DNA of 64,000 nucleotides from Clostridiales bacterium. Lineage in GTDB: Bacteria; Bacillota; Clostridia; Christensenellales; UBA3700. A model generated the notes under the pieces. The model saw only the letters and a list, made by a program, of their open reading frames with translations, was not told the origin of the DNA and searched no databases. Of the stretch, positions 1 through 64,000 are shown one piece after another. Both the position numbers and the translations under genes were made by a program. The first letter of the stretch is position 1. Every line of letters starts with the position of its first letter. The stretch covers positions 5,390-69,389 of the forward strand of contig SVHF01000004.1 in NCBI GenBank assembly GCA_015055975.1, in the 5' to 3' direction.

Positions 1-976
1 TCAATCTATCTACATTCTTTATTACAGATATTCCATCTGCACTAGCCATAAGTACACTAACTATTGGCATTAAATCTGGGATATCTTTGCAATCTATTTC
101 AATTGAGTGTAGCTTCTTTTTTGAAACAATTACGTTATCTCCTCTAATTGCTACCTTTGCTCCCATATCCATTATGATTTGCAATATTTCTCTATCCCCT
201 TGAACTGAATCAAAGTATAGGTTATTTACTTGTGTTTCTCCATTTAATGCACCAAGTGCTAACCAAAAAGCAGCATTTGACCAATCGCCTTGTACATGCA
301 AGTCTGTTTTATTTAAATACTTTTGATTGCCTGGGACATAATAAGAATTGTTGTCTACTTTCTCAATAGATATACCAAAATATTTCAATACGTCTAGAGT
401 TATTTCTATATACTTTGATGAAACAACATCTCCAAGAATAGTTATAGTGCTATCTTTTTCAAGTATTGGAAGCGCTAACATAAGACCTGTTATATATTGA
501 GATGAAACGCTACCATTTATCTTGTAATCTCCAGGTAATAGTTTCCCAGATATATTAAGTGGTAAAGAATCTGCATCAATTGTTGCCCCATGTTCTCTTA
601 ATACATCCAACAAATCTTTAAGAGGTCTTTTTTGAAGCCCTTCTTTTCCAATAACTTTGCAAGATTTACCAAGAGCTAAAGCAATTGGCAATATAAATCT
701 TAGAGTTGATCCACTTTCAATGCAGTCTAAAACTATATCGTTTCTTTCTTTATTTGTTGGCTTTACTATATATTTATTTGGTTTTATTTCAACATCGCCA
801 TATAAAGCTTTAATACAATTTATTGTAGCTTCTATATCTTTAGATCCTGTAACTCCATTTAATTCAACTTCTTTACCTGAAAGCATAGCGCATAGAAGCA
901 TTCTATGTGCGTATGATTTTGAAGGTATAGAGTTTATCTTTCCGCCCATTAAATTAGGAGTTATAGTAGCCTTCAT
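1..976 (-). CDS. aroA: 3-phosphoshikimate 1-carboxyvinyltransferase (EPSP synthase), N-terminal ~325 aa; the 3' end runs off the window
   Basis: The minus-strand frame is open from the window edge to the ATG at 976, in a TAATG overlap with the aroB stop. My own translation reads MKATITPNLMGGKINSIPSKSYAHRMLLCA...ESGSTLRF...SSQYITGLMLALP...QGDWSNAAFW...DIPDLMPIVSVLMA, which are EPSP synthase hallmarks. It is absent from the ORF track because it has no in-window stop. Confidence 0.9.
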   Translation of the reverse strand, partial: MKATITPNLMGGKINSIPSKSYAHRMLLCAMLSGKEVELNGVTGSKDIEATINCIKALYGDVEIKPNKYIVKPTNKERNDIVLDCIESGSTLRFILPIALALGKSCKVIGKEGLQKRPLKDLLDVLREHGATIDADSLPLNISGKLLPGDYKINGSVSSQYITGLMLALPILEKDSTITILGDVVSSKYIEITLDVLKYFGISIEKVDNNSYYVPGNQKYLNKTDLHVQGDWSNAAFWLALGALNGETQVNNLYFDSVQGDREILQIIMDMGAKVAIRGDNVIVSKKKLHSIEIDCKDIPDLMPIVSVLMASADGISVIKNVDRL

Positions 977-2007
977 TAAATTAAGTCCTCAATCTTTAAC
1001 TTTTCTATTCTGCAATCTCCAAAAGCATATGGCATTACGACATTTATATATTCACCTTCTGCCTTTTTATCTAGTTTTATAACATCTATCATTTGTTGCA
1101 TTGAATATTCTTTATCTATATGCATATCGTATCTATCTAAAAGTGTTGTTAACTTTTCATATGCGCATGGTGCAAGCTTTCCTTGCTTTATAGATATATC
1201 TGAAATAATCTTTAGCCCTTTAGCTACCGCAAGCCCATGAGGGATTTCATATCCGCTCAATTTTTCTATAGCGTGAGCAAATGTATGACCAAGATTTAAT
1301 AATCTTCTTAAATTAGATTCTTTTTCATCTTCCTCAACTATGTATTTTTTGTATCTTATACATAATTCTACGAATCTATCTATATTTGATGAGCATGTAA
1401 CGCCCTCTCCTACAATGCTTTCTAATTCATTATCCATAAGCATTGCGTATTTAATTCCTTCTCCCATACCGTTTTTATATTCCGTACAAGGAAGTGAATC
1501 AAGTGTCTTTAAATCTATAATGACTTTAATTGGTTGGTAAAATGCACCAACAAGGTTTTTACCATTTGGTAAATCTATAGCGGTCTTACCACCAACTGAT
1601 GAATCTATCATAGCAAGAAGTGTTGTTGGAACTTGTACAAAATCCACACCTCTCATATATGATGCAGCAACAAAGCCTGCCAAATCTCCAACGACTCCAC
1701 CGCCAAGAGCTACGATTAGATCGTTTCTTTTAAAGTTTTGTGATGCAAGATATTCAAGTATTTCTGAAAATGATTTAATGTTTTTACTCTTTTCGCCGTG
1801 AGGAATTGTGAACATACAAACATTGTATCCAGCTTTTTTTAGCGAATTGAAAACAATATCTCCATATAGTGATGCAACTATATCGTCTGTTACGATACAA
1901 ACATTACATAAAGATTTTATCTTTAAGATATCTTCGCCGATTTTAGATAATAGGTTTCTTCCTATTTCAATATCATAAGATTTTGATGCATTTACATTAA
2001 TTACCAT
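976..2007 (-). CDS. aroB: 3-dehydroquinate synthase
   Basis: 343 aa. The GGGVVGDLAGFVAASYMRGVDFVQVPTTLLAMIDSSVGGKTAI block is typical of AroB. It overlaps tyrA by 11 nt. Confidence 0.92.
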   Translation of the reverse strand: MVINVNASKSYDIEIGRNLLSKIGEDILKIKSLCNVCIVTDDIVASLYGDIVFNSLKKAGYNVCMFTIPHGEKSKNIKSFSEILEYLASQNFKRNDLIVALGGGVVGDLAGFVAASYMRGVDFVQVPTTLLAMIDSSVGGKTAIDLPNGKNLVGAFYQPIKVIIDLKTLDSLPCTEYKNGMGEGIKYAMLMDNELESIVGEGVTCSSNIDRFVELCIRYKKYIVEEDEKESNLRRLLNLGHTFAHAIEKLSGYEIPHGLAVAKGLKIISDISIKQGKLAPCAYEKLTTLLDRYDMHIDKEYSMQQMIDVIKLDKKAEGEYINVVMPYAFGDCRIEKLKIEDLI

Positions 2008-2872
2008 TATTAATTCTCTCTTGTAATTTCTTTGCTCTTAGTGATTCTACTTGTTCTTTTGCTATTCTTCCTTCATCCAAAAGCTTTTCTAATTCTTCGC
2101 AATTGTTATCCATAAGTGCCTTTTTAAATGCAGATAGATTTTCTTGTAGATTGTCTATTTGACCAACCAAGTAATCTCTATTTTCTAGCATTAATTCTGA
2201 CCACATTTGAGGATTCAATCTTGCGACTCTTGTCATATCTCTAAAAGAACCTGCAGAAAAACCATAGTGAGTTGTTGCAAGTGGGTTTTTGATATAACTT
2301 GAAGACACGATATGTGCAAGTTGAGATGTAAATGAAATCATCTCATCGTGTTCTTCTGGAGTTGTTATAACAATACCTTCAAAACCAATGCTTTGTGCAA
2401 ATTCTTTCATTGTAACTAAAGCTTCGATTGGAGTTTTAATTGGAACAATAAGCATAGTAGATTTCTCAAACAATGTTGCTTGTGAATGAGAAAAGCCACT
2501 AAACTCTCTCCCTGCCATTGGGTGACCACCCATAAATATAATGTCTGGATATTTTTCATGCATTTCAAACATCTTTTTGCAGATGCCTCTCTTTGTACCA
2601 CCACAATCTACAACTATACAACCCTTTTTCAAAAGTGGAACCCACTCATCCAAAGCTTCTTCAATAGCTCTTGGGTATAAAGTTATAATAAGCATGTCTA
2701 ATTCTTTTGCATTCTCTTTTGATAAACGCGCATGAATTGCTTGGCAAAGCTCAGCTTTTTGCATTGTAGATTCATGTAAAGATAATCCATAAACCTTATT
2801 GTCTGTATATTTAGAGATGGCTCTTCCTAATGAGCCTCCGATTAGTCCTAACCCAATGATACCTATATTCAT
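1997..2872 (-). CDS. tyrA: prephenate (arogenate) dehydrogenase
   Basis: 291 aa. N-terminal Rossmann motif NIGIIGLGLIGGS followed by a prephenate dehydrogenase-like core. Sits in the aro operon. Confidence 0.85.
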   Translation of the reverse strand: MNIGIIGLGLIGGSLGRAISKYTDNKVYGLSLHESTMQKAELCQAIHARLSKENAKELDMLIITLYPRAIEEALDEWVPLLKKGCIVVDCGGTKRGICKKMFEMHEKYPDIIFMGGHPMAGREFSGFSHSQATLFEKSTMLIVPIKTPIEALVTMKEFAQSIGFEGIVITTPEEHDEMISFTSQLAHIVSSSYIKNPLATTHYGFSAGSFRDMTRVARLNPQMWSELMLENRDYLVGQIDNLQENLSAFKKALMDNNCEELEKLLDEGRIAKEQVESLRAKKLQERINNGN

Positions 2873-2873
2873 A

Positions 2874-3887
2874 TTAGTTTCTTACCTTTCCAACAAGTGG
2901 TAGCATAACGTCTACTTTCTTTACTACTTCTTCGAATTGTTCTGGACGAAGTGATTGTGCACCATCGCAAAGAGCGTGTGGTGGATCGTTATGAACTTCA
3001 ATAATTAAACCATCAGAGCCTGCACCAACAGATGCAAGTGACATTGGTTCAACTAATCTTGCAATACCTGACGCGTGAGATGGGTCAACAATAATTGGTA
3101 AGTGAGTCATCTCTTTTACAAGTGGAATAGCAGACAAATCTAGTGTGTTTCTTGTAGCTGGTTCGAATGTTCTTATACCTCTTTCGCACAAAATAACGTT
3201 TTCGTTTCCTTCGCTCATGATGTATTCAGCACTCATTAACCATTCTTGAATAGTATTAGCTAAGCCTCTCTTTAGAAGAATTGGCTTATTTAATTTACCA
3301 ACAGCTTTTAATAAATCGAAGTTTTGCATGTTTCTTGCACCAATTTGAATGATATCTACATCAGCAAATAGATCAATATATTTTTCTGCCATAAGTTCTG
3401 TACAAATTGGCATGCCTGTTTCTTTCTTTGCTTCAAGAAGCAATTTTAATCCTTCAGCTTTTAATCCTTGGAATGCGTATGGAGAAGTTCTAGGTTTAAA
3501 TGCACCGCCTCTTAAGATATTAGCACCTGCTGCTTTTACAGCTTTTGCAATGCCGATGATTTGTTCTTCTGATTCAACAGAACAAGGACCAGCAATTAAT
3601 TGGAAGCTATTGCCGCCAAATTTGTGGCCACATACATCAACTATTGTATCTTGAGGATGGAACTTTCTATTTGCTAGTTTAAATGGTTCTTGGATACGCT
3701 TTACGTTTTCAACAATATCTAATGATCTAATTAGATCAATATCTATTTTTGATGTATCACCAACCAAACCTAAAATTAGGTTCTTCTCACCTTTTGAAAC
3801 GTCGATTTTAACGCCTTGTGATTTAATCCATTTTGTTAGGGAATCTAACTGTTCCTTTTCATAATCTTGTTTTACAATAATAATCAT
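2874..3887 (-). CDS. 3-deoxy-7-phosphoheptulonate (DAHP) synthase, type I-beta with a short N-terminal regulatory-type domain
   Basis: ORF 2874..3989 trimmed to the ATG at 3887, which is preceded by GGAGAAGA. Carries [22 protein letters not shown] and IVDPSH motifs of the KDSA/DAHP I-beta family. The upstream in-frame extension crosses a terminator. Confidence 0.88.
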
Positions 3888-3904
3888 ATCTCTTCTCCAT
3901 ATAT

Positions 3905-3933
3905 AAAAAACCGCCAACTTTTTTGTGGCGGCT
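3905..3933 (-). terminator. intrinsic terminator / candidate attenuator directly upstream of the aro operon RBS
   Basis: The minus strand reads GCCGCCAC-AAAAAAG-TTGGCGG followed by TTTTTT. It lies about 20 nt before the DAHP synthase RBS. Confidence 0.6.
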
Positions 3934-3982
3934 TTAATAATTTTTATCCTTGTATTATTTAATCTAGAAAACCGCGCACAAA

Positions 3983-4045
3983 TTAACAACTATAATAATA
4001 GCCGTAAAAGTTCCATGTATAGATGTTAAATAAACGTGTTTTCAT
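3983..4045 (-). CDS. candidate leader peptide [20 protein letters not shown] (20 aa, 8 aromatic residues)
   Basis: Hand translation of the minus strand from 4045 to 3983. It lies between a sigma70-like promoter and the terminator at 3905-3933. There is no Shine-Dalgarno sequence, and the ATG sits only about 9 nt after the -10 box. Confidence 0.4.
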
Positions 4046-4054
4046 ATCGATGTA

Positions 4055-4084
4055 ATTATAGTTTTTATCCTTTAATTTTGTCAA
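4055..4084 (-). promoter_or_regulatory. sigma70-type promoter (TTGACA, 18-nt spacer, TATAAT) for the aro leader/operon
   Basis: Perfect -35 (4084-4079) and -10 (4060-4055) hexamers on the minus strand. Confidence 0.5.
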
Positions 4085-4101
4085 TAATGTTTTGTATTAT
4101 T

Positions 4102-4416
4102 TTATAGTTTCTTAATTATTTCTCCTAAATCTCTTTTTCCAAATAATATTCTAACTATAACAATTCTCTTATTTACCATTTTATAAAAAGCAATATATTG
4201 ATCAATATAAATTTTTCTAATTATCGTGTCTTTTAGAATAGTATTATCTAACAACATTCCACTTTCTGGATACTCACAAATAATTTGTATCTTCTCTTCG
4301 AATAATTGTATAAACTCTATAGCAGCAGTTTTATTACACAACGTATTCGCTATGTAATTCACTATTATGTCTAAATCTTTCTTTGCCCTGCTAGCAAATT
4401 TATATTTATAGGCCAT
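4102..4416 (-). CDS. type II toxin, RelE/ParE family
   Basis: 104 aa. The sequence pattern (FASRAKKDLDIIVNYI ... IVRILFGKRD) is typical of ParE/RelE. It overlaps the upstream antitoxin gene by 11 nt. Confidence 0.8.
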   Translation of the reverse strand: MAYKYKFASRAKKDLDIIVNYIANTLCNKTAAIEFIQLFEEKIQIICEYPESGMLLDNTILKDTIIRKIYIDQYIAFYKMVNKRIVIVRILFGKRDLGEIIKKL

Positions 4417-4663
4417 ATTTCTCCTTGATTTCTTTAATTACTAACTCTCCGTCTTCAATTCTTCCAGCCTTTATATCTTCTAAGCCTTCTGCTAACATTA
4501 CCGCTTCATAAGCATCTCTCATTATTTTTTCATAATACTTCATATCCATGACAACTAAAGATCCATATCCATTTTTTGTAACAAACACTGGCTCCTCTTT
4601 TTCGTGACACATCTCTTCTATTTTTACCGTATCTTTTAAATCTCTCATTGGTACTATTTGCAT
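4406..4663 (-). CDS. type II antitoxin, Phd/YefM family
   Basis: 85 aa. The N-terminal part (PMRDLKDTVKI...EPVFVTKNGYGSLVVMDMKYYE) looks like Phd/YefM. A GGGAGGA RBS precedes it. Confidence 0.8.
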   Translation of the reverse strand: MQIVPMRDLKDTVKIEEMCHEKEEPVFVTKNGYGSLVVMDMKYYEKIMRDAYEAVMLAEGLEDIKAGRIEDGELVIKEIKEKYGL

Positions 4664-4695
4664 TTTTTATCCTCCCTACTGCTCACAGTTCCTTT

Positions 4696-4719
4696 TGTGT
4701 GTCTAAATTATAGCACACA
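4696..4719 (-). promoter_or_regulatory. TA promoter with a flanking inverted repeat (candidate autoregulatory operator)
   Basis: TGTGTG (4696-4701) and CACACA (4714-4719) bracket a minus-strand TATAAT at 4712-4707, about 45 nt upstream of the antitoxin ATG. Confidence 0.4.
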
Positions 4720-4753
4720 TTTAGCCACAATACAATAAAGCATATAAGTAATA

Positions 4754-5038
4754 TTAAACTATTTCGTATATTTTAAGGGATTTATCAAATCTAGATTTAT
4801 TCAAAACATCCAAAAGTGCTAATTCTTTGCATCTTGATGCATGCTTTTCTAAGCACTCTTTGTTTTCCCATCTTTCAAAAAATACAATTTCTTTATCTTC
4901 TTCGTTATATTCTGAAATATCAAAAGCAATACAACCCTTGTCAACATCTTTAGACATTTTTGCATGTTCAATTGCTGCTTCCATAAATATTGGAACATCT
5001 TTTTCTTCTAATTTATTTGTACATACTACGTATATCAT
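4754..5038 (-). CDS. antibiotic-biosynthesis-monooxygenase (ABM) fold protein
   Basis: ORF trimmed to the ATG at 5038 with a GGGGTGA RBS. About 94 aa with a ferredoxin-like ABM pattern (FFERWENKECLEKH). Confidence 0.6.
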   Translation of the reverse strand: MIYVVCTNKLEEKDVPIFMEAAIEHAKMSKDVDKGCIAFDISEYNEEDKEIVFFERWENKECLEKHASRCKELALLDVLNKSRFDKSLKIYEIV

Positions 5039-5085
5039 AATTTCACCCCTTTTCAATAATACCATACTTTAAGTATAATAAGGCT

Positions 5086-5316
5086 ATGGAAGATTTAAAT
5101 AAACCACTGAACGAAGACGAAAAAGATTTAATTATTAATTGGTTCATCAAAAACGAAGGACCAAGCGGAGAATCGCAGATTAAAACTTTTAGATTAAGAG
5201 ATAAATTAGATAAATCTCCAAAGACTTCTCGTGAATTAATAGAAACAAATATTAAAGCAAATTCTTATAAGATAGATTCTATGAGCTTTTATATGCTACT
5301 TATGGCCCATATTTAA
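5086..5316 (+). CDS. hypothetical 76-aa protein
   Basis: An ORF only, with a weak RBS. It converges on, and overlaps by 4 nt, the end of the 1594-aa gene. Confidence 0.3.
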   Translation: MEDLNKPLNEDEKDLIINWFIKNEGPSGESQIKTFRLRDKLDKSPKTSRELIETNIKANSYKIDSMSFYMLLMAHI

Positions 5317-8300
5317 ATAGGCGTTGTTTTGTGTTCAACAAACTCAATTGTTCCCATTATCAATCTAATTGAATAATTCATCGTAACATCTTGATTATTA
5401 CTATCGATGATTTTCAATTCTTCTATTTCGTTATATGCAGGTTCTCCAATTGTTACTTGTATTTCCTTGAATGTACATTCTATGCGATCGCCATTTTGTA
5501 AATAACCTTGAGTTACATTTGCATATCTTCCAACTATTTCATCGCCAACAATTTGCTTAAACGAATTTGTTGTTATTGTTATAACTTTAGGATTTGTTTG
5601 CAAAGCGATGCCCTTTATAAATACAACATAATTATTTGTTACATCTTGATTTGAATAATTCTTTACTATCCAATGTGCGTTTTGCTCTAAATCTCTACCA
5701 TATACAATTCCAGCATTTAAAGTTTCCAATGTGTCAATTAATTCAACTCTATATACATTAGATGGCTTTGTTGCGGCAACTATTTCATAGTTGTAGTTAT
5801 AGTAATAATAATCAACCTCGTATTTTTGCCCATTATAACTTCTCGATGATGCATAAACCATCAATTCAATAATATCTTTGCTTGTAACTATAACTTCGCC
5901 TTTAGATGTTATGATGTTATATTTTTCTGTAACATCTTCGCCTTTTTTATTGAACAATCTAAACGACCGAATCTCACTTTCACTTGTTCCAACCTCTGTA
6001 CGCTTTCCATATACTTCACAAGAATATGTATATCCTTGGCTCAATAACATTTCAAATAAGCCATGTCCAGATTCTGTTTCAACTTCGTTTTTTGCAACCA
6101 ATTCTGTTCCGTTATATTTTGCATAAGTTCTTACAGGATGAATATACAAATTCTTCACACTATAATAATCTTTTATGCCAGCATGATTGCCAGGTACAAT
6201 TTCTCCTTCTCCTGCTTCGCCGCCTTCTCCCGATTCGCCGCCTTCACCGCCAGAACCACTGCCTGATCCGCCTGCACCGCCAGAGCCTCTACCATCTGGG
6301 GCTGTTACTTCTACCATAACCCAGCCAACGCCTTCAATATATACTTCTACCCATGCATGAAGATTCTTATCTGTAATTGTTGTAATTTTGTTTGCTTCAT
6401 CAATATATACATAAGCCCCGCCTATAAATCTTGCTGGGATTCCCAATGCTCTATAAAGCATTGTTGCGGCCGTTGCATAATGACGACAAACACCTTCTTT
6501 GTAATCTCTTAAGAATGCTATTACAACATCTGATTCTGAATCTAATGATTTATCATAATCCATGTTGTATTTAGCTGAGCTTTGAATGAACTTAGCAACT
6601 TTACTAATAATTGCTGGATCTTCTTTTGTAAATCCGTTTTCTACAATAATTGAATTCAAATATGTTTTTAATCTGCCTTCTTCTAGTGTTAAGAAGTTTG
6701 CGTTAACATAATCTCTATATATAACTTCGTTATTTGCTAAAACGCCTGTTAAATGATTGTCCAATCTTATTGCAACATCTGTTTGTGTAATAAAGTGACT
6801 AAAGCTATATCCATCAACAGATTGCTCTAAATCTATCAAATCACCATCCATTAAATGCTCTGTATCTGTTGATAGATAATAAGGTCTAAATGGCATGTAT
6901 GTAAATGAATTGATAATCATGCTATTTGCTTGAGCTTCAATATTCTTTAGGTTAGTACCTGTTATATATTCTTGTGTATGAGAACCATCTAACACAATTG
7001 ATTCAGGGTTTATGATATCAAAGACTCTGCCTTGATATTGACTATATGAATATGACTTCAAATAGAAAGCTCCAACCTCACTTGATTGTACAGCCGCTAT
7101 AATTAGTGGTTCATCGCCATATCCTTCACCTTCTCCACCGCCGCCGGCAGGGTCCACTACTGTCAATGTCCCGACTTCAAATGTAACAGTATAATAACTT
7201 GGGTTTGCAAAATAAGCTCTAACAACTGCGTGGTTTGGAGATTGACCTATATTTGTTCTTTGGCCAATAACTGTTACTTCAACTATGTCACCTTCAAATA
7301 CTGGATTTTCAAATACTGATGTATCCAATCTATAATGATCATATTTCAAAGGTTCGCCATCATATATCTTTTCTTTGCTTCCTGTTATAATCTTCAATAC
7401 TCTTGGAATTATTTTGATAGCGCTTTTTGCATATGTAATATTATATACATCTTTAACGCTAACATTATTTGCATCTAGTATATCTATGATTGAACTTATA
7501 GAACTTTCCGTTTCCCCAATTTCTGTTCGACTTCCGTCAATTGTTACATTTACAACATGATCTCCTTCTAATAAGCCTGAGCCCAAAATGTCAATATCTG
7601 TTGGTTTATGTTCTTGTTTATCAAATTGCGCTTCGACATATTGTGGAGAAATTACAATTGGTCGTTTGTTTATAACAAAATCTTCTTTATAATCTTCACC
7701 AAACACAAGGTTATAGCAATCTCTATTTGGGGTTATTGTATCGCCTGCATAGATATCAGCAGCTTGAATCCATGTTTTATATGTGCCAATATCTCTAAAT
7801 GAGCCATATACTTGAGACACTACAATTCGATCCTCTTGTGCCAATGACTTACCGTTTGTAATTTGATAATCCTTGCTTGGTTGATGATATTGTCTATCAT
7901 AAATTATTTCTTCATGAATAGGAGTAATAACGATTGTTTTAACATTGACTCTGACTTCAACTGGAGATAATGCATCAAGTCCTAAATCATAATTTGCCGT
8001 AAAGTCTTTAGTGTCATCAAATATTGATGAGATTCTTAGACTTATAATCTTTGATTGACACGCGCCAACTCTTGTTTGGTAGTTGTCAAATACAACATCT
8101 CGTAATATATGATCTGTACAAAGACCGCTTGTGCTAAATGCTGGGCTATGTTTAAGTCCATCATAATCTCCATTAAAACTTAAAAGCGATAGATTTAATG
8201 CTTTTTTATTAATAGTAAATGTTGCTTTTGAATATTCTTGAGGAACGATTATATTGTAATAGTCCTGATATACATAATATCTAGATCCGCCTGCTCTAAT

Positions 8301-10097
8301 TTCTAAGCCAACTCCAATATCGCTTATATCTGTTTGATATACACCAGCATCCGTTTTTGCATATAAATCTACAAACACTATATCGTTAGAATCTGGCAAC
8401 AATCTATTTGTGTCATATTCTATTTGAGGTATTTGTTCTTCTCCGTTATATGTAACGCTTGATGATAATACTCTAATTTCAATATCTCTTTTTGTAATTC
8501 TTAAGGTGCCAAAATCAGTTTCTGTTATTTCATAATATGGAACAGATTCATCTTTTAACCATGCCTCATTTGGGGCACTTACATCCCACCCATCAAGTAT
8601 TGTTGTATCTAATTGTGGAAATTTTGATGATGGTAAAGAATTTGTGTTTAGAGGCGTTGGTATTGCTCCACCTGTATACAAAGGCATTCCATCATATTCT
8701 TTTGTTTGAGATGAAGTTTTCACTTTAATGTTTATTTTGTCGATTTGTATCGTTCCAGGCTTTATTGTCAATAAATAATTGCCACTTATTGATCCGTTTT
8801 GTTGCTTTACATAGAAATTCAATGGATTATCATAAGTACCTGGTATTACATATCCTAGATTTGCATATTTAACTAGATAATCTCCGCCATATAAAGTGCC
8901 TGCTAATATTTCATAGCTATCTACAGCAAGCGCATTATTATCAAATACTTTAGAAGCTGACCCTGTCTTTATAATAATTTCTTGTTCTTCAACTTTTAAT
9001 TGGCCATAATTAACTGTTATAGAATAGTTGTTCAAATTAGTATTTGCATTAGCGCTCACTTGCATATAGTTATATGTTGTTCCAACATTTGTAATTGAAG
9101 CAAAATTGCTAAATATAAAACCTTCGCCACTTGGGATTAGAGATTCATCATACAAAACAGTTTCATTTGTTAAAGGTTGAGAATCATAAACTTTTGTAGC
9201 ATTTTTTGTTTTAAATTCAATATTTATCTTCGCTATATCAACATATCCAAAAGTAAATGTTGGATTGTAATATCTATAAGTTACATCTTCGCCATCTTTA
9301 TTAACGATTTTAGATTCTGAATTGTTTGTAAATCTGCCAGCCGTTAATCCAAATGACTTTGGAGTTACTACAACTTTGTCACCATATCCAAGTTTCCCAG
9401 AGGTTATTCTAGCTTTATCTAATACTTCTTCTTTACCATCATAGGTTTTTGATAAATCATCCGTTTTTATCGTTATGTTTTGCTTTGTATAATTAATTTG
9501 CTTACTTTCTACGATAATGTTATACGCGTTTTTAACGTCTTTTCCTTCGCTATTTAATATCTGTAGCGTGTCAAGATCAGGTGTCATATTGATTGTTTTA
9601 TCATCAATATAATCTACGTCATATTGTTCACAGATAAGTCTGTCTTTGAAAGATAATTCTGCATTCAAATAAATGCTATTTCCATAAACTATTGAATCGT
9701 TCTTTATTGTGATGTATAAGTCTTTTTTCTTAATAACCACTTTTGATGCTTTACTATATTCTTTTGCACCAAAAGATCTATTAGATACAGCTCTTATTTC
9801 ATATTCACCTGGTGTTTGAGGTAGACCTTCTTGCCATTGCCCATTTAATGTATGATATTCATAATTTGTCTTATTAAATATACTCTTTGCAAAAAATCCT
9901 ACATCTTCACCATATGTATATTCTGCCTTATTAAGTTCTACATCTGTAATTAGACCATTGATTCCTAAGAACACTGAAACAATTGTAAGAGCGACGATAA
10001 GGCATGCGATTATTAATAATCTATGTTTGATTATTGATGCTTTAATCGATGCTAGCGTTTCTAAACGCTTCTTATAAGAATCGTATGTCATTCCCAT
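5313..10097 (-). CDS. giant (1594 aa) membrane-anchored surface protein: repeat array, transglutaminase-like Cys-His-Asp core, Ig-like C-terminal stalk
   Basis: - One N-terminal TM helix.
- About 10 repeats with a K-x-YDG-x-PL-type signature (TKVYDSQPL, SKVFDNNAL, TKEYDGMPL, EKIYDGEPL).
- Transglutaminase core EGVCRHYATAATMLYRALGIPARF...NLHAWVEVY...GWVMVEVT.
- Gly/Ser/Glu linkers.
- TAATG overlap with the upstream gene. Confidence 0.85.
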   Translation of the reverse strand: MGMTYDSYKKRLETLASIKASIIKHRLLIIACLIVALTIVSVFLGINGLITDVELNKAEYTYGEDVGFFAKSIFNKTNYEYHTLNGQWQEGLPQTPGEYEIRAVSNRSFGAKEYSKASKVVIKKKDLYITIKNDSIVYGNSIYLNAELSFKDRLICEQYDVDYIDDKTINMTPDLDTLQILNSEGKDVKNAYNIIVESKQINYTKQNITIKTDDLSKTYDGKEEVLDKARITSGKLGYGDKVVVTPKSFGLTAGRFTNNSESKIVNKDGEDVTYRYYNPTFTFGYVDIAKINIEFKTKNATKVYDSQPLTNETVLYDESLIPSGEGFIFSNFASITNVGTTYNYMQVSANANTNLNNYSITVNYGQLKVEEQEIIIKTGSASKVFDNNALAVDSYEILAGTLYGGDYLVKYANLGYVIPGTYDNPLNFYVKQQNGSISGNYLLTIKPGTIQIDKINIKVKTSSQTKEYDGMPLYTGGAIPTPLNTNSLPSSKFPQLDTTILDGWDVSAPNEAWLKDESVPYYEITETDFGTLRITKRDIEIRVLSSSVTYNGEEQIPQIEYDTNRLLPDSNDIVFVDLYAKTDAGVYQTDISDIGVGLEIRAGGSRYYVYQDYYNIIVPQEYSKATFTINKKALNLSLLSFNGDYDGLKHSPAFSTSGLCTDHILRDVVFDNYQTRVGACQSKIISLRISSIFDDTKDFTANYDLGLDALSPVEVRVNVKTIVITPIHEEIIYDRQYHQPSKDYQITNGKSLAQEDRIVVSQVYGSFRDIGTYKTWIQAADIYAGDTITPNRDCYNLVFGEDYKEDFVINKRPIVISPQYVEAQFDKQEHKPTDIDILGSGLLEGDHVVNVTIDGSRTEIGETESSISSIIDILDANNVSVKDVYNITYAKSAIKIIPRVLKIITGSKEKIYDGEPLKYDHYRLDTSVFENPVFEGDIVEVTVIGQRTNIGQSPNHAVVRAYFANPSYYTVTFEVGTLTVVDPAGGGGEGEGYGDEPLIIAAVQSSEVGAFYLKSYSYSQYQGRVFDIINPESIVLDGSHTQEYITGTNLKNIEAQANSMIINSFTYMPFRPYYLSTDTEHLMDGDLIDLEQSVDGYSFSHFITQTDVAIRLDNHLTGVLANNEVIYRDYVNANFLTLEEGRLKTYLNSIIVENGFTKEDPAIISKVAKFIQSSAKYNMDYDKSLDSESDVVIAFLRDYKEGVCRHYATAATMLYRALGIPARFIGGAYVYIDEANKITTITDKNLHAWVEVYIEGVGWVMVEVTAPDGRGSGGAGGSGSGSGGEGGESGEGGEAGEGEIVPGNHAGIKDYYSVKNLYIHPVRTYAKYNGTELVAKNEVETESGHGLFEMLLSQGYTYSCEVYGKRTEVGTSESEIRSFRLFNKKGEDVTEKYNIITSKGEVIVTSKDIIELMVYASSRSYNGQKYEVDYYYYNYNYEIVAATKPSNVYRVELIDTLETLNAGIVYGRDLEQNAHWIVKNYSNQDVTNNYVVFIKGIALQTNPKVITITTNSFKQIVGDEIVGRYANVTQGYLQNGDRIECTFKEIQVTIGEPAYNEIEELKIIDSNNQDVTMNYSIRLIMGTIEFVEHKTTPI

Positions 10098-12271
10098 TAA
10101 TACACTCTCAATGTTCCAGAATATGTCGTGATATTAAAGTTTGCAGTAATATCATTTCCATCTGAATCTTTTATTATTACGTTTTGTATATAATTTTCAG
10201 CCACACCCTTGTTTGTCAATATCGCTGGCATTTCTACTTCAACATCAAGACCTAAAATTTCCGTATCAATTGAATATTCATGACACTCAAGTGGTTCTCC
10301 ATTATATGCTTTTTGTGCAGATCCTGCCGTTATATACATATAAGCTCTATCGATAGTAATAACCCCGAAGTTATAATCTATCTCATAGTTTTGTGTGACA
10401 TCTTTGCCGTTTCTTGTAACTGTTACTAGATAATAATTAACGTATGTTCCAGCATTTTTAAATGTTGAGAAATCTAATGTAAATACATCGTTTGAGTTCC
10501 TTGCGCCAGAAATTGTGTAGTCATCAAAGGTGTATTCTTCATTTGTGTATTCAACCAGCTTGCTTGAACTTGAAATGCTTATTAAATATTCATAAACATG
10601 TAAATAGCCAAATTTTGATTCATCTATACCATATTGATCAGTTACGTCTTTTCCTGTGTTATCTTCAATTATTGGATAAATCATATTCTTGACATATCCA
10701 TATTCTGTAATTGTTCCAACGTAATCATATCCAACAACTGAGTGGAATGATTGTAAATCGCCTAAAACTTGAACTGACGTTCCTTTACCTGTTAGAGGAG
10801 TTCCATCACCTTTTTTAGATTTGTTTTCTGTAACAATGGTAAGTTCCGTCCAAACCTGTTTAAATAATCCATCCCCTAATGAAAAATCGAATCTTGATGT
10901 TATATCTACATCATTTTCATCAAATATTCTAAATTCTTGTATTTTAGTTGCACCTGCACTTCCAAGTGCTGTTTCTTCAGAATTATGGTATTGGAAAGTT
11001 ATATAACTTCCATTTTTTTGTGCATATCCATAGACTTTTGCTGTGTAATAATAGCCTTTTTCGTATATTTGCTCAATAGTAGTTCCGCTCAAGAATCCAC
11101 CATTTCTAGAATCAAGTAAGACTCCTTCAACTTTTGTGTTTAAAGGATAATAATAACCATCCGCGCCATCTCTTGGCACATATGAATCAAATGGCACTAT
11201 TTCATTTGTTTGCTTTTGTTTATCATCGCTTTTGTTTGGAGTTGTCATTGTAGGATCTATTGGGACCCAGCCAACTCCATCTACATATACTTCAACCCAG
11301 GCATGCGCATCACCACCTGTTACTTCCACTTCTACATTTGCAGCTACTTCTGCACAATATCCTTCAACTCTTCTTGCAGGAATACCTAAAGTTCTATATA
11401 GCAACACAGCCGATGATGCAAAGTGTTGACAAATACCTTCTTTATATTTAGTTAAAAAGGCAACTATAACATCGCTTTCTTTGTTCATTGCAGGATTGAA
11501 GTTTAGATTATATTCTGCTTGATTTGATATATATGTACTGACTTTTTTATATATTCCATCTGTATTTTTTGACCAACCTTGCTCACGAATTATTTGTCTC
11601 ATAAGCGTTATTGTTGATTCAGGAACGTTAATATAGTTTGCATAAACAAATTCTCTATAGGCTTGTTCTTCTTGAACATGCTCTGTTCTTGAAGAAGACC
11701 CATATAAGGCTTTTAGCGAATCTGCAGTAAACTTTCCTGCTCCATAATATTTCATAGCGTATGTATCACTTACTGAACCAATAGATTCTATATCGCTCTT
11801 TTGAATAGATTTAGCTTCACTATTTATTGAATGATAATATGGGACTAAATAATCTTTTCTAACAGGCGTAATTGTCATGTCATATTCACTTGCGCCATGT
11901 AAAGAACAATATATTGAAGTTAGATAGTCCATTGAATATTGACCATCTAATAATCCATCATATTTTTTAGGTGTTCTCCATTTGTTATTTAAAATATCTC
12001 CAAAAGCAAAGCTCTTTAAATAAATAAGACCATTTGATGTAGCTGTTACTCTATAGGCAACGGATTCATCTTTTTCTGCTCCATTTATATCATTGAATTC
12101 GCCAGATCTATCTAATGCGTCAATTAAATCGTTGGCGCCAGCTTTTTTTGTACCTTCGCCAAAATTAACAAAGAAGCGAATCATAAATCCTGCAAGAAGT
12201 ATGATAAGTAGTATAACTACTGCACCATAAATACTTATTAGATTATTATTCCCCTTCTTTTGTTTTTCCAT
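10097..12271 (-). CDS. membrane-anchored transglutaminase-like protein (724 aa) with C-terminal Ig-like repeats
   Basis: N-terminal TM helix. Core EGICQHFASSAVLLYRTLGIPARR...DAHAWVEVYVDGVGWVPIDPT. The pre-core region is paralogous to residues ~960-1260 of the 1594-aa protein. Confidence 0.85.
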   Translation of the reverse strand: MEKQKKGNNNLISIYGAVVILLIILLAGFMIRFFVNFGEGTKKAGANDLIDALDRSGEFNDINGAEKDESVAYRVTATSNGLIYLKSFAFGDILNNKWRTPKKYDGLLDGQYSMDYLTSIYCSLHGASEYDMTITPVRKDYLVPYYHSINSEAKSIQKSDIESIGSVSDTYAMKYYGAGKFTADSLKALYGSSSRTEHVQEEQAYREFVYANYINVPESTITLMRQIIREQGWSKNTDGIYKKVSTYISNQAEYNLNFNPAMNKESDVIVAFLTKYKEGICQHFASSAVLLYRTLGIPARRVEGYCAEVAANVEVEVTGGDAHAWVEVYVDGVGWVPIDPTMTTPNKSDDKQKQTNEIVPFDSYVPRDGADGYYYPLNTKVEGVLLDSRNGGFLSGTTIEQIYEKGYYYTAKVYGYAQKNGSYITFQYHNSEETALGSAGATKIQEFRIFDENDVDITSRFDFSLGDGLFKQVWTELTIVTENKSKKGDGTPLTGKGTSVQVLGDLQSFHSVVGYDYVGTITEYGYVKNMIYPIIEDNTGKDVTDQYGIDESKFGYLHVYEYLISISSSSKLVEYTNEEYTFDDYTISGARNSNDVFTLDFSTFKNAGTYVNYYLVTVTRNGKDVTQNYEIDYNFGVITIDRAYMYITAGSAQKAYNGEPLECHEYSIDTEILGLDVEVEMPAILTNKGVAENYIQNVIIKDSDGNDITANFNITTYSGTLRVY

Positions 12272-13356
12272 TATGCGTTATTAACAATGTTTCTAATGTA
12301 TTGCTTGCATCTTGGCATTGCTTCGTCTCCAAATAGCTCGTTTAATTTGTCTACTAACCCATCTGCTCCATTTTTTACATAGATTGGGTTCTTCATCTCT
12401 AACTTTCTTAATATCTTCTTAGATAACATATCATCTAGCGCATCTAACTCTTCTCCACCACATCCTATATAGATTGGTACATACTTGTTTATTTGCATCA
12501 TTATTCTGTTACCAAATGTAACTTGGAAATGCTTCGTTAGATAATCGTCTAATTCCTTTAACTTTGCTTTGTTTCTCTCTGTTAGAGAATTTTCTTGTTG
12601 TGCATTAGATATTAATCTATCGAAATCCTTTGCACTTAAATGTATGTTTTGTGTGTTTTGTCCTTTAAATGGTTCACACTTGTTATCTAAGTTCAATATC
12701 ATGGCTCTATCGTATACCTTGTCGGATATAGCAAATGTAGAATCATCGTTGTTTGCTGTTCCAATAAACCACATGTTTGTTGGTAATTGAATTTGTCCAT
12801 CTTTTAGATTGCTTGGGTCTGTTCCCCATTTGTCTGAAACTACTTCCATGAATCTTTCATCTGATCTTGGCAATTCCAATAAAGATAAGAATTCAGCAAA
12901 ATAATATTCAACTCTTGCAATGTTCATTTCATCTAACACAGTTATATAGATATCTTCTGAATAATTTGCTTCATACATCTTCTTTAGAAGTGCTGTTTCA
13001 TTAAAGTGCTTTGTGAATTCATTGTAGTATCCAATTAAGTCTGTTCTTTCCTTCCACATAGGTTGAATTGGTATAACTGTTGATGGATTCTCTACAAATC
13101 TTCCAAATGCATATGCAAGTGATGTCTTACCCGTACCACTCATACCTTGAAGTATCATGATGTGTGAAACTCCAAGTCCTGCTATGAATGCTCTTATGTC
13201 TTCTTCTCTATAGAACAAGCCTAATTCATTTGCTGCATAGTTTCTAAAATCATCGCAAAACATCTTTAAGGTGATGTTGTTTATGTAATCTTCTTTTGAA
13301 TACGTATCCTTCTTTTTGTCTATTTGCTTTAAAATACTAAACCTTGTGTCTGTTGT
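12269..13356. repeat. copy 1 of a 1,088-bp direct repeat (partner at 15209-16296)
   Basis: A line-by-line comparison at an offset of 2,940 nt finds only two differences (12307 G vs A, 13342 C vs T). Confidence 0.95.
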
Positions 13357-13668
13357 TATCTTCTTTGGATTTAAAGTAGATTGAGGAACACCTATTTCTC
13401 CGTGTCTTCTTTCATATCTATAAATTAGATTGCTTTGTTTTCTAACTTTCTTATATACGACAATGATTAAAATAGCTAAGAAAATTGGAACGCCAATAAG
13501 CATTGCAATTAGATATGCAAAGTCTATTATGTTTTGATCGATGATATATTGTTTAATCTCGTCCATTTTGGCAACTAAAACAACTTCTAAAACGAAAACC
13601 AAAATCGCAATGATTATTGCAATGATAAGGACTAACTTAATTGGGTCAAATTGCTTACTTTTCTTCAT
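12271..13668 (-). CDS. membrane-anchored AAA+ ATPase, McrB/MoxR-like (paralog 1)
   Basis: - Start trimmed to the ATG at 13668, with a GGGGAGAAG RBS.
- Two N-terminal TM helices.
- Walker A GMSGTGKT and Walker B VLDEMNIARVEYYFAEFLSLLE.
- FIGTANNDDSTFAISDKVYDRA, which matches the McrB-type layout. Confidence 0.8.
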   Translation of the reverse strand: MKKSKQFDPIKLVLIIAIIIAILVFVLEVVLVAKMDEIKQYIIDQNIIDFAYLIAMLIGVPIFLAILIIVVYKKVRKQSNLIYRYERRHGEIGVPQSTLNPKKITTDTRFSILKQIDKKKDTYSKEDYINNITLKMFCDDFRNYAANELGLFYREEDIRAFIAGLGVSHIMILQGMSGTGKTSLAYAFGRFVENPSTVIPIQPMWKERTDLIGYYNEFTKHFNETALLKKMYEANYSEDIYITVLDEMNIARVEYYFAEFLSLLELPRSDERFMEVVSDKWGTDPSNLKDGQIQLPTNMWFIGTANNDDSTFAISDKVYDRAMILNLDNKCEPFKGQNTQNIHLSAKDFDRLISNAQQENSLTERNKAKLKELDDYLTKHFQVTFGNRIMMQINKYVPIYIGCGGEELDALDDMLSKKILRKLEMKNPIYVKNGADGLVDKLNELFGDEAMPRCKQYIRNIVNNA

Positions 13669-15211
13669 CTTTCTTCTCCCCAAATAGTATTTCTTTCTTT
13701 AGACGCTTTTTAGTCTTCTTCCAAGCCATCTTATAGTAGTCGCCAACTATTTTGTATTCCTTCTCTATTAACTTAAACTTATCTTCGTCTGTATAATCCT
13801 TTTCTTTCACAGCTAATCCAAGCTTTGTTCTAAAAGCATTGTTTTGAGTCATCAATTGATCTTTTTCTTTAGTATTTTCTTCAAGCTTTTGATTTAGCGA
13901 TGCAATATTTTCTTCAAGCTCTTGAATCTTGCTTTCTAAATCTTCCTTTTCGAATGTCATTACATCAATTTCATCTGCGTGTGCTTTGTCTTTTTTAGCC
14001 ATTGATTCAAGATATTCTCTTTCTTTAGCTTTAGCCCCATCTTTTAAACTTACAATCTCGCCCTTTAGAGAATCTATCTTTTCTGTTTGTTTTGCAGCTA
14101 AACTATTTGCAGACTTTAGAGCAACTTCTTTTGCTTCTAATTGCTCAATTCTTTCATTTAGTGAAACTAAATATTCATCAAGGCTCTTTCCGCTTAGTTT
14201 TGCCTTGCTCTTTAGGTATTCAAGTCTTTCTTTTAATTCTTCTGCTCTTTGCTCTTCTTCAAGCTTTAATTGCTTTTCAAGCTCTAATTGCAATCCTTCT
14301 TTTAAATCTAACGAGTGCATTTGCATCATAAATAACAATAAAAGCACTGCGTTATTTATATCGTCTTCTGCGCTTGCATCTAATTGCTTTTCAAAAGCTT
14401 CTCTTGTTATGGTGTATCCTGGTGCTGTATATGATGAGATATATTCATATAAAGCTAGTGCATATTTAAAGTTTGTTTCCATCTTTAAGACATTTGTCTT
14501 TGTGATTGGTGGCTTTATCATAGGCACTTTTGAAACTTCAACCATGAGTGGCGTAGATAGCAATTTCAAAATAGCATTTAAAACATCTTCAATTCTTTCA
14601 ACAACTTTTGCATTGTCGCTATCTTTAGATAAAGACATGTTCTCATCTTCAATGTTTAGTGTATATTTGATATTTCTTTGCTTTGTCTTATATGTCGATG
14701 CAACATCTAAAACTGTATAGTACTTTCCAGATGATTGAGTGATTTTGTTATATCTTTCTGTTGTGAAGTCTCTAAGATAAGTTAAAAGAAGATATAGGAA
14801 TCTATTTTCATAAACTGCATAATCACTTAGCTTTTCAACTGTATAAATCTTTTCTGGTTTTACTTGATCAGTTTCTTCGTCAACTTCCTTAATTAAAGAT
14901 GCATGCTTTGCTAAATGGCTAATTGATTCTTTAGAAATGCTCTTAGTCTTTTCAATTAATACTACTTCCCCATTAGTTCTAATGAATTGTCTTTCTTGAG
15001 AAATTGCCTTTTCAATGTATTTTAGATTATTCTCAATTTCACTTATCCAATCTTCACTAACTTCGCATTTAACCTTTTCAATTGTTAATCTTGCCTTCTT
15101 ATTTGATCCAAGCGTTCTAATTTGGCGTAGAAAATCTTGGATGCCCTTATCTGAAAGCGCAATTTTCTTATATTCTATAAACGCTCTATAGTAATAATCG
15201 TTTGTCTTCAT
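13655..15211 (-). CDS. 518-aa protein: globular N-terminal domain plus a long K/E/L-rich coiled coil
   Basis: The ORF sits between the two AAA+ paralogs, with overlapping start and stop codons on both sides. The N-terminal domain contains AVYENRFLYLLLTYLRDF. The C-terminal ~200 aa are heptad-like. Confidence 0.75.
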   Translation of the reverse strand: MKTNDYYYRAFIEYKKIALSDKGIQDFLRQIRTLGSNKKARLTIEKVKCEVSEDWISEIENNLKYIEKAISQERQFIRTNGEVVLIEKTKSISKESISHLAKHASLIKEVDEETDQVKPEKIYTVEKLSDYAVYENRFLYLLLTYLRDFTTERYNKITQSSGKYYTVLDVASTYKTKQRNIKYTLNIEDENMSLSKDSDNAKVVERIEDVLNAILKLLSTPLMVEVSKVPMIKPPITKTNVLKMETNFKYALALYEYISSYTAPGYTITREAFEKQLDASAEDDINNAVLLLLFMMQMHSLDLKEGLQLELEKQLKLEEEQRAEELKERLEYLKSKAKLSGKSLDEYLVSLNERIEQLEAKEVALKSANSLAAKQTEKIDSLKGEIVSLKDGAKAKEREYLESMAKKDKAHADEIDVMTFEKEDLESKIQELEENIASLNQKLEENTKEKDQLMTQNNAFRTKLGLAVKEKDYTDEDKFKLIEKEYKIVGDYYKMAWKKTKKRLKKEILFGEKKDEEK

Positions 15212-16296
15212 TATGCGTTATTAACAATGTTTCTAATGTATTGCTTACATCTTGGCATTGCTTCGTCTCCAAATAGCTCGTTTAATTTGTCTACTAACCC
15301 ATCTGCTCCATTTTTTACATAGATTGGGTTCTTCATCTCTAACTTTCTTAATATCTTCTTAGATAACATATCATCTAGCGCATCTAACTCTTCTCCACCA
15401 CATCCTATATAGATTGGTACATACTTGTTTATTTGCATCATTATTCTGTTACCAAATGTAACTTGGAAATGCTTCGTTAGATAATCGTCTAATTCCTTTA
15501 ACTTTGCTTTGTTTCTCTCTGTTAGAGAATTTTCTTGTTGTGCATTAGATATTAATCTATCGAAATCCTTTGCACTTAAATGTATGTTTTGTGTGTTTTG
15601 TCCTTTAAATGGTTCACACTTGTTATCTAAGTTCAATATCATGGCTCTATCGTATACCTTGTCGGATATAGCAAATGTAGAATCATCGTTGTTTGCTGTT
15701 CCAATAAACCACATGTTTGTTGGTAATTGAATTTGTCCATCTTTTAGATTGCTTGGGTCTGTTCCCCATTTGTCTGAAACTACTTCCATGAATCTTTCAT
15801 CTGATCTTGGCAATTCCAATAAAGATAAGAATTCAGCAAAATAATATTCAACTCTTGCAATGTTCATTTCATCTAACACAGTTATATAGATATCTTCTGA
15901 ATAATTTGCTTCATACATCTTCTTTAGAAGTGCTGTTTCATTAAAGTGCTTTGTGAATTCATTGTAGTATCCAATTAAGTCTGTTCTTTCCTTCCACATA
16001 GGTTGAATTGGTATAACTGTTGATGGATTCTCTACAAATCTTCCAAATGCATATGCAAGTGATGTCTTACCCGTACCACTCATACCTTGAAGTATCATGA
16101 TGTGTGAAACTCCAAGTCCTGCTATGAATGCTCTTATGTCTTCTTCTCTATAGAACAAGCCTAATTCATTTGCTGCATAGTTTCTAAAATCATCGCAAAA
16201 CATCTTTAAGGTGATGTTGTTTATGTAATCTTCTTTTGAATACGTATCCTTCTTTTTGTCTATTTGCTTTAAAATACTAAATCTTGTGTCTGTTGT
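15209..16296. repeat. copy 2 of the 1,088-bp direct repeat (partner at 12269-13356)
   Basis: See copy 1. The two copies are about 99.8% identical. Confidence 0.95.
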
Positions 16297-16506
16297 AACT
16301 TTCTTTTCCTTTCCTTTAGCTAATGCTTTATCTGGTTCGAATTCAACAGCTATTTGAGATACGCTCTTTAAGTCTTTATTTTGTCTTGATTGAACAATAA
16401 GCAAAATAACCATTATTGTTATGAACGCAATAATTAACGTTGAATAAATAATAATTGCATATGTTGAAGTCAAGACGTTGACTAATATTTCTAAAAAATT
16501 ATCCAT
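15211..16506 (-). CDS. membrane-anchored AAA+ ATPase, McrB/MoxR-like (paralog 2)
   Basis: 431 aa with a GGAGG RBS. It has one N-terminal TM helix that differs from paralog 1. From TTDTRFSILKQ to the C-terminus the protein is identical to paralog 1. Confidence 0.8.
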   Translation of the reverse strand: MDNFLEILVNVLTSTYAIIIYSTLIIAFITIMVILLIVQSRQNKDLKSVSQIAVEFEPDKALAKGKEKKVTTDTRFSILKQIDKKKDTYSKEDYINNITLKMFCDDFRNYAANELGLFYREEDIRAFIAGLGVSHIMILQGMSGTGKTSLAYAFGRFVENPSTVIPIQPMWKERTDLIGYYNEFTKHFNETALLKKMYEANYSEDIYITVLDEMNIARVEYYFAEFLSLLELPRSDERFMEVVSDKWGTDPSNLKDGQIQLPTNMWFIGTANNDDSTFAISDKVYDRAMILNLDNKCEPFKGQNTQNIHLSAKDFDRLISNAQQENSLTERNKAKLKELDDYLTKHFQVTFGNRIMMQINKYVPIYIGCGGEELDALDDMLSKKILRKLEMKNPIYVKNGADGLVDKLNELFGDEAMPRCKQYIRNIVNNA

Positions 16507-17854
16507 CTATTTCCTCCAACTCTTCATTATCTATTTCATCGACTGGCGCATCTTCAACCTTGTCTTTGACTACTTCTTGTTCTTCATATACATAATCCAT
16601 TAAGACATTTGCTAAAGTTTCATTCTTGTTGCCAATCAATTGCTTTAACTTCTTTGTTGCATCCTTGTCTTTAGAGCTACTAATAATTGGGGCAATTAAT
16701 GGTAATATTCTTTGAGCTATAACAAGATTCTTAAATTCTGAAGAATCTATTCCAAATGAACCTAATAGTGTTATGTATCTTTCAATTTCGACATATTCTT
16801 TATTTGTAAGCTTACAATCGTTTTGAATTGCCATTAAGCTATCTATCGCTTTCCAATCTTCTTCGCTTAGCTTATATGAACCTTTCATAGAATCGATTCT
16901 ATATAAATAGTCATAAACAGCATCGCATGCTGGCAATTGCAAATCTGTTGATGTTGTCTTGCTAAAGGCAATATCTAAAATTGTTGATGCTCTTCTTAAT
17001 TCTTGTGAATAAGTCTTAACTGTTTCTAAGTTCTCAACAGCAACAAATACAATGTGAGATGGCACCATCAATGATTGGTGTCTGTATTTCAATTCAATAT
17101 CGTTGTATCTAATATTTAATACTGGAATTGCGTTTGCTAATATTTCTTGTTTTTCTGCGCTGAAATTCTTTAGAAGAATAATTCTCAATTCTTCTATTCC
17201 TAATTCTTGTTCTAATGCTTTAACTAAAGATTCAACATTGCTTATATCAACAAAATCTAATTCTTTAACTTCTAAAGATAGTGCAGTTAATGCTTTTATG
17301 GCTTTTGATCCTAAAGCAATATCTGATGTATTTATGGTAATGAATTTATTTGCAAATATTGAAGAAATAATATTGATTGCATCCTTTTCCTCAACTGCAA
17401 CGCCATTTGCTTTTAGACTAGAGATATAAGTATCTTTAATTTGGCTAAATTCAACATAATTTTTGATGATTACTGCATTCTTTCTTTCTCTCTTTGAAAC
17501 ATTAAATGCTGAATCAAAGAATTCATCAATTGCTTTTGAATTGCTCTTTTGGGCAAATCTTGATGTTGTAATTTCTATTTGTGCAATCTTATCTTTTGAA
17601 TGCTTTGCTACCTTTTTCCTCAACGCATGCGCTCCACATGCAAATACCATGAATAATATAAAACTTACAACAGCTAGAATTAAACAAGTAAATGCCCAAA
17701 CTGTAGATAAATCACCCTTTCCTGTTGCTAATTTGTCTATAGTTGGGATAAATAAAAATCCAAGTCCTGCAGCTAATAAGATAAATAAAGCTATCTTCCA
17801 ACCTTTATCGTAAGTTTTTAGAGGTGATCTTCTATAAGAAACATATGCTTTCAT
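16499..17854 (-). CDS. hypothetical membrane protein (451 aa; 2 N-terminal TM helices, cytoplasmic body, acidic tail)
   Basis: AGGAGG RBS and an 8-nt overlap with the downstream AAA+ gene. I recognise no motif. Confidence 0.7.
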   Translation of the reverse strand: MKAYVSYRRSPLKTYDKGWKIALFILLAAGLGFLFIPTIDKLATGKGDLSTVWAFTCLILAVVSFILFMVFACGAHALRKKVAKHSKDKIAQIEITTSRFAQKSNSKAIDEFFDSAFNVSKRERKNAVIIKNYVEFSQIKDTYISSLKANGVAVEEKDAINIISSIFANKFITINTSDIALGSKAIKALTALSLEVKELDFVDISNVESLVKALEQELGIEELRIILLKNFSAEKQEILANAIPVLNIRYNDIELKYRHQSLMVPSHIVFVAVENLETVKTYSQELRRASTILDIAFSKTTSTDLQLPACDAVYDYLYRIDSMKGSYKLSEEDWKAIDSLMAIQNDCKLTNKEYVEIERYITLLGSFGIDSSEFKNLVIAQRILPLIAPIISSSKDKDATKKLKQLIGNKNETLANVLMDYVYEEQEVVKDKVEDAPVDEIDNEELEEIDG

Positions 17855-17866
17855 ACTTTATACCTC

Positions 17867-18880
17867 CTATTTAACTAAAGAATCATAATCAATTCTTTGC
17901 CCTTCATAATAGAAGGTGATGTTGCTTGGGTATTGGAACGCACCTTTTTCTATAGTAGGTTTGCTATGCACAAATCTTACTTCTGTAATTCCTGTACAAC
18001 CAAGGAACGCATTTGCTGCAATCTTCTTTGCATTGTAGATTTGCACATATTTTAAATTTGCACAACTCTCTACTGTGTTTGCTTTAATTTTGCTTGTATC
18101 TAATATTATTGATTGCAAATTGCTGCAACTTTCTATTGCTTTGCTTTCAATATTTTTTGCTTCTATATCCAAACTATATAAAGTTCTTGCGTTATAGAAT
18201 GCTAAAGACTCAACTTTATCTAAGTTATAGATTCTAACCGTTGGCACATTAGAATTACTAAATGCTTCCGATTTAATTCCTTTAATCTTAGTTGCCGAAT
18301 TCGTAAAATCTAAACCTCCGCTAACATATGAAGCAACTTTCTTTATATACAACTTTCCAACTGAAACTTCTTGAAGAGTTACTCCTTGATAATAAGCAGA
18401 TTCACCAGTGTTATTCCCTATCCAAATTTCAGTTTGTTGATAGAATGGTAAATAGATAGAGTATATTGCCCCCGTTATAACTAAAAGTAATATTGCAAAC
18501 ACTCCAACAACTGCCCACATTTTATTTGAAGAATCATGGACTTTAGCTGAACTTGCTTTCTTTGTTTTTAATTCTTTAACATTTTGAACATCTATTTGTT
18601 CGCAATTTGGATCAACGCTAATAATTTTTGATTTTCCAAAAGTCTCTCCTGTTTTTGCATATTGGCCTTCAACTGTTACTTGCTTTGTTTCTATAACATT
18701 ACCTGTTGAATCTTTTACGACAAGTGAGTATGAAACGCCATATACAGGGGTTTGTAATCCGTTTCTAAATTCTACTAAAACTTCTTTTTTGTCATCTTCT
18801 GTATAGATAACATATCTTGTTGCACAAAGGGTTTTAGGATTCGCGTTAAGCACGCAGGCTTTATAAATAATCTTAGCCAT
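17867..18880 (-). CDS. single-pass membrane protein with an extracellular BspA-type leucine-rich repeat domain
   Basis: 337 aa with a central TM helix (MWAVVGVFAILLLVITGAIY). The C-terminal repeats have the form xAFxxCxNLxxI (ESLAFYNARTLYSL, SKAIESCSNLQSI, ANAFLGCTGITEV). Confidence 0.75.
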   Translation of the reverse strand: MAKIIYKACVLNANPKTLCATRYVIYTEDDKKEVLVEFRNGLQTPVYGVSYSLVVKDSTGNVIETKQVTVEGQYAKTGETFGKSKIISVDPNCEQIDVQNVKELKTKKASSAKVHDSSNKMWAVVGVFAILLLVITGAIYSIYLPFYQQTEIWIGNNTGESAYYQGVTLQEVSVGKLYIKKVASYVSGGLDFTNSATKIKGIKSEAFSNSNVPTVRIYNLDKVESLAFYNARTLYSLDIEAKNIESKAIESCSNLQSIILDTSKIKANTVESCANLKYVQIYNAKKIAANAFLGCTGITEVRFVHSKPTIEKGAFQYPSNITFYYEGQRIDYDSLVK

Positions 18881-19628
18881 TCTTCTTTACCCCCTTTTGT
18901 TGCTTATATTTAATCTTTGGACAAAATGTTATTTTTGTAAAAGCCCACATAATTCCAACGCAGGCAAAATATGAAAGTATTGGGACTACTAGCGCCGCTA
19001 TGCTATATGTTAGTTCATAATTCTTATTCCACAAAACCATAAAAGATGAATCACTACCATATATTCCAAGAGCTAAAAACCCAATAGTCGTTAATGCAGC
19101 TGGAAGCATAGTTAAAGAAGCTACAAATGAATATGATGTAATTTGCTTTTTTGCAATGCTGTGCTCGTTAATTTTTACATCGTCTACATTTAAAACTTTG
19201 ATTTGAATTGCTTTCGTTCTTTCAGATAAACGAATTAAATCTAATTCATTATTAGATACTTCTCTTTGTGTGACTATAATTGTCTTAAATGGTTCAAAAC
19301 CTTCTTCTTTTTCATCAAACATTGTAACTTCGTAAACAATACGTTCAACTTTTGTTGCCAATATTGCTCTTAAATAGCAATTGATTCCCTTTGTCATTAC
19401 AACGGCTTTGTTGATGTACTTTTGAGATAATTCATCATTTACTTGGAAAATCATGACCCTTCCATCTACACTTCTGTCGTCTTTAATCATAGTATCTGGA
19501 TCTTTAAACACTTTCTTATTCATGAAGAACTTCTTTGGGTATACGAAAAAGTTTAATGAAAGCATAACTATGAATAATGCGGCAAATAGACCGACGAAAT
19601 AGTCTATTTCAATAAGATCAAATAACAT
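18873..19628 (-). CDS. hypothetical membrane protein (251 aa; TM, ~130-aa soluble domain, 2-3 TM), first gene of the operon
   Basis: GAGAGGGA RBS. A ~190-bp promoter-bearing intergenic region lies upstream. Confidence 0.7.
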   Translation of the reverse strand: MLFDLIEIDYFVGLFAALFIVMLSLNFFVYPKKFFMNKKVFKDPDTMIKDDRSVDGRVMIFQVNDELSQKYINKAVVMTKGINCYLRAILATKVERIVYEVTMFDEKEEGFEPFKTIIVTQREVSNNELDLIRLSERTKAIQIKVLNVDDVKINEHSIAKKQITSYSFVASLTMLPAALTTIGFLALGIYGSDSSFMVLWNKNYELTYSIAALVVPILSYFACVGIMWAFTKITFCPKIKYKQQKGVKKNG

Positions 19629-19730
19629 TAGTCCCTCTCTTTTTTAATATAGTTAGTTCGTTAGTTTTTCATTGATTGCGAATATTTTAATTGCCGTGCT
19701 TTCTAGATAAGCTTGCGCTCGCATTTTTCT

Positions 19731-19759
19731 ATTATAGATAAAAATAGGGGCGCGCGCAA
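19731..19759 (-). promoter_or_regulatory. candidate sigma70 promoter of the 8-gene operon (TTGCGC, 17-nt spacer, TATAAT)
   Basis: Hexamers at 19759-19754 and 19736-19731 on the minus strand, about 100 nt upstream of the first ATG. Confidence 0.45.
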
Positions 19760-19819
19760 TATAATATATCACAACGCTTCCCCTATATACTAAACACTCA
19801 TGTTTAAAATAAACAAAAA

Positions 19820-20515
19820 TTACAATAATTTTTCAATATCTTTGAATAATACCTCATCAAAAGGCTCTAAATTGTCTTTATCTCTTACAATATTTCCTGT
19901 TAAATAGAACTTTATTCCAAGTTCTCTTGCAGCTTTTCCGTCTTCTTTTTCAGAATTTCCAAAATATATAACTTCATCTTCTTTTAAATCAAGTTTGTCT
20001 AGAACTTCTTTTATGAACATCTTATTTGGCTTTGCGTAATGTGCTGTTTCATAGCATGAAATATAATCAAAAGACTTAGGATCTATTCCTGTAAATCCAA
20101 TTCTTGTTAACATCCCTACCATTGGGAAAACTGGGTTTGCTACAAGCACAATCTTATCTACTTTCTTCTTTATTGAATCAATGATTTTTTGTGCATTTTC
20201 ATGAGGCGCATCGCAAAATTGAATTGCTTTTTTAAACTCCGTTGCATAAAAGTCATGGAACCCTTTGTGTAAGGCTTCTTTGTCTTTATCTGGAAATAAC
20301 GATGAAAACGCATTCCAAAAAGCTTCTTCGCAAGTCAATTTTCCATCGTTTTTTCTCATTGCATCCGTGCCTATCCAAATAGCTTTTACAAATTCGTCCT
20401 TATCAAAATTAAATGGGGCCATAAACTTGTAAAGATATCCAAAATAACCTTTAACGAATTTGTCTTCATCCATTGGCAAAAGTGTGCCATCCAAATCAAA
20501 TAATACCGCCTTCAT
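19820..20515 (-). CDS. HAD-superfamily hydrolase
   Basis: 231 aa. Motif I is AVLFDLDGTLL. The later motifs are consistent with the HAD family. Confidence 0.8.
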   Translation of the reverse strand: MKAVLFDLDGTLLPMDEDKFVKGYFGYLYKFMAPFNFDKDEFVKAIWIGTDAMRKNDGKLTCEEAFWNAFSSLFPDKDKEALHKGFHDFYATEFKKAIQFCDAPHENAQKIIDSIKKKVDKIVLVANPVFPMVGMLTRIGFTGIDPKSFDYISCYETAHYAKPNKMFIKEVLDKLDLKEDEVIYFGNSEKEDGKAARELGIKFYLTGNIVRDKDNLEPFDEVLFKDIEKLL

Positions 20516-20572
20516 TTTTAGCTCCTTAAATCTACGATTTATATTATAATCTTTCCTTTATTTATTATCAAT

Positions 20573-20608
20573 AAAAAATTGGGCTAAAGCTTTTATGCTC
20601 TAGCCCAA
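20573..20608 (-). terminator. intrinsic terminator after the DUF975-like gene
   Basis: TTGGGCTA...TAGCCCAA stem followed by a T-run on the minus strand. Confidence 0.55.
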
Positions 20609-20633
20609 ATATTTCAACAATTTATTTTATTAA

Positions 20634-21359
20634 TTATTCAGCTTTTTCGTCGAAGATTTCAGCTTCTTTATCTGTTACTTCGCCTTCAATTACTTCGCCT
20701 TCTTCTGCTACTGGTTCTTCACCCTTTATTAATTCTAGATAGAAGTTTGCTTTTGTCATTTCATAATATGGTCTTACCCAAAGTGTACCAACAAATAAGC
20801 ATAAAAATCCGACAATCCACCATCCAATAAAGCTTAAATCAAGTACGAATAAATCCCACTTATGTCCTTTCATGATTGCTTGGCTCTTATCTAAGCAATA
20901 TTTCCAATCCTTGTTTGGTTGGTCTTGTTGAATATAGAAAGCCATTGAATAAGCATAATATTTAATAATACCTGGAATAATTAGAAGTAATGCCCATAAG
21001 AATACAAAAATCGAAGATAATACTTGCAATAAAATTGCATCTCCAAAGGAATCTTTGAATCCATCAAATAGATTAGACAAATCTGCCTTCTCATTTTTTC
21101 TTGCAGCAGTTATCGCTACTCTTGCTGCACCATATGTTAATGGGCCTGTAACTATTAATGCTGCGATAGAAATAATTACATTAAATGATACTCTAATACC
21201 ATCTAAGCCATCTAGATTATATGGAACAGATCCTGATACTGCGCCAAGTAGCAATCCCAAAATAAGGAATGCTAAAAGCATATTCAACCAACGATCTCCA
21301 AATAATTTATGGCCTAATTGATCTTTTGCTCTCTCTTTTAATTCTGCTCTTGTTGCCAT
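20634..21359 (-). CDS. DUF975-like integral membrane protein
   Basis: 241 aa. The N-terminal TRAELKERAKDQL signature plus multiple TM helices match my recollection of DUF975. Confidence 0.7.
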   Translation of the reverse strand: MATRAELKERAKDQLGHKLFGDRWLNMLLAFLILGLLLGAVSGSVPYNLDGLDGIRVSFNVIISIAALIVTGPLTYGAARVAITAARKNEKADLSNLFDGFKDSFGDAILLQVLSSIFVFLWALLLIIPGIIKYYAYSMAFYIQQDQPNKDWKYCLDKSQAIMKGHKWDLFVLDLSFIGWWIVGFLCLFVGTLWVRPYYEMTKANFYLELIKGEEPVAEEGEVIEGEVTDKEAEIFDEKAE

Positions 21360-21465
21360 AATTAAAATCTCCTTTAAAATTGATTACAACTTTATTATAT
21401 ATCGCGCGCGACTCTAAATCAATTTTTTGCGGTTTTCCCAGCCTTTTTAATGCCATTTATAACAC

Positions 21466-21489
21466 AAAAAGCGCCACAATCGTGGCGCC
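21466..21489 (-). terminator. intrinsic terminator after the EEP gene
   Basis: The minus strand reads GGCGCCAC-GATT-GTGGCGC followed by TTTTT. Confidence 0.7.
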
Positions 21490-21509
21490 TTCTATCCTAG
21501 GATTTATTG

Positions 21510-22703
21510 TTATCCAATTAATTCAAACTCAATGTATACTGGTTCGTGATCTGAAAATGCATAACCATCAACGCCCTTTACACCATTTTTAGTTTGAATA
21601 GCTTCAATCTTATTTACTTTAATATTGTTTGAAGCAATATAACCATCAACAGCACAGACATATGTTGAACCTGGTACCCATTCCATATCATTGTTTCTAC
21701 ATGTTGGATTATTCTCTGCTGCATAAATTGTGTAGCCATCAATAATTGGAGATTTTCCCTCTTCATTAAACATATATGCTACCCAATCTGGAGCTTTCTT
21801 TTGTTGCCAAATTGCTGAGTGAGTTTCTGCGTTTTCATACCAATGTGGCTTGTTTTCTGATGTGTAAGAATACATTGGGTTATATGTAATTAAGTCGTGG
21901 TTGAAATCCCCTCCTACTAATACATAGTGGCCTTCATCTTGGCAAGCTTTTAAGAAGTTATTTAATTCTTGCATTTGCTTTTCTCTAATTGTGCCACCTT
22001 TATCGTATGCAGACATGTGAGAATTAACAATATATAAATTCTTTTCATTTGTAACCTTTACTACGCATACAGAAAAACATCTATCTAGATCGAATAGTTT
22101 TGAGAATGAATCTGAAACTGTATATTGTTTTCTTTGAGCAGATTGAATCTTATATTTAGATAAAGATGTTAATCCTGCATTAACATAACCATGCATATCA
22201 TTTAGTGGATATGGTAAAAATGGAGCATGGAAGTTTACACAATGAACTGAATCAAATGCCTCAAAGTTTTCAACTATTTTTTCATGTTGATTTACTTTGT
22301 AAGAACGAGAAGATTTTGTATCTACTTCTTGGAATAGCATAAAATCTGGGCTCAATTCTTTAACGGCATTTATTGCACCGGCTGTGTCTGTTTCTACATA
22401 TTCTTTAGAAAACGCTTTGCCGTATTTACCACAAGTCTCGTTACCATATTCATCGTAGCCTGTATCCATAAAGAATGTGTAATCTTGAGAATATGCACCA
22501 AACCCTATGTTATATGTTGTACATGAATACTGTGTATTCACATCTACATACTCAAGCGTTGATTTCGAATCAATACTTAGGTCCATATCGCCTAATCTTG
22601 AATAACTTAAAAAGATATACCCTACATAGCCACCAGCTAGAACTATTATCAAACCAATAACTATTGCTATGGTAATTAACGAGATTTTTAAACCTTTTTT
22701 CAT
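21510..22703 (-). CDS. membrane-anchored endonuclease/exonuclease/phosphatase (EEP) family protein
   Basis: 397 aa with an N-terminal TM helix. LFQEVD, GGDFNHD and SDHEPV motifs are typical of the EEP fold. Confidence 0.75.
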   Translation of the reverse strand: MKKGLKISLITIAIVIGLIIVLAGGYVGYIFLSYSRLGDMDLSIDSKSTLEYVDVNTQYSCTTYNIGFGAYSQDYTFFMDTGYDEYGNETCGKYGKAFSKEYVETDTAGAINAVKELSPDFMLFQEVDTKSSRSYKVNQHEKIVENFEAFDSVHCVNFHAPFLPYPLNDMHGYVNAGLTSLSKYKIQSAQRKQYTVSDSFSKLFDLDRCFSVCVVKVTNEKNLYIVNSHMSAYDKGGTIREKQMQELNNFLKACQDEGHYVLVGGDFNHDLITYNPMYSYTSENKPHWYENAETHSAIWQQKKAPDWVAYMFNEEGKSPIIDGYTIYAAENNPTCRNNDMEWVPGSTYVCAVDGYIASNNIKVNKIEAIQTKNGVKGVDGYAFSDHEPVYIEFELIG

Positions 22704-22852
22704 AAACTTTCCCCTTTACCTTTCGGCATTTTAATTATACTTTTATTTTATATATAATTTCAATACAGACAATTTACATGCAAATTTTACAATTATTTAG
22801 TTTCATATTCTATATGAAGTATGGTAATATAATATTGACATCCGAATATATC

Positions 22853-22947
22853 CTTTCTTGTAACTGACGGAATTGTGGGATACCACAGGGGAGCAAGAAA
22901 GTTTTCAGTCGACCGTCTGGGCAAAATTGTAGCTCGGGTCGATTTTT
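22853..22947 (+). promoter_or_regulatory. ZTP (pfl-motif) riboswitch with a terminator expression platform
   Basis: - P1: CTTTCTTG (22853-22860) pairs with CAAGAAAG (22894-22901).
- Conserved ACUGACGG...GUGGGAUACCAC.GGGGAGC.
- 3' subdomain CCGUCUGGGCA (22913-22923).
- GACGG and CCGUC can pair with each other.
- TCGACC...GGGTCGA plus TTTTT (22909-22947) overlaps the 3' subdomain. Confidence 0.8.
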
Positions 22948-22964
22948 GTTAATTGGAGGTATCT

Positions 22965-25190
22965 ATGGAAGCTTGGAGAGGTTTTATTGAAGGCAATTGG
23001 AATAATGAAATTGACGTCAGAAATTTCATTTCATTAAATTACACCCCTTATCTTGATGGTCCAGAATTCTTACAAGGACCAACTGAAAGAACTAAGAGGG
23101 TTTCAAAACGTTTAGACGATTTGCTTCGTCAAGAATTTAAAAAAGGTGGAGTTTTAGATGTAGACACACATACTGTATCTACAGTCTTTGCGTTCCAACC
23201 TGGATATGTTATTAAAGAAGACGACATCATTGTTGGTCTTCAAACTGATGCACCACTAAAGAGAGCCATTTCTCCATTCGCAGGCTTTAGAATGAGTGAA
23301 CAAGCTTGTAAAGCTTATGGCTATGAAATTGGTGAAAATATCAGAGACGAATTCAAATATAGAACAACACATAACACAGCTGTTTTCAAAGCATACACAG
23401 ATGATATGAAAAGAGCTAGACACTGCGGTATCTTAACTGGTCTTCCAGATGCTTACGGAAGAGGTAGAATCATTGGAGATTATAGACGTATTGCCCTATA
23501 TGGTATGGACTATCTTATGGAGCAAAAGAAAAAAGATAAAGCAAATCTTGGTCTTAATGAAATGAGCGAAGAAAACATTCACCTAATTGAAGATGTTGCA
23601 AAGCAATTAGACTTCATGCAAGCTTTAAAAGATCAAGCTGCCCTATACGGCTATGATATCTCAAAGCCAGCAACGAATGCTAAAGAGGCTATTCAATGGT
23701 TGTATTTTGGTTATCTTGGCGCAGTTAAAGAACAAAACGGTGCTGCAAACTCAATTGGTAGAATTACTACATTTTTAGATATCTATATTCAAAGAGATAT
23801 AAACGAAGGAACTCTAACAGAAGCAGGAGCTCAAGAGCTTATCGATGACTTAGTTGTAAAACTAAGACTTGTAAGACACTTACGTACTCCTGAATATAAC
23901 GAACTATTTGCTGGAGATCCAACATGGGTTACAACTTCTGAAGGTGGTATCGGAGAAGATGGTAGACCACTTTTAACAAAGACAAGTTATAGAATGCTTC
24001 AAACTCTATACAACCTTGGACCATCAGCTGAACCAAACATCACTATTTTGTGGTCAGAAGATTTGCCAAAGCCATTTAAAGAATTCTGTGCACAAGTTTC
24101 TATCGATACAGATTCTATTCAATATGAAAATGATGACGTTATGAGAAAGACTTATGGCGACGATTATGCTATTGCCTGCTGCGTATCTGCAATGAAAGTT
24201 GGTAAGCAAATGCAATTCTTCGGCGCTCGTTGTAATTTGGCAAAAGTTCTACTTATGTCACTAAATGGTGGTAAGGATGAAATCCATGGAATACAAGTTG
24301 CTCCAGAAGGCAAAGTATATGACGAAGAACCTTTAAAATATGAAGATGTATTAGAATCTTTCGAATTCTACGCAGCTTGGATGGCTAAGTTATATGTAAA
24401 TACAATGAATGTTATTCACTATATGCATGACAAATACGCATATGAAAGATTAATGATGTCTCTTCACGATACAAACGTTGAAAGATTAATGGCATTTGGT
24501 ATTTCAGGACTATCTGTTTTAGTTGATTCACTATCTGCTATTAAATATGCAAAGGTAACACCAATTAAGGATGAAAGAGGTATTATTACTGAATTCAAGA
24601 CTGAAGGCGAATTCCCTAAATATGGTAACGATGATGACAGAGTAGATAGAATTGCTAAATGGGTAACAGAATTCTTCTATAACGAACTTTGCAAGACAAA
24701 GGCATATAGAGGAGCTCATCATACACTATCTATCTTAACTATTACATCAAATGTTATGTATGGTAAAAAGACTGGTGCTACTCCAGATGGAAGAAAAGCA
24801 GGTGAACCATTTGCTCCTGGTGCAAACCCAATGCATGGAAGAGATTCTCAAGGTGCTTTAGCTTCACTAAATTCTGTTGCAAAACTTGAATATAGCTGCT
24901 GCAGAGATGGTATTTCTAATACATTCTCTATCACTCCAAATACACTTGGTAAAACAAACAAAGATAGAGTTGATCACTTGGTATCTATTTTGGATGGCTA
25001 CTTCATTCAAAATGCTCACCACTTAAATGTTAACGTTCTAAATAGAGAAAAGCTTATTGATGCTATGGAAAATCCTACAAAATATCCAAACCTAACTATA
25101 AGAGTTTCTGGATATGCAGTAAACTTCAATAAACTATCTTTAGAACAAAAGAAGGAAGTTATATCTAGAACATTCCACGAAAAGATGTAA
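22965..25190 (+). CDS. pflB: formate C-acetyltransferase (pyruvate formate-lyase)
   Basis: Start trimmed to the ATG at 22965, after GGAGG. Has the glycyl-radical C-terminus (RVSGYAVNF) and the Cys-Cys active site (IACCVSAM). Confidence 0.95.
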
Positions 25191-25191
25191 T

Positions 25192-25908
25192 ATGAGAATT
25201 CATTCTTTTGAATCATTAGCAACATTAGATGGAGATGGCGTTAGATACGCCATCTACCTAAATGGTTGCCCTCTTCGTTGTGTATATTGTCATAACCCTG
25301 ACACTTGGGGCGTTTCTGGCGAAGATTATTCAGCCGAAGACCTATTTAACAAGATTAAACGTTATAAGCCTTATTTCGGCCAAAATGGAGGTGTAACATT
25401 CTCTGGTGGCGAGCCACTTCTTTCTGCACATTTTATAAATGAGGTAGCTCCCCTATTAAAAGAAGCTAACATTAATTATGCACTAGATACATCTGGACAA
25501 GTTGACATGAATGAAGAAACTAAAAAAGCTATTACAAATTCTGAACTTGTCATTCTTGATTTGAAGTTTTGGGACAATGATTCATATTTTAAATACACAG
25601 GAAAGACTATGGCAAAGACTTTAACTACCCTATATTTTTTAAATGCCATTCAAAAAAGAACTTGGATAAGAACGGTTATTGTTCCAGGGATTAACGATTC
25701 AAAAGAAGCATTAGATAAATATATTGAAATTCTTAAGTTGTATCCATTTATTGAAAAATATGAATTATTAGCCTTCCACACAATGGGCTTTTTTAAATAC
25801 GAAAATCTTGGTATAGATAATCCACTTAAAGATGTTCCGCCAATGGATCAAGATAAATTAAAAGACCTTCAATCTTACGTTGATTCTAGGCTAAAAAACT
25901 CAAATTAA
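25192..25908 (+). CDS. pflA: pyruvate formate-lyase activating enzyme (radical SAM)
   Basis: 238 aa with the CPLRCVYCHN CxxxCxxC motif. It starts immediately after pflB. Confidence 0.92.
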   Translation: MRIHSFESLATLDGDGVRYAIYLNGCPLRCVYCHNPDTWGVSGEDYSAEDLFNKIKRYKPYFGQNGGVTFSGGEPLLSAHFINEVAPLLKEANINYALDTSGQVDMNEETKKAITNSELVILDLKFWDNDSYFKYTGKTMAKTLTTLYFLNAIQKRTWIRTVIVPGINDSKEALDKYIEILKLYPFIEKYELLAFHTMGFFKYENLGIDNPLKDVPPMDQDKLKDLQSYVDSRLKNSN

Positions 25909-26028
25909 TCCCCCATCTGAAAAATTGTTAGTCTTCCCTAACAAATTTCTTGATTTTACCCTTTTATTTTGCTATCTTTTTATAGGTTGAATTTTTCAAA
26001 AAAATTTTAACTTAGGAGGGTTATTTAA

Positions 26029-26994
26029 ATGAGTAAGAAACTTACTAACAAATTTTTATTGCTTACTGTAGTTCTTGTTATTCTAGCTTCTATGTTATTC
26101 ATTGGCGTTTTAGCAAACAATTCATTTGCTCACGCTGATGAAGTAGATGAATACCAAGAAGTATATGTAACTTACAACAATCAGTTCAACGTATGGGGTA
26201 AAACAGTTCTTGTTGATATCTCTGAAATCAGTCGTCCATATCCTACTCTTGAAGTAATTATTTTGAACACTGTTGAAAACATCATATTTACTGATGGTGG
26301 TCAAAATATTAAACTTTATGATACCAAAATCACAATCAATCAAAGATCATCAGATTTAAATGTTTACATTGATGGTTTTGATTTTGAAGCAAAAGACAAC
26401 TCAACTGCTATTATCAACAAGTCAACTAACGGAACTGTTAACTTCATTAACAATGGTACTAGCCCAGTTGTTATTACAGGTGGCACAAGAACAAATTCTG
26501 GAAGCTTTGAAGATGGTCTAGGAATAAGCGGTATCTTATACACAAAGGGAAACATTTCTTTTGCTGGAGAAGCTGGTTTCGAAATTAAAGGATCTGGCCT
26601 TCTTACATCAACAACATATCTTGGAAATCTTCACTATGGTAACACTGGTTTACAAGTTAATGGCAATAAAAAAGTATATGTTAACACAACTCTAGACATC
26701 ACAGGCGGAAAAGGATTAGATGGAGCATACATCCCTGGCCTAATCGGATTTGATGGCGGACATGGCGGATATGCATTTGATGGATCAAATGCTCAAATTA
26801 TCATTGGAGATGCAGGTTATCTAACACTTAAAGGTGGTAATGGCGGAAACGGTGCTTCACAATTTGGAAACAGCGGAACAGTTGGCGGCGCTGGTAAAGG
26901 ATGTGCAGCTTACAAGAACTCTATCCACGTAAATGATACTTCAAAGTTCGAATATGAAGCTGGAGAAGATGGACAACCTGGATTCCGTCGTTAA
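26029..26994 (+). CDS. secreted hypothetical protein with a Gly-rich C-terminal third
   Basis: AGGAGGG RBS. Signal peptide ending in NSFAHA. C-terminal GGKGLDG, DGGHGGYAFDG, KGGNGGNGAS and GGAGKG repeats. Confidence 0.7.
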   Translation: MSKKLTNKFLLLTVVLVILASMLFIGVLANNSFAHADEVDEYQEVYVTYNNQFNVWGKTVLVDISEISRPYPTLEVIILNTVENIIFTDGGQNIKLYDTKITINQRSSDLNVYIDGFDFEAKDNSTAIINKSTNGTVNFINNGTSPVVITGGTRTNSGSFEDGLGISGILYTKGNISFAGEAGFEIKGSGLLTSTTYLGNLHYGNTGLQVNGNKKVYVNTTLDITGGKGLDGAYIPGLIGFDGGHGGYAFDGSNAQIIIGDAGYLTLKGGNGGNGASQFGNSGTVGGAGKGCAAYKNSIHVNDTSKFEYEAGEDGQPGFRR

Positions 26995-27022
26995 TTAATC
27001 ATTTAGTTAACACATCAAAAAT

Positions 27023-27049
27023 AGAAGGAGCTGCTTTTCAGCTCCTTCT
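27023..27049. terminator. bidirectional hairpin between convergent genes
   Basis: AGAAGGAGCTG-cttt-CAGCTCCTTCT. Confidence 0.65.
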
Positions 27050-27064
27050 TTATTGTATTTATCC

Positions 27065-30000
27065 TTAAATACTTCGGATAGCATCGATTGGTTTTTTCCT
27101 TGCTATGTTGAATACTGGGATTGCTGATGCAAATGCTGCTACCACAACCGCAATTAATAAAATCAAACCAACTTGTCTTATACCAAAGTTTAGAATTGTT
27201 AACGTGATATTATACTTGTTTCTCATCATATTGTTTATATAGAATACAAATCCAAATGTAGCAATTGATGATAATACAAAGTTAATAAATGCGATAATCA
27301 ATGATTCATTGAAGAAGATACCAAATACGTCAACTGATCTTGCACCAACCGCACGTAAGATACCAATATCTCTCTTCTTATAAGAAATAGTTGTTGCAAT
27401 ATAGTTCATCATAAGTAGAGCTGCAAATACCGCAAATCCTATACCTACATATAAGAATACTTCTGACATATCTTCAAGAAGACCATTAACCATTCCTAAC
27501 AATTCTGTAGGACCTGCTTTTAATTCAAAGTGAATTGTTCTTGTGCCTTCCTTTGCTGTATTATCATATGCCCACTTAACAATATTTTTTAGTTGATTTT
27601 GTGCTGGCATCTTTGTTAACGCAAATGCATAAATACCTTGTTTTGCTGAAGCAACTTGTGCATATGTTGCATCTGCAATTACTACGATTCCACTAGCGCT
27701 ATAACTCTTTGATTGTGCATAGCTTACTGGTGCATAGAATACACCAACCAATGTCGCTGGATATGTTGCTTCTCCGCCTGTATATTCGTTTATTCCATAT
27801 ACATCATTTGAATAACTTCTCATATAATCTGTTCTTATGTTAGGATCTACGCTAGTAATTGTTGAAATATATGTGCTATATACAGCTTGCTGAGCTTTAT
27901 AGTAGTTATAGTAATAGATATCATTATAATCTTCAAAATCATATCCATCTTCGGCAACTACCCATGTTGGGAATGGTTCTTCTGGAAGATACCCACTTAA
28001 ACTATTTAGATAATTTTCAAGATTATTTTTCTTGTCTTCTTCTGTCCATCCTGTTGTATCGACAGGCTTCCAATTATATGTTCTTGCTGTGTCATCATAT
28101 TCCCATTGTCCAAAGAAGAATCCATGACTTAATGCCTTTACCAACAAATCGTCATAACAACTATTTCTAATCTCATTATATTTTGTGTCTACTGTTGAAT
28201 TTAATATCCAAGTTGGAGCATCTATCCAAGATGATTCATCCCATCCATATTGATTTTGGTAAGCACTTCTTAGCCAATCTTTATAAAGTCCAATGTCTAT
28301 CATGAAGTCTCTATTTGAAACAGATTCAGAACCATCAAATGATTTGTAAACGCCGCCTGCTTGAGTTAATCCTTGAGTATTAATTACTCTACTAACGCTA
28401 ACATAGTTGCTTCCCATGTTATCTGCTGCGTTATAGTAAATGCTTACATTTGAACCAGCGCTGTAGCTCATGTCTATACCAATGCCTTTTTGAGATAGAT
28501 ACACATCTTGAATAAATCCTTCTTTAACATAAACTTGTCCATGATATCCATATTGAGCTGTTGATTCTAGTTCTTGAACTAATACGAAATCCGTAATTGA
28601 AGATGAACCCGATGAGCTTCCTTCTTGTACATCTAGAGCCTTAAAGTGATCATAGTTAAACTTTGTATCAATAATACCAACAATTTCATAGTCTGTATTA
28701 TCCATTCTTAATGTTGGATGAGTGGCCAAGAAGTTATCTGGAGTAGCTAGTTTCGTGTCTCCCTTTTCATATGCTTCAGAGTTATCTGAAGTTCTATATC
28801 CAAATTGCTTAAATGTTCTATATGTGTATTCAGTTATCGCAATTTCTTCGTTATTTTCCGGATACTTTCCATATAATGTAAATCCACTACTTTGAATATC
28901 CTGTGCATTAGATTCCAAAACGCCTTTTAAGCTTTGTGGATATAAGCTTCCCCACGATGGAGACTTAATTGTATTTGAAGATAGATTGATTCCACTTCCC
29001 GGAGAATAAACTCCATTGAAATCTAGACCTATTTTTGTTTTTAATCCAGCCAAATCTTCGTTTGTAAGCAATACTGTTCTCTTATCTGTATAATTATCTC
29101 TTTGTATTTCTACTTGCTTTGTGAAAGATAGATTGTCTACTTCTGAATCAATTAAAGAATCAACTGTTGCCGTATATTTATTGTATGCATTAATTGTGTC
29201 TGCAAGTCCAAATAGCGTAAACGCAACTAAAGAAAGCAAGATAGATATAAATAATCTAACTGGCTTTGCTTTTAAGCCTGATGCGCCAATTTTGAAACTA
29301 TCTTTAAATGGAAGTCTAGATTTAATTAATTTAAACTTAGGTTGCTTTTCGTAAACAATCTCGCTTTCGTCTGTTTCTTTAAAGCATTCCTTATTTCCTG
29401 AATCATTGATTCTTGCAAATTTCTTTAAGTCTCTATTTGACATCTCGTCGATAGACAAAATCGCATTGTTTTTTTGTAGATATTCATTAATCATTTTGAC
29501 ATCGTCTTTTGTTAATTCATATCCTTGCTTAATTTGAATGATTTTATCATCGATTACAGAAATTGATTCATTCTTCTTTTCTGATTCAGCAACATACTTT
29601 TCAATATCAGATATAACTTGACCATCTTTAAGTTCAATAACTCTATCGCCATAGCTTTCAGCAAATTCTCTATCATGAGATACGACGATAACTAACTTGC
29701 TTTTAGATAGTTCTTTTAGAGTATCAAATACTTGAATACCTGTTTTTGAGTCCAACGCACCTGTTGGTTCATCGGCTAAAATGATTTCTGGATTCTTAAC
29801 AAGAGCACGCGCAATTGCAATTCTTTGTTTTTGACCACCAGATAATTGCATTGGCTTTCTTGTTGCATATTCTTCCAATTCTACTTGGCTTAAAATGTCA
29901 TTGATGGCTTCTTTTGTTGCCTTCTTACCTTGTAATTCCAAAGCAAGAGCTACGTTTGCGCCTACTGTGAATTCGTTTAAGATATTGTATTCTTGGAAGA

Positions 30001-30265
30001 TGAATCCTAAATATGTGTTTCTATAACTATCGAAATCTGCTTGAGAAAAGTCTTTACTTGACTTGCCCTTTATAATAATTTCACCACTGTCTACTCTATC
30101 TAGACCGCCTAGCATGTTCAATAAAGTTGATTTACCACAACCAGATTTACCTAAAATAAAAACAAGCCCTTTCTCTGGAAATTTAATAGAAACATCATTT
30201 AATGCTCTAACCTCTTTTCCTTTCTTAGGCTTGTAGACTTTTACTAAATTTTTTACTTCTAGCAT
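27065..30265 (-). CDS. fused ABC transporter: MacB/LolD-type ATPase, large extracytoplasmic domain and FtsX-type permease
   Basis: Start trimmed to the ATG at 30265 with a GAAGGAGGAC RBS. Walker A GKSGCGKST, signature LSGGQKQR and Walker B ILADEPT. C-terminal FtsX-like TM helices. Confidence 0.88.
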   Translation of the reverse strand: MLEVKNLVKVYKPKKGKEVRALNDVSIKFPEKGLVFILGKSGCGKSTLLNMLGGLDRVDSGEIIIKGKSSKDFSQADFDSYRNTYLGFIFQEYNILNEFTVGANVALALELQGKKATKEAINDILSQVELEEYATRKPMQLSGGQKQRIAIARALVKNPEIILADEPTGALDSKTGIQVFDTLKELSKSKLVIVVSHDREFAESYGDRVIELKDGQVISDIEKYVAESEKKNESISVIDDKIIQIKQGYELTKDDVKMINEYLQKNNAILSIDEMSNRDLKKFARINDSGNKECFKETDESEIVYEKQPKFKLIKSRLPFKDSFKIGASGLKAKPVRLFISILLSLVAFTLFGLADTINAYNKYTATVDSLIDSEVDNLSFTKQVEIQRDNYTDKRTVLLTNEDLAGLKTKIGLDFNGVYSPGSGINLSSNTIKSPSWGSLYPQSLKGVLESNAQDIQSSGFTLYGKYPENNEEIAITEYTYRTFKQFGYRTSDNSEAYEKGDTKLATPDNFLATHPTLRMDNTDYEIVGIIDTKFNYDHFKALDVQEGSSSGSSSITDFVLVQELESTAQYGYHGQVYVKEGFIQDVYLSQKGIGIDMSYSAGSNVSIYYNAADNMGSNYVSVSRVINTQGLTQAGGVYKSFDGSESVSNRDFMIDIGLYKDWLRSAYQNQYGWDESSWIDAPTWILNSTVDTKYNEIRNSCYDDLLVKALSHGFFFGQWEYDDTARTYNWKPVDTTGWTEEDKKNNLENYLNSLSGYLPEEPFPTWVVAEDGYDFEDYNDIYYYNYYKAQQAVYSTYISTITSVDPNIRTDYMRSYSNDVYGINEYTGGEATYPATLVGVFYAPVSYAQSKSYSASGIVVIADATYAQVASAKQGIYAFALTKMPAQNQLKNIVKWAYDNTAKEGTRTIHFELKAGPTELLGMVNGLLEDMSEVFLYVGIGFAVFAALLMMNYIATTISYKKRDIGILRAVGARSVDVFGIFFNESLIIAFINFVLSSIATFGFVFYINNMMRNKYNITLTILNFGIRQVGLILLIAVVVAAFASAIPVFNIARKKPIDAIRSI

Positions 30266-30322
30266 AATGTCCTCCTTCAAGTAAACTATATTAATTATAC
30301 TACATATAAATATTTAAGCAAC

Positions 30323-31000
30323 TTAAGGCTTTTTTGGACATGCTATAACTCTGTGTATCTTTTTACCCTCTTTTATGTATTTTTTCTCGTGTTCTGTTTG
30401 GATATTTTCGCTATCTTGAAGTGACTCTAAATCCCATGTTTTACCACTTAATTCAAAGCCTTCTTGTTCGTACTGTTCTAGCGAATATTCAAAGAAATCT
30501 CTATCGTCTGTCTTTTGAATGATGCAGCCACCTTCCTTTAAAAATTGCTTGTATAATTTTAAAAATCTTGGGCTTGTTAATCTTTGTTTTGCATCACACT
30601 TATTTGGAAGCGGATTTGAAAAATTTAGATATATAGTATCTATAGAATGAGGCTTTATAAACTTTTCTAAACACTCTATTCTACAATTCAAAAACTTTAA
30701 GTTTTTAACACCCACTTTTTCTGCTTTGTCTATAGCTCCAATAATGACATTTGAGAACATTTCAACCCCGATTAAATTAACATCTTTATACTTTTGAGCA
30801 AACTCGATTGCAAAGCCCCCAAGTCCACAGCCTAAATCTAAGCATACTTTATTGTCATTATTGAATACTTTAATATAATCAATATATGCCTTGTCTTTAA
30901 TATACTCATTTACATTAGTAAATGAACCCTCATATGCAAGTAGATATTCTTTTGCATTTTGAAGTCTTTCATCAAGGTTAGATTTTCTTCTCATTCTCAT
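30323..31000 (-). CDS. trmB: tRNA (guanine-N7)-methyltransferase
   Basis: 225 aa. SAM-binding motif LDLGCGLGGF and a TrmB-like overall pattern. Confidence 0.8.
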   Translation of the reverse strand: MRMRRKSNLDERLQNAKEYLLAYEGSFTNVNEYIKDKAYIDYIKVFNNDNKVCLDLGCGLGGFAIEFAQKYKDVNLIGVEMFSNVIIGAIDKAEKVGVKNLKFLNCRIECLEKFIKPHSIDTIYLNFSNPLPNKCDAKQRLTSPRFLKLYKQFLKEGGCIIQKTDDRDFFEYSLEQYEQEGFELSGKTWDLESLQDSENIQTEHEKKYIKEGKKIHRVIACPKKP

Positions 31001-31095
31001 GGCTCAATTATACTTTGAAATATCTATCAAAAACAACCACTTTTGACAATGCTTTTTATGCGTGCTAAATTATATTTAAGATGGGAGGGAAAAAT

Positions 31096-32133
31096 ATGGG
31101 GGTACAACACCAAGTCACAAAAAGACAAAGACTTTTAGATGATGACGGAAATATCGCAGAACCAGGCTATGCATTATCTCAAGTTTGGCACTACGATAGA
31201 TCAAACATCAAAGCTCCAAAATGGAGAATTAAAGAGTGGGATTATTACTACATTGGCACAAAAGATTTCGGCCTTTGTTTAACTATTTCAGATTGCGGTT
31301 ATGTAGGTACAGTTTCTGCTTCTTTATTAGATTTTAAAAACAAAACTCAAATCAACAAAACAGGACTAAAATTATTCCCAATGGGAAGATTAAATTTGCC
31401 TAACACTCCAGATGTTGGAGACATCTATGGCAAATGCTCTTTAGCTGATTTTGCGTTTGAAAATGATGGCAAAGAAAAACACTTATCTGGCGTTTTTAAT
31501 AAGTTCTACGATAACCTAGATCCTCTAGTTTTTGACATTACCCTATACGACATCCCAAAAGATCATATGGTTATTGCAACTCCATTTAAAAAGGATAAAC
31601 ACTTCTATTACAACCAAAAAACTAATCTTCTTAAAGCTAAGGGCTATTTCACAATTGAGGGCGAAGAATATAAGCTAGACGATAAGAGTGCTTTGGCAAC
31701 TCTTGATTGGGGCCGTGGCGTTTGGACATATGATAACACATGGCTTTGGTCTTCATGTAATGGCTATATGGAAGATGGCACTTTAGTTGGTTGGAATTTA
31801 GGCTACGGCTTTGGAGATACAAGCCGTGCATCCGAAAATATGGTGTTTGTAAATGGCCTTGCATACAAGCTTAACGAAGTAACATTCAACATTCCTCAAA
31901 AAGACGGAAAGGATGATTTTCTATCGCCTTGGACATTTACATCAAACGATAACACTCTAAATCTAACATTTACTCCTATTATAGATAGATTTGATCCATT
32001 AGATTTAAAGGTCGTTATGATGATTCCTCATCAAGTATTTGGATATTTTAGCGGAACAATAAAGCTTCAAGATAGAGTTTTAGAAATAAAAGATTTCTTG
32101 GGCTTTGCAGAAAAAGTTCACAATAAATGGTAA
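31096..32133 (+). CDS. DUF2804-like protein
   Basis: Start at the ATG at 31096, after GGGAGGG. The EWDYYYIG region matches my recollection of DUF2804. Confidence 0.6.
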   Translation: MGVQHQVTKRQRLLDDDGNIAEPGYALSQVWHYDRSNIKAPKWRIKEWDYYYIGTKDFGLCLTISDCGYVGTVSASLLDFKNKTQINKTGLKLFPMGRLNLPNTPDVGDIYGKCSLADFAFENDGKEKHLSGVFNKFYDNLDPLVFDITLYDIPKDHMVIATPFKKDKHFYYNQKTNLLKAKGYFTIEGEEYKLDDKSALATLDWGRGVWTYDNTWLWSSCNGYMEDGTLVGWNLGYGFGDTSRASENMVFVNGLAYKLNEVTFNIPQKDGKDDFLSPWTFTSNDNTLNLTFTPIIDRFDPLDLKVVMMIPHQVFGYFSGTIKLQDRVLEIKDFLGFAEKVHNKW

Positions 32134-32147
32134 TTATCTTTATATGC

Positions 32148-32181
32148 AAAAAGAGAAGTTCGATGTGAACTTCTCTTTTTT
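32148..32181. terminator. bidirectional hairpin between convergent genes
   Basis: AAAAGAGAAGTTC-gatgt-GAACTTCTCTTTTT. Confidence 0.7.
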
Positions 32182-32196
32182 ATGCTTTTAACTTTT

Positions 32197-33369
32197 TTAG
32201 ATTCTTGCAACGCCTGACTTTCTAGCAGCTTCAGCAACAGCCTTTGCAACTGTTGGGCCTACTCTTAAGTCAAATGCCTTTGGAAGGATGTAATCTGGAT
32301 TCAATTCTTCGTCAGATACTAATCCTGCAATAGCGTTTGCAGCAGCTATCTTCATTTCTTCATTGATATCACTAGCTCTTACATCTAATGTTCCTCTAAA
32401 GATTCCTGGGAATGCTAAAACGTTGTTGATTTGGTTAGGGAAATCTGATCTTCCTGTACCAACAACTGCAGCCCCTGCTTCTTTAGCTAAATCTGGCATG
32501 ATTTCTGGTGTTGGGTTAGCCATAGCCATGATGATTGGATCTTTAGCCATTGATCTTACCATATCTTGAGAAACAAGACCTGCTTTAGATACACCAACAA
32601 AGATATCTGCACCCTTCATAGCATCAGCAAGTCCGCCTTTAATGTGCTTTTTGTTAGAAAAAGCAGCAATAGCTTGCTTATCTGGAGTTAATCTTGGATC
32701 TCCTTCACAGATAACGCCCTTACTATCACACATAATTACTTCTTTTAATCCAGCAGAAAGTAATAGTTTTGCAATTGCAACACCAGCTGCACCGGCTCCT
32801 GAGAATACTGCTGTACAATCAGATAGCTTCTTTCCAACAATCTTTAATGCGTTCATAGTTGCAGCTAAACAAATAACAGCTGTACCATGTTGGTCATCGT
32901 GGAAGATAGGAATGTCGCAACATTCTTTTAATCTCTTTTCGATTTCAAAACATCTTGGAGCTGAAATATCTTCTAGATTAACGCCACCAAATGAACCTGC
33001 AAGTAATCTTACTACATTTACAATATCGTCAACGCTCTTTGATCTAACACAAAGTGGAATAGCATCTACATTACCAAATGTTTTGAATAGAACGCACTTT
33101 CCTTCCATAACTGGCATACCAGCTTCTGGACCAATGTCGCCTAAACCTAATACTGCAGTACCATCTGTTACAACAGCAACTGTGTTCCATCTTCTTGTTA
33201 ATTCATAAGACTTATTAACATCCTTTTGAATTTCCAAACATGGTTGAGCAACACCTGGTGTGTATGCTAATGATAAATCTTCTTTGTCCTTTACTGGCAC
33301 TCTAGAGATGTATTCTAGTTTACCTTTCCATTCATAGTGTTTCTTTAGTGATTCTTCTGCGTAATTCAT
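32197..33369 (-). CDS. NAD(P)-dependent malic enzyme
   Basis: Start trimmed to the ATG at 33369 with a GGGAGA RBS. LSLAYTPGVA, FHDDQHGTA and GAGAAG motifs. Confidence 0.88.
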   Translation of the reverse strand: MNYAEESLKKHYEWKGKLEYISRVPVKDKEDLSLAYTPGVAQPCLEIQKDVNKSYELTRRWNTVAVVTDGTAVLGLGDIGPEAGMPVMEGKCVLFKTFGNVDAIPLCVRSKSVDDIVNVVRLLAGSFGGVNLEDISAPRCFEIEKRLKECCDIPIFHDDQHGTAVICLAATMNALKIVGKKLSDCTAVFSGAGAAGVAIAKLLLSAGLKEVIMCDSKGVICEGDPRLTPDKQAIAAFSNKKHIKGGLADAMKGADIFVGVSKAGLVSQDMVRSMAKDPIIMAMANPTPEIMPDLAKEAGAAVVGTGRSDFPNQINNVLAFPGIFRGTLDVRASDINEEMKIAAANAIAGLVSDEELNPDYILPKAFDLRVGPTVAKAVAEAARKSGVARI

Positions 33370-33370
33370 A

Positions 33371-34495
33371 TTATTTCTCCCATGGGAATACATACTTTAA
33401 TCCCAAATCGTCTCTTACTTTGCTCATTTCTTTTTGTACTGGTTCTGAAATTGGAACACCCTTGTCCTTTCTTTCTTGCCATACATTGTATTCTTTTTCA
33501 CCAGCAGAATAAATGTGGTCTTGTCCTGGAGCCTTCTTTGAAGCTCTAATTGAACGGATGATTTCACCAGCCTTCTTTCTGCATAGATCTTCGCCTAAGA
33601 AGTGGTTTGTATCGATTGCGATGAAGAAATGTCCTAAATGATATGGAACTTTCTTTCCATTTTCATCTTTACCATTTAATGCCTTACCATAAGCACCATC
33701 TTGCAAAGCTGCAGATAGAAGTTCGACAGCAAGAGCATATCCATAGCCCTTGTATCCACCTAGAGCTTCTCCAATACCGCCAAGTGTTGTTAAAGCTGCT
33801 GTACCATTTCTGATTTGCTTTAATGCTTCACCTGCGTCACCTTCAACTGGCTTACCATCTAGACCTACGATTGTGCCTGGATGAACATTTTCTTTAATTC
33901 TTTCATAAAATTCGATCTTACCATTTTGTGTGATTGATGTAGCACAGTCAATGTTGAAATCGAATGGTTCGTCTGTTGGGATACCAATTGTTAATGGGTT
34001 TGTACCAAACATACCCTCAACACCAAATGTTGGAGCAACTGATGGACGAGCGTTTGTACCAGTGATACCGATACATCCTTGCTTTGTTGCCATAGTTGTG
34101 TAATATCCAGCGATACCATAGTGGCAAGAATTTCTTACTACTACCATACCCATACCATACTTCTTAGCTTTATCAATAGCCATTTGCATTGATTTATAAC
34201 CAATAACTTGGCCCATACCATCATGGCCATCTACAACGGCTGTTGTTTCTGTTTCCTTTACAATTTCAAAATTTGTAATAGGTTGTTGAATACCATCGTT
34301 AATTCTATCAATATAAATTGGTTTAAAACGGTTGCATCCATGAGACTCAATACCTCTCTTGTCTGCCTCTAATAAAATGTCTGTACAAATTTTTGCCTCA
34401 TCTCTTGGAACGCCTACGCCTGCAAATGCATCTGTGATAAATTCTTCAGCTGTTTTCCAATCCAAATAAGGTCTTCCCATATTGTCTCTTTCCAT
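33371..34495 (-). CDS. Ldh_2-family (malate/L-lactate/sulfolactate-type) dehydrogenase
   Basis: Start trimmed to the ATG at 34495, after GGAGG. Carries SHGCNRF and the GGYKGYGYA signature of the Ldh_2 family. Confidence 0.8.
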   Translation of the reverse strand: MERDNMGRPYLDWKTAEEFITDAFAGVGVPRDEAKICTDILLEADKRGIESHGCNRFKPIYIDRINDGIQQPITNFEIVKETETTAVVDGHDGMGQVIGYKSMQMAIDKAKKYGMGMVVVRNSCHYGIAGYYTTMATKQGCIGITGTNARPSVAPTFGVEGMFGTNPLTIGIPTDEPFDFNIDCATSITQNGKIEFYERIKENVHPGTIVGLDGKPVEGDAGEALKQIRNGTAALTTLGGIGEALGGYKGYGYALAVELLSAALQDGAYGKALNGKDENGKKVPYHLGHFFIAIDTNHFLGEDLCRKKAGEIIRSIRASKKAPGQDHIYSAGEKEYNVWQERKDKGVPISEPVQKEMSKVRDDLGLKYVFPWEK

Positions 34496-34593
34496 GTGAA
34501 CCTCCAAAAAAGTATAAATTTCTTACTAACCTTTATTTTACTATTCTTTATAGAATAGTTCAATGCTAGTTTTGTTTTTGGCAATCTATAAAC

Positions 34594-34615
34594 AAAAATC
34601 GGCCTTTTAGGCCGA
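34594..34615 (-). terminator. intrinsic terminator after the GPH transporter gene
   Basis: TCGGCC-ttta-GGCCGA stem followed by TTTTT on the minus strand. Confidence 0.6.
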
Positions 34616-34639
34616 CCTTGTTTTTGTGTGTTTTCTTTA

Positions 34640-36109
34640 TTATTCTTGAGGTTTTGTCTCCTCATTTACAATACTGTGTTTTTTGTCTAACTCTTCTTTG
34701 ATCATATTGTATCTATCACGCCCTAAATTTGCTCTATATGAAGTAAATGCAGAGATTAAGAATGTTATTCCCGGAATTACTGCAAGAACGATTCTTATGG
34801 CCAATAATGCGCCTTCTGGTTGAGTGATTGTGCCATATTGCTCTATCATCTCATAATATGCTTCTGAATTTGCTTCGATGTATCCAGCAGCGCCTAATAT
34901 TAATGAAACAAGTGCACATCCAACACCAGATGCAAATTTATAACAAAATTGTGTAACGCCATAATATGCTCCTTCTCTTCTTTTGCCATTTACATATTCG
35001 TCTACGTCAACAACATCAGGAAGTGCTGCCCATGGAATAATTTGAATAGCGCTCATACCAATACCACATAGTGCAACGTGGATGATTGTTAAAACAACAT
35101 TGTTCATTGGCATAAATATTGCAAAAAGTAGAATTGCTGTCATATAAATACATGAGAATGCATATACTACATGCTTTTGGAATTTCTTGCACAAAAAGTC
35201 CCAAAGTGGAGCTGAGAATATTGCGCACAAAAGTGGTATTGCTATAAATACCATTGAAAGTGTTGCGTCATCGCCAAATCCCAATGAATCGTTGATGTAG
35301 AATACAAATACCGTCATTATGATATCGAATCCCATCATAGATAGAAGGAATGTCATCATTATGTTTCTGAACTCTTTTAGTTTGAAGAATTCTTTTAGAG
35401 TTTGAATAAAGCTCTTGTCATTCTTTTCTGAATATTCAAATCTTTCCTTAACGCCAAAGCAGCAAAGTAGCCATATAATTAGCGCAATTACACCAAATAT
35501 AGCAGATGCTAACATATATGCATATTTTGCACTATCTAAAGGCGAATTGTTCTTTATAAATATTTCATAGAAAATACTTGTTTCGCCATCTGCAAGAAGT
35601 GCAAAGATTGCAGCACCCATAATAAGTCCAAGATTTGCCATGATGATTCTTATACTATTTAGTGATGTTCTTTCATCATAATCTTTTGTCATATTTGGAG
35701 CTAATGTGTTATATGGAATGTATATAATTGTCCATGTTGTACAATACAACATGTACATTGCAGTATAGAACAAGAATAACAATCCTTGAACATTTGTTGA
35801 TGGAACCATCCACATTACAACAAATGAAATGACAAATGGAACCGACCCAAATAACATATAAACTTTACGCTTACCAAATCTTGATTGTGTTTTATCAACT
35901 ATTCTGCCCATTAAATAGTCAGTGATAGCGTCCCATCCCTTTCCTACTAAAAAGACACCGGATGCTAGCGCTGGTTTTAATCCTCCAACGTTTATCATGA
36001 AATATAGAAAATAAAAGTTGATTGTGGCAAATAGGATATTTGAAGCCATATCGCCTGCGCCAAAGGCTAATTTTTCTTTAAAAGCTAGTTTTTGTTTTTT
36101 TCTTCCCAT
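34640..36109 (-). CDS. glycoside-pentoside-hexuronide (GPH)/MFS cation symporter
   Basis: Start trimmed to the ATG at 36109 with a GGAGAGG RBS. Twelve-TM pattern and an N-terminal KLAFGAGD...D motif typical of MelB/YicJ-like carriers. Confidence 0.8.
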   Translation of the reverse strand: MGRKKQKLAFKEKLAFGAGDMASNILFATINFYFLYFMINVGGLKPALASGVFLVGKGWDAITDYLMGRIVDKTQSRFGKRKVYMLFGSVPFVISFVVMWMVPSTNVQGLLFLFYTAMYMLYCTTWTIIYIPYNTLAPNMTKDYDERTSLNSIRIIMANLGLIMGAAIFALLADGETSIFYEIFIKNNSPLDSAKYAYMLASAIFGVIALIIWLLCCFGVKERFEYSEKNDKSFIQTLKEFFKLKEFRNIMMTFLLSMMGFDIIMTVFVFYINDSLGFGDDATLSMVFIAIPLLCAIFSAPLWDFLCKKFQKHVVYAFSCIYMTAILLFAIFMPMNNVVLTIIHVALCGIGMSAIQIIPWAALPDVVDVDEYVNGKRREGAYYGVTQFCYKFASGVGCALVSLILGAAGYIEANSEAYYEMIEQYGTITQPEGALLAIRIVLAVIPGITFLISAFTSYRANLGRDRYNMIKEELDKKHSIVNEETKPQE

Positions 36110-36151
36110 AAGTAAACCTCTCCTAAATAAGTATATCAAATTTTCCGCATG

Positions 36152-36178
36152 AAAAAAGCCCCAATTTTACTTGGGGCT
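36152..36178 (-). terminator. intrinsic terminator after hydA
   Basis: The minus strand reads AGCCCCAA-gtaaaa-TTGGGGCT followed by TTTTTT. Confidence 0.7.
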
Positions 36179-36199
36179 CAATATCATATTAATTTAGAA

Positions 36200-37933
36200 T
36201 TAATAATTTGTTCTTGGAGCGTACTTTGTATGAAGTATCTCGTGAGCCTTATGGCTATTTGGTTCTCCTAAGAATTCTTTATATAATTCTTTAACTGCTG
36301 GGTTTTCGTGAGACTTACGAAGCTTCATTGATTTATCTGTAGCGTAGATACTTGCAGCACGAGTTGCCTTAATATCTGTGAAGTTTCTTGTGTAAGCATC
36401 CTTAATTGGTTGTCCACCACCATTTACACATCCGCCTGGGCAAGACATGATTTCGATGAAATGATATGGGCTTGTACCAGCTTTAATTTGATCCATTAAG
36501 ATTCTTGCATTAGCAAGGCCAGATGCAACAGCAACCTTAACCTTTGTGCCAGCAATATCATATTCAGCTTCTTTAATGCCCTTTGTACCTCTAACTTCCA
36601 TGAAGTCTGGATCTTTATTTTCCTTACCAGTTAAAACTTCAGAAACAGTACGCAAAGCAGCTTCCATAACACCACCAGTTGCACCAAAGATTAAACCAGC
36701 ACCTGTATCTATTCCAAGTGGAGCATCAAATTCTTCATCTGGAAGATCATTGAACATCAAACCAAATCTCTTAATTAATTTTGCTAATTCTCTTGTTGTT
36801 AAAACCGCATCAATATCTGGAACACCAGCAGCTGCTTCAAAATCTCTTGTCTTTTCAAACTTCTTAGCAACACAAGGCATGATTGATACAACATATAAAT
36901 CTTTTGGATCCATACCTAGCTTTTCAGCATAGTATGTCTTTACAACAGCACCAAACATTTGTTGTGGAGATTTGCAAGAAGATAAGTGACCTAATTGTTC
37001 TGGATAGTTATGTTCGATGAACTTAATCCAAGCTGGAGAACAAGAAGTGATCATTGGTAGAGTTCCACCATTTTTCAATCTTCCGATGAATTCTGTTCCT
37101 TCTTCCATGATTGTTAAATCTGCTGCAAAGTCTACATCGAATACATCGTTGAATCCTATTCTTCTTAAAGCAGCAACCATCTTTCCTTCAACATTTGTTC
37201 CAATTGGACTTCCGAATTCTTCACCAAGACCAACTCTTACTGATGGAGCTGTTCCAACGATTACTCTCTTTGTTGGGTCAGATATTGCTTTTATAACGTT
37301 GTCTATTTCGCTTCTTTCTGTGATAGCACCTGTTGGGCAAACGTTAATACATTGTCCACATCCTACACAAGGAGTTTCTCCTAGGTTCTTTTCGAATGCA
37401 CAACCAATTCTTGTATCAAAACCTCTTCCGTTTGGTCCGATAACTGCAACTGATTGATACTTTTCGCAAGCTGCTACACATCTTCTACATTTAATACATT
37501 TAGAATTATCTCTAATTAAATATGCTGTTGAATCGTCATATTCAGCGTGAGACTTTTCGCCTTCATACTTTAGAGCATCACAATTGTATTCTAAAGCTAA
37601 AGCTTGTAGTTCACAATGTTGGTTTCTATCACAGCTCAAGCAATCTTGCTTGTGGTCAGATAAAATTAATTCTAAAGTCTTTTTTCTGCTTTCTAATACT
37701 CTTTGAGTATTTGTGAAAACTTCCATTCCTTCAAATACTGGGTATACACAAGAAGCAACTAATGTTCTTGCTCCCTTAACTTCTACTACACAAACACGGC
37801 ATGCACCAATAGCATTGATATCTCTTAGATAGCATAGAGTTGGAATCTTGATGCCAGCTTGTTTAGCTGCGTCTAATATTGTTGTACCTTCTTCAACTTG
37901 AAGTGGAAGATTGTTAATCTTAATATTTACCAT
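36200..37933 (-). CDS. hydA: [FeFe]-hydrogenase catalytic subunit (multi-cluster, HydABC type)
   Basis: 577 aa. N-terminal 2Fe-2S fold and ferredoxin-like CxxCxxCxxxC motifs. H-cluster motifs TSCSPAW, MPCVAKK and EIMSCPGGC. Confidence 0.93.
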   Translation of the reverse strand: MVNIKINNLPLQVEEGTTILDAAKQAGIKIPTLCYLRDINAIGACRVCVVEVKGARTLVASCVYPVFEGMEVFTNTQRVLESRKKTLELILSDHKQDCLSCDRNQHCELQALALEYNCDALKYEGEKSHAEYDDSTAYLIRDNSKCIKCRRCVAACEKYQSVAVIGPNGRGFDTRIGCAFEKNLGETPCVGCGQCINVCPTGAITERSEIDNVIKAISDPTKRVIVGTAPSVRVGLGEEFGSPIGTNVEGKMVAALRRIGFNDVFDVDFAADLTIMEEGTEFIGRLKNGGTLPMITSCSPAWIKFIEHNYPEQLGHLSSCKSPQQMFGAVVKTYYAEKLGMDPKDLYVVSIMPCVAKKFEKTRDFEAAAGVPDIDAVLTTRELAKLIKRFGLMFNDLPDEEFDAPLGIDTGAGLIFGATGGVMEAALRTVSEVLTGKENKDPDFMEVRGTKGIKEAEYDIAGTKVKVAVASGLANARILMDQIKAGTSPYHFIEIMSCPGGCVNGGGQPIKDAYTRNFTDIKATRAASIYATDKSMKLRKSHENPAVKELYKEFLGEPNSHKAHEILHTKYAPRTNY

Positions 37934-37945
37934 TTCTCTATCCTC

Positions 37946-39841
37946 CTATTTCTTCTCAATTGCCTTGAACTTACATGTTTGATAGCAAACACCACACTTA
38001 ATACACTTGTTTGGATCAATTGTGTGTTTCTCTCTTACTGTACCAGAAATAGCATATACTGGGCACTTTCTAGCACAAGCTGTACATCCCTTACAATTAT
38101 CATTAATTTCGTATCTAATTAACTTCTTACATACGCCTGCTGGACATCTTCTTTCAACGATGTGAGCTTCGTATTCTTTTCTGAAGTTCTTTAGTGTAGA
38201 TAGAACTGGGTTTGGAGCTGTTTGTCCAAGTCCACATAAAGCATTATCTTTGATGTAGTAGCAAAGTTCTTCCATCTTATCTAAGTCTTCTAATGTAGCT
38301 GTACCTTCTGTTACTTTTGTTAACATTTCAAGTAATCTTCTTGTACCAACTCTACATGGAGTACACTTACCGCAAGATTCATCTACAGTGAATTCTAGGA
38401 AGAATTTAGCGATATCTACCATACAAGTATCTTCGTCCATAACGATAAGACCACCAGATCCCATCATTGAACCGATTTTAATTAAGTTATCATAATCGAT
38501 TGGAACATCAAGATTTTCAGCTGTAATACAACCACCTGATGGACCACCAGTTTGAGCAGCCTTGAATTTCTTTCCATTTGGAACACCACCACCGATGTCT
38601 TCAACGATTTCTCTTAATGTTGTACCCATTGGAACTTCAACAAGACCTGTGTTTGTAATCTTACCGCCTAGAGCAAATACCTTTGTACCCTTAGACTTTT
38701 CTGTTCCAACTGCATTGAACCAATCTGCACCCTTCAAAATAATTTGAGCTACGTTTGCATATGTTTCAACGTTGTTTAATAATGTTGGCTTACCAAATAA
38801 ACCTTTATTTGCTGGGAATGGTGGACGAACTCTTGGTTCACCTCTCTTTCCTTCGATAGATGTCATAAGAGCTGTTTCTTCACCGCATACGAATGCGCCA
38901 GCGCCTAGACGAATATCAATATCAAACTTAAATCCTGTTCCTAAAATGTCATCGCCAAGTAAACCGTATTCTCTAGCTTGCTTGATAGCAATCTTACATC
39001 TTTCAACAGCGATTGGGTATTCAGCACGTACATAGATGTAACCTTGATGTGCTCCGATTGCATAAGCTGCGATTGACATAGCTTCCAAAATAGCATGTGG
39101 ATCACCTTCTAGAACTGATCTATCCATGAATGCACCTGGGTCACCTTCATCGGCATTACAGCAAACGTACTTAATGTCGCCCTTTGCATCATGACATAGT
39201 TGCCACTTTCTTCCTGTTGGGAAACCTGCACCACCACGACCACGAAGACCTGATGCTAAAATAGTATCTATAACTTGTTGTGGAGTCATTTCTGTTAAAG
39301 CTTTAGCAAGAGCTCTATAACCATCTCTTCCAATATATTCATCAATATTTTCTGGGTTGATTAATCCGCAGTTTCTTAAAGCTACACGATGTTGCTTTTT
39401 GTAGAAGTTTGTTTCTGATAAAGCTGGAGCTGCGTGATGATCTGCTGCTGCCTTTTCTTTATATAACAATCTTGCTACCGGTCTATCATTTAAAATGTGT
39501 TCACTTACGATTTCATCTACATCTGATTCTTTTACATAGCTGTAGAATGAACCTTCTGGGTAAACGATAACAACTGGACCTACAGCACAAAGACCGAAAC
39601 ATCCAGTTCTAATAATTTGAACATCTCCTGTTAATCCCTTTTCAGCGATTTGTTCTTGGAATCTCTTGTAAATATCATTTGAGTGATTTGATGTACATCC
39701 TGTACCACCACAAATTAATACTGTATGTCTATATTTAATGTTTTTTGCGATTCTTTCCTCTTTTGTTAGTTGATTGTCTCTGAATTCAACTATATCGCAT
39801 GTTTGCTTTTTAATAGCTTCTATATCTTTAATAGTTTTCAT
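37946..39841 (-). CDS. hydB: NuoF-like flavoprotein subunit of bifurcating hydrogenase
   Basis: Start trimmed to the ATG at 39841, after GGAGG. FMN/NADH motifs GRGGAGFPTG and CGKCTPCR, plus C-terminal 2x[4Fe-4S]. Confidence 0.9.
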   Translation of the reverse strand: MKTIKDIEAIKKQTCDIVEFRDNQLTKEERIAKNIKYRHTVLICGGTGCTSNHSNDIYKRFQEQIAEKGLTGDVQIIRTGCFGLCAVGPVVIVYPEGSFYSYVKESDVDEIVSEHILNDRPVARLLYKEKAAADHHAAPALSETNFYKKQHRVALRNCGLINPENIDEYIGRDGYRALAKALTEMTPQQVIDTILASGLRGRGGAGFPTGRKWQLCHDAKGDIKYVCCNADEGDPGAFMDRSVLEGDPHAILEAMSIAAYAIGAHQGYIYVRAEYPIAVERCKIAIKQAREYGLLGDDILGTGFKFDIDIRLGAGAFVCGEETALMTSIEGKRGEPRVRPPFPANKGLFGKPTLLNNVETYANVAQIILKGADWFNAVGTEKSKGTKVFALGGKITNTGLVEVPMGTTLREIVEDIGGGVPNGKKFKAAQTGGPSGGCITAENLDVPIDYDNLIKIGSMMGSGGLIVMDEDTCMVDIAKFFLEFTVDESCGKCTPCRVGTRRLLEMLTKVTEGTATLEDLDKMEELCYYIKDNALCGLGQTAPNPVLSTLKNFRKEYEAHIVERRCPAGVCKKLIRYEINDNCKGCTACARKCPVYAISGTVREKHTIDPNKCIKCGVCYQTCKFKAIEKK

Positions 39842-39853
39842 TTTGACCTCCAA

Positions 39854-40387
39854 CTAATTTTCCTTAGTTACTTCTTCGATTGCTTCATCGATGCCTTCGA
39901 ACTTCTTAATGATACCTTCAACCTTATCTTCTGTTAAATTACCAAATACTTCATCATTAACAGTTGCAACTGGTGCAAGTCCGCAACATCCGATACAACG
40001 ACAAGCTTCTAATGACCATTCTCTATCTGCTGTACATCCACCAACTGGAATGCCAAGTAATTCAGAGAACTTATCAATAACGGCTTGTGAACCTTTTACG
40101 TAACATGCTGTACCTAAACAAACAGATACGTGACGTCTTCCCTTTGGGTTCAACTTAAATTGCGCATAGAATGTTGTAACACCATATAACTTTTCTAGTG
40201 ATACATTAAGTTCTTCTGCGATAATTTTTTGAACTTCGATTGGAAGATAACCATAAATCTCTTGAGCTTGTTGAAGAGCTATCATTTCGCAACCATCAAT
40301 CTTTTTGATTTCTTGCAACTTTTGTCTTAACTCTTTTTCTTGCTCAGGTGTGCCATTGAAAGGAACTGTAGTCTTTTCAACTTTCAT
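39854..40387 (-). CDS. hydC: NuoE-like [2Fe-2S] subunit of bifurcating hydrogenase
   Basis: Start trimmed to the ATG at 40387, after GGAGG. Thioredoxin-like ferredoxin motifs CLGTAC...CIGCCGLAP. Confidence 0.9.
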   Translation of the reverse strand: MKVEKTTVPFNGTPEQEKELRQKLQEIKKIDGCEMIALQQAQEIYGYLPIEVQKIIAEELNVSLEKLYGVTTFYAQFKLNPKGRRHVSVCLGTACYVKGSQAVIDKFSELLGIPVGGCTADREWSLEACRCIGCCGLAPVATVNDEVFGNLTEDKVEGIIKKFEGIDEAIEEVTKEN

Positions 40388-40433
40388 ATTAAACCTCCAC
40401 AAAAAACTTTAGTTTTAAATTCTACCAAACACT

Positions 40434-40451
40434 TTGTTAAAAAAATAACAA
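40434..40451. promoter_or_regulatory. Rex-like operator TTGTTAAAAAAATAACAA upstream of hydCBA
   Basis: An 18-nt inverted repeat (TTGTTA, 6-nt spacer, TAACAA) lying 47 nt upstream of the hydC ATG. It has one mismatch to the clostridial-type Rex box TTGTTAANNNNTTAACAA as I recall it. Confidence 0.5.
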
Positions 40452-40682
40452 TTGTGATTAGTTATTATCTTACCATATATAAAATGCGCATGTAAAATAT
40501 TTATATGTAAAAAATACTTTACTTAAAAAAATGCATAATTTATTACCCTTTTTCTTATGTATGACATTTTCGCCACTCTCATTTTTGCTTTTATTATTGA
40601 TTTTGTTGTATCATTAAATAGCACAATCATCTAGTCGTTCTAAGGGAGAGAAAGATTAGTATAAAGGAGTACTACGCAAAAA

Positions 40683-41903
40683 ATGATTCTCTCTCATAAG
40701 ATTAGAATTTATCCTAATAATAAACAGAAATCTCACATTGAGAAATCTTTCGGCGTTTCTAGATTTACATATAATTGGATATTAGAAAAGTTCAATCAGC
40801 ATCAAGCAACTAATACACCTTTTTATCTTTATGAATTAAAGAAAGAGTTTAATGCTATAAAAAAAGTATCATTTCCTTTTGTTTGCGAAGTTTCTAAATA
40901 CGCATCTCAAGAAGCATTTATCGATTTTAAAGACGCTCTTCATGCATACTACAATAAAACCAAGAGGCATGTAACGTTAAAATATAAAAGCAAAAAGGAC
41001 CCTCATCAAAATTATTATGTGGGCGGAGATTTAATTCGTGTATTTCAAAAAGAAGGCATTGATAAAGATTATCTTAAATTGCCAAAAATGAACGCCTTGA
41101 AGCTCTCTGAAAAAATTCGATTTAATGGACATATCGTTGGAGTAAGAATTATAAGAGAACATAATATATATTATGTTGTTGTAAATATTAATACTGAACA
41201 TCATATGAGTTCTATATCAAAGCCCAATTTCTCTGTTGGGATAGATTTGGGCATTAAACACCATATAACTTTATCTAATGGTCTTCAAATTGATTACCCT
41301 AACCTCTCTAGCCTAATAAATAGAATTAATTTTATGCAACGTATATTATCAAGGAAGAATCATCCGAGAACCAAAGATGACAAGACCCCTTGTTCAAATA
41401 ATTACATAAAGCAAAAGGCCAAACTCATAAATCTATATCGAAGGCTAGATAATGTTAAGCGCGATTATGAGAAAAAAGTAACGTCGATACTTGTAAACCA
41501 CTATAGTGATATATGCATCGAAGATTTATCTGTTGAGCATATGAAACACAATCGTTTTGTCGCTAAAAACTTACAGTTCATGAGTTTTAATAAAATAAGA
41601 ACAAATCTCGAGTATAAATGTAGTGAATATGGATCTAATTTACATATCGCAAATCGATTGTTTGCATCATCAAAAATATGTAGCAATTGTGGAGTCGCTA
41701 AGACAAAGTTAAAGCCTAGCACTCGTATTTATAAATGCCATAATTGCGGATTGTCTATTGATCGAGATTTAAATGCAGCGATAAATCTTAAAAACTACAT
41801 AGGGCGGGTTACGTCCGATATTATGCCTTTGGACTTAGATTCATTTATTGCAGATTGTAAAAAATCAAATGTAAATGTTTTTAGGATTGAAGAAGGAAGA
41901 TAG
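40683..41903 (+). mobile_element. tnpB: solo TnpB (IS200/IS605-family OrfB, IS1341-like); no tnpA gene
   Basis: 406 aa. The RuvC triad candidates are present (VGIDLGIKHH, ICIEDLSV, DRDLNAAINL) together with the zinc ribbon CSNCG...CHNCG. Element ends are not determined. Confidence 0.85.
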
Positions 41904-41957
41904 TTGATTAATTTCATAAATCTATCATAACAGTATGAACCGGGCGCTCAAAAAAAT

Positions 41958-41984
41958 AGACAGGATTTCACCTGTCTGTTTTTT
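41958..41984. terminator. hairpin AGACAGG-atttca-CCTGTCT with flanking A and T runs (bidirectional)
   Basis: Lies between the tnpB 3' region and the 3' end of the tRNA pair. Confidence 0.6.
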
Positions 41985-42062
41985 TGGTAGCGGCGGTCGG
42001 ATTCGAACCAACGATATCCGAGGTATGAACTCGGCGCTATAGACCAACTAAGCTACGCCGCC
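41985..42062 (-). tRNA. tRNA with a CAU anticodon (elongator Met or lysidine-type Ile2)
   Basis: The reverse complement folds as a cloverleaf: acceptor GGCGGCG/CGCCGCT, anticodon stem CCGAG/CTCGG, loop TTCATAC, T-loop GGTTCGAATCC and an encoded CCA. Confidence 0.85.
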
Positions 42063-42070
42063 ATATCTTT

Positions 42071-42145
<75 letters not shown>

Positions 42146-42205
42146 ATACGATGCTTACATATCTTAATTTATTAAAATTGGGTTTGTCAAGTGTTTTTCG
42201 CTGTG

Positions 42206-43075
42206 CTACATTTGCAATTGTCCAAGTTTATATTGCAAATAACCCTCTTGATTGTCTGACTCTCTAACTATAAGAAAGTCTTTATTTAATTTTTTCATTA
42301 TTTTCATTATAAGGATTCCGCCGCCAACAATAACATCTCGTCTTTTCAAAGATAAACCTTTAACGGCTCCTCTATCTTCCATAGGAAGTACCCTTATTCT
42401 TTCAACTGCATTCTTTATATCTTCATATGTTAATTTAAAGAAATCTACTTTCTTTGAATCGTATATTTCCATTTCCATTGCAATTGCTGCAAAAGATGAA
42501 GCTGTTCCTCCAATAGATATTAAAGTATCAAAAGTAGGAATTTCCCCATAATCTTTAATTTTACTATCTATATATTCTTCAGCTTTTTCAACGTCTTCTG
42601 CACAAACATCTTTTATCTTTACTATTCCAATAGGAATACTCTTTGCATATATAAGCCCATTTTCATCGCCAACGGCAATCTCGCTACTTGCTCCACCCAC
42701 ATCCATTACGGCCACTCTTCCGCCGTAATATGCGCCCGCAAAGCCGAGCTTTGCTTCGTTTTGTGCTGGAATAAGATCAACATCTATTCCCATATCTTTT
42801 AATCGGCCTAAAAAGACATCTTTATTCTTTGCGCTTCTTACTGCTTCTGTAGCAAATGGCCAAACATAATCTGCGCCCTTTTCTTTTGCGTATTCCACTA
42901 GCTCTTTTATTACTTTTATTGTACGAGACATAGCTTCGTCATCAAGCAATCCTGTGTTTGCCAAATTATAGGCCAATTGAGTTCTAACAACTTTTTTATC
43001 CTCAATTGCCTCTTTGCCATTACTTAAAAGTAATCTTATCGAATTTGAGCCAATGTCTATAATGCCGTATATCAT
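42206..43075 (-). CDS. Ppx/GppA-family phosphatase
   Basis: Start trimmed to MIYGIIDIGSNSIRLLL (ATG at 43075). ASKHA-fold motifs DIGSNS and DVGGASSE. The RBS is weak. Confidence 0.75.
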   Translation of the reverse strand: MIYGIIDIGSNSIRLLLSNGKEAIEDKKVVRTQLAYNLANTGLLDDEAMSRTIKVIKELVEYAKEKGADYVWPFATEAVRSAKNKDVFLGRLKDMGIDVDLIPAQNEAKLGFAGAYYGGRVAVMDVGGASSEIAVGDENGLIYAKSIPIGIVKIKDVCAEDVEKAEEYIDSKIKDYGEIPTFDTLISIGGTASSFAAIAMEMEIYDSKKVDFFKLTYEDIKNAVERIRVLPMEDRGAVKGLSLKRRDVIVGGGILIMKIMKKLNKDFLIVRESDNQEGYLQYKLGQLQM

Positions 43076-43172
43076 ACTTGTTTTATTATATACTATGGCA
43101 AAAATTTTTGAAACAAAAACGCTTGACACTAAATTATTCAATATATTATATTAATTAAGCATTCTAATGCAT

Positions 43173-43247
43173 GGCCCCATGGTCAAGCGGTTAAGACATC
43201 ACCCTTTCACGGTGGTATCGTGGGTTCAATTCCCGCTGGGGTCACCA
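43173..43247 (+). tRNA. tRNA-Glu (UUC)
   Basis: Acceptor GGCCCCA/TGGGGTC, anticodon loop CTTTCAC, T-loop GGTTCAATTCC and an encoded CCA. Confidence 0.88.
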
Positions 43248-43273
43248 AAAAACAAGTTTTTACGAACGGAAAT

Positions 43274-43296
43274 AGACACTGTTAAGTGTCTTTTTT
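43274..43296 (+). terminator. intrinsic terminator after tRNA-Glu
   Basis: AGACACT-gtta-AGTGTCT followed by TTTTTT. Confidence 0.7.
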
Positions 43297-43610
43297 CTTG
43301 CTCTGAAATATTAATTTTACTCGATAAATACTACATTTCTCGCTATATGACAAAAAAATATATCCACGTTTTGTGTGATGAATAAATAAAAAACTTTATG
43401 ACAAAAAAACTTCATTTTTTACAAAAATCCGAGATTTACAACTAAGATGCAAATATTTAAAACCTTCGATAATATCTACATAATTTTAACTCTATATATT
43501 GTTGTATTTCTCGGATATGAATATATTTCTCGGATATTAAATCCAATAAAATCAACACATAACAAATATAATTTAGACCAATTATAGCCTAGAACAAACT
43601 TTTGCGAACC

Positions 43611-43814
43611 CTATTTAACATCTGATATTCCCAATAAATAGTCTACTGAACATTCAAAAACTCTAGCAAGATCAATCAATTGATGAGCTAATGGCTCTCT
43701 TTCGCCTCTTTCCCATGCAGAAATACTACTTTGCCCTGTTGATAACAAATCAGCTAATTCTTTTTGAGACAACTGTCTTTCTTTTCTTAATTCTTTTAAT
43801 CTAACATCAAACAT
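43611..43814 (-). CDS. XRE-family helix-turn-helix regulator
   Basis: 67 aa with an HTH_3 pattern (LSQKELADLLSTGQSSISAWERGEREP). Confidence 0.85.
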   Translation of the reverse strand: MFDVRLKELRKERQLSQKELADLLSTGQSSISAWERGEREPLAHQLIDLARVFECSVDYLLGISDVK

Positions 43815-43968
43815 CCTAATCTAAATATATCACAAAACAAATAAAAGCTGACCCCCAAAATTATACCAATAATGGAGCCCAGCCCTCTATTATGTAAATG
43901 ATTATATAATTATTCTATTTGTTTTTTTAATTGCCCATCTATTTTAGTTCATAGCTTTATTTATTCTA

Positions 43969-45288
43969 TTATTCAACTTCTTCATCAATCGGACTGTCCA
44001 TAACAGAATCATCTATTTCTTCTAAATCATCTTCTTTATTTGACTCAATAGGCTCTTCTACAGCCAATCTCAAAGCATTTAATTCTAAATGAGATACCTT
44101 CCATTTTGTTAATTTAACCGGCAAGAATAATAAATATATGCCAAATGTTATAATTCCTAAAAAACACCATAAAATCCACTTTCCTAAAAGTTGTAGTCCA
44201 TTACCATTAAAATGTAACCTATACCCATTATAAGTAATATGTTTTGCTTCCCATTTCATCATTAAAGTTACTGCAATTGGCCTTAACAAACCAAGAGAAA
44301 CTAAAGATATTAAACCTGTTAATAATTTCCAACCAATATATTGGATAATATAACCATCAAATTTTGACTCAACATTATCTTTGCCTCCGACCATATCTGT
44401 ATGCTTAACAACCCATGCCTTCATTTTGACACTTACAAAAAACGCATATATTCCAAATGTTATTAAGATTAAAAATAGCCATAATATCCATTTACCTAGC
44501 AATTGAACTCCATTGCCATTAAATGACAACCTTCTACCATTAATAACACTATGATTGCATTTCCATCGTTCTACAAAAGTTATAGCAAAAGGTAAAGCTA
44601 TTCCCAATGTAATTAATGTCAATATTCCTCCCAATATCTTCCATCCAATATATTGGAATGTATTTCCATCAAATTTAGATTTACCATCAAATTCTAATTG
44701 AATATTACTATTATGCAAAAGTTTTGCGTCTTCAATATTTTGTGGCGAATCTATTTTGTTTTGCTCAGCTTCTTTTTGCTTCAACAAAAGTCTTTTCTTA
44801 GCATTCTTTGGATCATAAACAACTGCAATACACCATTGAGCAATTATAACTATTAACATTAAAATTAATTGAAATATTATTAGCGATAATCGCCCGCTAT
44901 CTTTATACAAATATAAGTGTGGTATTGTTAAAAATCCCTCCCATAGAAACCATCCTATTTGCAAAACATTAGAAGTTATTATTAATCCTAAAATGCTTTT
45001 CGTAACTGTTTTATTCTTCAAACGCTTAGATAATCTATTTATCGAAACCCCCGTCAATATAAGTGGAATCAAATAAAAAACGACAGTAATGGCCCCATTT
45101 AAAACCATCGTATCCACTTTTTGACGAGTGCTAAGCATATCATCTGAAGGAATATTAAATATACCAACTATATTAGATATCAAATATCCCAAATAATAAA
45201 TAAAACATATTACTTCTGTTATTAAAACAATCTTTGTGTCCGTCGAATTGTATAAAAGTTCAACATTTTCTTTTACGCGCTTAGACAT
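43969..45288 (-). CDS. polytopic membrane protein with a duplicated DUF898 (YjgN)-like module
   Basis: 439 aa. Two copies of FDG..QYIGWK...TLG...(N)GRRL.FNGNG.QLLGKWILW...TFGIY. Confidence 0.7.
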   Translation of the reverse strand: MSKRVKENVELLYNSTDTKIVLITEVICFIYYLGYLISNIVGIFNIPSDDMLSTRQKVDTMVLNGAITVVFYLIPLILTGVSINRLSKRLKNKTVTKSILGLIITSNVLQIGWFLWEGFLTIPHLYLYKDSGRLSLIIFQLILMLIVIIAQWCIAVVYDPKNAKKRLLLKQKEAEQNKIDSPQNIEDAKLLHNSNIQLEFDGKSKFDGNTFQYIGWKILGGILTLITLGIALPFAITFVERWKCNHSVINGRRLSFNGNGVQLLGKWILWLFLILITFGIYAFFVSVKMKAWVVKHTDMVGGKDNVESKFDGYIIQYIGWKLLTGLISLVSLGLLRPIAVTLMMKWEAKHITYNGYRLHFNGNGLQLLGKWILWCFLGIITFGIYLLFLPVKLTKWKVSHLELNALRLAVEEPIESNKEDDLEEIDDSVMDSPIDEEVE

Positions 45289-45760
45289 AAAACCCCCAAA
45301 ATTTTAAAATTATTAAAATGTAAGCCTGGAATCTAGTAAAAAATAAAAGTTTTCCACAATAAATTGTGGTTTCCTTAATAATTAAAGTGTAAATGATGAT
45401 GATGATGATGATAGTCAATACTGTTTTTTTAATTTCTTTGCTTTTATACTCAAAATTTACAAATTTTAACAGATTTTTTGTTAAAAGTTTTCCACAATTT
45501 ATAAAACTACAATTGACGTGCTTCGGACTCCTCTTTTTTTACTTCGCCTCCTTAATTAAGTTAATGTATTTAGTATTGAATTTTCTTTATATCTAAAAGC
45601 ATATGTTTGTCCCCTCCAAAGGGAAATAAATATGACTTAAGCAATTAAATTCACTGACTTTAAAGATAATATTGATTTCTTTATCCTTTTCCACGTCCTG
45701 CACATGTGCATATGTATGCTTTGCGGAGGCTACATAAAAAAAATAGGAGGATTACAAGAT

Positions 45761-46030
45761 ATGCAAAAAGTAGTTTATTCAGTAACAAGGGTTATGAAGG
45801 AAGATAACCTAAAGGTTAAGGGAGTTGGGTACATCTCAGATACCGATCTTTTAATTCTAGCAATCAGTAAGGATAATAACCCTTACATAAGAGTATTTGA
45901 GGACTGTATTAAATATTGCCATCAAATTAACAATTCAGATGCATACAAAGGTACTTACTACGAAATGGATGAATACGAAGGACATGATTACCAACGTACA
46001 TTCTATATTTGGTACAAGCTATTAGCTTAG
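45761..46030 (+). CDS. hypothetical 89-aa protein
   Basis: Start trimmed to the ATG at 45761, after TAGGAGG. First gene of a tightly packed plus-strand cassette. Confidence 0.6.
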   Translation: MQKVVYSVTRVMKEDNLKVKGVGYISDTDLLILAISKDNNPYIRVFEDCIKYCHQINNSDAYKGTYYEMDEYEGHDYQRTFYIWYKLLA

Positions 46031-46041
46031 GAGGTACAGAT

Positions 46042-46329
46042 ATGAAAAATAAATATTATAACGAATCAATAGATAAAGAACTTTTCAAGTTTGAATATGA
46101 ATACTTCGATGGATATGATTTCATCACATTAAATATGATAGACATAGATTTCATAAGAAGCAAGATAACAATAGAAGTTACAAATAGAGGCAGGTTATAC
46201 CCTGTCTCTTTTCAATTATTTACAGACAACAATGGCTGTTATTTCTTCTATGGAAACTATCCATACGTAGAAAAGATATATGCAACAGACTTCATTTACA
46301 AGGACCAACCAAATGTTGGACGAATATAA
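46042..46329 (+). CDS. hypothetical 95-aa protein
   Basis: Start trimmed to the ATG at 46042, after AGGAGG. Confidence 0.6.
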   Translation: MKNKYYNESIDKELFKFEYEYFDGYDFITLNMIDIDFIRSKITIEVTNRGRLYPVSFQLFTDNNGCYFFYGNYPYVEKIYATDFIYKDQPNVGRI

Positions 46330-46378
46330 AAACATAAATAATAACATGCAGGATTTGCCTGCTAAGGAGGATTAAAAC

Positions 46379-46927
46379 ATGGATAACACAGTATCAGTAG
46401 TTATAGGGTCTTGGGGCTCATATAACGAATGTAACGAAAGAGCTTTAGGCTCTAAATGGATTAAGTTAAACGACTATGAATCTTATGAAGACATAGAAGA
46501 AGAACTTAAAAACGAAGGATTTGAACTTGAAGGAATAGACGAAGAGCTATTTATTCAAGATATCGAAGGACTTCCAGCAAATGATGTTAATTGGGATTAT
46601 ATGCATCCTGAACGTTTATTTAATGTATTAAAAGCTAGTGGCGTTCTTGATCATAAATACCAATACAAAACTATGTGTGCTTACTTGGAGGTTAGAAGTT
46701 GGAATGACTTTGAAGATAAAGTGAACACTCATGAAGATAGATGGGATTCAGATGTATATACATACGAAGGATCTTGGGCTGACTATGGAGAAGAAATGTT
46801 TAGAAATATGGGATATAACCTTCCAGAACATTTAGAGAATTTCTTTGATTTCGAAGAATACGGTAGATACATAGGTAGTGATTATGCCGAGGAATACTCA
46901 GAAGGCATCATTGAAATTGTAGCGTAG
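46379..46927 (+). CDS. ardA: ArdA-type anti-restriction protein
   Basis: 182 aa and highly acidic. The N-terminal IGSWGSYNEC...WI and C-terminal GIIEIVA parallel Tn916 ArdA as I recall it. Confidence 0.75.
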   Translation: MDNTVSVVIGSWGSYNECNERALGSKWIKLNDYESYEDIEEELKNEGFELEGIDEELFIQDIEGLPANDVNWDYMHPERLFNVLKASGVLDHKYQYKTMCAYLEVRSWNDFEDKVNTHEDRWDSDVYTYEGSWADYGEEMFRNMGYNLPEHLENFFDFEEYGRYIGSDYAEEYSEGIIEIVA

Positions 46928-46940
46928 GAGGTAAAGAAAA

Positions 46941-47288
46941 ATGCTTACATATAAACTTAGAAATTTCTATGGTGGAGATTACACCATTGCACCGCTAAAA
47001 ACAAATTATGCCAGGGATAATTCTCTGGCTATTGTTTTATATGACGTTAAAAACAAAGAAACATTTGAGGTCATATCAACAAACTTAGTCTTCTCTATTG
47101 AACTAAACGAAGATGAAGCATTTATAGATACATCAAAAGAATGGGCTATTAGATTCATCGAAGAAAACAAGTTAGCAAAGAAAATACAAAGAATGGCTAT
47201 ATCTGGATTTTGTAAATACCAAGCATATAAATTCGATTTAGACAAAATCAACCCACAAGAAGCTCCATATAGAGCAAATAACAGATAA
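46941..47288 (+). CDS. hypothetical 115-aa protein (possibly DUF4313-like)
   Basis: Strong AGGAGG RBS. The pattern ...LAIVLYD...EAFIDTS...ISGFCKYQAYKF recalls DUF4313, but I hold that assignment with low certainty. Confidence 0.6.
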   Translation: MLTYKLRNFYGGDYTIAPLKTNYARDNSLAIVLYDVKNKETFEVISTNLVFSIELNEDEAFIDTSKEWAIRFIEENKLAKKIQRMAISGFCKYQAYKFDLDKINPQEAPYRANNR

Positions 47289-47325
47289 TACACGCAGCAT
47301 ATGGCTGCAAAGGAGATATAAAACT

Positions 47326-47745
47326 ATGGAAAACAATTTAAGACAACAACAAAAAGAAGTAGCAATCAAGTTAATGGAAACTATGGACTTATATAAGCCA
47401 TACATTAAAGCTTTCAAAGAACACGACACAATCACTATGTATGAACAATATGGTGGATACTACATCGAGGACGATGAAAATCTATTAAACAATATCCGAG
47501 AGTTTGAAAAAGAACATAACTGCTTAGTATATGCCGTAACACATGAATATACATCTTTCGGTGAATGTTATGACTATCTAATCGTTCCTCAATACAAAGA
47601 AGAGTGGGATGACATCATCTCATACTCTAATCAAACAAAACATGTAATATTCGCATATGTAAGAAATGTCGATGATGAATGGTGTAGCGAATTTGGCGAC
47701 ATCACTGTTAACCAATTTGGAGGCGGCTTAGCCAGAGTTGCCTAA
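47326..47745 (+). CDS. hypothetical 139-aa protein
   Basis: AAAGGAG RBS. No recognised motif. Confidence 0.6.
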   Translation: MENNLRQQQKEVAIKLMETMDLYKPYIKAFKEHDTITMYEQYGGYYIEDDENLLNNIREFEKEHNCLVYAVTHEYTSFGECYDYLIVPQYKEEWDDIISYSNQTKHVIFAYVRNVDDEWCSEFGDITVNQFGGGLARVA

Positions 47746-47787
47746 TGATAAACACAAACAATCGCTACGGATACAAACTATATTCAA

Positions 47788-47817
47788 AGGGGTGCTCACA
47801 AGGTGCCCCTCTTTTTA
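47788..47817 (+). terminator. intrinsic terminator inside the anti-defence cassette
   Basis: AGGGGTGC-tcacaag-GTGCCCCT (including two G:U pairs) followed by CTTTTT. Confidence 0.6.
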
Positions 47818-47987
47818 TGGTTCATTCATTTTCTCATGCTTTGAAGATAAAACAAATATATACAAACGGACACCATATACCTGTATGGATAGTCCCTATT
47901 AAGAAATCTGAATATATGAAAGGTATATGGAGAGATCCCCTCCTTTCTGATTTCTAAAGCTACTAAATAAATTGGAGGTGATAACAA

Positions 47988-48560
47988 ATGAAAATAAACT
48001 TAGAAACAAAAACAAAAGAGCAGGAATTAATCCTGCACTATCTTGAAGAAAATGCAAGCGAAGTATTAGCTGACAAGATTAACAATGGAACGCCCTACAC
48101 AAAGGATGGCAAAGAACTAATAAATAAGAAGGATTTTGAATCCTTTATGAAATATGCTTGTGATGAAGCAAAGAAACTTGCAGAGAAAGGAGCTTCTTAT
48201 GCTTGCATTGAAGATGCTACTGTTTACCAATGGGCTATTCACTACTTTGAAGAAGATACTATCTTAGGAACTTTATATAACCAAGACGGAACTTTATATG
48301 AAGAACCAAAGAAAGAAATACCAAAGGCTACTCCAAAACCTGTCGTTAAAGAAGAACCAAAGGTTAAACAACTATCTTTATTCGATATGATTGAGCAAAA
48401 CTTTCCACCAAAAGATCAACAAGATGTAGAAGAAAAAGCCGATACATCACCTAAAAATGAGGTTATTGACTTTGAAACAGGTGAGGTATTCGAAACACCA
48501 AACGAAACAGATAGCACTATTGCTACTTTAAACGCTTTATTCGGAGGTTCACAATGCTAA
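47988..48560 (+). CDS. PcfK-like protein (the family that includes the Cas9 inhibitor AcrIIA9)
   Basis: 190 aa with a GGAGGTG RBS. The N-terminal domain ending in ATVYQWAIHYFEED matches my recollection of PcfK-like proteins. A PcfJ-like gene follows, as on pCF10-type elements. Confidence 0.65.
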   Translation: MKINLETKTKEQELILHYLEENASEVLADKINNGTPYTKDGKELINKKDFESFMKYACDEAKKLAEKGASYACIEDATVYQWAIHYFEEDTILGTLYNQDGTLYEEPKKEIPKATPKPVVKEEPKVKQLSLFDMIEQNFPPKDQQDVEEKADTSPKNEVIDFETGEVFETPNETDSTIATLNALFGGSQC

Positions 48561-49834
48561 TAGAAAAGATTAAACCAATACCTAAATATATAGAGAAACA
48601 AATAATAACGAAATATGAGCAAAGCAATTATGCTGAACACTATTATTCATATCTAACAAAGAATGATGGCGAACTAGTAGAAATGCTAGTTGCTGTAAAG
48701 CCATATAAAGGAAACATCTATTTAAAGCAAGTCGCTTGTCATGGAATAGACTCAGAAGAAGCTTTTATAAAAGATATGAACTTTACATATCTTGCTGGCT
48801 ATCGAGTTGGCTGGTATGCCGAAGGATTAACTAAACAGCAAAAATATTGGGAAGATGGTAGATGGTGGAAATCTTATGATGAATACTATAACCCATACTC
48901 AGTTTTACTAAATCCTGAATATGCTAATAAACAAAAAGAATTCAAATATGCTCTTGTAGAAAAAGTGTCTGGAGTATACATATTTACATATCTTAGACTG
49001 TTTAGAGAATTCCCTGAGATGGAATCTATCGAAAAGATGGGACTTGCTTGTCTTATATATTCTAAACAGATCTTAAAGAAATTTAGAAAAGATACTACAT
49101 TTAGGAAATGGCTTTATAAGAATAAGGCAAACATTAACCAAAAGAGATATAGGATTGGAGATATTATATCAGCATACAACAAGCATATAGAGATAGATTC
49201 ATATTGCGAATGGGCTGACTTTAAACGCAAATACAAAGGCGTTTCTCTTAATGGATTTAAAGATTTAAAATCTTTCTTCAATTACATCAAGAAACAAGAT
49301 GCAAACGTAGAATCATATAAAGATTATATGTTAGCTTGCCAAGAACTTGAGATAGATACTTCTCTACCTAAAAACTATATGCCACATAATTTCAAGTATT
49401 GGCACGATGTTAGAATAGACCAACTAAATGCTTTAAAAGCCGAAAGAGATAGAAAAGCAAGAGAAGAACTATATAACAAGTTTGCTATTGTATCTAACAA
49501 ATATTCTTCCCTACAAAAGCTAAAAGGAAATATGTATGTAGCCATCATACCAACTAGCCCTGCTGACTTAATTCAAGAAGGCGATATTCTACACCATTGT
49601 GTAGGTAGAATGAACTATGATGCTAAATTTTCAAGAGAAGAAACCCTTATATTCTTTATTCGAGATATACAAAACATTAAACAACCTTTGGTTACTATTG
49701 AATATTCTTTACGTGAACATAAAGTCCTTCAATGCTATGGAGATCACGATACAAAACCAAATGAACAAATAGAAAACTTTGTTTTCAAACAATGGCTACC
49801 TTATGCCAATAGACAATTAAAGAAAATCGCTTAG
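48554..49834 (+). CDS. PcfJ-like protein
   Basis: 426 aa. The C-terminal block LIQEGDILHHCVGRMNY...TIEYSL...VLQCYGDHDTKP resembles the PcfJ domain as I recall it. Confidence 0.65.
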   Translation: MLIEKIKPIPKYIEKQIITKYEQSNYAEHYYSYLTKNDGELVEMLVAVKPYKGNIYLKQVACHGIDSEEAFIKDMNFTYLAGYRVGWYAEGLTKQQKYWEDGRWWKSYDEYYNPYSVLLNPEYANKQKEFKYALVEKVSGVYIFTYLRLFREFPEMESIEKMGLACLIYSKQILKKFRKDTTFRKWLYKNKANINQKRYRIGDIISAYNKHIEIDSYCEWADFKRKYKGVSLNGFKDLKSFFNYIKKQDANVESYKDYMLACQELEIDTSLPKNYMPHNFKYWHDVRIDQLNALKAERDRKAREELYNKFAIVSNKYSSLQKLKGNMYVAIIPTSPADLIQEGDILHHCVGRMNYDAKFSREETLIFFIRDIQNIKQPLVTIEYSLREHKVLQCYGDHDTKPNEQIENFVFKQWLPYANRQLKKIA

Positions 49835-49845
49835 GAGAAATACTT

Positions 49846-50160
49846 ATGGAAAACTATTTTAGAATTACTGCACAATTAGATAATGGAACAAGCTTTATAC
49901 TAGACTCTCATGGTATGTTTGAAAAACTATGGGAATTTTCTGTATATGTTAAATCCAAAGGAGCATCAATTATTGAAGCTACATCATCTGAACAATTTAT
50001 AGATATTAATACTCAAAAAGAGATACAAAGATATTCAGATAAATTATTCCTTATTGCCTGCGACCCTGACCCAGCAAAATGGATTGACTATGAATATGAG
50101 GGGAAGAAATATAAGGCAATACAAGTAAGAGATAAGATTTATATACCGAGAAAGGAGTAA
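49846..50160 (+). CDS. hypothetical 104-aa protein
   Basis: AGGAGA RBS. Last gene of the plus-strand cassette. Confidence 0.6.
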   Translation: MENYFRITAQLDNGTSFILDSHGMFEKLWEFSVYVKSKGASIIEATSSEQFIDINTQKEIQRYSDKLFLIACDPDPAKWIDYEYEGKKYKAIQVRDKIYIPRKE

Positions 50161-50167
50161 TTGAAAA

Positions 50168-50190
50168 AGCCAGGTCTTTCGATCTGGCTT
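50168..50190. terminator. bidirectional hairpin between the convergent cassette and the R-M genes
   Basis: AGCCAGGTC-tttc-GATCTGGCT. Confidence 0.55.
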
Positions 50191-50674
50191 AAATTCTATC
50201 TCCATATGGCAACGCTTTTATATAATTCTCCATATAACTCCAATCCGGACTTCCATCTTTTGTTGCTGGCATTTTTAAAATCGTTTCATTTATTAAATCC
50301 ATTTTAAACGATCTACCATAACTATATTTATATCTTTCTTTTTCAATTAATGATTTAACAAATAGTGCAGTATATTTATTAATCCAATCAGCTCTACAAA
50401 CTACTATATGATCACCCGTTACAAAATCTTCTTCTTGATAAAAAATAGTAGAAGTTGTGTCACCAATGATTAAAGCACCACCCTTTTCTTTACTTGTTAC
50501 ACTTGTTTTATCAATATAGCAATCACAACCATTTTTGTTTTCCGTTCTAGTAATAAATCGTATTCTTTCTTCACTTGGAGAATCAAAATACTCTATATCA
50601 TTCTTTACATATGCCGTTGCTTTATATATTTTGGACAACAAATCGCCAAACCTAAACTCTTTCCAATCATTCAC
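50189..50674 (-). CDS. R-M specificity subunit, second target-recognition half (no ATG or RBS of its own; reading frame continues upstream to the G9 tract)
   Basis: 161 aa from a GTG codon. It begins NDWKEFRFGDLL and ends MPATKDGSPDWSYMENYIKAL, a TRD-plus-conserved-region layout like an HsdS half. Confidence 0.6.
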   Translation of the reverse strand: MNDWKEFRFGDLLSKIYKATAYVKNDIEYFDSPSEERIRFITRTENKNGCDCYIDKTSVTSKEKGGALIIGDTTSTIFYQEEDFVTGDHIVVCRADWINKYTALFVKSLIEKERYKYSYGRSFKMDLINETILKMPATKDGSPDWSYMENYIKALPYGDRI

Positions 50675-51185
50675 ACCATGAATAACTGATTGATACCCCC
50701 CCCCTATTCTTAGTCGTAATAGGATTAGAGTTTAGAGTTTTTATGTAATTATCCATAAAAGCCCAATCAGGCTCTCCATCTTTTGTCGCAGGCAATTTAA
50801 TTACTATCTTTTTAGAATTACCAACTCTACATTGTCTACCATATGCCCACTTATAATTTTCATTAAAATTAATAACTTGAGCAACAAAAAGCCCGATCCT
50901 ACTATTCATTTTAAACTTAGGAATAAATATGTTTACGTCTGAAGTAGCACAAAAAGGTTCTGGTGCATAAAAGGCTGTACAACCGACCTTTCCAGTAACA
51001 ATGCAATTGCCCTCAAAATCTGGAGCTAAGTCTATATATGAACCAATTCCATTGTTTTCGTTTGAAGCAGAATAATATGGAGTTTTTCCTTCTTCATATT
51101 CCTCTGGATAATGATATTTCCCTGGTATTATATTGAAATAATCATATAATAAAAATTCTTTCCAGTTTTCTGTATTAAGACTCAT
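50667..51185 (-). CDS. R-M specificity subunit, first target-recognition half (terminates 25 nt after the G9 tract)
   Basis: Start at the ATG at 51185, after GAGGGG. Carries NTENWKEFLLYDYF...LPATKDGEPDWAFMDNYIKTL. The tail NRGGVSISYSWCE looks out of frame. Confidence 0.65.
   Translation of the reverse strand: MSLNTENWKEFLLYDYFNIIPGKYHYPEEYEEGKTPYYSASNENNGIGSYIDLAPDFEGNCIVTGKVGCTAFYAPEPFCATSDVNIFIPKFKMNSRIGLFVAQVINFNENYKWAYGRQCRVGNSKKIVIKLPATKDGEPDWAFMDNYIKTLNSNPITTKNRGGVSISYSWCE
50696..50704. repeat. C9 (coding-strand G9) homopolymer at the junction of the two specificity half-genes
   Basis: It is the only 9-nt G/C homopolymer I saw in this AT-rich window. Confidence 0.95.
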
Positions 51186-53004
51186 ATACATGCCCCTCTT
51201 TAACCAAAAATGCTAAATAATCATTTATAGTTTTTTGAAAATCTGCATCAGACAATTTTGAATAATCGGTCTTCATATAAGCTTCGCACAACCATTCATC
51301 TTTACCTGTTACTTTTTTTACTGCAGATAAACCATCAACGCTTCTTCTATTTCTATATAACTCAATCCACTGCTTCTCTATAGCATCCCATTTACTATTA
51401 CCTTTTGAGTCAACTTGCTCAACACGTCCAATATTCTTTTTCTTCTTAAATCCATCATCCTTATAATATCCAAAGAATGTATCTGGATTTGAAACATCTT
51501 TATGCTTTTTCCCAATTTTAAACACCATACAACAAGCTGATGCTGATGCTCCTGGGTAGAATACTTCGCCAGGTAAAGTGAAAACTGCATCTAACGTATT
51601 TTCTTCTAATATTTTCCCTTTAATAGCGGAAATATCGCTACTTGACCCAATTGCACACGCAACAGGCAACAAACATGCTAAAGTGGCTTGGACATTAGCC
51701 TTATTCAAAGTATCACAAATATATTTTACGAAATAAAAACCCTTCGTTGGATCTTCTTTTTTGTCCTTAGGCCAAGTATCTGTAAAAGCTTCTGGCAAAT
51801 GCTTTCTTTGCGCATTGTATGGAGGATTCATAAGGATTACATTTGGCTTTGTATCTTTAATTAAATCTTCATAATCAAAACAACTTCCAACTCTAATATT
51901 AGAATTTCCATCAGAATGAATTAACATATTAGTTGTTGCTAACCCATACACATTCTCATCATATTCAATTCCATAGATTTGTTTTTTCTTTACTTCGGCT
52001 TGTTCTTCTGCCGTTGAACAATCATCTAAAGCTTGCGTCATTGCCCTAACAAGGAACGAACCACTTCCACAGCATGGATCTAAAATAACGGAATGCTTAT
52101 TTACTCCACATATTTTTGACATAAAATCTGTAATATGATCAGGAGTAAACGCTTGGTTTTTATCTTGTTTTCCAACGTACTTATTAAATGTAATAAAGAA
52201 TAGATTCAATAAATCTTGGCCCGCGGTACTCTTATCGTTAATAAATGGCAAAATGTTTTCTTCAATAAACTCTAAGATTTTTCTAAAATCTTCTATCTTT
52301 AAAGCACGAACATCTTGTGAATCAATAACATTTTTGTTTAACAAGACCAATTTCTCAGCTTTTCTCAAATCGCCATTTAACAAATTTTCCAATATTTCAC
52401 TAAATCTGGCTCTTATTTGTTTAGCAGTCAATGATGGAATGTTGTAATCCAATCCATTCTTTAATCCTAATAAACATGTTCCAACAAACTGACTTCTCAA
52501 ATCTTCCGAAATACCATAACGATGCAATAGTTCGTTTAGTTTATATGTATTGCTCATTACTTTTTCTTTGTTGTTAATTTTTGTTGTATAAAAATCTATA
52601 TATTCGTCAATTGTCTTTAACTTTGTTTCTGTAGGCATAAAATCCATATCTGATACAACGCCACGCCAAACCAAAATATCATCATTTGTTGTATTTGCTA
52701 AAATAGCCACAATCTTATTTGTTGGAAATAACTGTTTTTCATATTGTACATATGCAGCCAACTGTTCTTTTGCGCTATCCAAATCATTATTAAAATCAAT
52801 TTTTGTTTCAATTAATACAGCTACACCATCTTTAACAAATCGTAAATCAAGCTTTTCATATTTTCTATTATCTTTTTTGCTTGTTATTGGTGTAAATGTA
52901 ATAGCAAGTTTTTTGAACTCTTTAGGATAACTAAACTCATCGTTTTCAATGTTAGCAACTAAATTCCCTGCTCCTACTGTTGTAATCATCTGATTTCTCT
53001 TCAT
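51175..53004 (-). CDS. gamma-class N6-adenine DNA methyltransferase with an extra N-terminal PD-(D/E)xK-like domain (BcgI-A-like R/M fusion candidate)
   Basis: Start trimmed to the ATG at 53004, after AGGAG. Motif I is ILDPCCGSGSFLV and motif IV is ILMNPPYN. The N-terminal ~130 aa contain KLDLRF...VAVLIETK (D, 12 residues, then E-x-K). Confidence 0.8.
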   Translation of the reverse strand: MKRNQMITTVGAGNLVANIENDEFSYPKEFKKLAITFTPITSKKDNRKYEKLDLRFVKDGVAVLIETKIDFNNDLDSAKEQLAAYVQYEKQLFPTNKIVAILANTTNDDILVWRGVVSDMDFMPTETKLKTIDEYIDFYTTKINNKEKVMSNTYKLNELLHRYGISEDLRSQFVGTCLLGLKNGLDYNIPSLTAKQIRARFSEILENLLNGDLRKAEKLVLLNKNVIDSQDVRALKIEDFRKILEFIEENILPFINDKSTAGQDLLNLFFITFNKYVGKQDKNQAFTPDHITDFMSKICGVNKHSVILDPCCGSGSFLVRAMTQALDDCSTAEEQAEVKKKQIYGIEYDENVYGLATTNMLIHSDGNSNIRVGSCFDYEDLIKDTKPNVILMNPPYNAQRKHLPEAFTDTWPKDKKEDPTKGFYFVKYICDTLNKANVQATLACLLPVACAIGSSSDISAIKGKILEENTLDAVFTLPGEVFYPGASASACCMVFKIGKKHKDVSNPDTFFGYYKDDGFKKKKNIGRVEQVDSKGNSKWDAIEKQWIELYRNRRSVDGLSAVKKVTGKDEWLCEAYMKTDYSKLSDADFQKTINDYLAFLVKEGHVYES

Positions 53005-53093
53005 AATAAAACTCCTAAACGCAATTATTATAACACGCACGCACGAAGTATAACAATACCGAAAATGTCACCTTATTAACCTACTAAACTGCT

Positions 53094-53415
53094 AAGTGGT
53101 AATGAGACGTGTGCTTGTCTTGATACGAGCGTCTCGCTTCGCTCGCCGTCGACAAGCACACGCCCACCCGATGAACTTGATAAACTGCTGAAACAAAAAA
53201 GTTGCTGGGGCGGTAGCGAGTTCCGCTGAACCGCTCCACAACCATCTCGCTATCACACATTTCCAGTCAATCTTAAATTTTGTTTTTCATCGCATTGTTT
53301 AAATCAATTGTTCAAAACGGTTGTTGGGCTTTGTTTTTCTTGTCGATCTCGGCGTTCATTCGTTATTAGTTTTTAGTTCAAGTGGTGATGGGCGTGTCGC
53401 TTGTCTTGATACGAG
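53094..53415. other. candidate rolling-circle replication origin: GC-rich hairpins and repeats upstream of rep
   Basis: - A 12-bp inverted repeat, 53108-53119 with 53151-53162, enclosing a nested CGAGCG/CGCTCG.
- TAGCGAG/CTCGCTA arms.
- The 16-nt core CTTGTCTTGATACGAG at 53114-53129 and again at 53400-53415.
- ATTGTT(T/C)AAA at 53294 and 53307. Confidence 0.45.
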
Positions 53416-53439
53416 AATAAATATTTAAATATTTATATA

Positions 53440-54357
53440 TTATGAACTCTTAGTTTTCAATAATGGTTTAACTTCCTTAGACATATTACCTAAGAATTCC
53501 CCTTCATCCCAACATTCAAAATCATCAGGAAGAACCATACTCTTTTCATACTTGCCTATTCTTCCTAAATCATCATCACTGTTAATGTCAGAAACTAAGA
53601 ACATTGGTAGCCCCTTGGAATGAATAACCTTTTCATTTGTCTTAGATATGTATTTCATGATGTAGCTTATTGCCATCTCATATGCTTGCTTATGCTGTAT
53701 TATTTCTCTAAAATCGTTTCTTCCAAAATGCTCTTCAAAAAATGTATTATATGTTGTTTCTTGCATCTTATGTTGTTTTGTACTGTAATCTTTTCTAACT
53801 TTTAATTCTCCAACCATCTTTCCTTCAGGAATATATAACATCCCATGGAAATGTAATCTTTCATTTGGAGAGATCTCCCATACGCCCATATATTTCCAAC
53901 CATATTTTTTCTTATACTTACACAACTTATTTATTAGCCCTCTTTTAAAAGATGCTTCTGTATGCTTTTCATCATCATATGTAAATGTTACGAAATAGTT
54001 AAACTCATTCATAAATGCCTTTCGCATAAAAGTTCTTTTCTTTCTTGCTATTTGATTCTGTCTACGTTCAGCTTCCTTTTCTACTAATTCTCTTGCCCTT
54101 TGCTCAGACATACATTGTTCCATTAATTTCTCTACTGCTTTTTCCTTTCGTTTCTCTCCTTTCAATTCACTACTATCTTCATAAGCTTCTTTTGCTGCTT
54201 CCTTTTCTTTATCCACAATCTCTTCTTTTTCTTTCTCGCCAATAATATCTAAAAGATTGTCTGCCATCTTCTTTGGCTTTCTAGGTTTGGCTGGATGATA
54301 TGTAATAGCAACATAGTGAGATCCATCATGGTATACTTTCGCTGCTGGATACATCAT
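53440..54357 (-). CDS. HUH-superfamily rolling-circle replication initiator (two-Tyr type)
   Basis: Start at the ATG at 54357, after GGAGGTG. Motif I is FVTFTYD, motif II (HUH) is RLHFHGMLYI and motif III is YIMKYISK (Y-x-x-K-Y). Confidence 0.8.
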   Translation of the reverse strand: MMYPAAKVYHDGSHYVAITYHPAKPRKPKKMADNLLDIIGEKEKEEIVDKEKEAAKEAYEDSSELKGEKRKEKAVEKLMEQCMSEQRARELVEKEAERRQNQIARKKRTFMRKAFMNEFNYFVTFTYDDEKHTEASFKRGLINKLCKYKKKYGWKYMGVWEISPNERLHFHGMLYIPEGKMVGELKVRKDYSTKQHKMQETTYNTFFEEHFGRNDFREIIQHKQAYEMAISYIMKYISKTNEKVIHSKGLPMFLVSDINSDDDLGRIGKYEKSMVLPDDFECWDEGEFLGNMSKEVKPLLKTKSS

Positions 54358-54424
54358 AATTATCACCTCCTTTGCATCCCTGCATGAAAATATATAGACG
54401 GAGCTTTTACACCCCGCCTATATC

Positions 54425-56545
54425 TCAATCTTCTTTATATAATGAATTTATAAAATAGCTGTTTTGCATTTTCAGTTCATCTACACTAGCTTTAGTCTCC
54501 ATATATTCTTCATAATCATCAAGACCTACTTTTGTTTGTCTTGCTCTATCATTGAAATAATCACTAAAACAATCTGTAGAGAATCTATCTGCATAAATCT
54601 TTTTGTTAATGACATAATACCTTTCTTCAATAGCATCGCCTTCCATTGTGCCTTTTTCTCTAGATATATACGCTACCGAATATCCATACTTATTAACGGC
54701 TAAACAATGTTGCTTATATAAAAATGCTGCTATCGATTTGAACAAATACATAAATAAGGTATTATCTCCTCTTAAATATCTTATGCTTGTGTATAAGCCC
54801 AAAAACTTATCACAAATGTATCTATACACTTTACCTTCTAACAAATAACCAACTGACGCAAACTTTGTTTGAGAAACTTCATTAATCGTTAGAATATCGC
54901 ATAGATCTCTTGCATCTGCTCCCCAAGATTCAGGTCTTTGCTCATCCGTAAATACCTTTATAAATGGGAAGTTTTCAACTGTGGCTGAGTGTCTACACAT
55001 TTTTAACCAAGAATTAAATAGGTCATTCTTTTGGTTAGTTACAAACTCACCTTTCTTAACTTCCTTTAATTCCAATGTGTTTCCACGTTCTTTTCCTACC
55101 TCAGATATATTAACTACACCAAATTCAAAGCTACCTGTCTTTTCATTGTTCTCTAACACTTGCTTACCTAGTCTTAACGCATCAAAATCTAGAATGTGAG
55201 CATGTCTTGAAAACCTATTTCTATTATTCGAGAAGAAATTGAAATTCCATAATGGGAAATTGCCTTCTTCATAGATATAGTTATCCTCTCTAATAGAATA
55301 GTTTGAAACCATCAATGAACTTTGAATAATATAGATTAGATATAGTTGAGCATAACTCTCCAATATATCCCAGATATTAACTACCTTTAATGCATCATAA
55401 TATTCATAAGGATATCTCTTTATGTCATAACCATATAACTTGTCTGCTGATGGATTCTTTTCATATCTCATACGTTTTTTCTCAATCCATCCTTTCGCTG
55501 TAGCCAAGTTATATATTTGCCTATACCCCATCATCCTTTGAATATCTAACTCAAATAGAATCCATGGGAAATTTGGAAATCTTAAATCACAATCTTGTAA
55601 TAGCTCTAATGCTTTTTGCCTAAACATTACCTCTTGAGATAATGCCATATCTGTTATCAATGTTGTTTTCTTCTTTCCCATTGATCCACAAACCATAGAT
55701 ACTATTGGAAGTTCATTAATAAATCCTTTATCACAACATTCCATTCTATTTAGTTCTCTTAAAGCAGCTTCGTGTCTTGCTTTAATAAACAACCATATAA
55801 ATATGATTGGAGCAATAATAGGCACTTGCTTGATAGGAGTTTGTATATCCAATATAAACTTCACCAATTGTATATATAAGTCTGCTACATTAAACGTCAC
55901 TACGAAATAGAAATAGAATGATAAGAATTCAAATACTATCGTAAAGATATTTAGATTAATGCCCCAAACCAATATCAACAAAACAATAACTGGTGTACAA
56001 TTACGCAAATAATCAATATACCCCTTTATAGCTTCTTTTATTGGCTGAAAGATAAAAATATCAATACGTTTCCATATTTTTAAAGGTATTGTATCTCTAT
56101 TATAGTTGTTATTTGGCTTCATATAGAGCTGTTTGATTAGATATCCAAATAAGAATAATAATGGTATTAAAATCGCTCCTGCCTTGCCTATATAGCCCAT
56201 TATATTTCCCGTCTCTCCTAGCCAATTAGTGAAATTCTTTTTAGATATAAACAATTCCCAATAATCTTTTGCTCTATCCGATACTCCATCTTGTGTCTTA
56301 GCAAAAAAGTTATCCCAAGTTATAAACTCAGAATAACCATTAACACCTAATTCCTGTGTATAGTCCTTTTGAACTATCCTCATGAAATAGTATTTGATAG
56401 ACTCTCCTAGATGAAATATAGATTCTTCTGCACGACAATATGATCTAAAAAATATATCTAATCCAATAACTATTGAAGCTGCAATTATAAGAACTGACAC
56501 TATCGCATATATTATGTCTTTTAATTTATTATTTTCATTTATCAT
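54425..56545 (-). CDS. 706-aa protein: ~260-aa polytopic membrane domain plus a C-terminal P-loop NTPase (distantly Zot/pI-like)
   Basis: About 6 TM helices at the N-terminus. P-loop-like VCGSMGKKKTT, candidate Walker B GVVNISE, and then CRH...IKVFTDEQRP, which is reminiscent of the Zot-family RH...TQ block. Confidence 0.7.
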   Translation of the reverse strand: MINENNKLKDIIYAIVSVLIIAASIVIGLDIFFRSYCRAEESIFHLGESIKYYFMRIVQKDYTQELGVNGYSEFITWDNFFAKTQDGVSDRAKDYWELFISKKNFTNWLGETGNIMGYIGKAGAILIPLLFLFGYLIKQLYMKPNNNYNRDTIPLKIWKRIDIFIFQPIKEAIKGYIDYLRNCTPVIVLLILVWGINLNIFTIVFEFLSFYFYFVVTFNVADLYIQLVKFILDIQTPIKQVPIIAPIIFIWLFIKARHEAALRELNRMECCDKGFINELPIVSMVCGSMGKKKTTLITDMALSQEVMFRQKALELLQDCDLRFPNFPWILFELDIQRMMGYRQIYNLATAKGWIEKKRMRYEKNPSADKLYGYDIKRYPYEYYDALKVVNIWDILESYAQLYLIYIIQSSLMVSNYSIREDNYIYEEGNFPLWNFNFFSNNRNRFSRHAHILDFDALRLGKQVLENNEKTGSFEFGVVNISEVGKERGNTLELKEVKKGEFVTNQKNDLFNSWLKMCRHSATVENFPFIKVFTDEQRPESWGADARDLCDILTINEVSQTKFASVGYLLEGKVYRYICDKFLGLYTSIRYLRGDNTLFMYLFKSIAAFLYKQHCLAVNKYGYSVAYISREKGTMEGDAIEERYYVINKKIYADRFSTDCFSDYFNDRARQTKVGLDDYEEYMETKASVDELKMQNSYFINSLYKED

Positions 56546-56667
56546 ATGCTACCCTCCATTAAATCATAAAGGGCTGCTAACTCATTTCCTGTATAAACAA
56601 GATATGAAATTAACAACCCTAGAATGATTAGTACGAAGAGTATTATGAATACTTTTAATTTCTTCAT
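56542..56667 (-). CDS. unannotated 41-aa single-TM protein MKKLKVFIILFVLIILGLLISYLVYTGNELAALYDLMEGSI
   Basis: Hand translation. It has a strong AAGGAGGAG RBS, and its stop overlaps the ATG of the 706-aa gene (ATGA). It falls below the ORF-track size cut-off. Confidence 0.6.
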   Translation of the reverse strand: MKKLKVFIILFVLIILGLLISYLVYTGNELAALYDLMEGSI

Positions 56668-56678
56668 ACTCCTCCTTT

Positions 56679-57101
56679 TTAACCTAATTTAATTAGGCAT
56701 GTTGCACATATGCTCTCATCTTCAACGCTCTTTGCTGTAAGTGTTAAATATACCGTTTGCTTTACCCAAACTACTGTATGATACTTAATGCACCATATAG
56801 TACATTTGTTTCCCTCAACTAACATTCCGACGTTGTTCGTTGGTGGATAGCCTTTAATACGGTTATATTCTCCTTCAGATGTGTTAACTGGATCCCAAGC
56901 TAGTTCCCATGTTACTTCTTGATTTGCATCTACTGGTTCTACATAGGCATATATTTCTGCACTATCCCCAACTTCAGCAAATACTACATCTGCGTTTGCA
57001 CCTTCACTAACACTTAAGCTCAAGATTGAGATAAGAACAATGGCTACCCCTAGCATTATGCATGCTATACTTGCTCTATTTACTTGTGTAAATCTCTCCA
57101 T
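56679..57101 (-). CDS. membrane-anchored 140-aa protein with an Ig-like (Big_2-type) ectodomain
   Basis: GGAGG RBS and an N-terminal signal/anchor. The pattern AEIYAYVEPVDANQEVTWELAWDP is present. Confidence 0.65.
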   Translation of the reverse strand: MERFTQVNRASIACIMLGVAIVLISILSLSVSEGANADVVFAEVGDSAEIYAYVEPVDANQEVTWELAWDPVNTSEGEYNRIKGYPPTNNVGMLVEGNKCTIWCIKYHTVVWVKQTVYLTLTAKSVEDESICATCLIKLG

Positions 57102-59061
57102 TTTCCTTGCCTCCTCGCTTTCGCTTTCTTATTGATTTAAAGATAGCTATAACAATCTTGAATGGTAAGGTTATTACCCATAACACTGCTCTTATGATGT
57201 AAGGAAGAATTGGCAATAGAATTAATAACAATAAAATTCCTAAGATAATTCCCAAGATGAGTTTCCATAAAGATATCTCATCTGCAGGGGCTGTAAAACC
57301 GCTTACTATATCTATTGGACTTGATACAACTGGTATAACGAAATATTCACCTTCTTTATTGAAGGTTAACTCGATAATGTCAAAATCAAAAAAGCATGTC
57401 TCTTGTGCTACATATGTATCTTTGTTGTTAGATTTAACTTCTATTCCATTGATTGTTCCATCAACGTTTTGTGTGAAATAATCTGTTACAGCAAATCTAA
57501 ATAGCACTAAATGTTCGCCCTTTAACTGAGCTTGAGCATATGCTGCTTGAATATCTGATACATCATCTTCATCTACTAATAGATTCTTTGAAATATTCGC
57601 CTTTGTACCTATAACATCATCAGCAGATACTTCATATATTGGAGAAACATTAGAATAGTCTCCTGATGTATCTGGCCAACTAAAACCGAAATCTAATAGC
57701 TTATCGTACCAAGCATGGTTTGAGTCATACGAATTCAAATCGAATGTGTCATTAAGGTCAATCTCTTTTAGATTGTATCCTCTAGTTCTACCACCATCTA
57801 CTGTTGCCTCAAACAGATCAGCGCTGATATCCCTACCATTACAATCGATTGTTTCGCCACTACCTTGGAAATTGTATATATAGTCCAATACTTCGTTGGA
57901 TGTTACATCCCCTACATTTTGACAATCCGTAAAGAAACTAAATATGTTCTCTACCGAATTTGCCCTTTCACTATAAAAGCAATATGGGATTTGGTCTGAA
58001 GCTGATTTCACTTCTATGATTCTCAAATAGCCGAATCCAGATTGTGTTTCACCTTTGATGTTATAAGCCCAATCGTATGAAGTCTTTGAATTACTTTGGA
58101 ACATAGTCGATGTATTTTGCTCAATTCTATTAATGTATAGATTGCCATTTACTGCATCACTATGCTCTCCTACATTGATTTTTGTATAAGGCATAAATGC
58201 GTTATATAAACTTTGGTTCGATGTAATCAAAGCCTTCTTGGTCTTATACTCCCACCACTCAGCTTTTATCTTCTGCAAATACCCATATTGATTGTAGATA
58301 TAATTTGGAATTGAGAAATATACTGTATTTACTTGGTTATAGTGTCCTGCACCTTGAGATGACATATTGGTTCTAAATGCAGTATGTTGAACATTCAATA
58401 GAAGTGTTTCTATTTCTTCAATCCTGCAAGTCAAACTCGATTCGTCATTCTCGTTAGGCCCATAACCTTTAGAATAACCAGTGAAGTTATACTTCCCTCC
58501 AACTGTATATTCCGTAGCATTCTTATTTCCAACTCTCAATAACTCTATACCAGAGATTTTGTATGTACGCTCATTAGAATTTAAGCCATCCAAAATTTGT
58601 TTGGCATCCTTTAATCTATATTTGTAGAACAATCCCCTATATGCAGCCTCATTTGATTTAGAACAAAACTCTAAAGCATATTTGGTGTAATTAACTTCAT
58701 CGCCAACTGCTATCTGTACTTTATTTTGCCCACTTGTTTCAGATAAGACTAAACCTTGAGGATTATATATATAGAAATAAAGCCCATAATTAGCTTGCTT
58801 ATTCTTCTTATATGAATAACAATACTCAACCACTTGGATTATCTTTAAATTGCCTTGCTCATAAAATGGATAGTTCTTTATATCAAAGCTTTCTCCATTT
58901 ATCTTTGCACTCCTTAAATCATCTAAGACATTTGTATTTTTAAAAGAATCGCTCTCAGCGTAACAAGTATCTATAAATGTGCTCTGCACGAGCAATAAAC
59001 TTATGCAGAGCATTAGGATTATACATATTATTTTGACTGAGAGTTCATAATTTACCCTCAT
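57076..59061 (-). CDS. 661-aa secreted protein with a C-terminal membrane anchor (adsorption/spike-protein-like topology)
   Basis: The ATG at 59061 overlaps the upstream stop (TGATG). Signal peptide ending in DTCYA/ES. C-terminal TM region LWKLILGIILGILLLLILLPILPYII followed by a basic tail. Confidence 0.7.
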   Translation of the reverse strand: MRVNYELSVKIICIILMLCISLLLVQSTFIDTCYAESDSFKNTNVLDDLRSAKINGESFDIKNYPFYEQGNLKIIQVVEYCYSYKKNKQANYGLYFYIYNPQGLVLSETSGQNKVQIAVGDEVNYTKYALEFCSKSNEAAYRGLFYKYRLKDAKQILDGLNSNERTYKISGIELLRVGNKNATEYTVGGKYNFTGYSKGYGPNENDESSLTCRIEEIETLLLNVQHTAFRTNMSSQGAGHYNQVNTVYFSIPNYIYNQYGYLQKIKAEWWEYKTKKALITSNQSLYNAFMPYTKINVGEHSDAVNGNLYINRIEQNTSTMFQSNSKTSYDWAYNIKGETQSGFGYLRIIEVKSASDQIPYCFYSERANSVENIFSFFTDCQNVGDVTSNEVLDYIYNFQGSGETIDCNGRDISADLFEATVDGGRTRGYNLKEIDLNDTFDLNSYDSNHAWYDKLLDFGFSWPDTSGDYSNVSPIYEVSADDVIGTKANISKNLLVDEDDVSDIQAAYAQAQLKGEHLVLFRFAVTDYFTQNVDGTINGIEVKSNNKDTYVAQETCFFDFDIIELTFNKEGEYFVIPVVSSPIDIVSGFTAPADEISLWKLILGIILGILLLLILLPILPYIIRAVLWVITLPFKIVIAIFKSIRKRKRGGKENGEIYTSK

Positions 59062-59660
59062 CAAAATTCAATTACCTCCTCACTTAAAGTTACTTTGTCG
59101 ATTATGCTATCTGCTAGTCTAAACCCTATACATATTGAAGATTCGCCATTATATGATGTAACAATGACAGTGAATTGATCTTTTTCAAAATCTATTTCTT
59201 TCTTGTCTATTGTTACCTTTGAATCCTCATACATTTTGTCTAAAACATCTTGCATTGATGTATAGTAGATTGTAAAGGATGTTTCATCCCTTGCTATCTC
59301 AAATGCTTTTGTGCAATCTCCAATAGCTGAGAATGAATATGGCTCATCATCTACTAAAAATGCAAAATCGTTGTCTTGGTTTGGAACTATTTGAATATCA
59401 TAACCGGATACCTCTTTGCTTAGTGCCCCAAATGTGTATTTAACATCAATAGTCAATGGACTATCCCAGTCTAATACATATCCACCAGTGTTAGATAAGA
59501 TATTTACATCTCCCATAGAAACATAGAATGTCTTAAAATCACCAGTGAAACCATTTGTGAAGAACGCAAAGAAGCCACCAATTGCGATTACAACAAGAAC
59601 TACAATAATGTAAATGATTATGTCTTTAACCTTGCTGCCCTTACTTCTTGCGTTTCTCAT
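59061..59660 (-). CDS. 199-aa N-terminally anchored membrane protein
   Basis: GGAGGTGG RBS and TM helix IIIYIIVVLVVIAIGGFFAFF. Confidence 0.65.
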   Translation of the reverse strand: MRNARSKGSKVKDIIIYIIVVLVVIAIGGFFAFFTNGFTGDFKTFYVSMGDVNILSNTGGYVLDWDSPLTIDVKYTFGALSKEVSGYDIQIVPNQDNDFAFLVDDEPYSFSAIGDCTKAFEIARDETSFTIYYTSMQDVLDKMYEDSKVTIDKKEIDFEKDQFTVIVTSYNGESSICIGFRLADSIIDKVTLSEEVIEF

Positions 59661-59672
59661 AAGCCACCTCCA

Positions 59673-60728
59673 TTAAAATTCAATTGAAGTTGCGCTTAAA
59701 CTGAGACTAGATACTGTAGCTTGGGTTGTGATATTGATAGATTGGGAAACTCCAGAATTTACTTCTGTAACAGTTACTGCAATATATGGCTTTTTACCAT
59801 CTATATATCCTGTAAAAGTCCAATCTGAATATCCAGATCTATCTGCACCATGTGACGAATAAGCACTGAAAGAATCCCCTGCTGTTAATTGCAACTTTCC
59901 ATCAACGATCTTTGCAGTAAGAATATTTAAATGTCCACCTGTTTTAGCCAAGAATGCATAATAATTAGTATGAGATTCTGGAATATCGCCAGCAGAAGAT
60001 GCTAATTGAACGGTACCATCAGATTCAGTATCAGCCCCTGTGTAATTATTATGACTAACAGAATGATATGTAATACCACCATGGCATTCCATACTGATAT
60101 TATATGTGCCATAACCTGAACCTACTGCGTGCATATAGTTATCTAGATTTAAATCCAAACTTGTTGTTGTTCCACAATATAACTCAATACCAGATACATT
60201 CCAACCTTGAAGAGTCTTTGTTGTATATCCATTTGTATTAATGCTTAATGAATTTGGTGTACCTACATATTTAACTACGCAAGTTGCCATATATCCACCA
60301 ACATCTGTTCTACATTGAACTAATACGTTATATCCTTCAAAAGGTTTTAAACATTGAATTGTTGCTACCTTACTATCGTTTGAACTTGGTGTAACTGTAA
60401 TGTAGTGAGAAACCACACCATCTTCTGATGGGGCATCCGTTGATGCATCCCATACTACTGACCATCTAACGCTCTTATTTGGAGCATCAGAAGGTAGAAC
60501 TGTTGCTGTAATAGTCTTTGTATAAGAATCTTGATCTCCAGCTGCTGCTAAGGACAATGTAATATGCCCTTCGTCATTGAAAATTTCGTAATCTAGTAAT
60601 CCTGGTGCTGAGAATGACATTTGTGGATTATTAATCTTAATTGCTAATCCAATTGCAATACCAATACCAGTAAATGCTAAGACTACCACGATAGCCAAAG
60701 CTATCCATTTAATTTTTGTCTTATCCAT
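59673..60728 (-). CDS. 351-aa N-terminally anchored protein with an Ig-like (Big_2-type) domain
   Basis: AGGAGG RBS and TM helix WIALAIVVVLAFTGIGIAIGLAI. The ITATVLPSDAPNKSVRWSVVWD pattern is present. Confidence 0.65.
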   Translation of the reverse strand: MDKTKIKWIALAIVVVLAFTGIGIAIGLAIKINNPQMSFSAPGLLDYEIFNDEGHITLSLAAAGDQDSYTKTITATVLPSDAPNKSVRWSVVWDASTDAPSEDGVVSHYITVTPSSNDSKVATIQCLKPFEGYNVLVQCRTDVGGYMATCVVKYVGTPNSLSINTNGYTTKTLQGWNVSGIELYCGTTTSLDLNLDNYMHAVGSGYGTYNISMECHGGITYHSVSHNNYTGADTESDGTVQLASSAGDIPESHTNYYAFLAKTGGHLNILTAKIVDGKLQLTAGDSFSAYSSHGADRSGYSDWTFTGYIDGKKPYIAVTVTEVNSGVSQSINITTQATVSSLSLSATSIEF

Positions 60729-60764
60729 CTTGTTTTATACCTCCTATTAAAATGAATAAATGTT

Positions 60765-60790
60765 AAAAGGCGACCCTTTTCGAGCCGCCT
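60765..60790 (-). terminator. candidate intrinsic terminator after the 113-aa gene
   Basis: The minus strand reads AGGCGGCT-cgaaaag-GGTCGCCT followed by TTTT. Confidence 0.4.
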
Positions 60791-60811
60791 AGTTTTCGAT
60801 ATTATCTATGC

Positions 60812-61153
60812 TTATCTACCAAGCATCTTTAATAACATCTTGTCTGATTGCTTGTCTGGCTTAACTTTACATGTGTAAACTTCGCCATTTTCATCGGTTG
60901 ATTCTACTTCATATGTATTACCATTGATGATGTTGCCCGTTTCGTCCTTCATTTCGAATGGAGTAATCTTTAGATTAGCTTTGTCTTCGCCATTAAATAC
61001 GATTTCTAATACTTGATATCCACCGTTATCTTGTGGCTTAACATATGCCTTAACTTCCCTTCCTCTAATTACGCCTTTTACGAAATATGAGAAAAATGAC
61101 TTACCATCTTTAGTTACATATGGTTCTCTCTCAACAACTACTACGTTTGCCAT
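60812..61153 (-). CDS. 113-aa soluble protein (possible ssDNA-binding, OB-like, judged from position and size only)
   Basis: AAGGAGG RBS. A beta-rich sequence with no TM helix. The functional guess is inference. Confidence 0.6.
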   Translation of the reverse strand: MANVVVVEREPYVTKDGKSFFSYFVKGVIRGREVKAYVKPQDNGGYQVLEIVFNGEDKANLKITPFEMKDETGNIINGNTYEVESTDENGEVYTCKVKPDKQSDKMLLKMLGR

Positions 61154-61199
61154 TGATTAATACCTCCTTTTAATTATTTTTGTGCCTAGTCTCGACTAA

Positions 61200-61466
61200 C
61201 TATTTTTGTGCTGACTTTGCTTTCTTGGCACGAGAGATTTCTTTAGCTTCAGCTTTTGTTTTACCTTCATTCATTGCTTTCTTATACTTGTATAAGCCAG
61301 CGTGATCTGATTGACATTGAAGATAACCACTTCTAATACCTGCTTCGAAATCTGTTAACTCCTTGCCCTCTTTAGGACCATGAGTGTGAACCTTATTTTT
61401 ACGCTCTTCTGCGTATCTACCGGCTCTCTTGTTTGGTGTTAACCAACGTCTTAATAAATTTGCCAT
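61200..61466 (-). CDS. 88-aa lysine/arginine-rich protein
   Basis: TGGAGGA RBS. Strongly basic N- and C-termini. Confidence 0.6.
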   Translation of the reverse strand: MANLLRRWLTPNKRAGRYAEERKNKVHTHGPKEGKELTDFEAGIRSGYLQCQSDHAGLYKYKKAMNEGKTKAEAKEISRAKKAKSAQK

Positions 61467-61732
61467 TTATATAAATCCTCCAATTTTTATTTGTAATTAT
61501 TTACGATGGGTTTTACGACCCACGCCTTTCTAAATCAATATGACCGATCTACCGTTATCCCAGTAAAATTTAGAATCTGCTATAAAAATGTAATTATTGT
61601 TTTATTTGTATATACCCTATATAATCTTCACGATTTACGTGGAACATTTGGTTCCTCCTATGTACACTCAGAAGAACGTTAAACATTTGGTTTACCACCT
61701 CCTTTGTGGGTATATTTCTATTTGGATTCTAG

Positions 61733-62014
61733 CTATGCTAGTTTCCTGACTGCGATGTTTGATGCAATACGTTTGCCTTCAAGTTTATCTCCACGCATCA
61801 TGAAGATTCGCTCGTACTGCACGTCTCTAAGTTGTGTTCTGCGATAGAATGTATCTGAGCTCATTAATTGTGCTTCACCATTAAATTCCCTTACCGCCAA
61901 TTTCTGAACGATAATGAAATCTTTGGTTCTATAGATGTTGTCAATGTTCCCGACGATAAAATCGCATGGACCAACTTGTTTTTCTATCGACTCAATATCG
62001 AAGATCATGCCCAT
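61733..62014 (-). CDS. 93-aa hypothetical protein (first gene downstream of the iteron array)
   Basis: Start trimmed to the ATG at 62014, which lies 9 nt after GGAGG. Confidence 0.55.
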   Translation of the reverse strand: MGMIFDIESIEKQVGPCDFIVGNIDNIYRTKDFIIVQKLAVREFNGEAQLMSSDTFYRRTQLRDVQYERIFMMRGDKLEGKRIASNIAVRKLA

Positions 62015-62119
62015 TGATTTGTACCTCCTTTGTTTATTCAATTCGCCACTTGTTTCCTTGTAGCTTATTGTCTGATGTAAATGTTCACTTGCCTTTCAGC
62101 ACTTACAATATATGGCGAA

Positions 62120-62229
62120 TAAAAGGGAGATTGCGTGGGAGTAAATGGGGAGTAAAAGTGAGTTTTATGGGTACTAAAAGTGAGTTAAAAGTGAGATAAA
62201 TGGGTATAAAGGTGAGATAAAAGTGGGCA
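62120..62229. repeat. about ten tandem 11-bp iterons, consensus TAAA(A/T)G(T/G)G(A/G)G
   Basis: Reading in 11-mers from 62120 gives: taaaagggaga, ttgcgtgggag, taaatggggag, taaaagtgagt, tttatgggtac, taaaagtgagt, taaaagtgaga, taaatgggtat, aaaggtgagat, aaaagtgggca. Confidence 0.85.
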
Positions 62230-62230
62230 T

Positions 62231-62258
62231 AAAAAAAGACCCAGATTTCTCTGAGTCT
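62231..62258 (-). terminator. intrinsic terminator after the lipoprotein gene
   Basis: The minus strand reads AGACTCAGA-gaaa-TCTGGGTCT (one mismatch) followed by TTTTTTT. Confidence 0.6.
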
Positions 62259-62281
62259 TTGAATCGAAATTCTAAAATGAA

Positions 62282-63817
62282 CTATAAATTAATCCAACAT
62301 GCAGGTCGAATTCCTCCTAGCGTATTTGTCTTTTTCCCAGTTGAACTCAATGCACTTGTGCCATAAATATTACCATCGGCCCCGATATATTTATTACTAT
62401 TATCGCCAGTGGTATCTCTGTCAGGGGAACGCAATCTCCAATCACTATATTCTGAACTATACTTAATTAATCCTTGGCACTTTGCATATGACGTAGAAAC
62501 CGTTTGAGTTGATTTTAATTCAAAATATGTATTCACTTCTGAATATGACAACAAAAACAACTTATCATAACATGAATTACATTCATAATAACTTGGAGAC
62601 CCACCATACGAAGCTGAACTATTATCAATCATTGTTGCTTGAAGTATACTTTCTTCGGCATCTACAAAAACTTCTGCACAAAACGATTCTGCCAACCAAA
62701 TACGAATATCTGACAATTCATAATTGTTTGCATATCCACTTCCACCATTATGAGTAAAAACTCCAGATGTTTTTGCTGAATAAAATACTTGAGCATCTAA
62801 TACTATTGATGATATTAACAAAGCTTTACCATCTGATACATTTAATACTTCCCATTTAACTGGAGCCCACTTAAACCAATAAAAAGTGTTTTTGCTAAAG
62901 CCATTATTTGTTCTATATTGATTGTCTTTTGAATAATATATACCTCTATATTTTTCTCCATTTAAATAGTAATCTTGGTACCACATATTTGAGTCATTTG
63001 TACACCTATTCCATACAGAAGAATCGAAGCTAATTGTGTTTTGTCCTGATTTTGATTGTAATGCGTTAATTATTGATGTATTTTCAACTAACTCTTGAGG
63101 ATATCTTCCATAATAAATAATATTAGAATCTAATGAATCGTATTCGTATAATTTATATTTTTCCATTGTAATTGTCACATCAACAGCTGGCATTGAAAAA
63201 CAATAAGTATTGCCGTATTCTGTAACCCCGTCACTTCTTATCCATTTAATTGAATACCCAGCTGGAACATTATTTGCTTCTAAAATAACATTTTCGTTAT
63301 AATCATAACTATCATCAATGCTATTAAGTAAGCTAATACCATCTGCGCTTGCTTGATTATTTACTATTAATTTATGTTGTTCAACCAACAAAATAACACT
63401 AATTGACAAATCATACTTTGGCATTTTAAAACTATATGTACTACCAGTAAATGTTTCCCCATCACTTCTTGTCCAAATAATATTAGATCCAACTGGAACC
63501 CCTACTGAACGAAGAAACACTTCAGAATTATACTCTTTTGAAAAAGAATCTTGGCTTAATATATTAATTGCACCACTTTGTATCGCGATACTATTATTAG
63601 CTGTATTATTATTAATGGTTAAAGTATAATACTCAACATCATCATTGTCATTATTTGAATTGTCATTGGTTTGACTGTTTGCGTCGTTATTTGAATTGTC
63701 ATTGGTTTGAATGTTTGCGTCATTATTATAATTAGATTTGCCTGATGAACATGCAACCGCAAAAAGCATACTAACCGCAATTAATAAAACAATAGAAATA
63801 GTTATAACCTTTTTCAT
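62282..63817 (-). CDS. lipoprotein with an Asn/Asp-rich linker, two InlB-B-repeat-like domains and a DUF6273-like C-terminal domain
   Basis: Start trimmed to the ATG at 63817, after GGAGAG. Lipobox LFAVAC. Domains of the type YTLTINN...WTRSDGETFTGSTYSFKMP. The C-terminus GGIRPACWINL matches my recollection of DUF6273. Confidence 0.7.
   Translation of the reverse strand: MKKVITISIVLLIAVSMLFAVACSSGKSNYNNDANIQTNDNSNNDANSQTNDNSNNDNDDVEYYTLTINNNTANNSIAIQSGAINILSQDSFSKEYNSEVFLRSVGVPVGSNIIWTRSDGETFTGSTYSFKMPKYDLSISVILLVEQHKLIVNNQASADGISLLNSIDDSYDYNENVILEANNVPAGYSIKWIRSDGVTEYGNTYCFSMPAVDVTITMEKYKLYEYDSLDSNIIYYGRYPQELVENTSIINALQSKSGQNTISFDSSVWNRCTNDSNMWYQDYYLNGEKYRGIYYSKDNQYRTNNGFSKNTFYWFKWAPVKWEVLNVSDGKALLISSIVLDAQVFYSAKTSGVFTHNGGSGYANNYELSDIRIWLAESFCAEVFVDAEESILQATMIDNSSASYGGSPSYYECNSCYDKLFLLSYSEVNTYFELKSTQTVSTSYAKCQGLIKYSSEYSDWRLRSPDRDTTGDNSNKYIGADGNIYGTSALSSTGKKTNTLGGIRPACWINL
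63651..63722. repeat. 2 x 36-bp tandem repeat within the lipoprotein linker (encodes NDANxQTNDNSN)
   Basis: Copies at 63651-63686 and 63687-63722 differ at 2 positions. Confidence 0.9.
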
Positions 63818-63841
63818 AAATAAACTCTCCATATTTTTGTG

Positions 63842-63975
63842 TTATCCACAAAATATTCTAATTAAAAGAATATCGTGGTGGTGATGGTTATGTCAACCCG
63901 ACTTTAACCTAGTTATCAACAATTGGTATGAATATTGCCTAAAATTGTTGTTTTTATTAAATTTACTTATCCACA
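63842..63975 (+). promoter_or_regulatory. cluster of DnaA-box-like 9-mers
   Basis: TTATCCACA at 63842-63850 and at 63967-63975 are perfect matches. TTATCAACA at 63913-63921 has one mismatch. All three are in the same orientation. Confidence 0.4.
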
Positions 63976-64000
63976 ATATAGAAAATTCAGCAGCCATCTC

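Follow-up and report, generated by a model that had tools for sequence, protein, structure and literature searches.

A candidate lineage of small, non-tailed virus-like elements integrated in the chromosomes of gut Clostridia

The stretch of DNA analyzed here (the window, 64,000 nucleotides) comes from a gut bacterium, an uncultured member of the Clostridiales, and in its chromosome a discrete element of ~9.17 kb is inserted at ~53094-62259. Ten co-directional minus-strand genes (g1 to g9 and rep, in order of transcription) occupy positions 53440-62014, each with a strong ribosome-binding site of GGAGG type. Intergenic spacing is -26 to +83 nt, except for the 266 nt between g1 and g2, and a terminator scan places a terminator-like hairpin between the NTPase gene g9 and rep (54392..54423, minus strand). 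A previous sequence-only reading had presented this gene set as a non-tailed phage-like module. All ten of its open reading frames are in place, while the span of 53440-62014 that it gave to the whole module is too short, as the origin hairpin and the iterons also belong to the element. It was right that hallmarks of tailed phages and of conjugation are absent: neither has a Pfam or PHROGs match among the proteins, capsid, terminase and tail genes are unmatched in NCBIfam as well, and no relaxase, VirB4, coupling-protein, integrase, lysis or defence-system match was found for the element. Among the ten proteins, a known relative is detectable for Rep only.

The proteins were examined by a Kyte-Doolittle hydropathy scan and charge counts. 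The first three, g1 to g3, lack any hydrophobic segment. The 93-aa soluble protein g1 (61733..62014, minus strand) has no match in any family library, and its relatives are a conserved protein of ~82 aa. The 88-aa protein g2 (61200..61466, minus strand), correctly described as basic with its net charge of +12, is conserved more strongly than any other protein of the element, aligned relatives being 50-74% identical to the window protein; it has no PDB or Pfam match and presumably binds nucleic acid. For the 113-aa soluble protein g3 (60812..61153, minus strand), a profile search against the PDB found nothing; by position and size range, it could correspond to the single-stranded-DNA-binding protein of inoviruses.

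The hydropathy scan bears out the set of membrane or secreted proteins that had been noted beside a membrane P-loop NTPase. As proposed, g4 (351 aa; 59673..60728, minus strand) and g5 (199 aa; 59061..59660, minus strand) each have one N-terminal hydrophobic segment (residues 9-27 and 14-32, respectively) that anchors an acidic ectodomain. That of g4 probably holds the Ig-like domain earlier claimed for it, of Big_2 type, with weak support from a Big_2 match in four of 37 relatives (best E 5.8e-4). An Ig-like domain had also been claimed for g7 (140 aa; 56679..57101, minus strand) and was not confirmed, whereas its single N-terminal hydrophobic segment was, making it an N-terminally anchored or secreted protein. 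While g5 is kept in 57 of the first 82 loci, g7 was detected in only 3 of these and is a variable accessory gene. The 661-aa protein g6 (57076..59061, minus strand) shows, in hydropathy and in relatives, the signal-like N-terminal segment and C-terminal anchor attributed to it, with a large ectodomain followed by a double hydrophobic segment and a basic tail. This is the topology that a spike or pIII-type adsorption protein would have; g6 has no PDB match and its 37 relatives share no recurring Pfam family. Finally, the 41-aa g8 (56542..56667, minus strand) is, as announced, a single-TM protein (hydropathy, relatives), with a basic N-terminus, an acidic C-terminus and a stop codon overlapping the NTPase start. 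Nearly all of the ~45 loci inspected have a version of it of 32-50 aa (MKTxKRIxAV...GYLxYTG). It fits the structural protein of 30-90 aa with a single TMD used in recognizing inoviruses (PMC6813254), and is a candidate coat protein or NTPase partner. None of the putative particle proteins has a detectable homologue in Pfam, PHROGs, the PDB or the proteins of M13, B5, L2 and SpV1.

The 706-aa membrane P-loop NTPase g9 (54425..56545, minus strand) was characterized through alignments, an AlphaFold model, Foldseek searches and the size of its family. Its hydrophobic segments extend to about residue 254, and residues 1-278 are modelled as a helical membrane bundle of about nine helices (pLDDT 95). 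A Walker A motif follows (GSMGKKKT; family consensus GxMGxGKTT), and in the C-terminal ATPase domain K293 (Walker A), E482 (Walker B), N489 and R537 are invariant. The protein founds a large family without annotation (872 clusters at 50% identity). The sequence-only reading had called it Zot/pI-like: the membrane and P-loop parts of this description hold, and the Zot/pI part failed every sequence test, with no Zot match in Pfam or PHROGs for 67 family members and an hhalign probability of 6% against the Zot alignment, in which Walker A alone was aligned. Structural matches leave weak hints, and among those that have a name viral proteins prevail (Zot, the STIV2 packaging NTPase), next to cellular HerA. 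The best is an unnamed BFVD protein (A0A894JLK1, E 1.6e-4, probability 1.0); two Inoviridae Zot proteins stand within the top ten BFVD matches (probability 0.75 and 0.38), both weak (E 0.13-0.4, target-normalized TM 0.26-0.39); the STIV2 B204 packaging NTPase was matched with probability 0.9, and weak PDB matches include HerA chains and EssC. The accepted definition of pI, a member of the FtsK-HerA superfamily, requires 1-2 TMD (PMC6813254), and the membrane domain of g9 falls outside it.

The last gene, rep (53440..54366, minus strand), encodes a two-tyrosine HUH rolling-circle initiator of 305-308 aa, identical to MBE5762988.1. The profile search against family libraries assigns it, as anticipated, to a phage-type rolling-circle family, Pfam PF23343 (inovirus G2P / plectrovirus ORF2 type; E 1.9e-11, above the curated cut-off), to which the Reps of relatives also belong in precomputed annotation. 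Its motifs FTYD, RLHFHG and aYxxKYxeK (HUH and YxxKY) are kept in 71 relatives.

Both ends of the element are structured. At the left end, the terminator scan found a terminator-like hairpin, AAAGACTCAGAGAAATCTGGGTCTTT, followed by a T-run (62235..62260, minus strand); similarity between the window and locus L003 begins exactly there, and the genes upstream differ. Next to it lies the iteron array (62112..62234, no strand assigned), with ~5-9 units of an 11-nt period (TAAAAGTGAGA) in inverted orientation relative to the genes. This array, mentioned in the initial description and also kept in L003, was recovered by repeat search and by TRF (period 11/22/33 over 62145-62234), a weaker first copy extending it from 62112; the g1 promoter region is just inside it. 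At the right end, ~200 nt after rep, relatives align over a two-level origin-like hairpin and terminus (53094..53165, minus strand), in which an outer stem of 14 bp (GGCGTGTGCTTGTC / GACAAGCACACGYC) surrounds a GC-rich inner hairpin together with the conserved CTCGTATCAA; CT(T/C)GTATCAA is invariant and unpaired. The structured origin expected near rep is confirmed by its predicted DNA fold (z = -4.4) and by covariation: 96% of cells are paired and 11 of 20 pairs show compensatory changes, values reached by none of 500 shuffles. In the window, similarity to relatives stops after a 12-nt tail; overall the right end falls 11-13 nt past the hairpin foot, at a terminal YCAA(A). A partial duplicate of the origin, 36 nt reaching from the conserved loop as far as the right terminus (53380..53415, minus strand), lies 25 nt after the rep stop and is found only in the window's lineage. 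A second conserved hairpin with GCGGTTCAGCG (53207..53243, minus strand; relatives' alignment, predicted fold) presents a conserved AAGCGGTTYAGCG between complementary arms that vary among relatives, and could serve as a binding site for Rep or as the origin of the complementary strand.

In ~170 fetched loci the genes are arranged in the same order, between unrelated flanks. Since these loci are independent, the arrangement is not due to chance; and since flanks differ between copies and some MAGs have several, we are dealing, as the sequence-only reading had supposed, with a discrete mobile module and not with conserved syntenic core genome. Carriers, all of them MAGs, are mostly gut Clostridia (Christensenellaceae, Acutalibacteraceae, Gallimonas), and a one-genome-per-species collection yields 165 matching stretches. 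Virus catalogues in contrast hold little: two loci in IMG/VR and one unverified fecal scaffold among GenBank phages, all embedded in longer contigs, whereas B5-type inoviruses assemble mostly as 5-8 kb contigs. Hundreds of relatives in gut bacteria are without annotation, and virus catalogues miss this type of element. Every copy seen is chromosomal. The search for an extrachromosomal form detected no terminal overlaps, neither tandem nor circular junctions among 102 right flanks and no plasmid in PLSDB, and gave no evidence of a particle or episome. The gene order with rep last had been considered atypical; this is an artefact of the point where the circle that we infer is opened. On such a circle the order would be rep, origin, small soluble proteins, membrane proteins and NTPase, which is that of inoviruses and of the M13 annotation.

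The best explanation of these observations is that our element belongs to a large lineage of small virus-like elements of gut Clostridia, non-tailed and non-lytic, which has not been described before. We consider it somewhat more probable than not that a new lineage of viruses, replicating by rolling circle, non-lytic and assembled at the membrane, is represented here by an integrated genome; the initial phage-like proposal stands for the mobile module, the Rep and the membrane NTPase, and falls for the Zot label, the gene order and the span. In a transient circle, the origin hairpin, the iterons and then g1 would come after rep. The Rep would nick the extruded hairpin, at the conserved loop or the YCAA(A) terminus, and initiate rolling-circle replication into single-stranded circles, which the small soluble g2 (very basic) and g3 may coat or escort. 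As particle components, g4, g5, g6, sometimes g7, and the conserved g8 would enter the cytoplasmic membrane, across which g9 could drive DNA export while the DNA gains these proteins. The particle, a filament or a membrane vesicle, would leave without lysis, and integration would proceed without a dedicated integrase, with Rep as the probable catalyst at the right terminus, which is sharply defined.

Could the element instead be a canonical, highly divergent inovirus, a true member of the Tubulavirales? Its NTPase would then be a pI/Zot orthologue with an extra membrane domain and g8 the major coat protein. The circular gene order, the G2P/ORF2-type Rep, the small single-TMD protein and the two Zot structural matches all suit this idea, as does a stretch after Walker B (RH...hhhhTDEQ) that resembles the Zot family motif 'RH.G.D-hhhh-Q'. 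Canonical inoviruses are indeed known in Clostridia (PMC10061712; PMC8530359). Against it, Zot goes undetected by sequence and its structural matches are weak, the membrane domain has too many helices, the charge polarity of g8 is reversed relative to known major coat proteins, and the positions of pVII, pIX and pVIII are filled by the 351-aa and 199-aa proteins. We find this possibility unlikely, if the most serious of the alternatives.

Slightly less plausible is a non-viral element for cell-to-cell DNA transfer, minimal conjugation-like or mobilizable, in which Rep would act as a relaxase at the hairpin origin, as rolling-circle Reps do in the Tn916/ICESt3 group, the NTPase as an FtsK/TraB-like DNA pump, and g4-g6 as surface adhesins or a mating bridge. 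Like FtsK, TraB and coupling proteins, g9 combines a polytopic membrane domain at the N-terminus with a C-terminal motor; the weak HerA and EssC matches and the chromosomal state of all copies point the same way. In the window, ArdA, PcfJ and PcfK genes, typical of conjugative elements, adjoin the element, but they are not kept next to relatives. Moreover, FtsK_SpoIIIE, VirD4/TraG, VirB4, relaxase and cell-wall hydrolase are unmatched in the ten proteins and 67 NTPase relatives, the Rep family is of phage type, and no conjugation system of Firmicutes is known to lack VirB4.

A rolling-circle or single-strand transposon (like IS91/ISCR/Helitron or IS200/IS605), excised and integrated by Rep within or between genomes, with membrane proteins as cargo and no export function, would account for the razor-sharp right end without an integrase, the hairpins covarying at left ends, the Rep at one end, adjoining the origin (a layout also of IS91-type elements), the duplicated loop-to-terminus unit and the differing right flanks of identical insertions, but we judge it improbable: Rep belongs to PF23343, with no Y2_Tnp/Y1_Tnp match reported in Pfam, and nine further genes, including an NTPase with intact catalytic residues, keep their order across relatives ~30-50% identical, so that passive cargo is hard to accept. 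It overlaps with the viral explanation, since Rep-mediated integration fits both.

Known systems each share part of this design. Like IS200/IS605 and IS91/ISCR elements, ours has an HUH enzyme as sole DNA-processing protein, subterminal hairpins, a right end fixed a short distance past a hairpin with a CAA-type terminal motif, and no obvious target duplication or terminal direct repeats; it differs by its phage-family Rep and its nine further conserved genes. IME1 of Dehalococcoides, for which comparable arguments suggested budding or filamentous viruses, is likewise integrated, devoid of tailed-phage hallmarks and equipped with small TM/signal-peptide proteins and an ATPase; but its size (21-28 kb), restriction to Chloroflexota, detectably pI-like ATPase, circular episomes and presence in metaviromes have no counterpart here (bioRxiv 10.64898/2026.09.15.751708). 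Pleomorphic membrane viruses (archaeal Pleolipoviridae; Plasmavirus L2 of Acholeplasma) share a spike-type protein with signal peptide and C-terminal anchor, small membrane proteins, a conserved P-loop NTPase, the lack of capsid genes and the non-lytic release that we propose. Alphapleolipoviruses also have a rolling-circle Rep, and in L2 ORF3, on inspection, a hydrophobic N-terminal region precedes the P-loop as in g9. Sequence comparison with the L2 proteins gave no similarity to any element protein; L2 has an integrase and DnaA-box origins, both missing here, and a cell wall surrounds the Gram-positive hosts of our element. Direct repeats flank the inoviruses that infect Gram-positive bacteria (Tubulavirales: Paulinoviridae such as Propionibacterium phage B5; Clostridium and Enterocloster inoviruses); none was found at the element. 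In Firmicutes the Zot domain of inoviruses is stand-alone (PMC8530359). The element, with a polytopic NTPase that is not Zot by sequence, no recognizable coat proteins and much larger genes in the structural module, escapes Zot-based pipelines and is nearly absent from IMG/VR. It has in common with them a small genome of co-directional genes, chromosomal integration, the absence of lysis and secretin genes and an order in which rep is followed by small soluble proteins, membrane proteins, a large signal-peptide/C-terminal-anchor protein, a small TM protein and a membrane-associated P-loop NTPase, and with inoviruses and plectroviruses alike the Rep family PF23343. Almost no protein of the element is similar to a known one, and yet its design resembles that of a filamentous or membrane-budding phage.

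A listing of the window's open reading frames recovered the ten minus-strand ORFs that a sequence-only reading had placed at 53440-62014, where it had described a non-tailed phage-like module. All ten, here called g1 to g9 and rep in transcription order, are preceded by a GGAGG-type ribosome-binding site, and intergenic distances range from -26 to +83 nt, with the exception of the 266 nt between g1 and g2. Protein topologies, obtained by a hydropathy scan and charge counts, reproduce the earlier descriptions. The g3 product is soluble, as had been stated, and so are those of g1 and g2, the latter being basic (net charge +12) and better conserved than any other protein of the element (50-74% identity to the window version). 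g4, g5 and g7 each carry a single N-terminal hydrophobic segment; g6 combines an N-terminal signal-like segment with a double C-terminal hydrophobic segment followed by RKRKRGGK; and in g9, the 706-aa NTPase, hydrophobic segments reach about residue 254 and are followed by the Walker A motif. A Big_2 Ig-like domain was matched in 4 of 37 relatives of g4 (best E 5.8e-4) and is probably present in g4 itself. The 41-aa g8 protein, with one hydrophobic segment, belongs to a conserved family of 32-50 aa (MKTxKRIxAV...GYLxYTG and an acidic tail), and in almost every one of the ~45 loci inspected the end of its gene meets the NTPase start or runs past it; the other membrane proteins measure 140-661 aa.

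Scans of the ten proteins against Pfam, PHROGs, NCBIfam and PADLOC identified Rep alone, and 0/10 matched defence families in PADLOC. No integrase, transposase, relaxase, VirB4, lysin, holin, capsid, terminase, portal or tail protein was matched in Pfam, PHROGs or NCBIfam, in line with the earlier statement that capsid, terminase and tail genes are missing. The searches made returned no matches for g3, g5 and g6, and those against PDB sequences gave nothing significant for the single-sequence NTPase or for the g2, g3, g4 and g6 profiles. Family profiles of g1-g6, g9 and Rep likewise produced only noise against the proteins of M13, phage B5, Plasmavirus L2 and SpV1-R8A2B.

Related loci were gathered with the NTPase as a probe, a few more being added by exact look-ups: we used the best 80 of 165 matching stretches in species-representative genomes (one per species) and the best 80 of at least 417 confirmed matching stretches in metagenomes, many of these 80 being human-gut contigs. 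Samples that carry the element include JGI 3300019375, ERZ27247008 and SRR7110433. Comparison of the ten proteins by tblastn revealed the order g1-g2-g3-g4-g5-g6-(g7)-g8-g9-rep in essentially all sufficiently long loci. With few exceptions the hosts are MAGs of gut Clostridia (Christensenellaceae, Acutalibacteraceae, Gallimonas, 'Eubacteriales'), some of which contain two or three copies. Copies are mosaic: relative to locus L003, g2-g4 and g7 of the window are 92-99% identical, g5 and g6 72-73%, and g9 and rep 63-64%. Since the same order recurs in unrelated surroundings and in mosaic copies, the module is not a conserved, syntenic part of the core genome, an outcome that would have counted against the sequence-only reading. 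The window neighbours, namely the DUF6273 secreted protein, the restriction-modification methylase with its specificity subunits and ArdA/PcfJ/PcfK, are not conserved beside the relatives and were rejected as parts of the element.

All copies seen are chromosomal. The NTPase and Rep are found on no plasmid record in PLSDB, a single unverified 57-kb fecal scaffold represents the family in the GenBank phage set, and the only 2 loci in IMG/VR both lie within long contigs. None of the loci examined displays a terminal overlap, a permuted gene order, early genes after rep or a right flank resembling any left arm, and thus assemblies provide no evidence of an episome. Among truncated contigs, 30/87 end at most 600 nt from the rep-3'/origin region; this enrichment could mean that the conserved origin behaves as a repeat during assembly, or that the junction is heterogeneous. 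A second pile-up of contig ends, 22 of them within 300 nt, lies immediately before the NTPase start (among loci L003-L173), and the pile-ups are consistent with mosaic co-occurring relatives that break assemblies at conserved segments.

The NTPase defines a very large family of uniform length (~700-750 aa), comprising at least 2,714 clusters at 90% identity, with no Pfam annotation among the matches listed, and 872 clusters at 50% identity, 469 of them with E < 1e-30. The window protein itself is without match in Pfam, PHROGs, NCBIfam and PDB sequences. Its Walker A motif is canonical for the family (GxMGxGKTT), and K293, E482, N489 and R537 are invariant across 135 members. An alignment of these 135 diverse sequences yielded a confident AlphaFold model (pLDDT 95, pTM 0.88), compared with a pLDDT of 59 for the ATPase domain when a shallow alignment of 32 sequences was used. 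In this model, a helical membrane bundle of about nine helices (residues 1-278) precedes a P-loop domain bearing long helical insertions. Foldseek retrieved one significant match in BFVD, an unnamed viral protein (A0A894JLK1, E 1.6e-4, probability 1.0, target-normalised TM 0.57), and two Inoviridae Zot proteins among weaker matches (probability 0.75 and 0.38). Matches in PDB were all weak: the STIV2 B204 genome-packaging NTPase (probability 0.9, E 0.17), HerA and AAA+ proteins.

At the sequence level, the "Zot/pI-like" character formerly attributed to g9 did not hold. Zot was matched neither by the window protein nor by 67 diverse relatives (Pfam E <=10, PHROGs E <=1); scans of these 67 members returned generic P-loop noise, with no Zot, FtsK_SpoIIIE or coupling-protein match. 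When g9 was compared by hhalign with a Zot alignment (38 sequences, built from homologues of phage B5 Orf8), Walker A alone was aligned, with a probability of 6%. With no support from Pfam, PHROGs or hhalign, identity with Zot by sequence was rejected. On the strength of the structural matches and of the failed Zot tests, we read g9 as a P-loop motor with mostly viral proteins, around the FtsK-HerA group, as its closest detectable relatives; an assignment to Zot/pI is not demonstrable.

These properties of g9 bear on two alternatives. One is that the element is a canonical inovirus that has merely diverged; its initiator does belong to an inovirus-associated family, but Zot was not detected as the closest domain of g9, and its roughly nine modelled helices exceed the one or two TMDs of the published criteria. 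We hold this view to be rather doubtful. Another, which we consider unlikely, is a contact-dependent DNA-transfer element: the layout of g9 is FtsK-like and occurrence is purely chromosomal, but no conjugation hallmark was matched in the ten proteins or in 67 NTPase relatives, and the Rep family speaks against it.

Rep (GenBank MBE5762988.1, labelled as a hypothetical protein of a Clostridiales MAG) matches PF23343 (REP_ORF2-G2P) in Pfam across the entire profile, with 44.6 bits for a cut-off of 27.8; up to E 1, neither Y2_Tnp nor Y1_Tnp was among the reported matches. FNYFxTFTYD, RLHFHG and aYxxKYxeK are kept in 71 relatives and are, as judged from sequence, the motifs of a two-tyrosine superfamily-I initiator. 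Both the two-tyrosine HUH Rep and the adjacent structured origin proposed previously are thereby upheld, the latter by a covarying hairpin that follows rep. The PF23343 match, the motifs and this hairpin together place a rolling-circle initiator of the inovirus-associated family beside its origin.

The origin comprises an outer stem of 14 bp (GGCGTGTGCTTGTC ... GACAAGCACACGCC) whose base is lengthened by covarying pairs, a GC-rich inner hairpin of variable sequence and, between this hairpin and the 3' arm of the stem, the unpaired and nearly invariant CT(T/C)GTATCAA. The fold was recovered by RNAalifold, with double-sided changes in 11/20 pairs, 96.3% of cells paired and a covariation score of 0.199 versus 0.056 in shuffles. 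None of 500 shuffles reached any of five measures, and slid registers all collapsed. This region must fold as a hairpin. In the window it occupies 53106-53165, the surrounding 187 nt having a DNA fold z of -4.4. A tRNA or small-RNA attachment site was sought in the GC-rich stretch 53084-53260 and none was found, this stretch corresponding to the origin hairpin. Between rep and the origin lies a second conserved motif, AAGCGGTTYAGCG (53207-53243; for example 13200-13245 in locus L010), flanked by complementary arms of varying sequence; the motif could be bound by Rep or serve as the complementary-strand origin. A 36-nt duplicate made up of the origin loop CTCGTATCAA, the 3' stem arm and the terminal 12 nt is found at 53380-53415, 25 nt past the rep stop; the complete origin follows 286 nt downstream. 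The duplicate, which L002 and L094 share, is a peculiarity of the window lineage and may have been left by a joining event in which Rep took part.

When related copies with differing flanks were compared in pairs, the right boundary consistently fell 200-335 nt beyond rep, 11-13 nt past the foot of the origin stem and usually at YCAA(A); flanks past this end are unrelated, even among otherwise near-identical insertions. The right end of the window copy lies at ~53094 and reads ...TCATTACCACTT, and its left end, at 62259, reads AAGACTCAGAG.... On the left, similarity between the window and L003 begins exactly at a terminator-like hairpin (62260-62235), followed by an iteron array with an 11-nt period. 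From these two mapped ends, the element extends over ~53094-62259 (~9.17 kb). Hairpins open several left ends of relatives, and the arms of L030 and L120 differ yet remain complementary; relatives also carry 1-4 kb of additional genes upstream of g1 or g2. Iteron-like repeats occur at the left end in the window lineage (62112-62234, inverted relative to the genes) and at the right end in the lineage of locus L083 (13405-13450, direct); in a circular form, both would lie around the junction. No integrase family was found on any gene called within the relatives' elements. XerCD/dif-type integration is unlikely, as insertion sites vary by lineage, no GC-skew switch occurs at the element and no flanking direct repeats were found. 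A pure rolling-circle transposon would account for the ends but leaves nine conserved co-transcribed genes, including an intact motor, without explanation, and appears improbable.

Several features of the surroundings were recorded separately. Near-identical insertions that share a left flank (umuD/umuC/YolD-like genes) have differing right flanks, which start at most ~60 nt from the element end (L083-L086, L104, L106, L107, L109, L113, L124, L133, L157). Most of these right flanks hold type I restriction-modification genes or others of defence type, and the window likewise has restriction-modification genes there; the spot just past the right end may be a hotspot of defence-gene turnover. In the window, an island at 45704-53040 contains ArdA antirestriction, DUF4313, PcfK and PcfJ genes. 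It also has a type I-like restriction-modification set that lacks an R subunit, with its methylase at 51175-53040 and two S subunits of half size at 50189-51191. Its arrangement is identical in locus L174, and it is probably part of another mobile element beside a tRNA-Glu gene (43173-43247). The gene that abuts the left end (62282-63832) encodes a secreted DUF6273 protein whose N-terminal region is Asn-rich and repeated; it lies outside the element, since L003 has another upstream gene. Farther away are a TnpB/IS605 OrfB-type gene with a Cas12f-like TNB domain (40683-41903), adjoining two tRNA-Met genes (41985-42145), and a ZMP/ZTP riboswitch (22850-22929, 62.8 bits) directly upstream of a 745-aa ORF (22953-25190).

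The gene order with rep last, which had been regarded as atypical, results from the map being opened at the integration point. Once closed, the proposed circle would lead from rep and the origin to the small soluble proteins and on to the membrane proteins, one of which is large and has a signal peptide and a C-terminal anchor; a small TM protein and then the NTPase would complete it. This is the order of the M13 annotation, and pleolipoviruses have broadly the same one. No lysis genes were matched among the ten proteins in Pfam and PHROGs. Given the M13-like order, the phage-type Rep, the hairpin origin, the lack of lysis genes and the mostly viral named structural relatives of the NTPase (which include cellular HerA), the most economical reading is a rolling-circle virus of a new lineage that is integrated, assembles at the membrane and is released chronically. 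In such a virus, g8 could serve as a coat protein because of its basic cytoplasmic end and acidic outer end; it has no homology to known coat proteins in Pfam or PHROGs, and its charge polarity along the sequence is the reverse of that of pVIII. The particle could be a filament or a vesicle; anchored proteins with large ectodomains would go well with a membrane envelope. The lack of an integrase, together with an end located 11-13 nt from a hairpin foot, suggests that Rep-mediated strand transfer inserts the element; the geometry of the right end is reminiscent of that of IS200/IS605 right ends.

We tentatively put forward the element as a possible prototype of a new family- or order-level group of viruses, common in Clostridia of human and animal guts and unseen by current detection tools, with particle proteins and a membrane-embedded export/assembly NTPase that have no detectable sequence homologue in described viruses (weak structural matches for the NTPase). 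To integrate and excise, it would rely on its own HUH Rep, acting at a terminus that a hairpin defines, in place of an integrase or XerCD. Every element protein except Rep is unannotated despite the large size of the g9 family. If the element is a virus, Christensenellaceae, Acutalibacteraceae and related gut Clostridia would host a common chronic, non-lytic virus type that has been overlooked; gut virome surveys using Zot, capsid or terminase markers would undercount non-tailed phages; and g9 would be a new kind of membrane-embedded morphogenesis ATPase. If Rep integrates the element, this would be an integrase-free route to lysogeny for a rolling-circle replicon.

Inoviruses are recognized by a morphogenesis ATPase of FtsK-HerA type with Zot (PF05707) as its closest known domain and one or two TMDs, and by short (30-90 aa) single-TMD structural proteins (PMC6813254). 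No Zot domain was detected in g9, which has about nine helices in residues 1-278 and weak structural matches to Zot, STIV2 B204 and HerA; g8 is the one conserved candidate for a short single-TMD protein. The known inoviruses of Clostridia encode a stand-alone Zot domain that is detectable, measure 6.5-8.5 kb and are flanked by direct repeats (PMC8530359, PMC10061712), and the element differs in all three respects. Plasmaviridae are alike in topology alone, with no significant match of the g1-g6, g9 and Rep family profiles to L2 proteins and none in PHROGs; the likeness to the core genes of Pleolipoviridae (spike, internal membrane protein, NTPase) is also one of topology, the protein-level comparison having covered L2 only. 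As to cellular mobile elements, scans of the ten proteins and of 67 NTPase relatives revealed none of the relaxase, VirB4-type ATPase, FtsK/VirD4-type coupling protein and integrase of ICEs and IMEs. Rep is a PF23343 protein and does not match the Y2_Tnp or Y1_Tnp transposases of IS91/ISCR or IS200/IS605. The hairpins at the left ends and the YCAA(A) just past the hairpin foot on the right may correspond to the subterminal hairpins, with cleavage a set distance away and no duplicated target, that define the ends of these families. PADLOC results do not fit an anti-phage defence system. We found no description of this family in the literature; the conceptually closest recent report is that of IME1 of Dehalococcoides, which is larger, has a pI-like ATPase and is known as episomes and in viromes.
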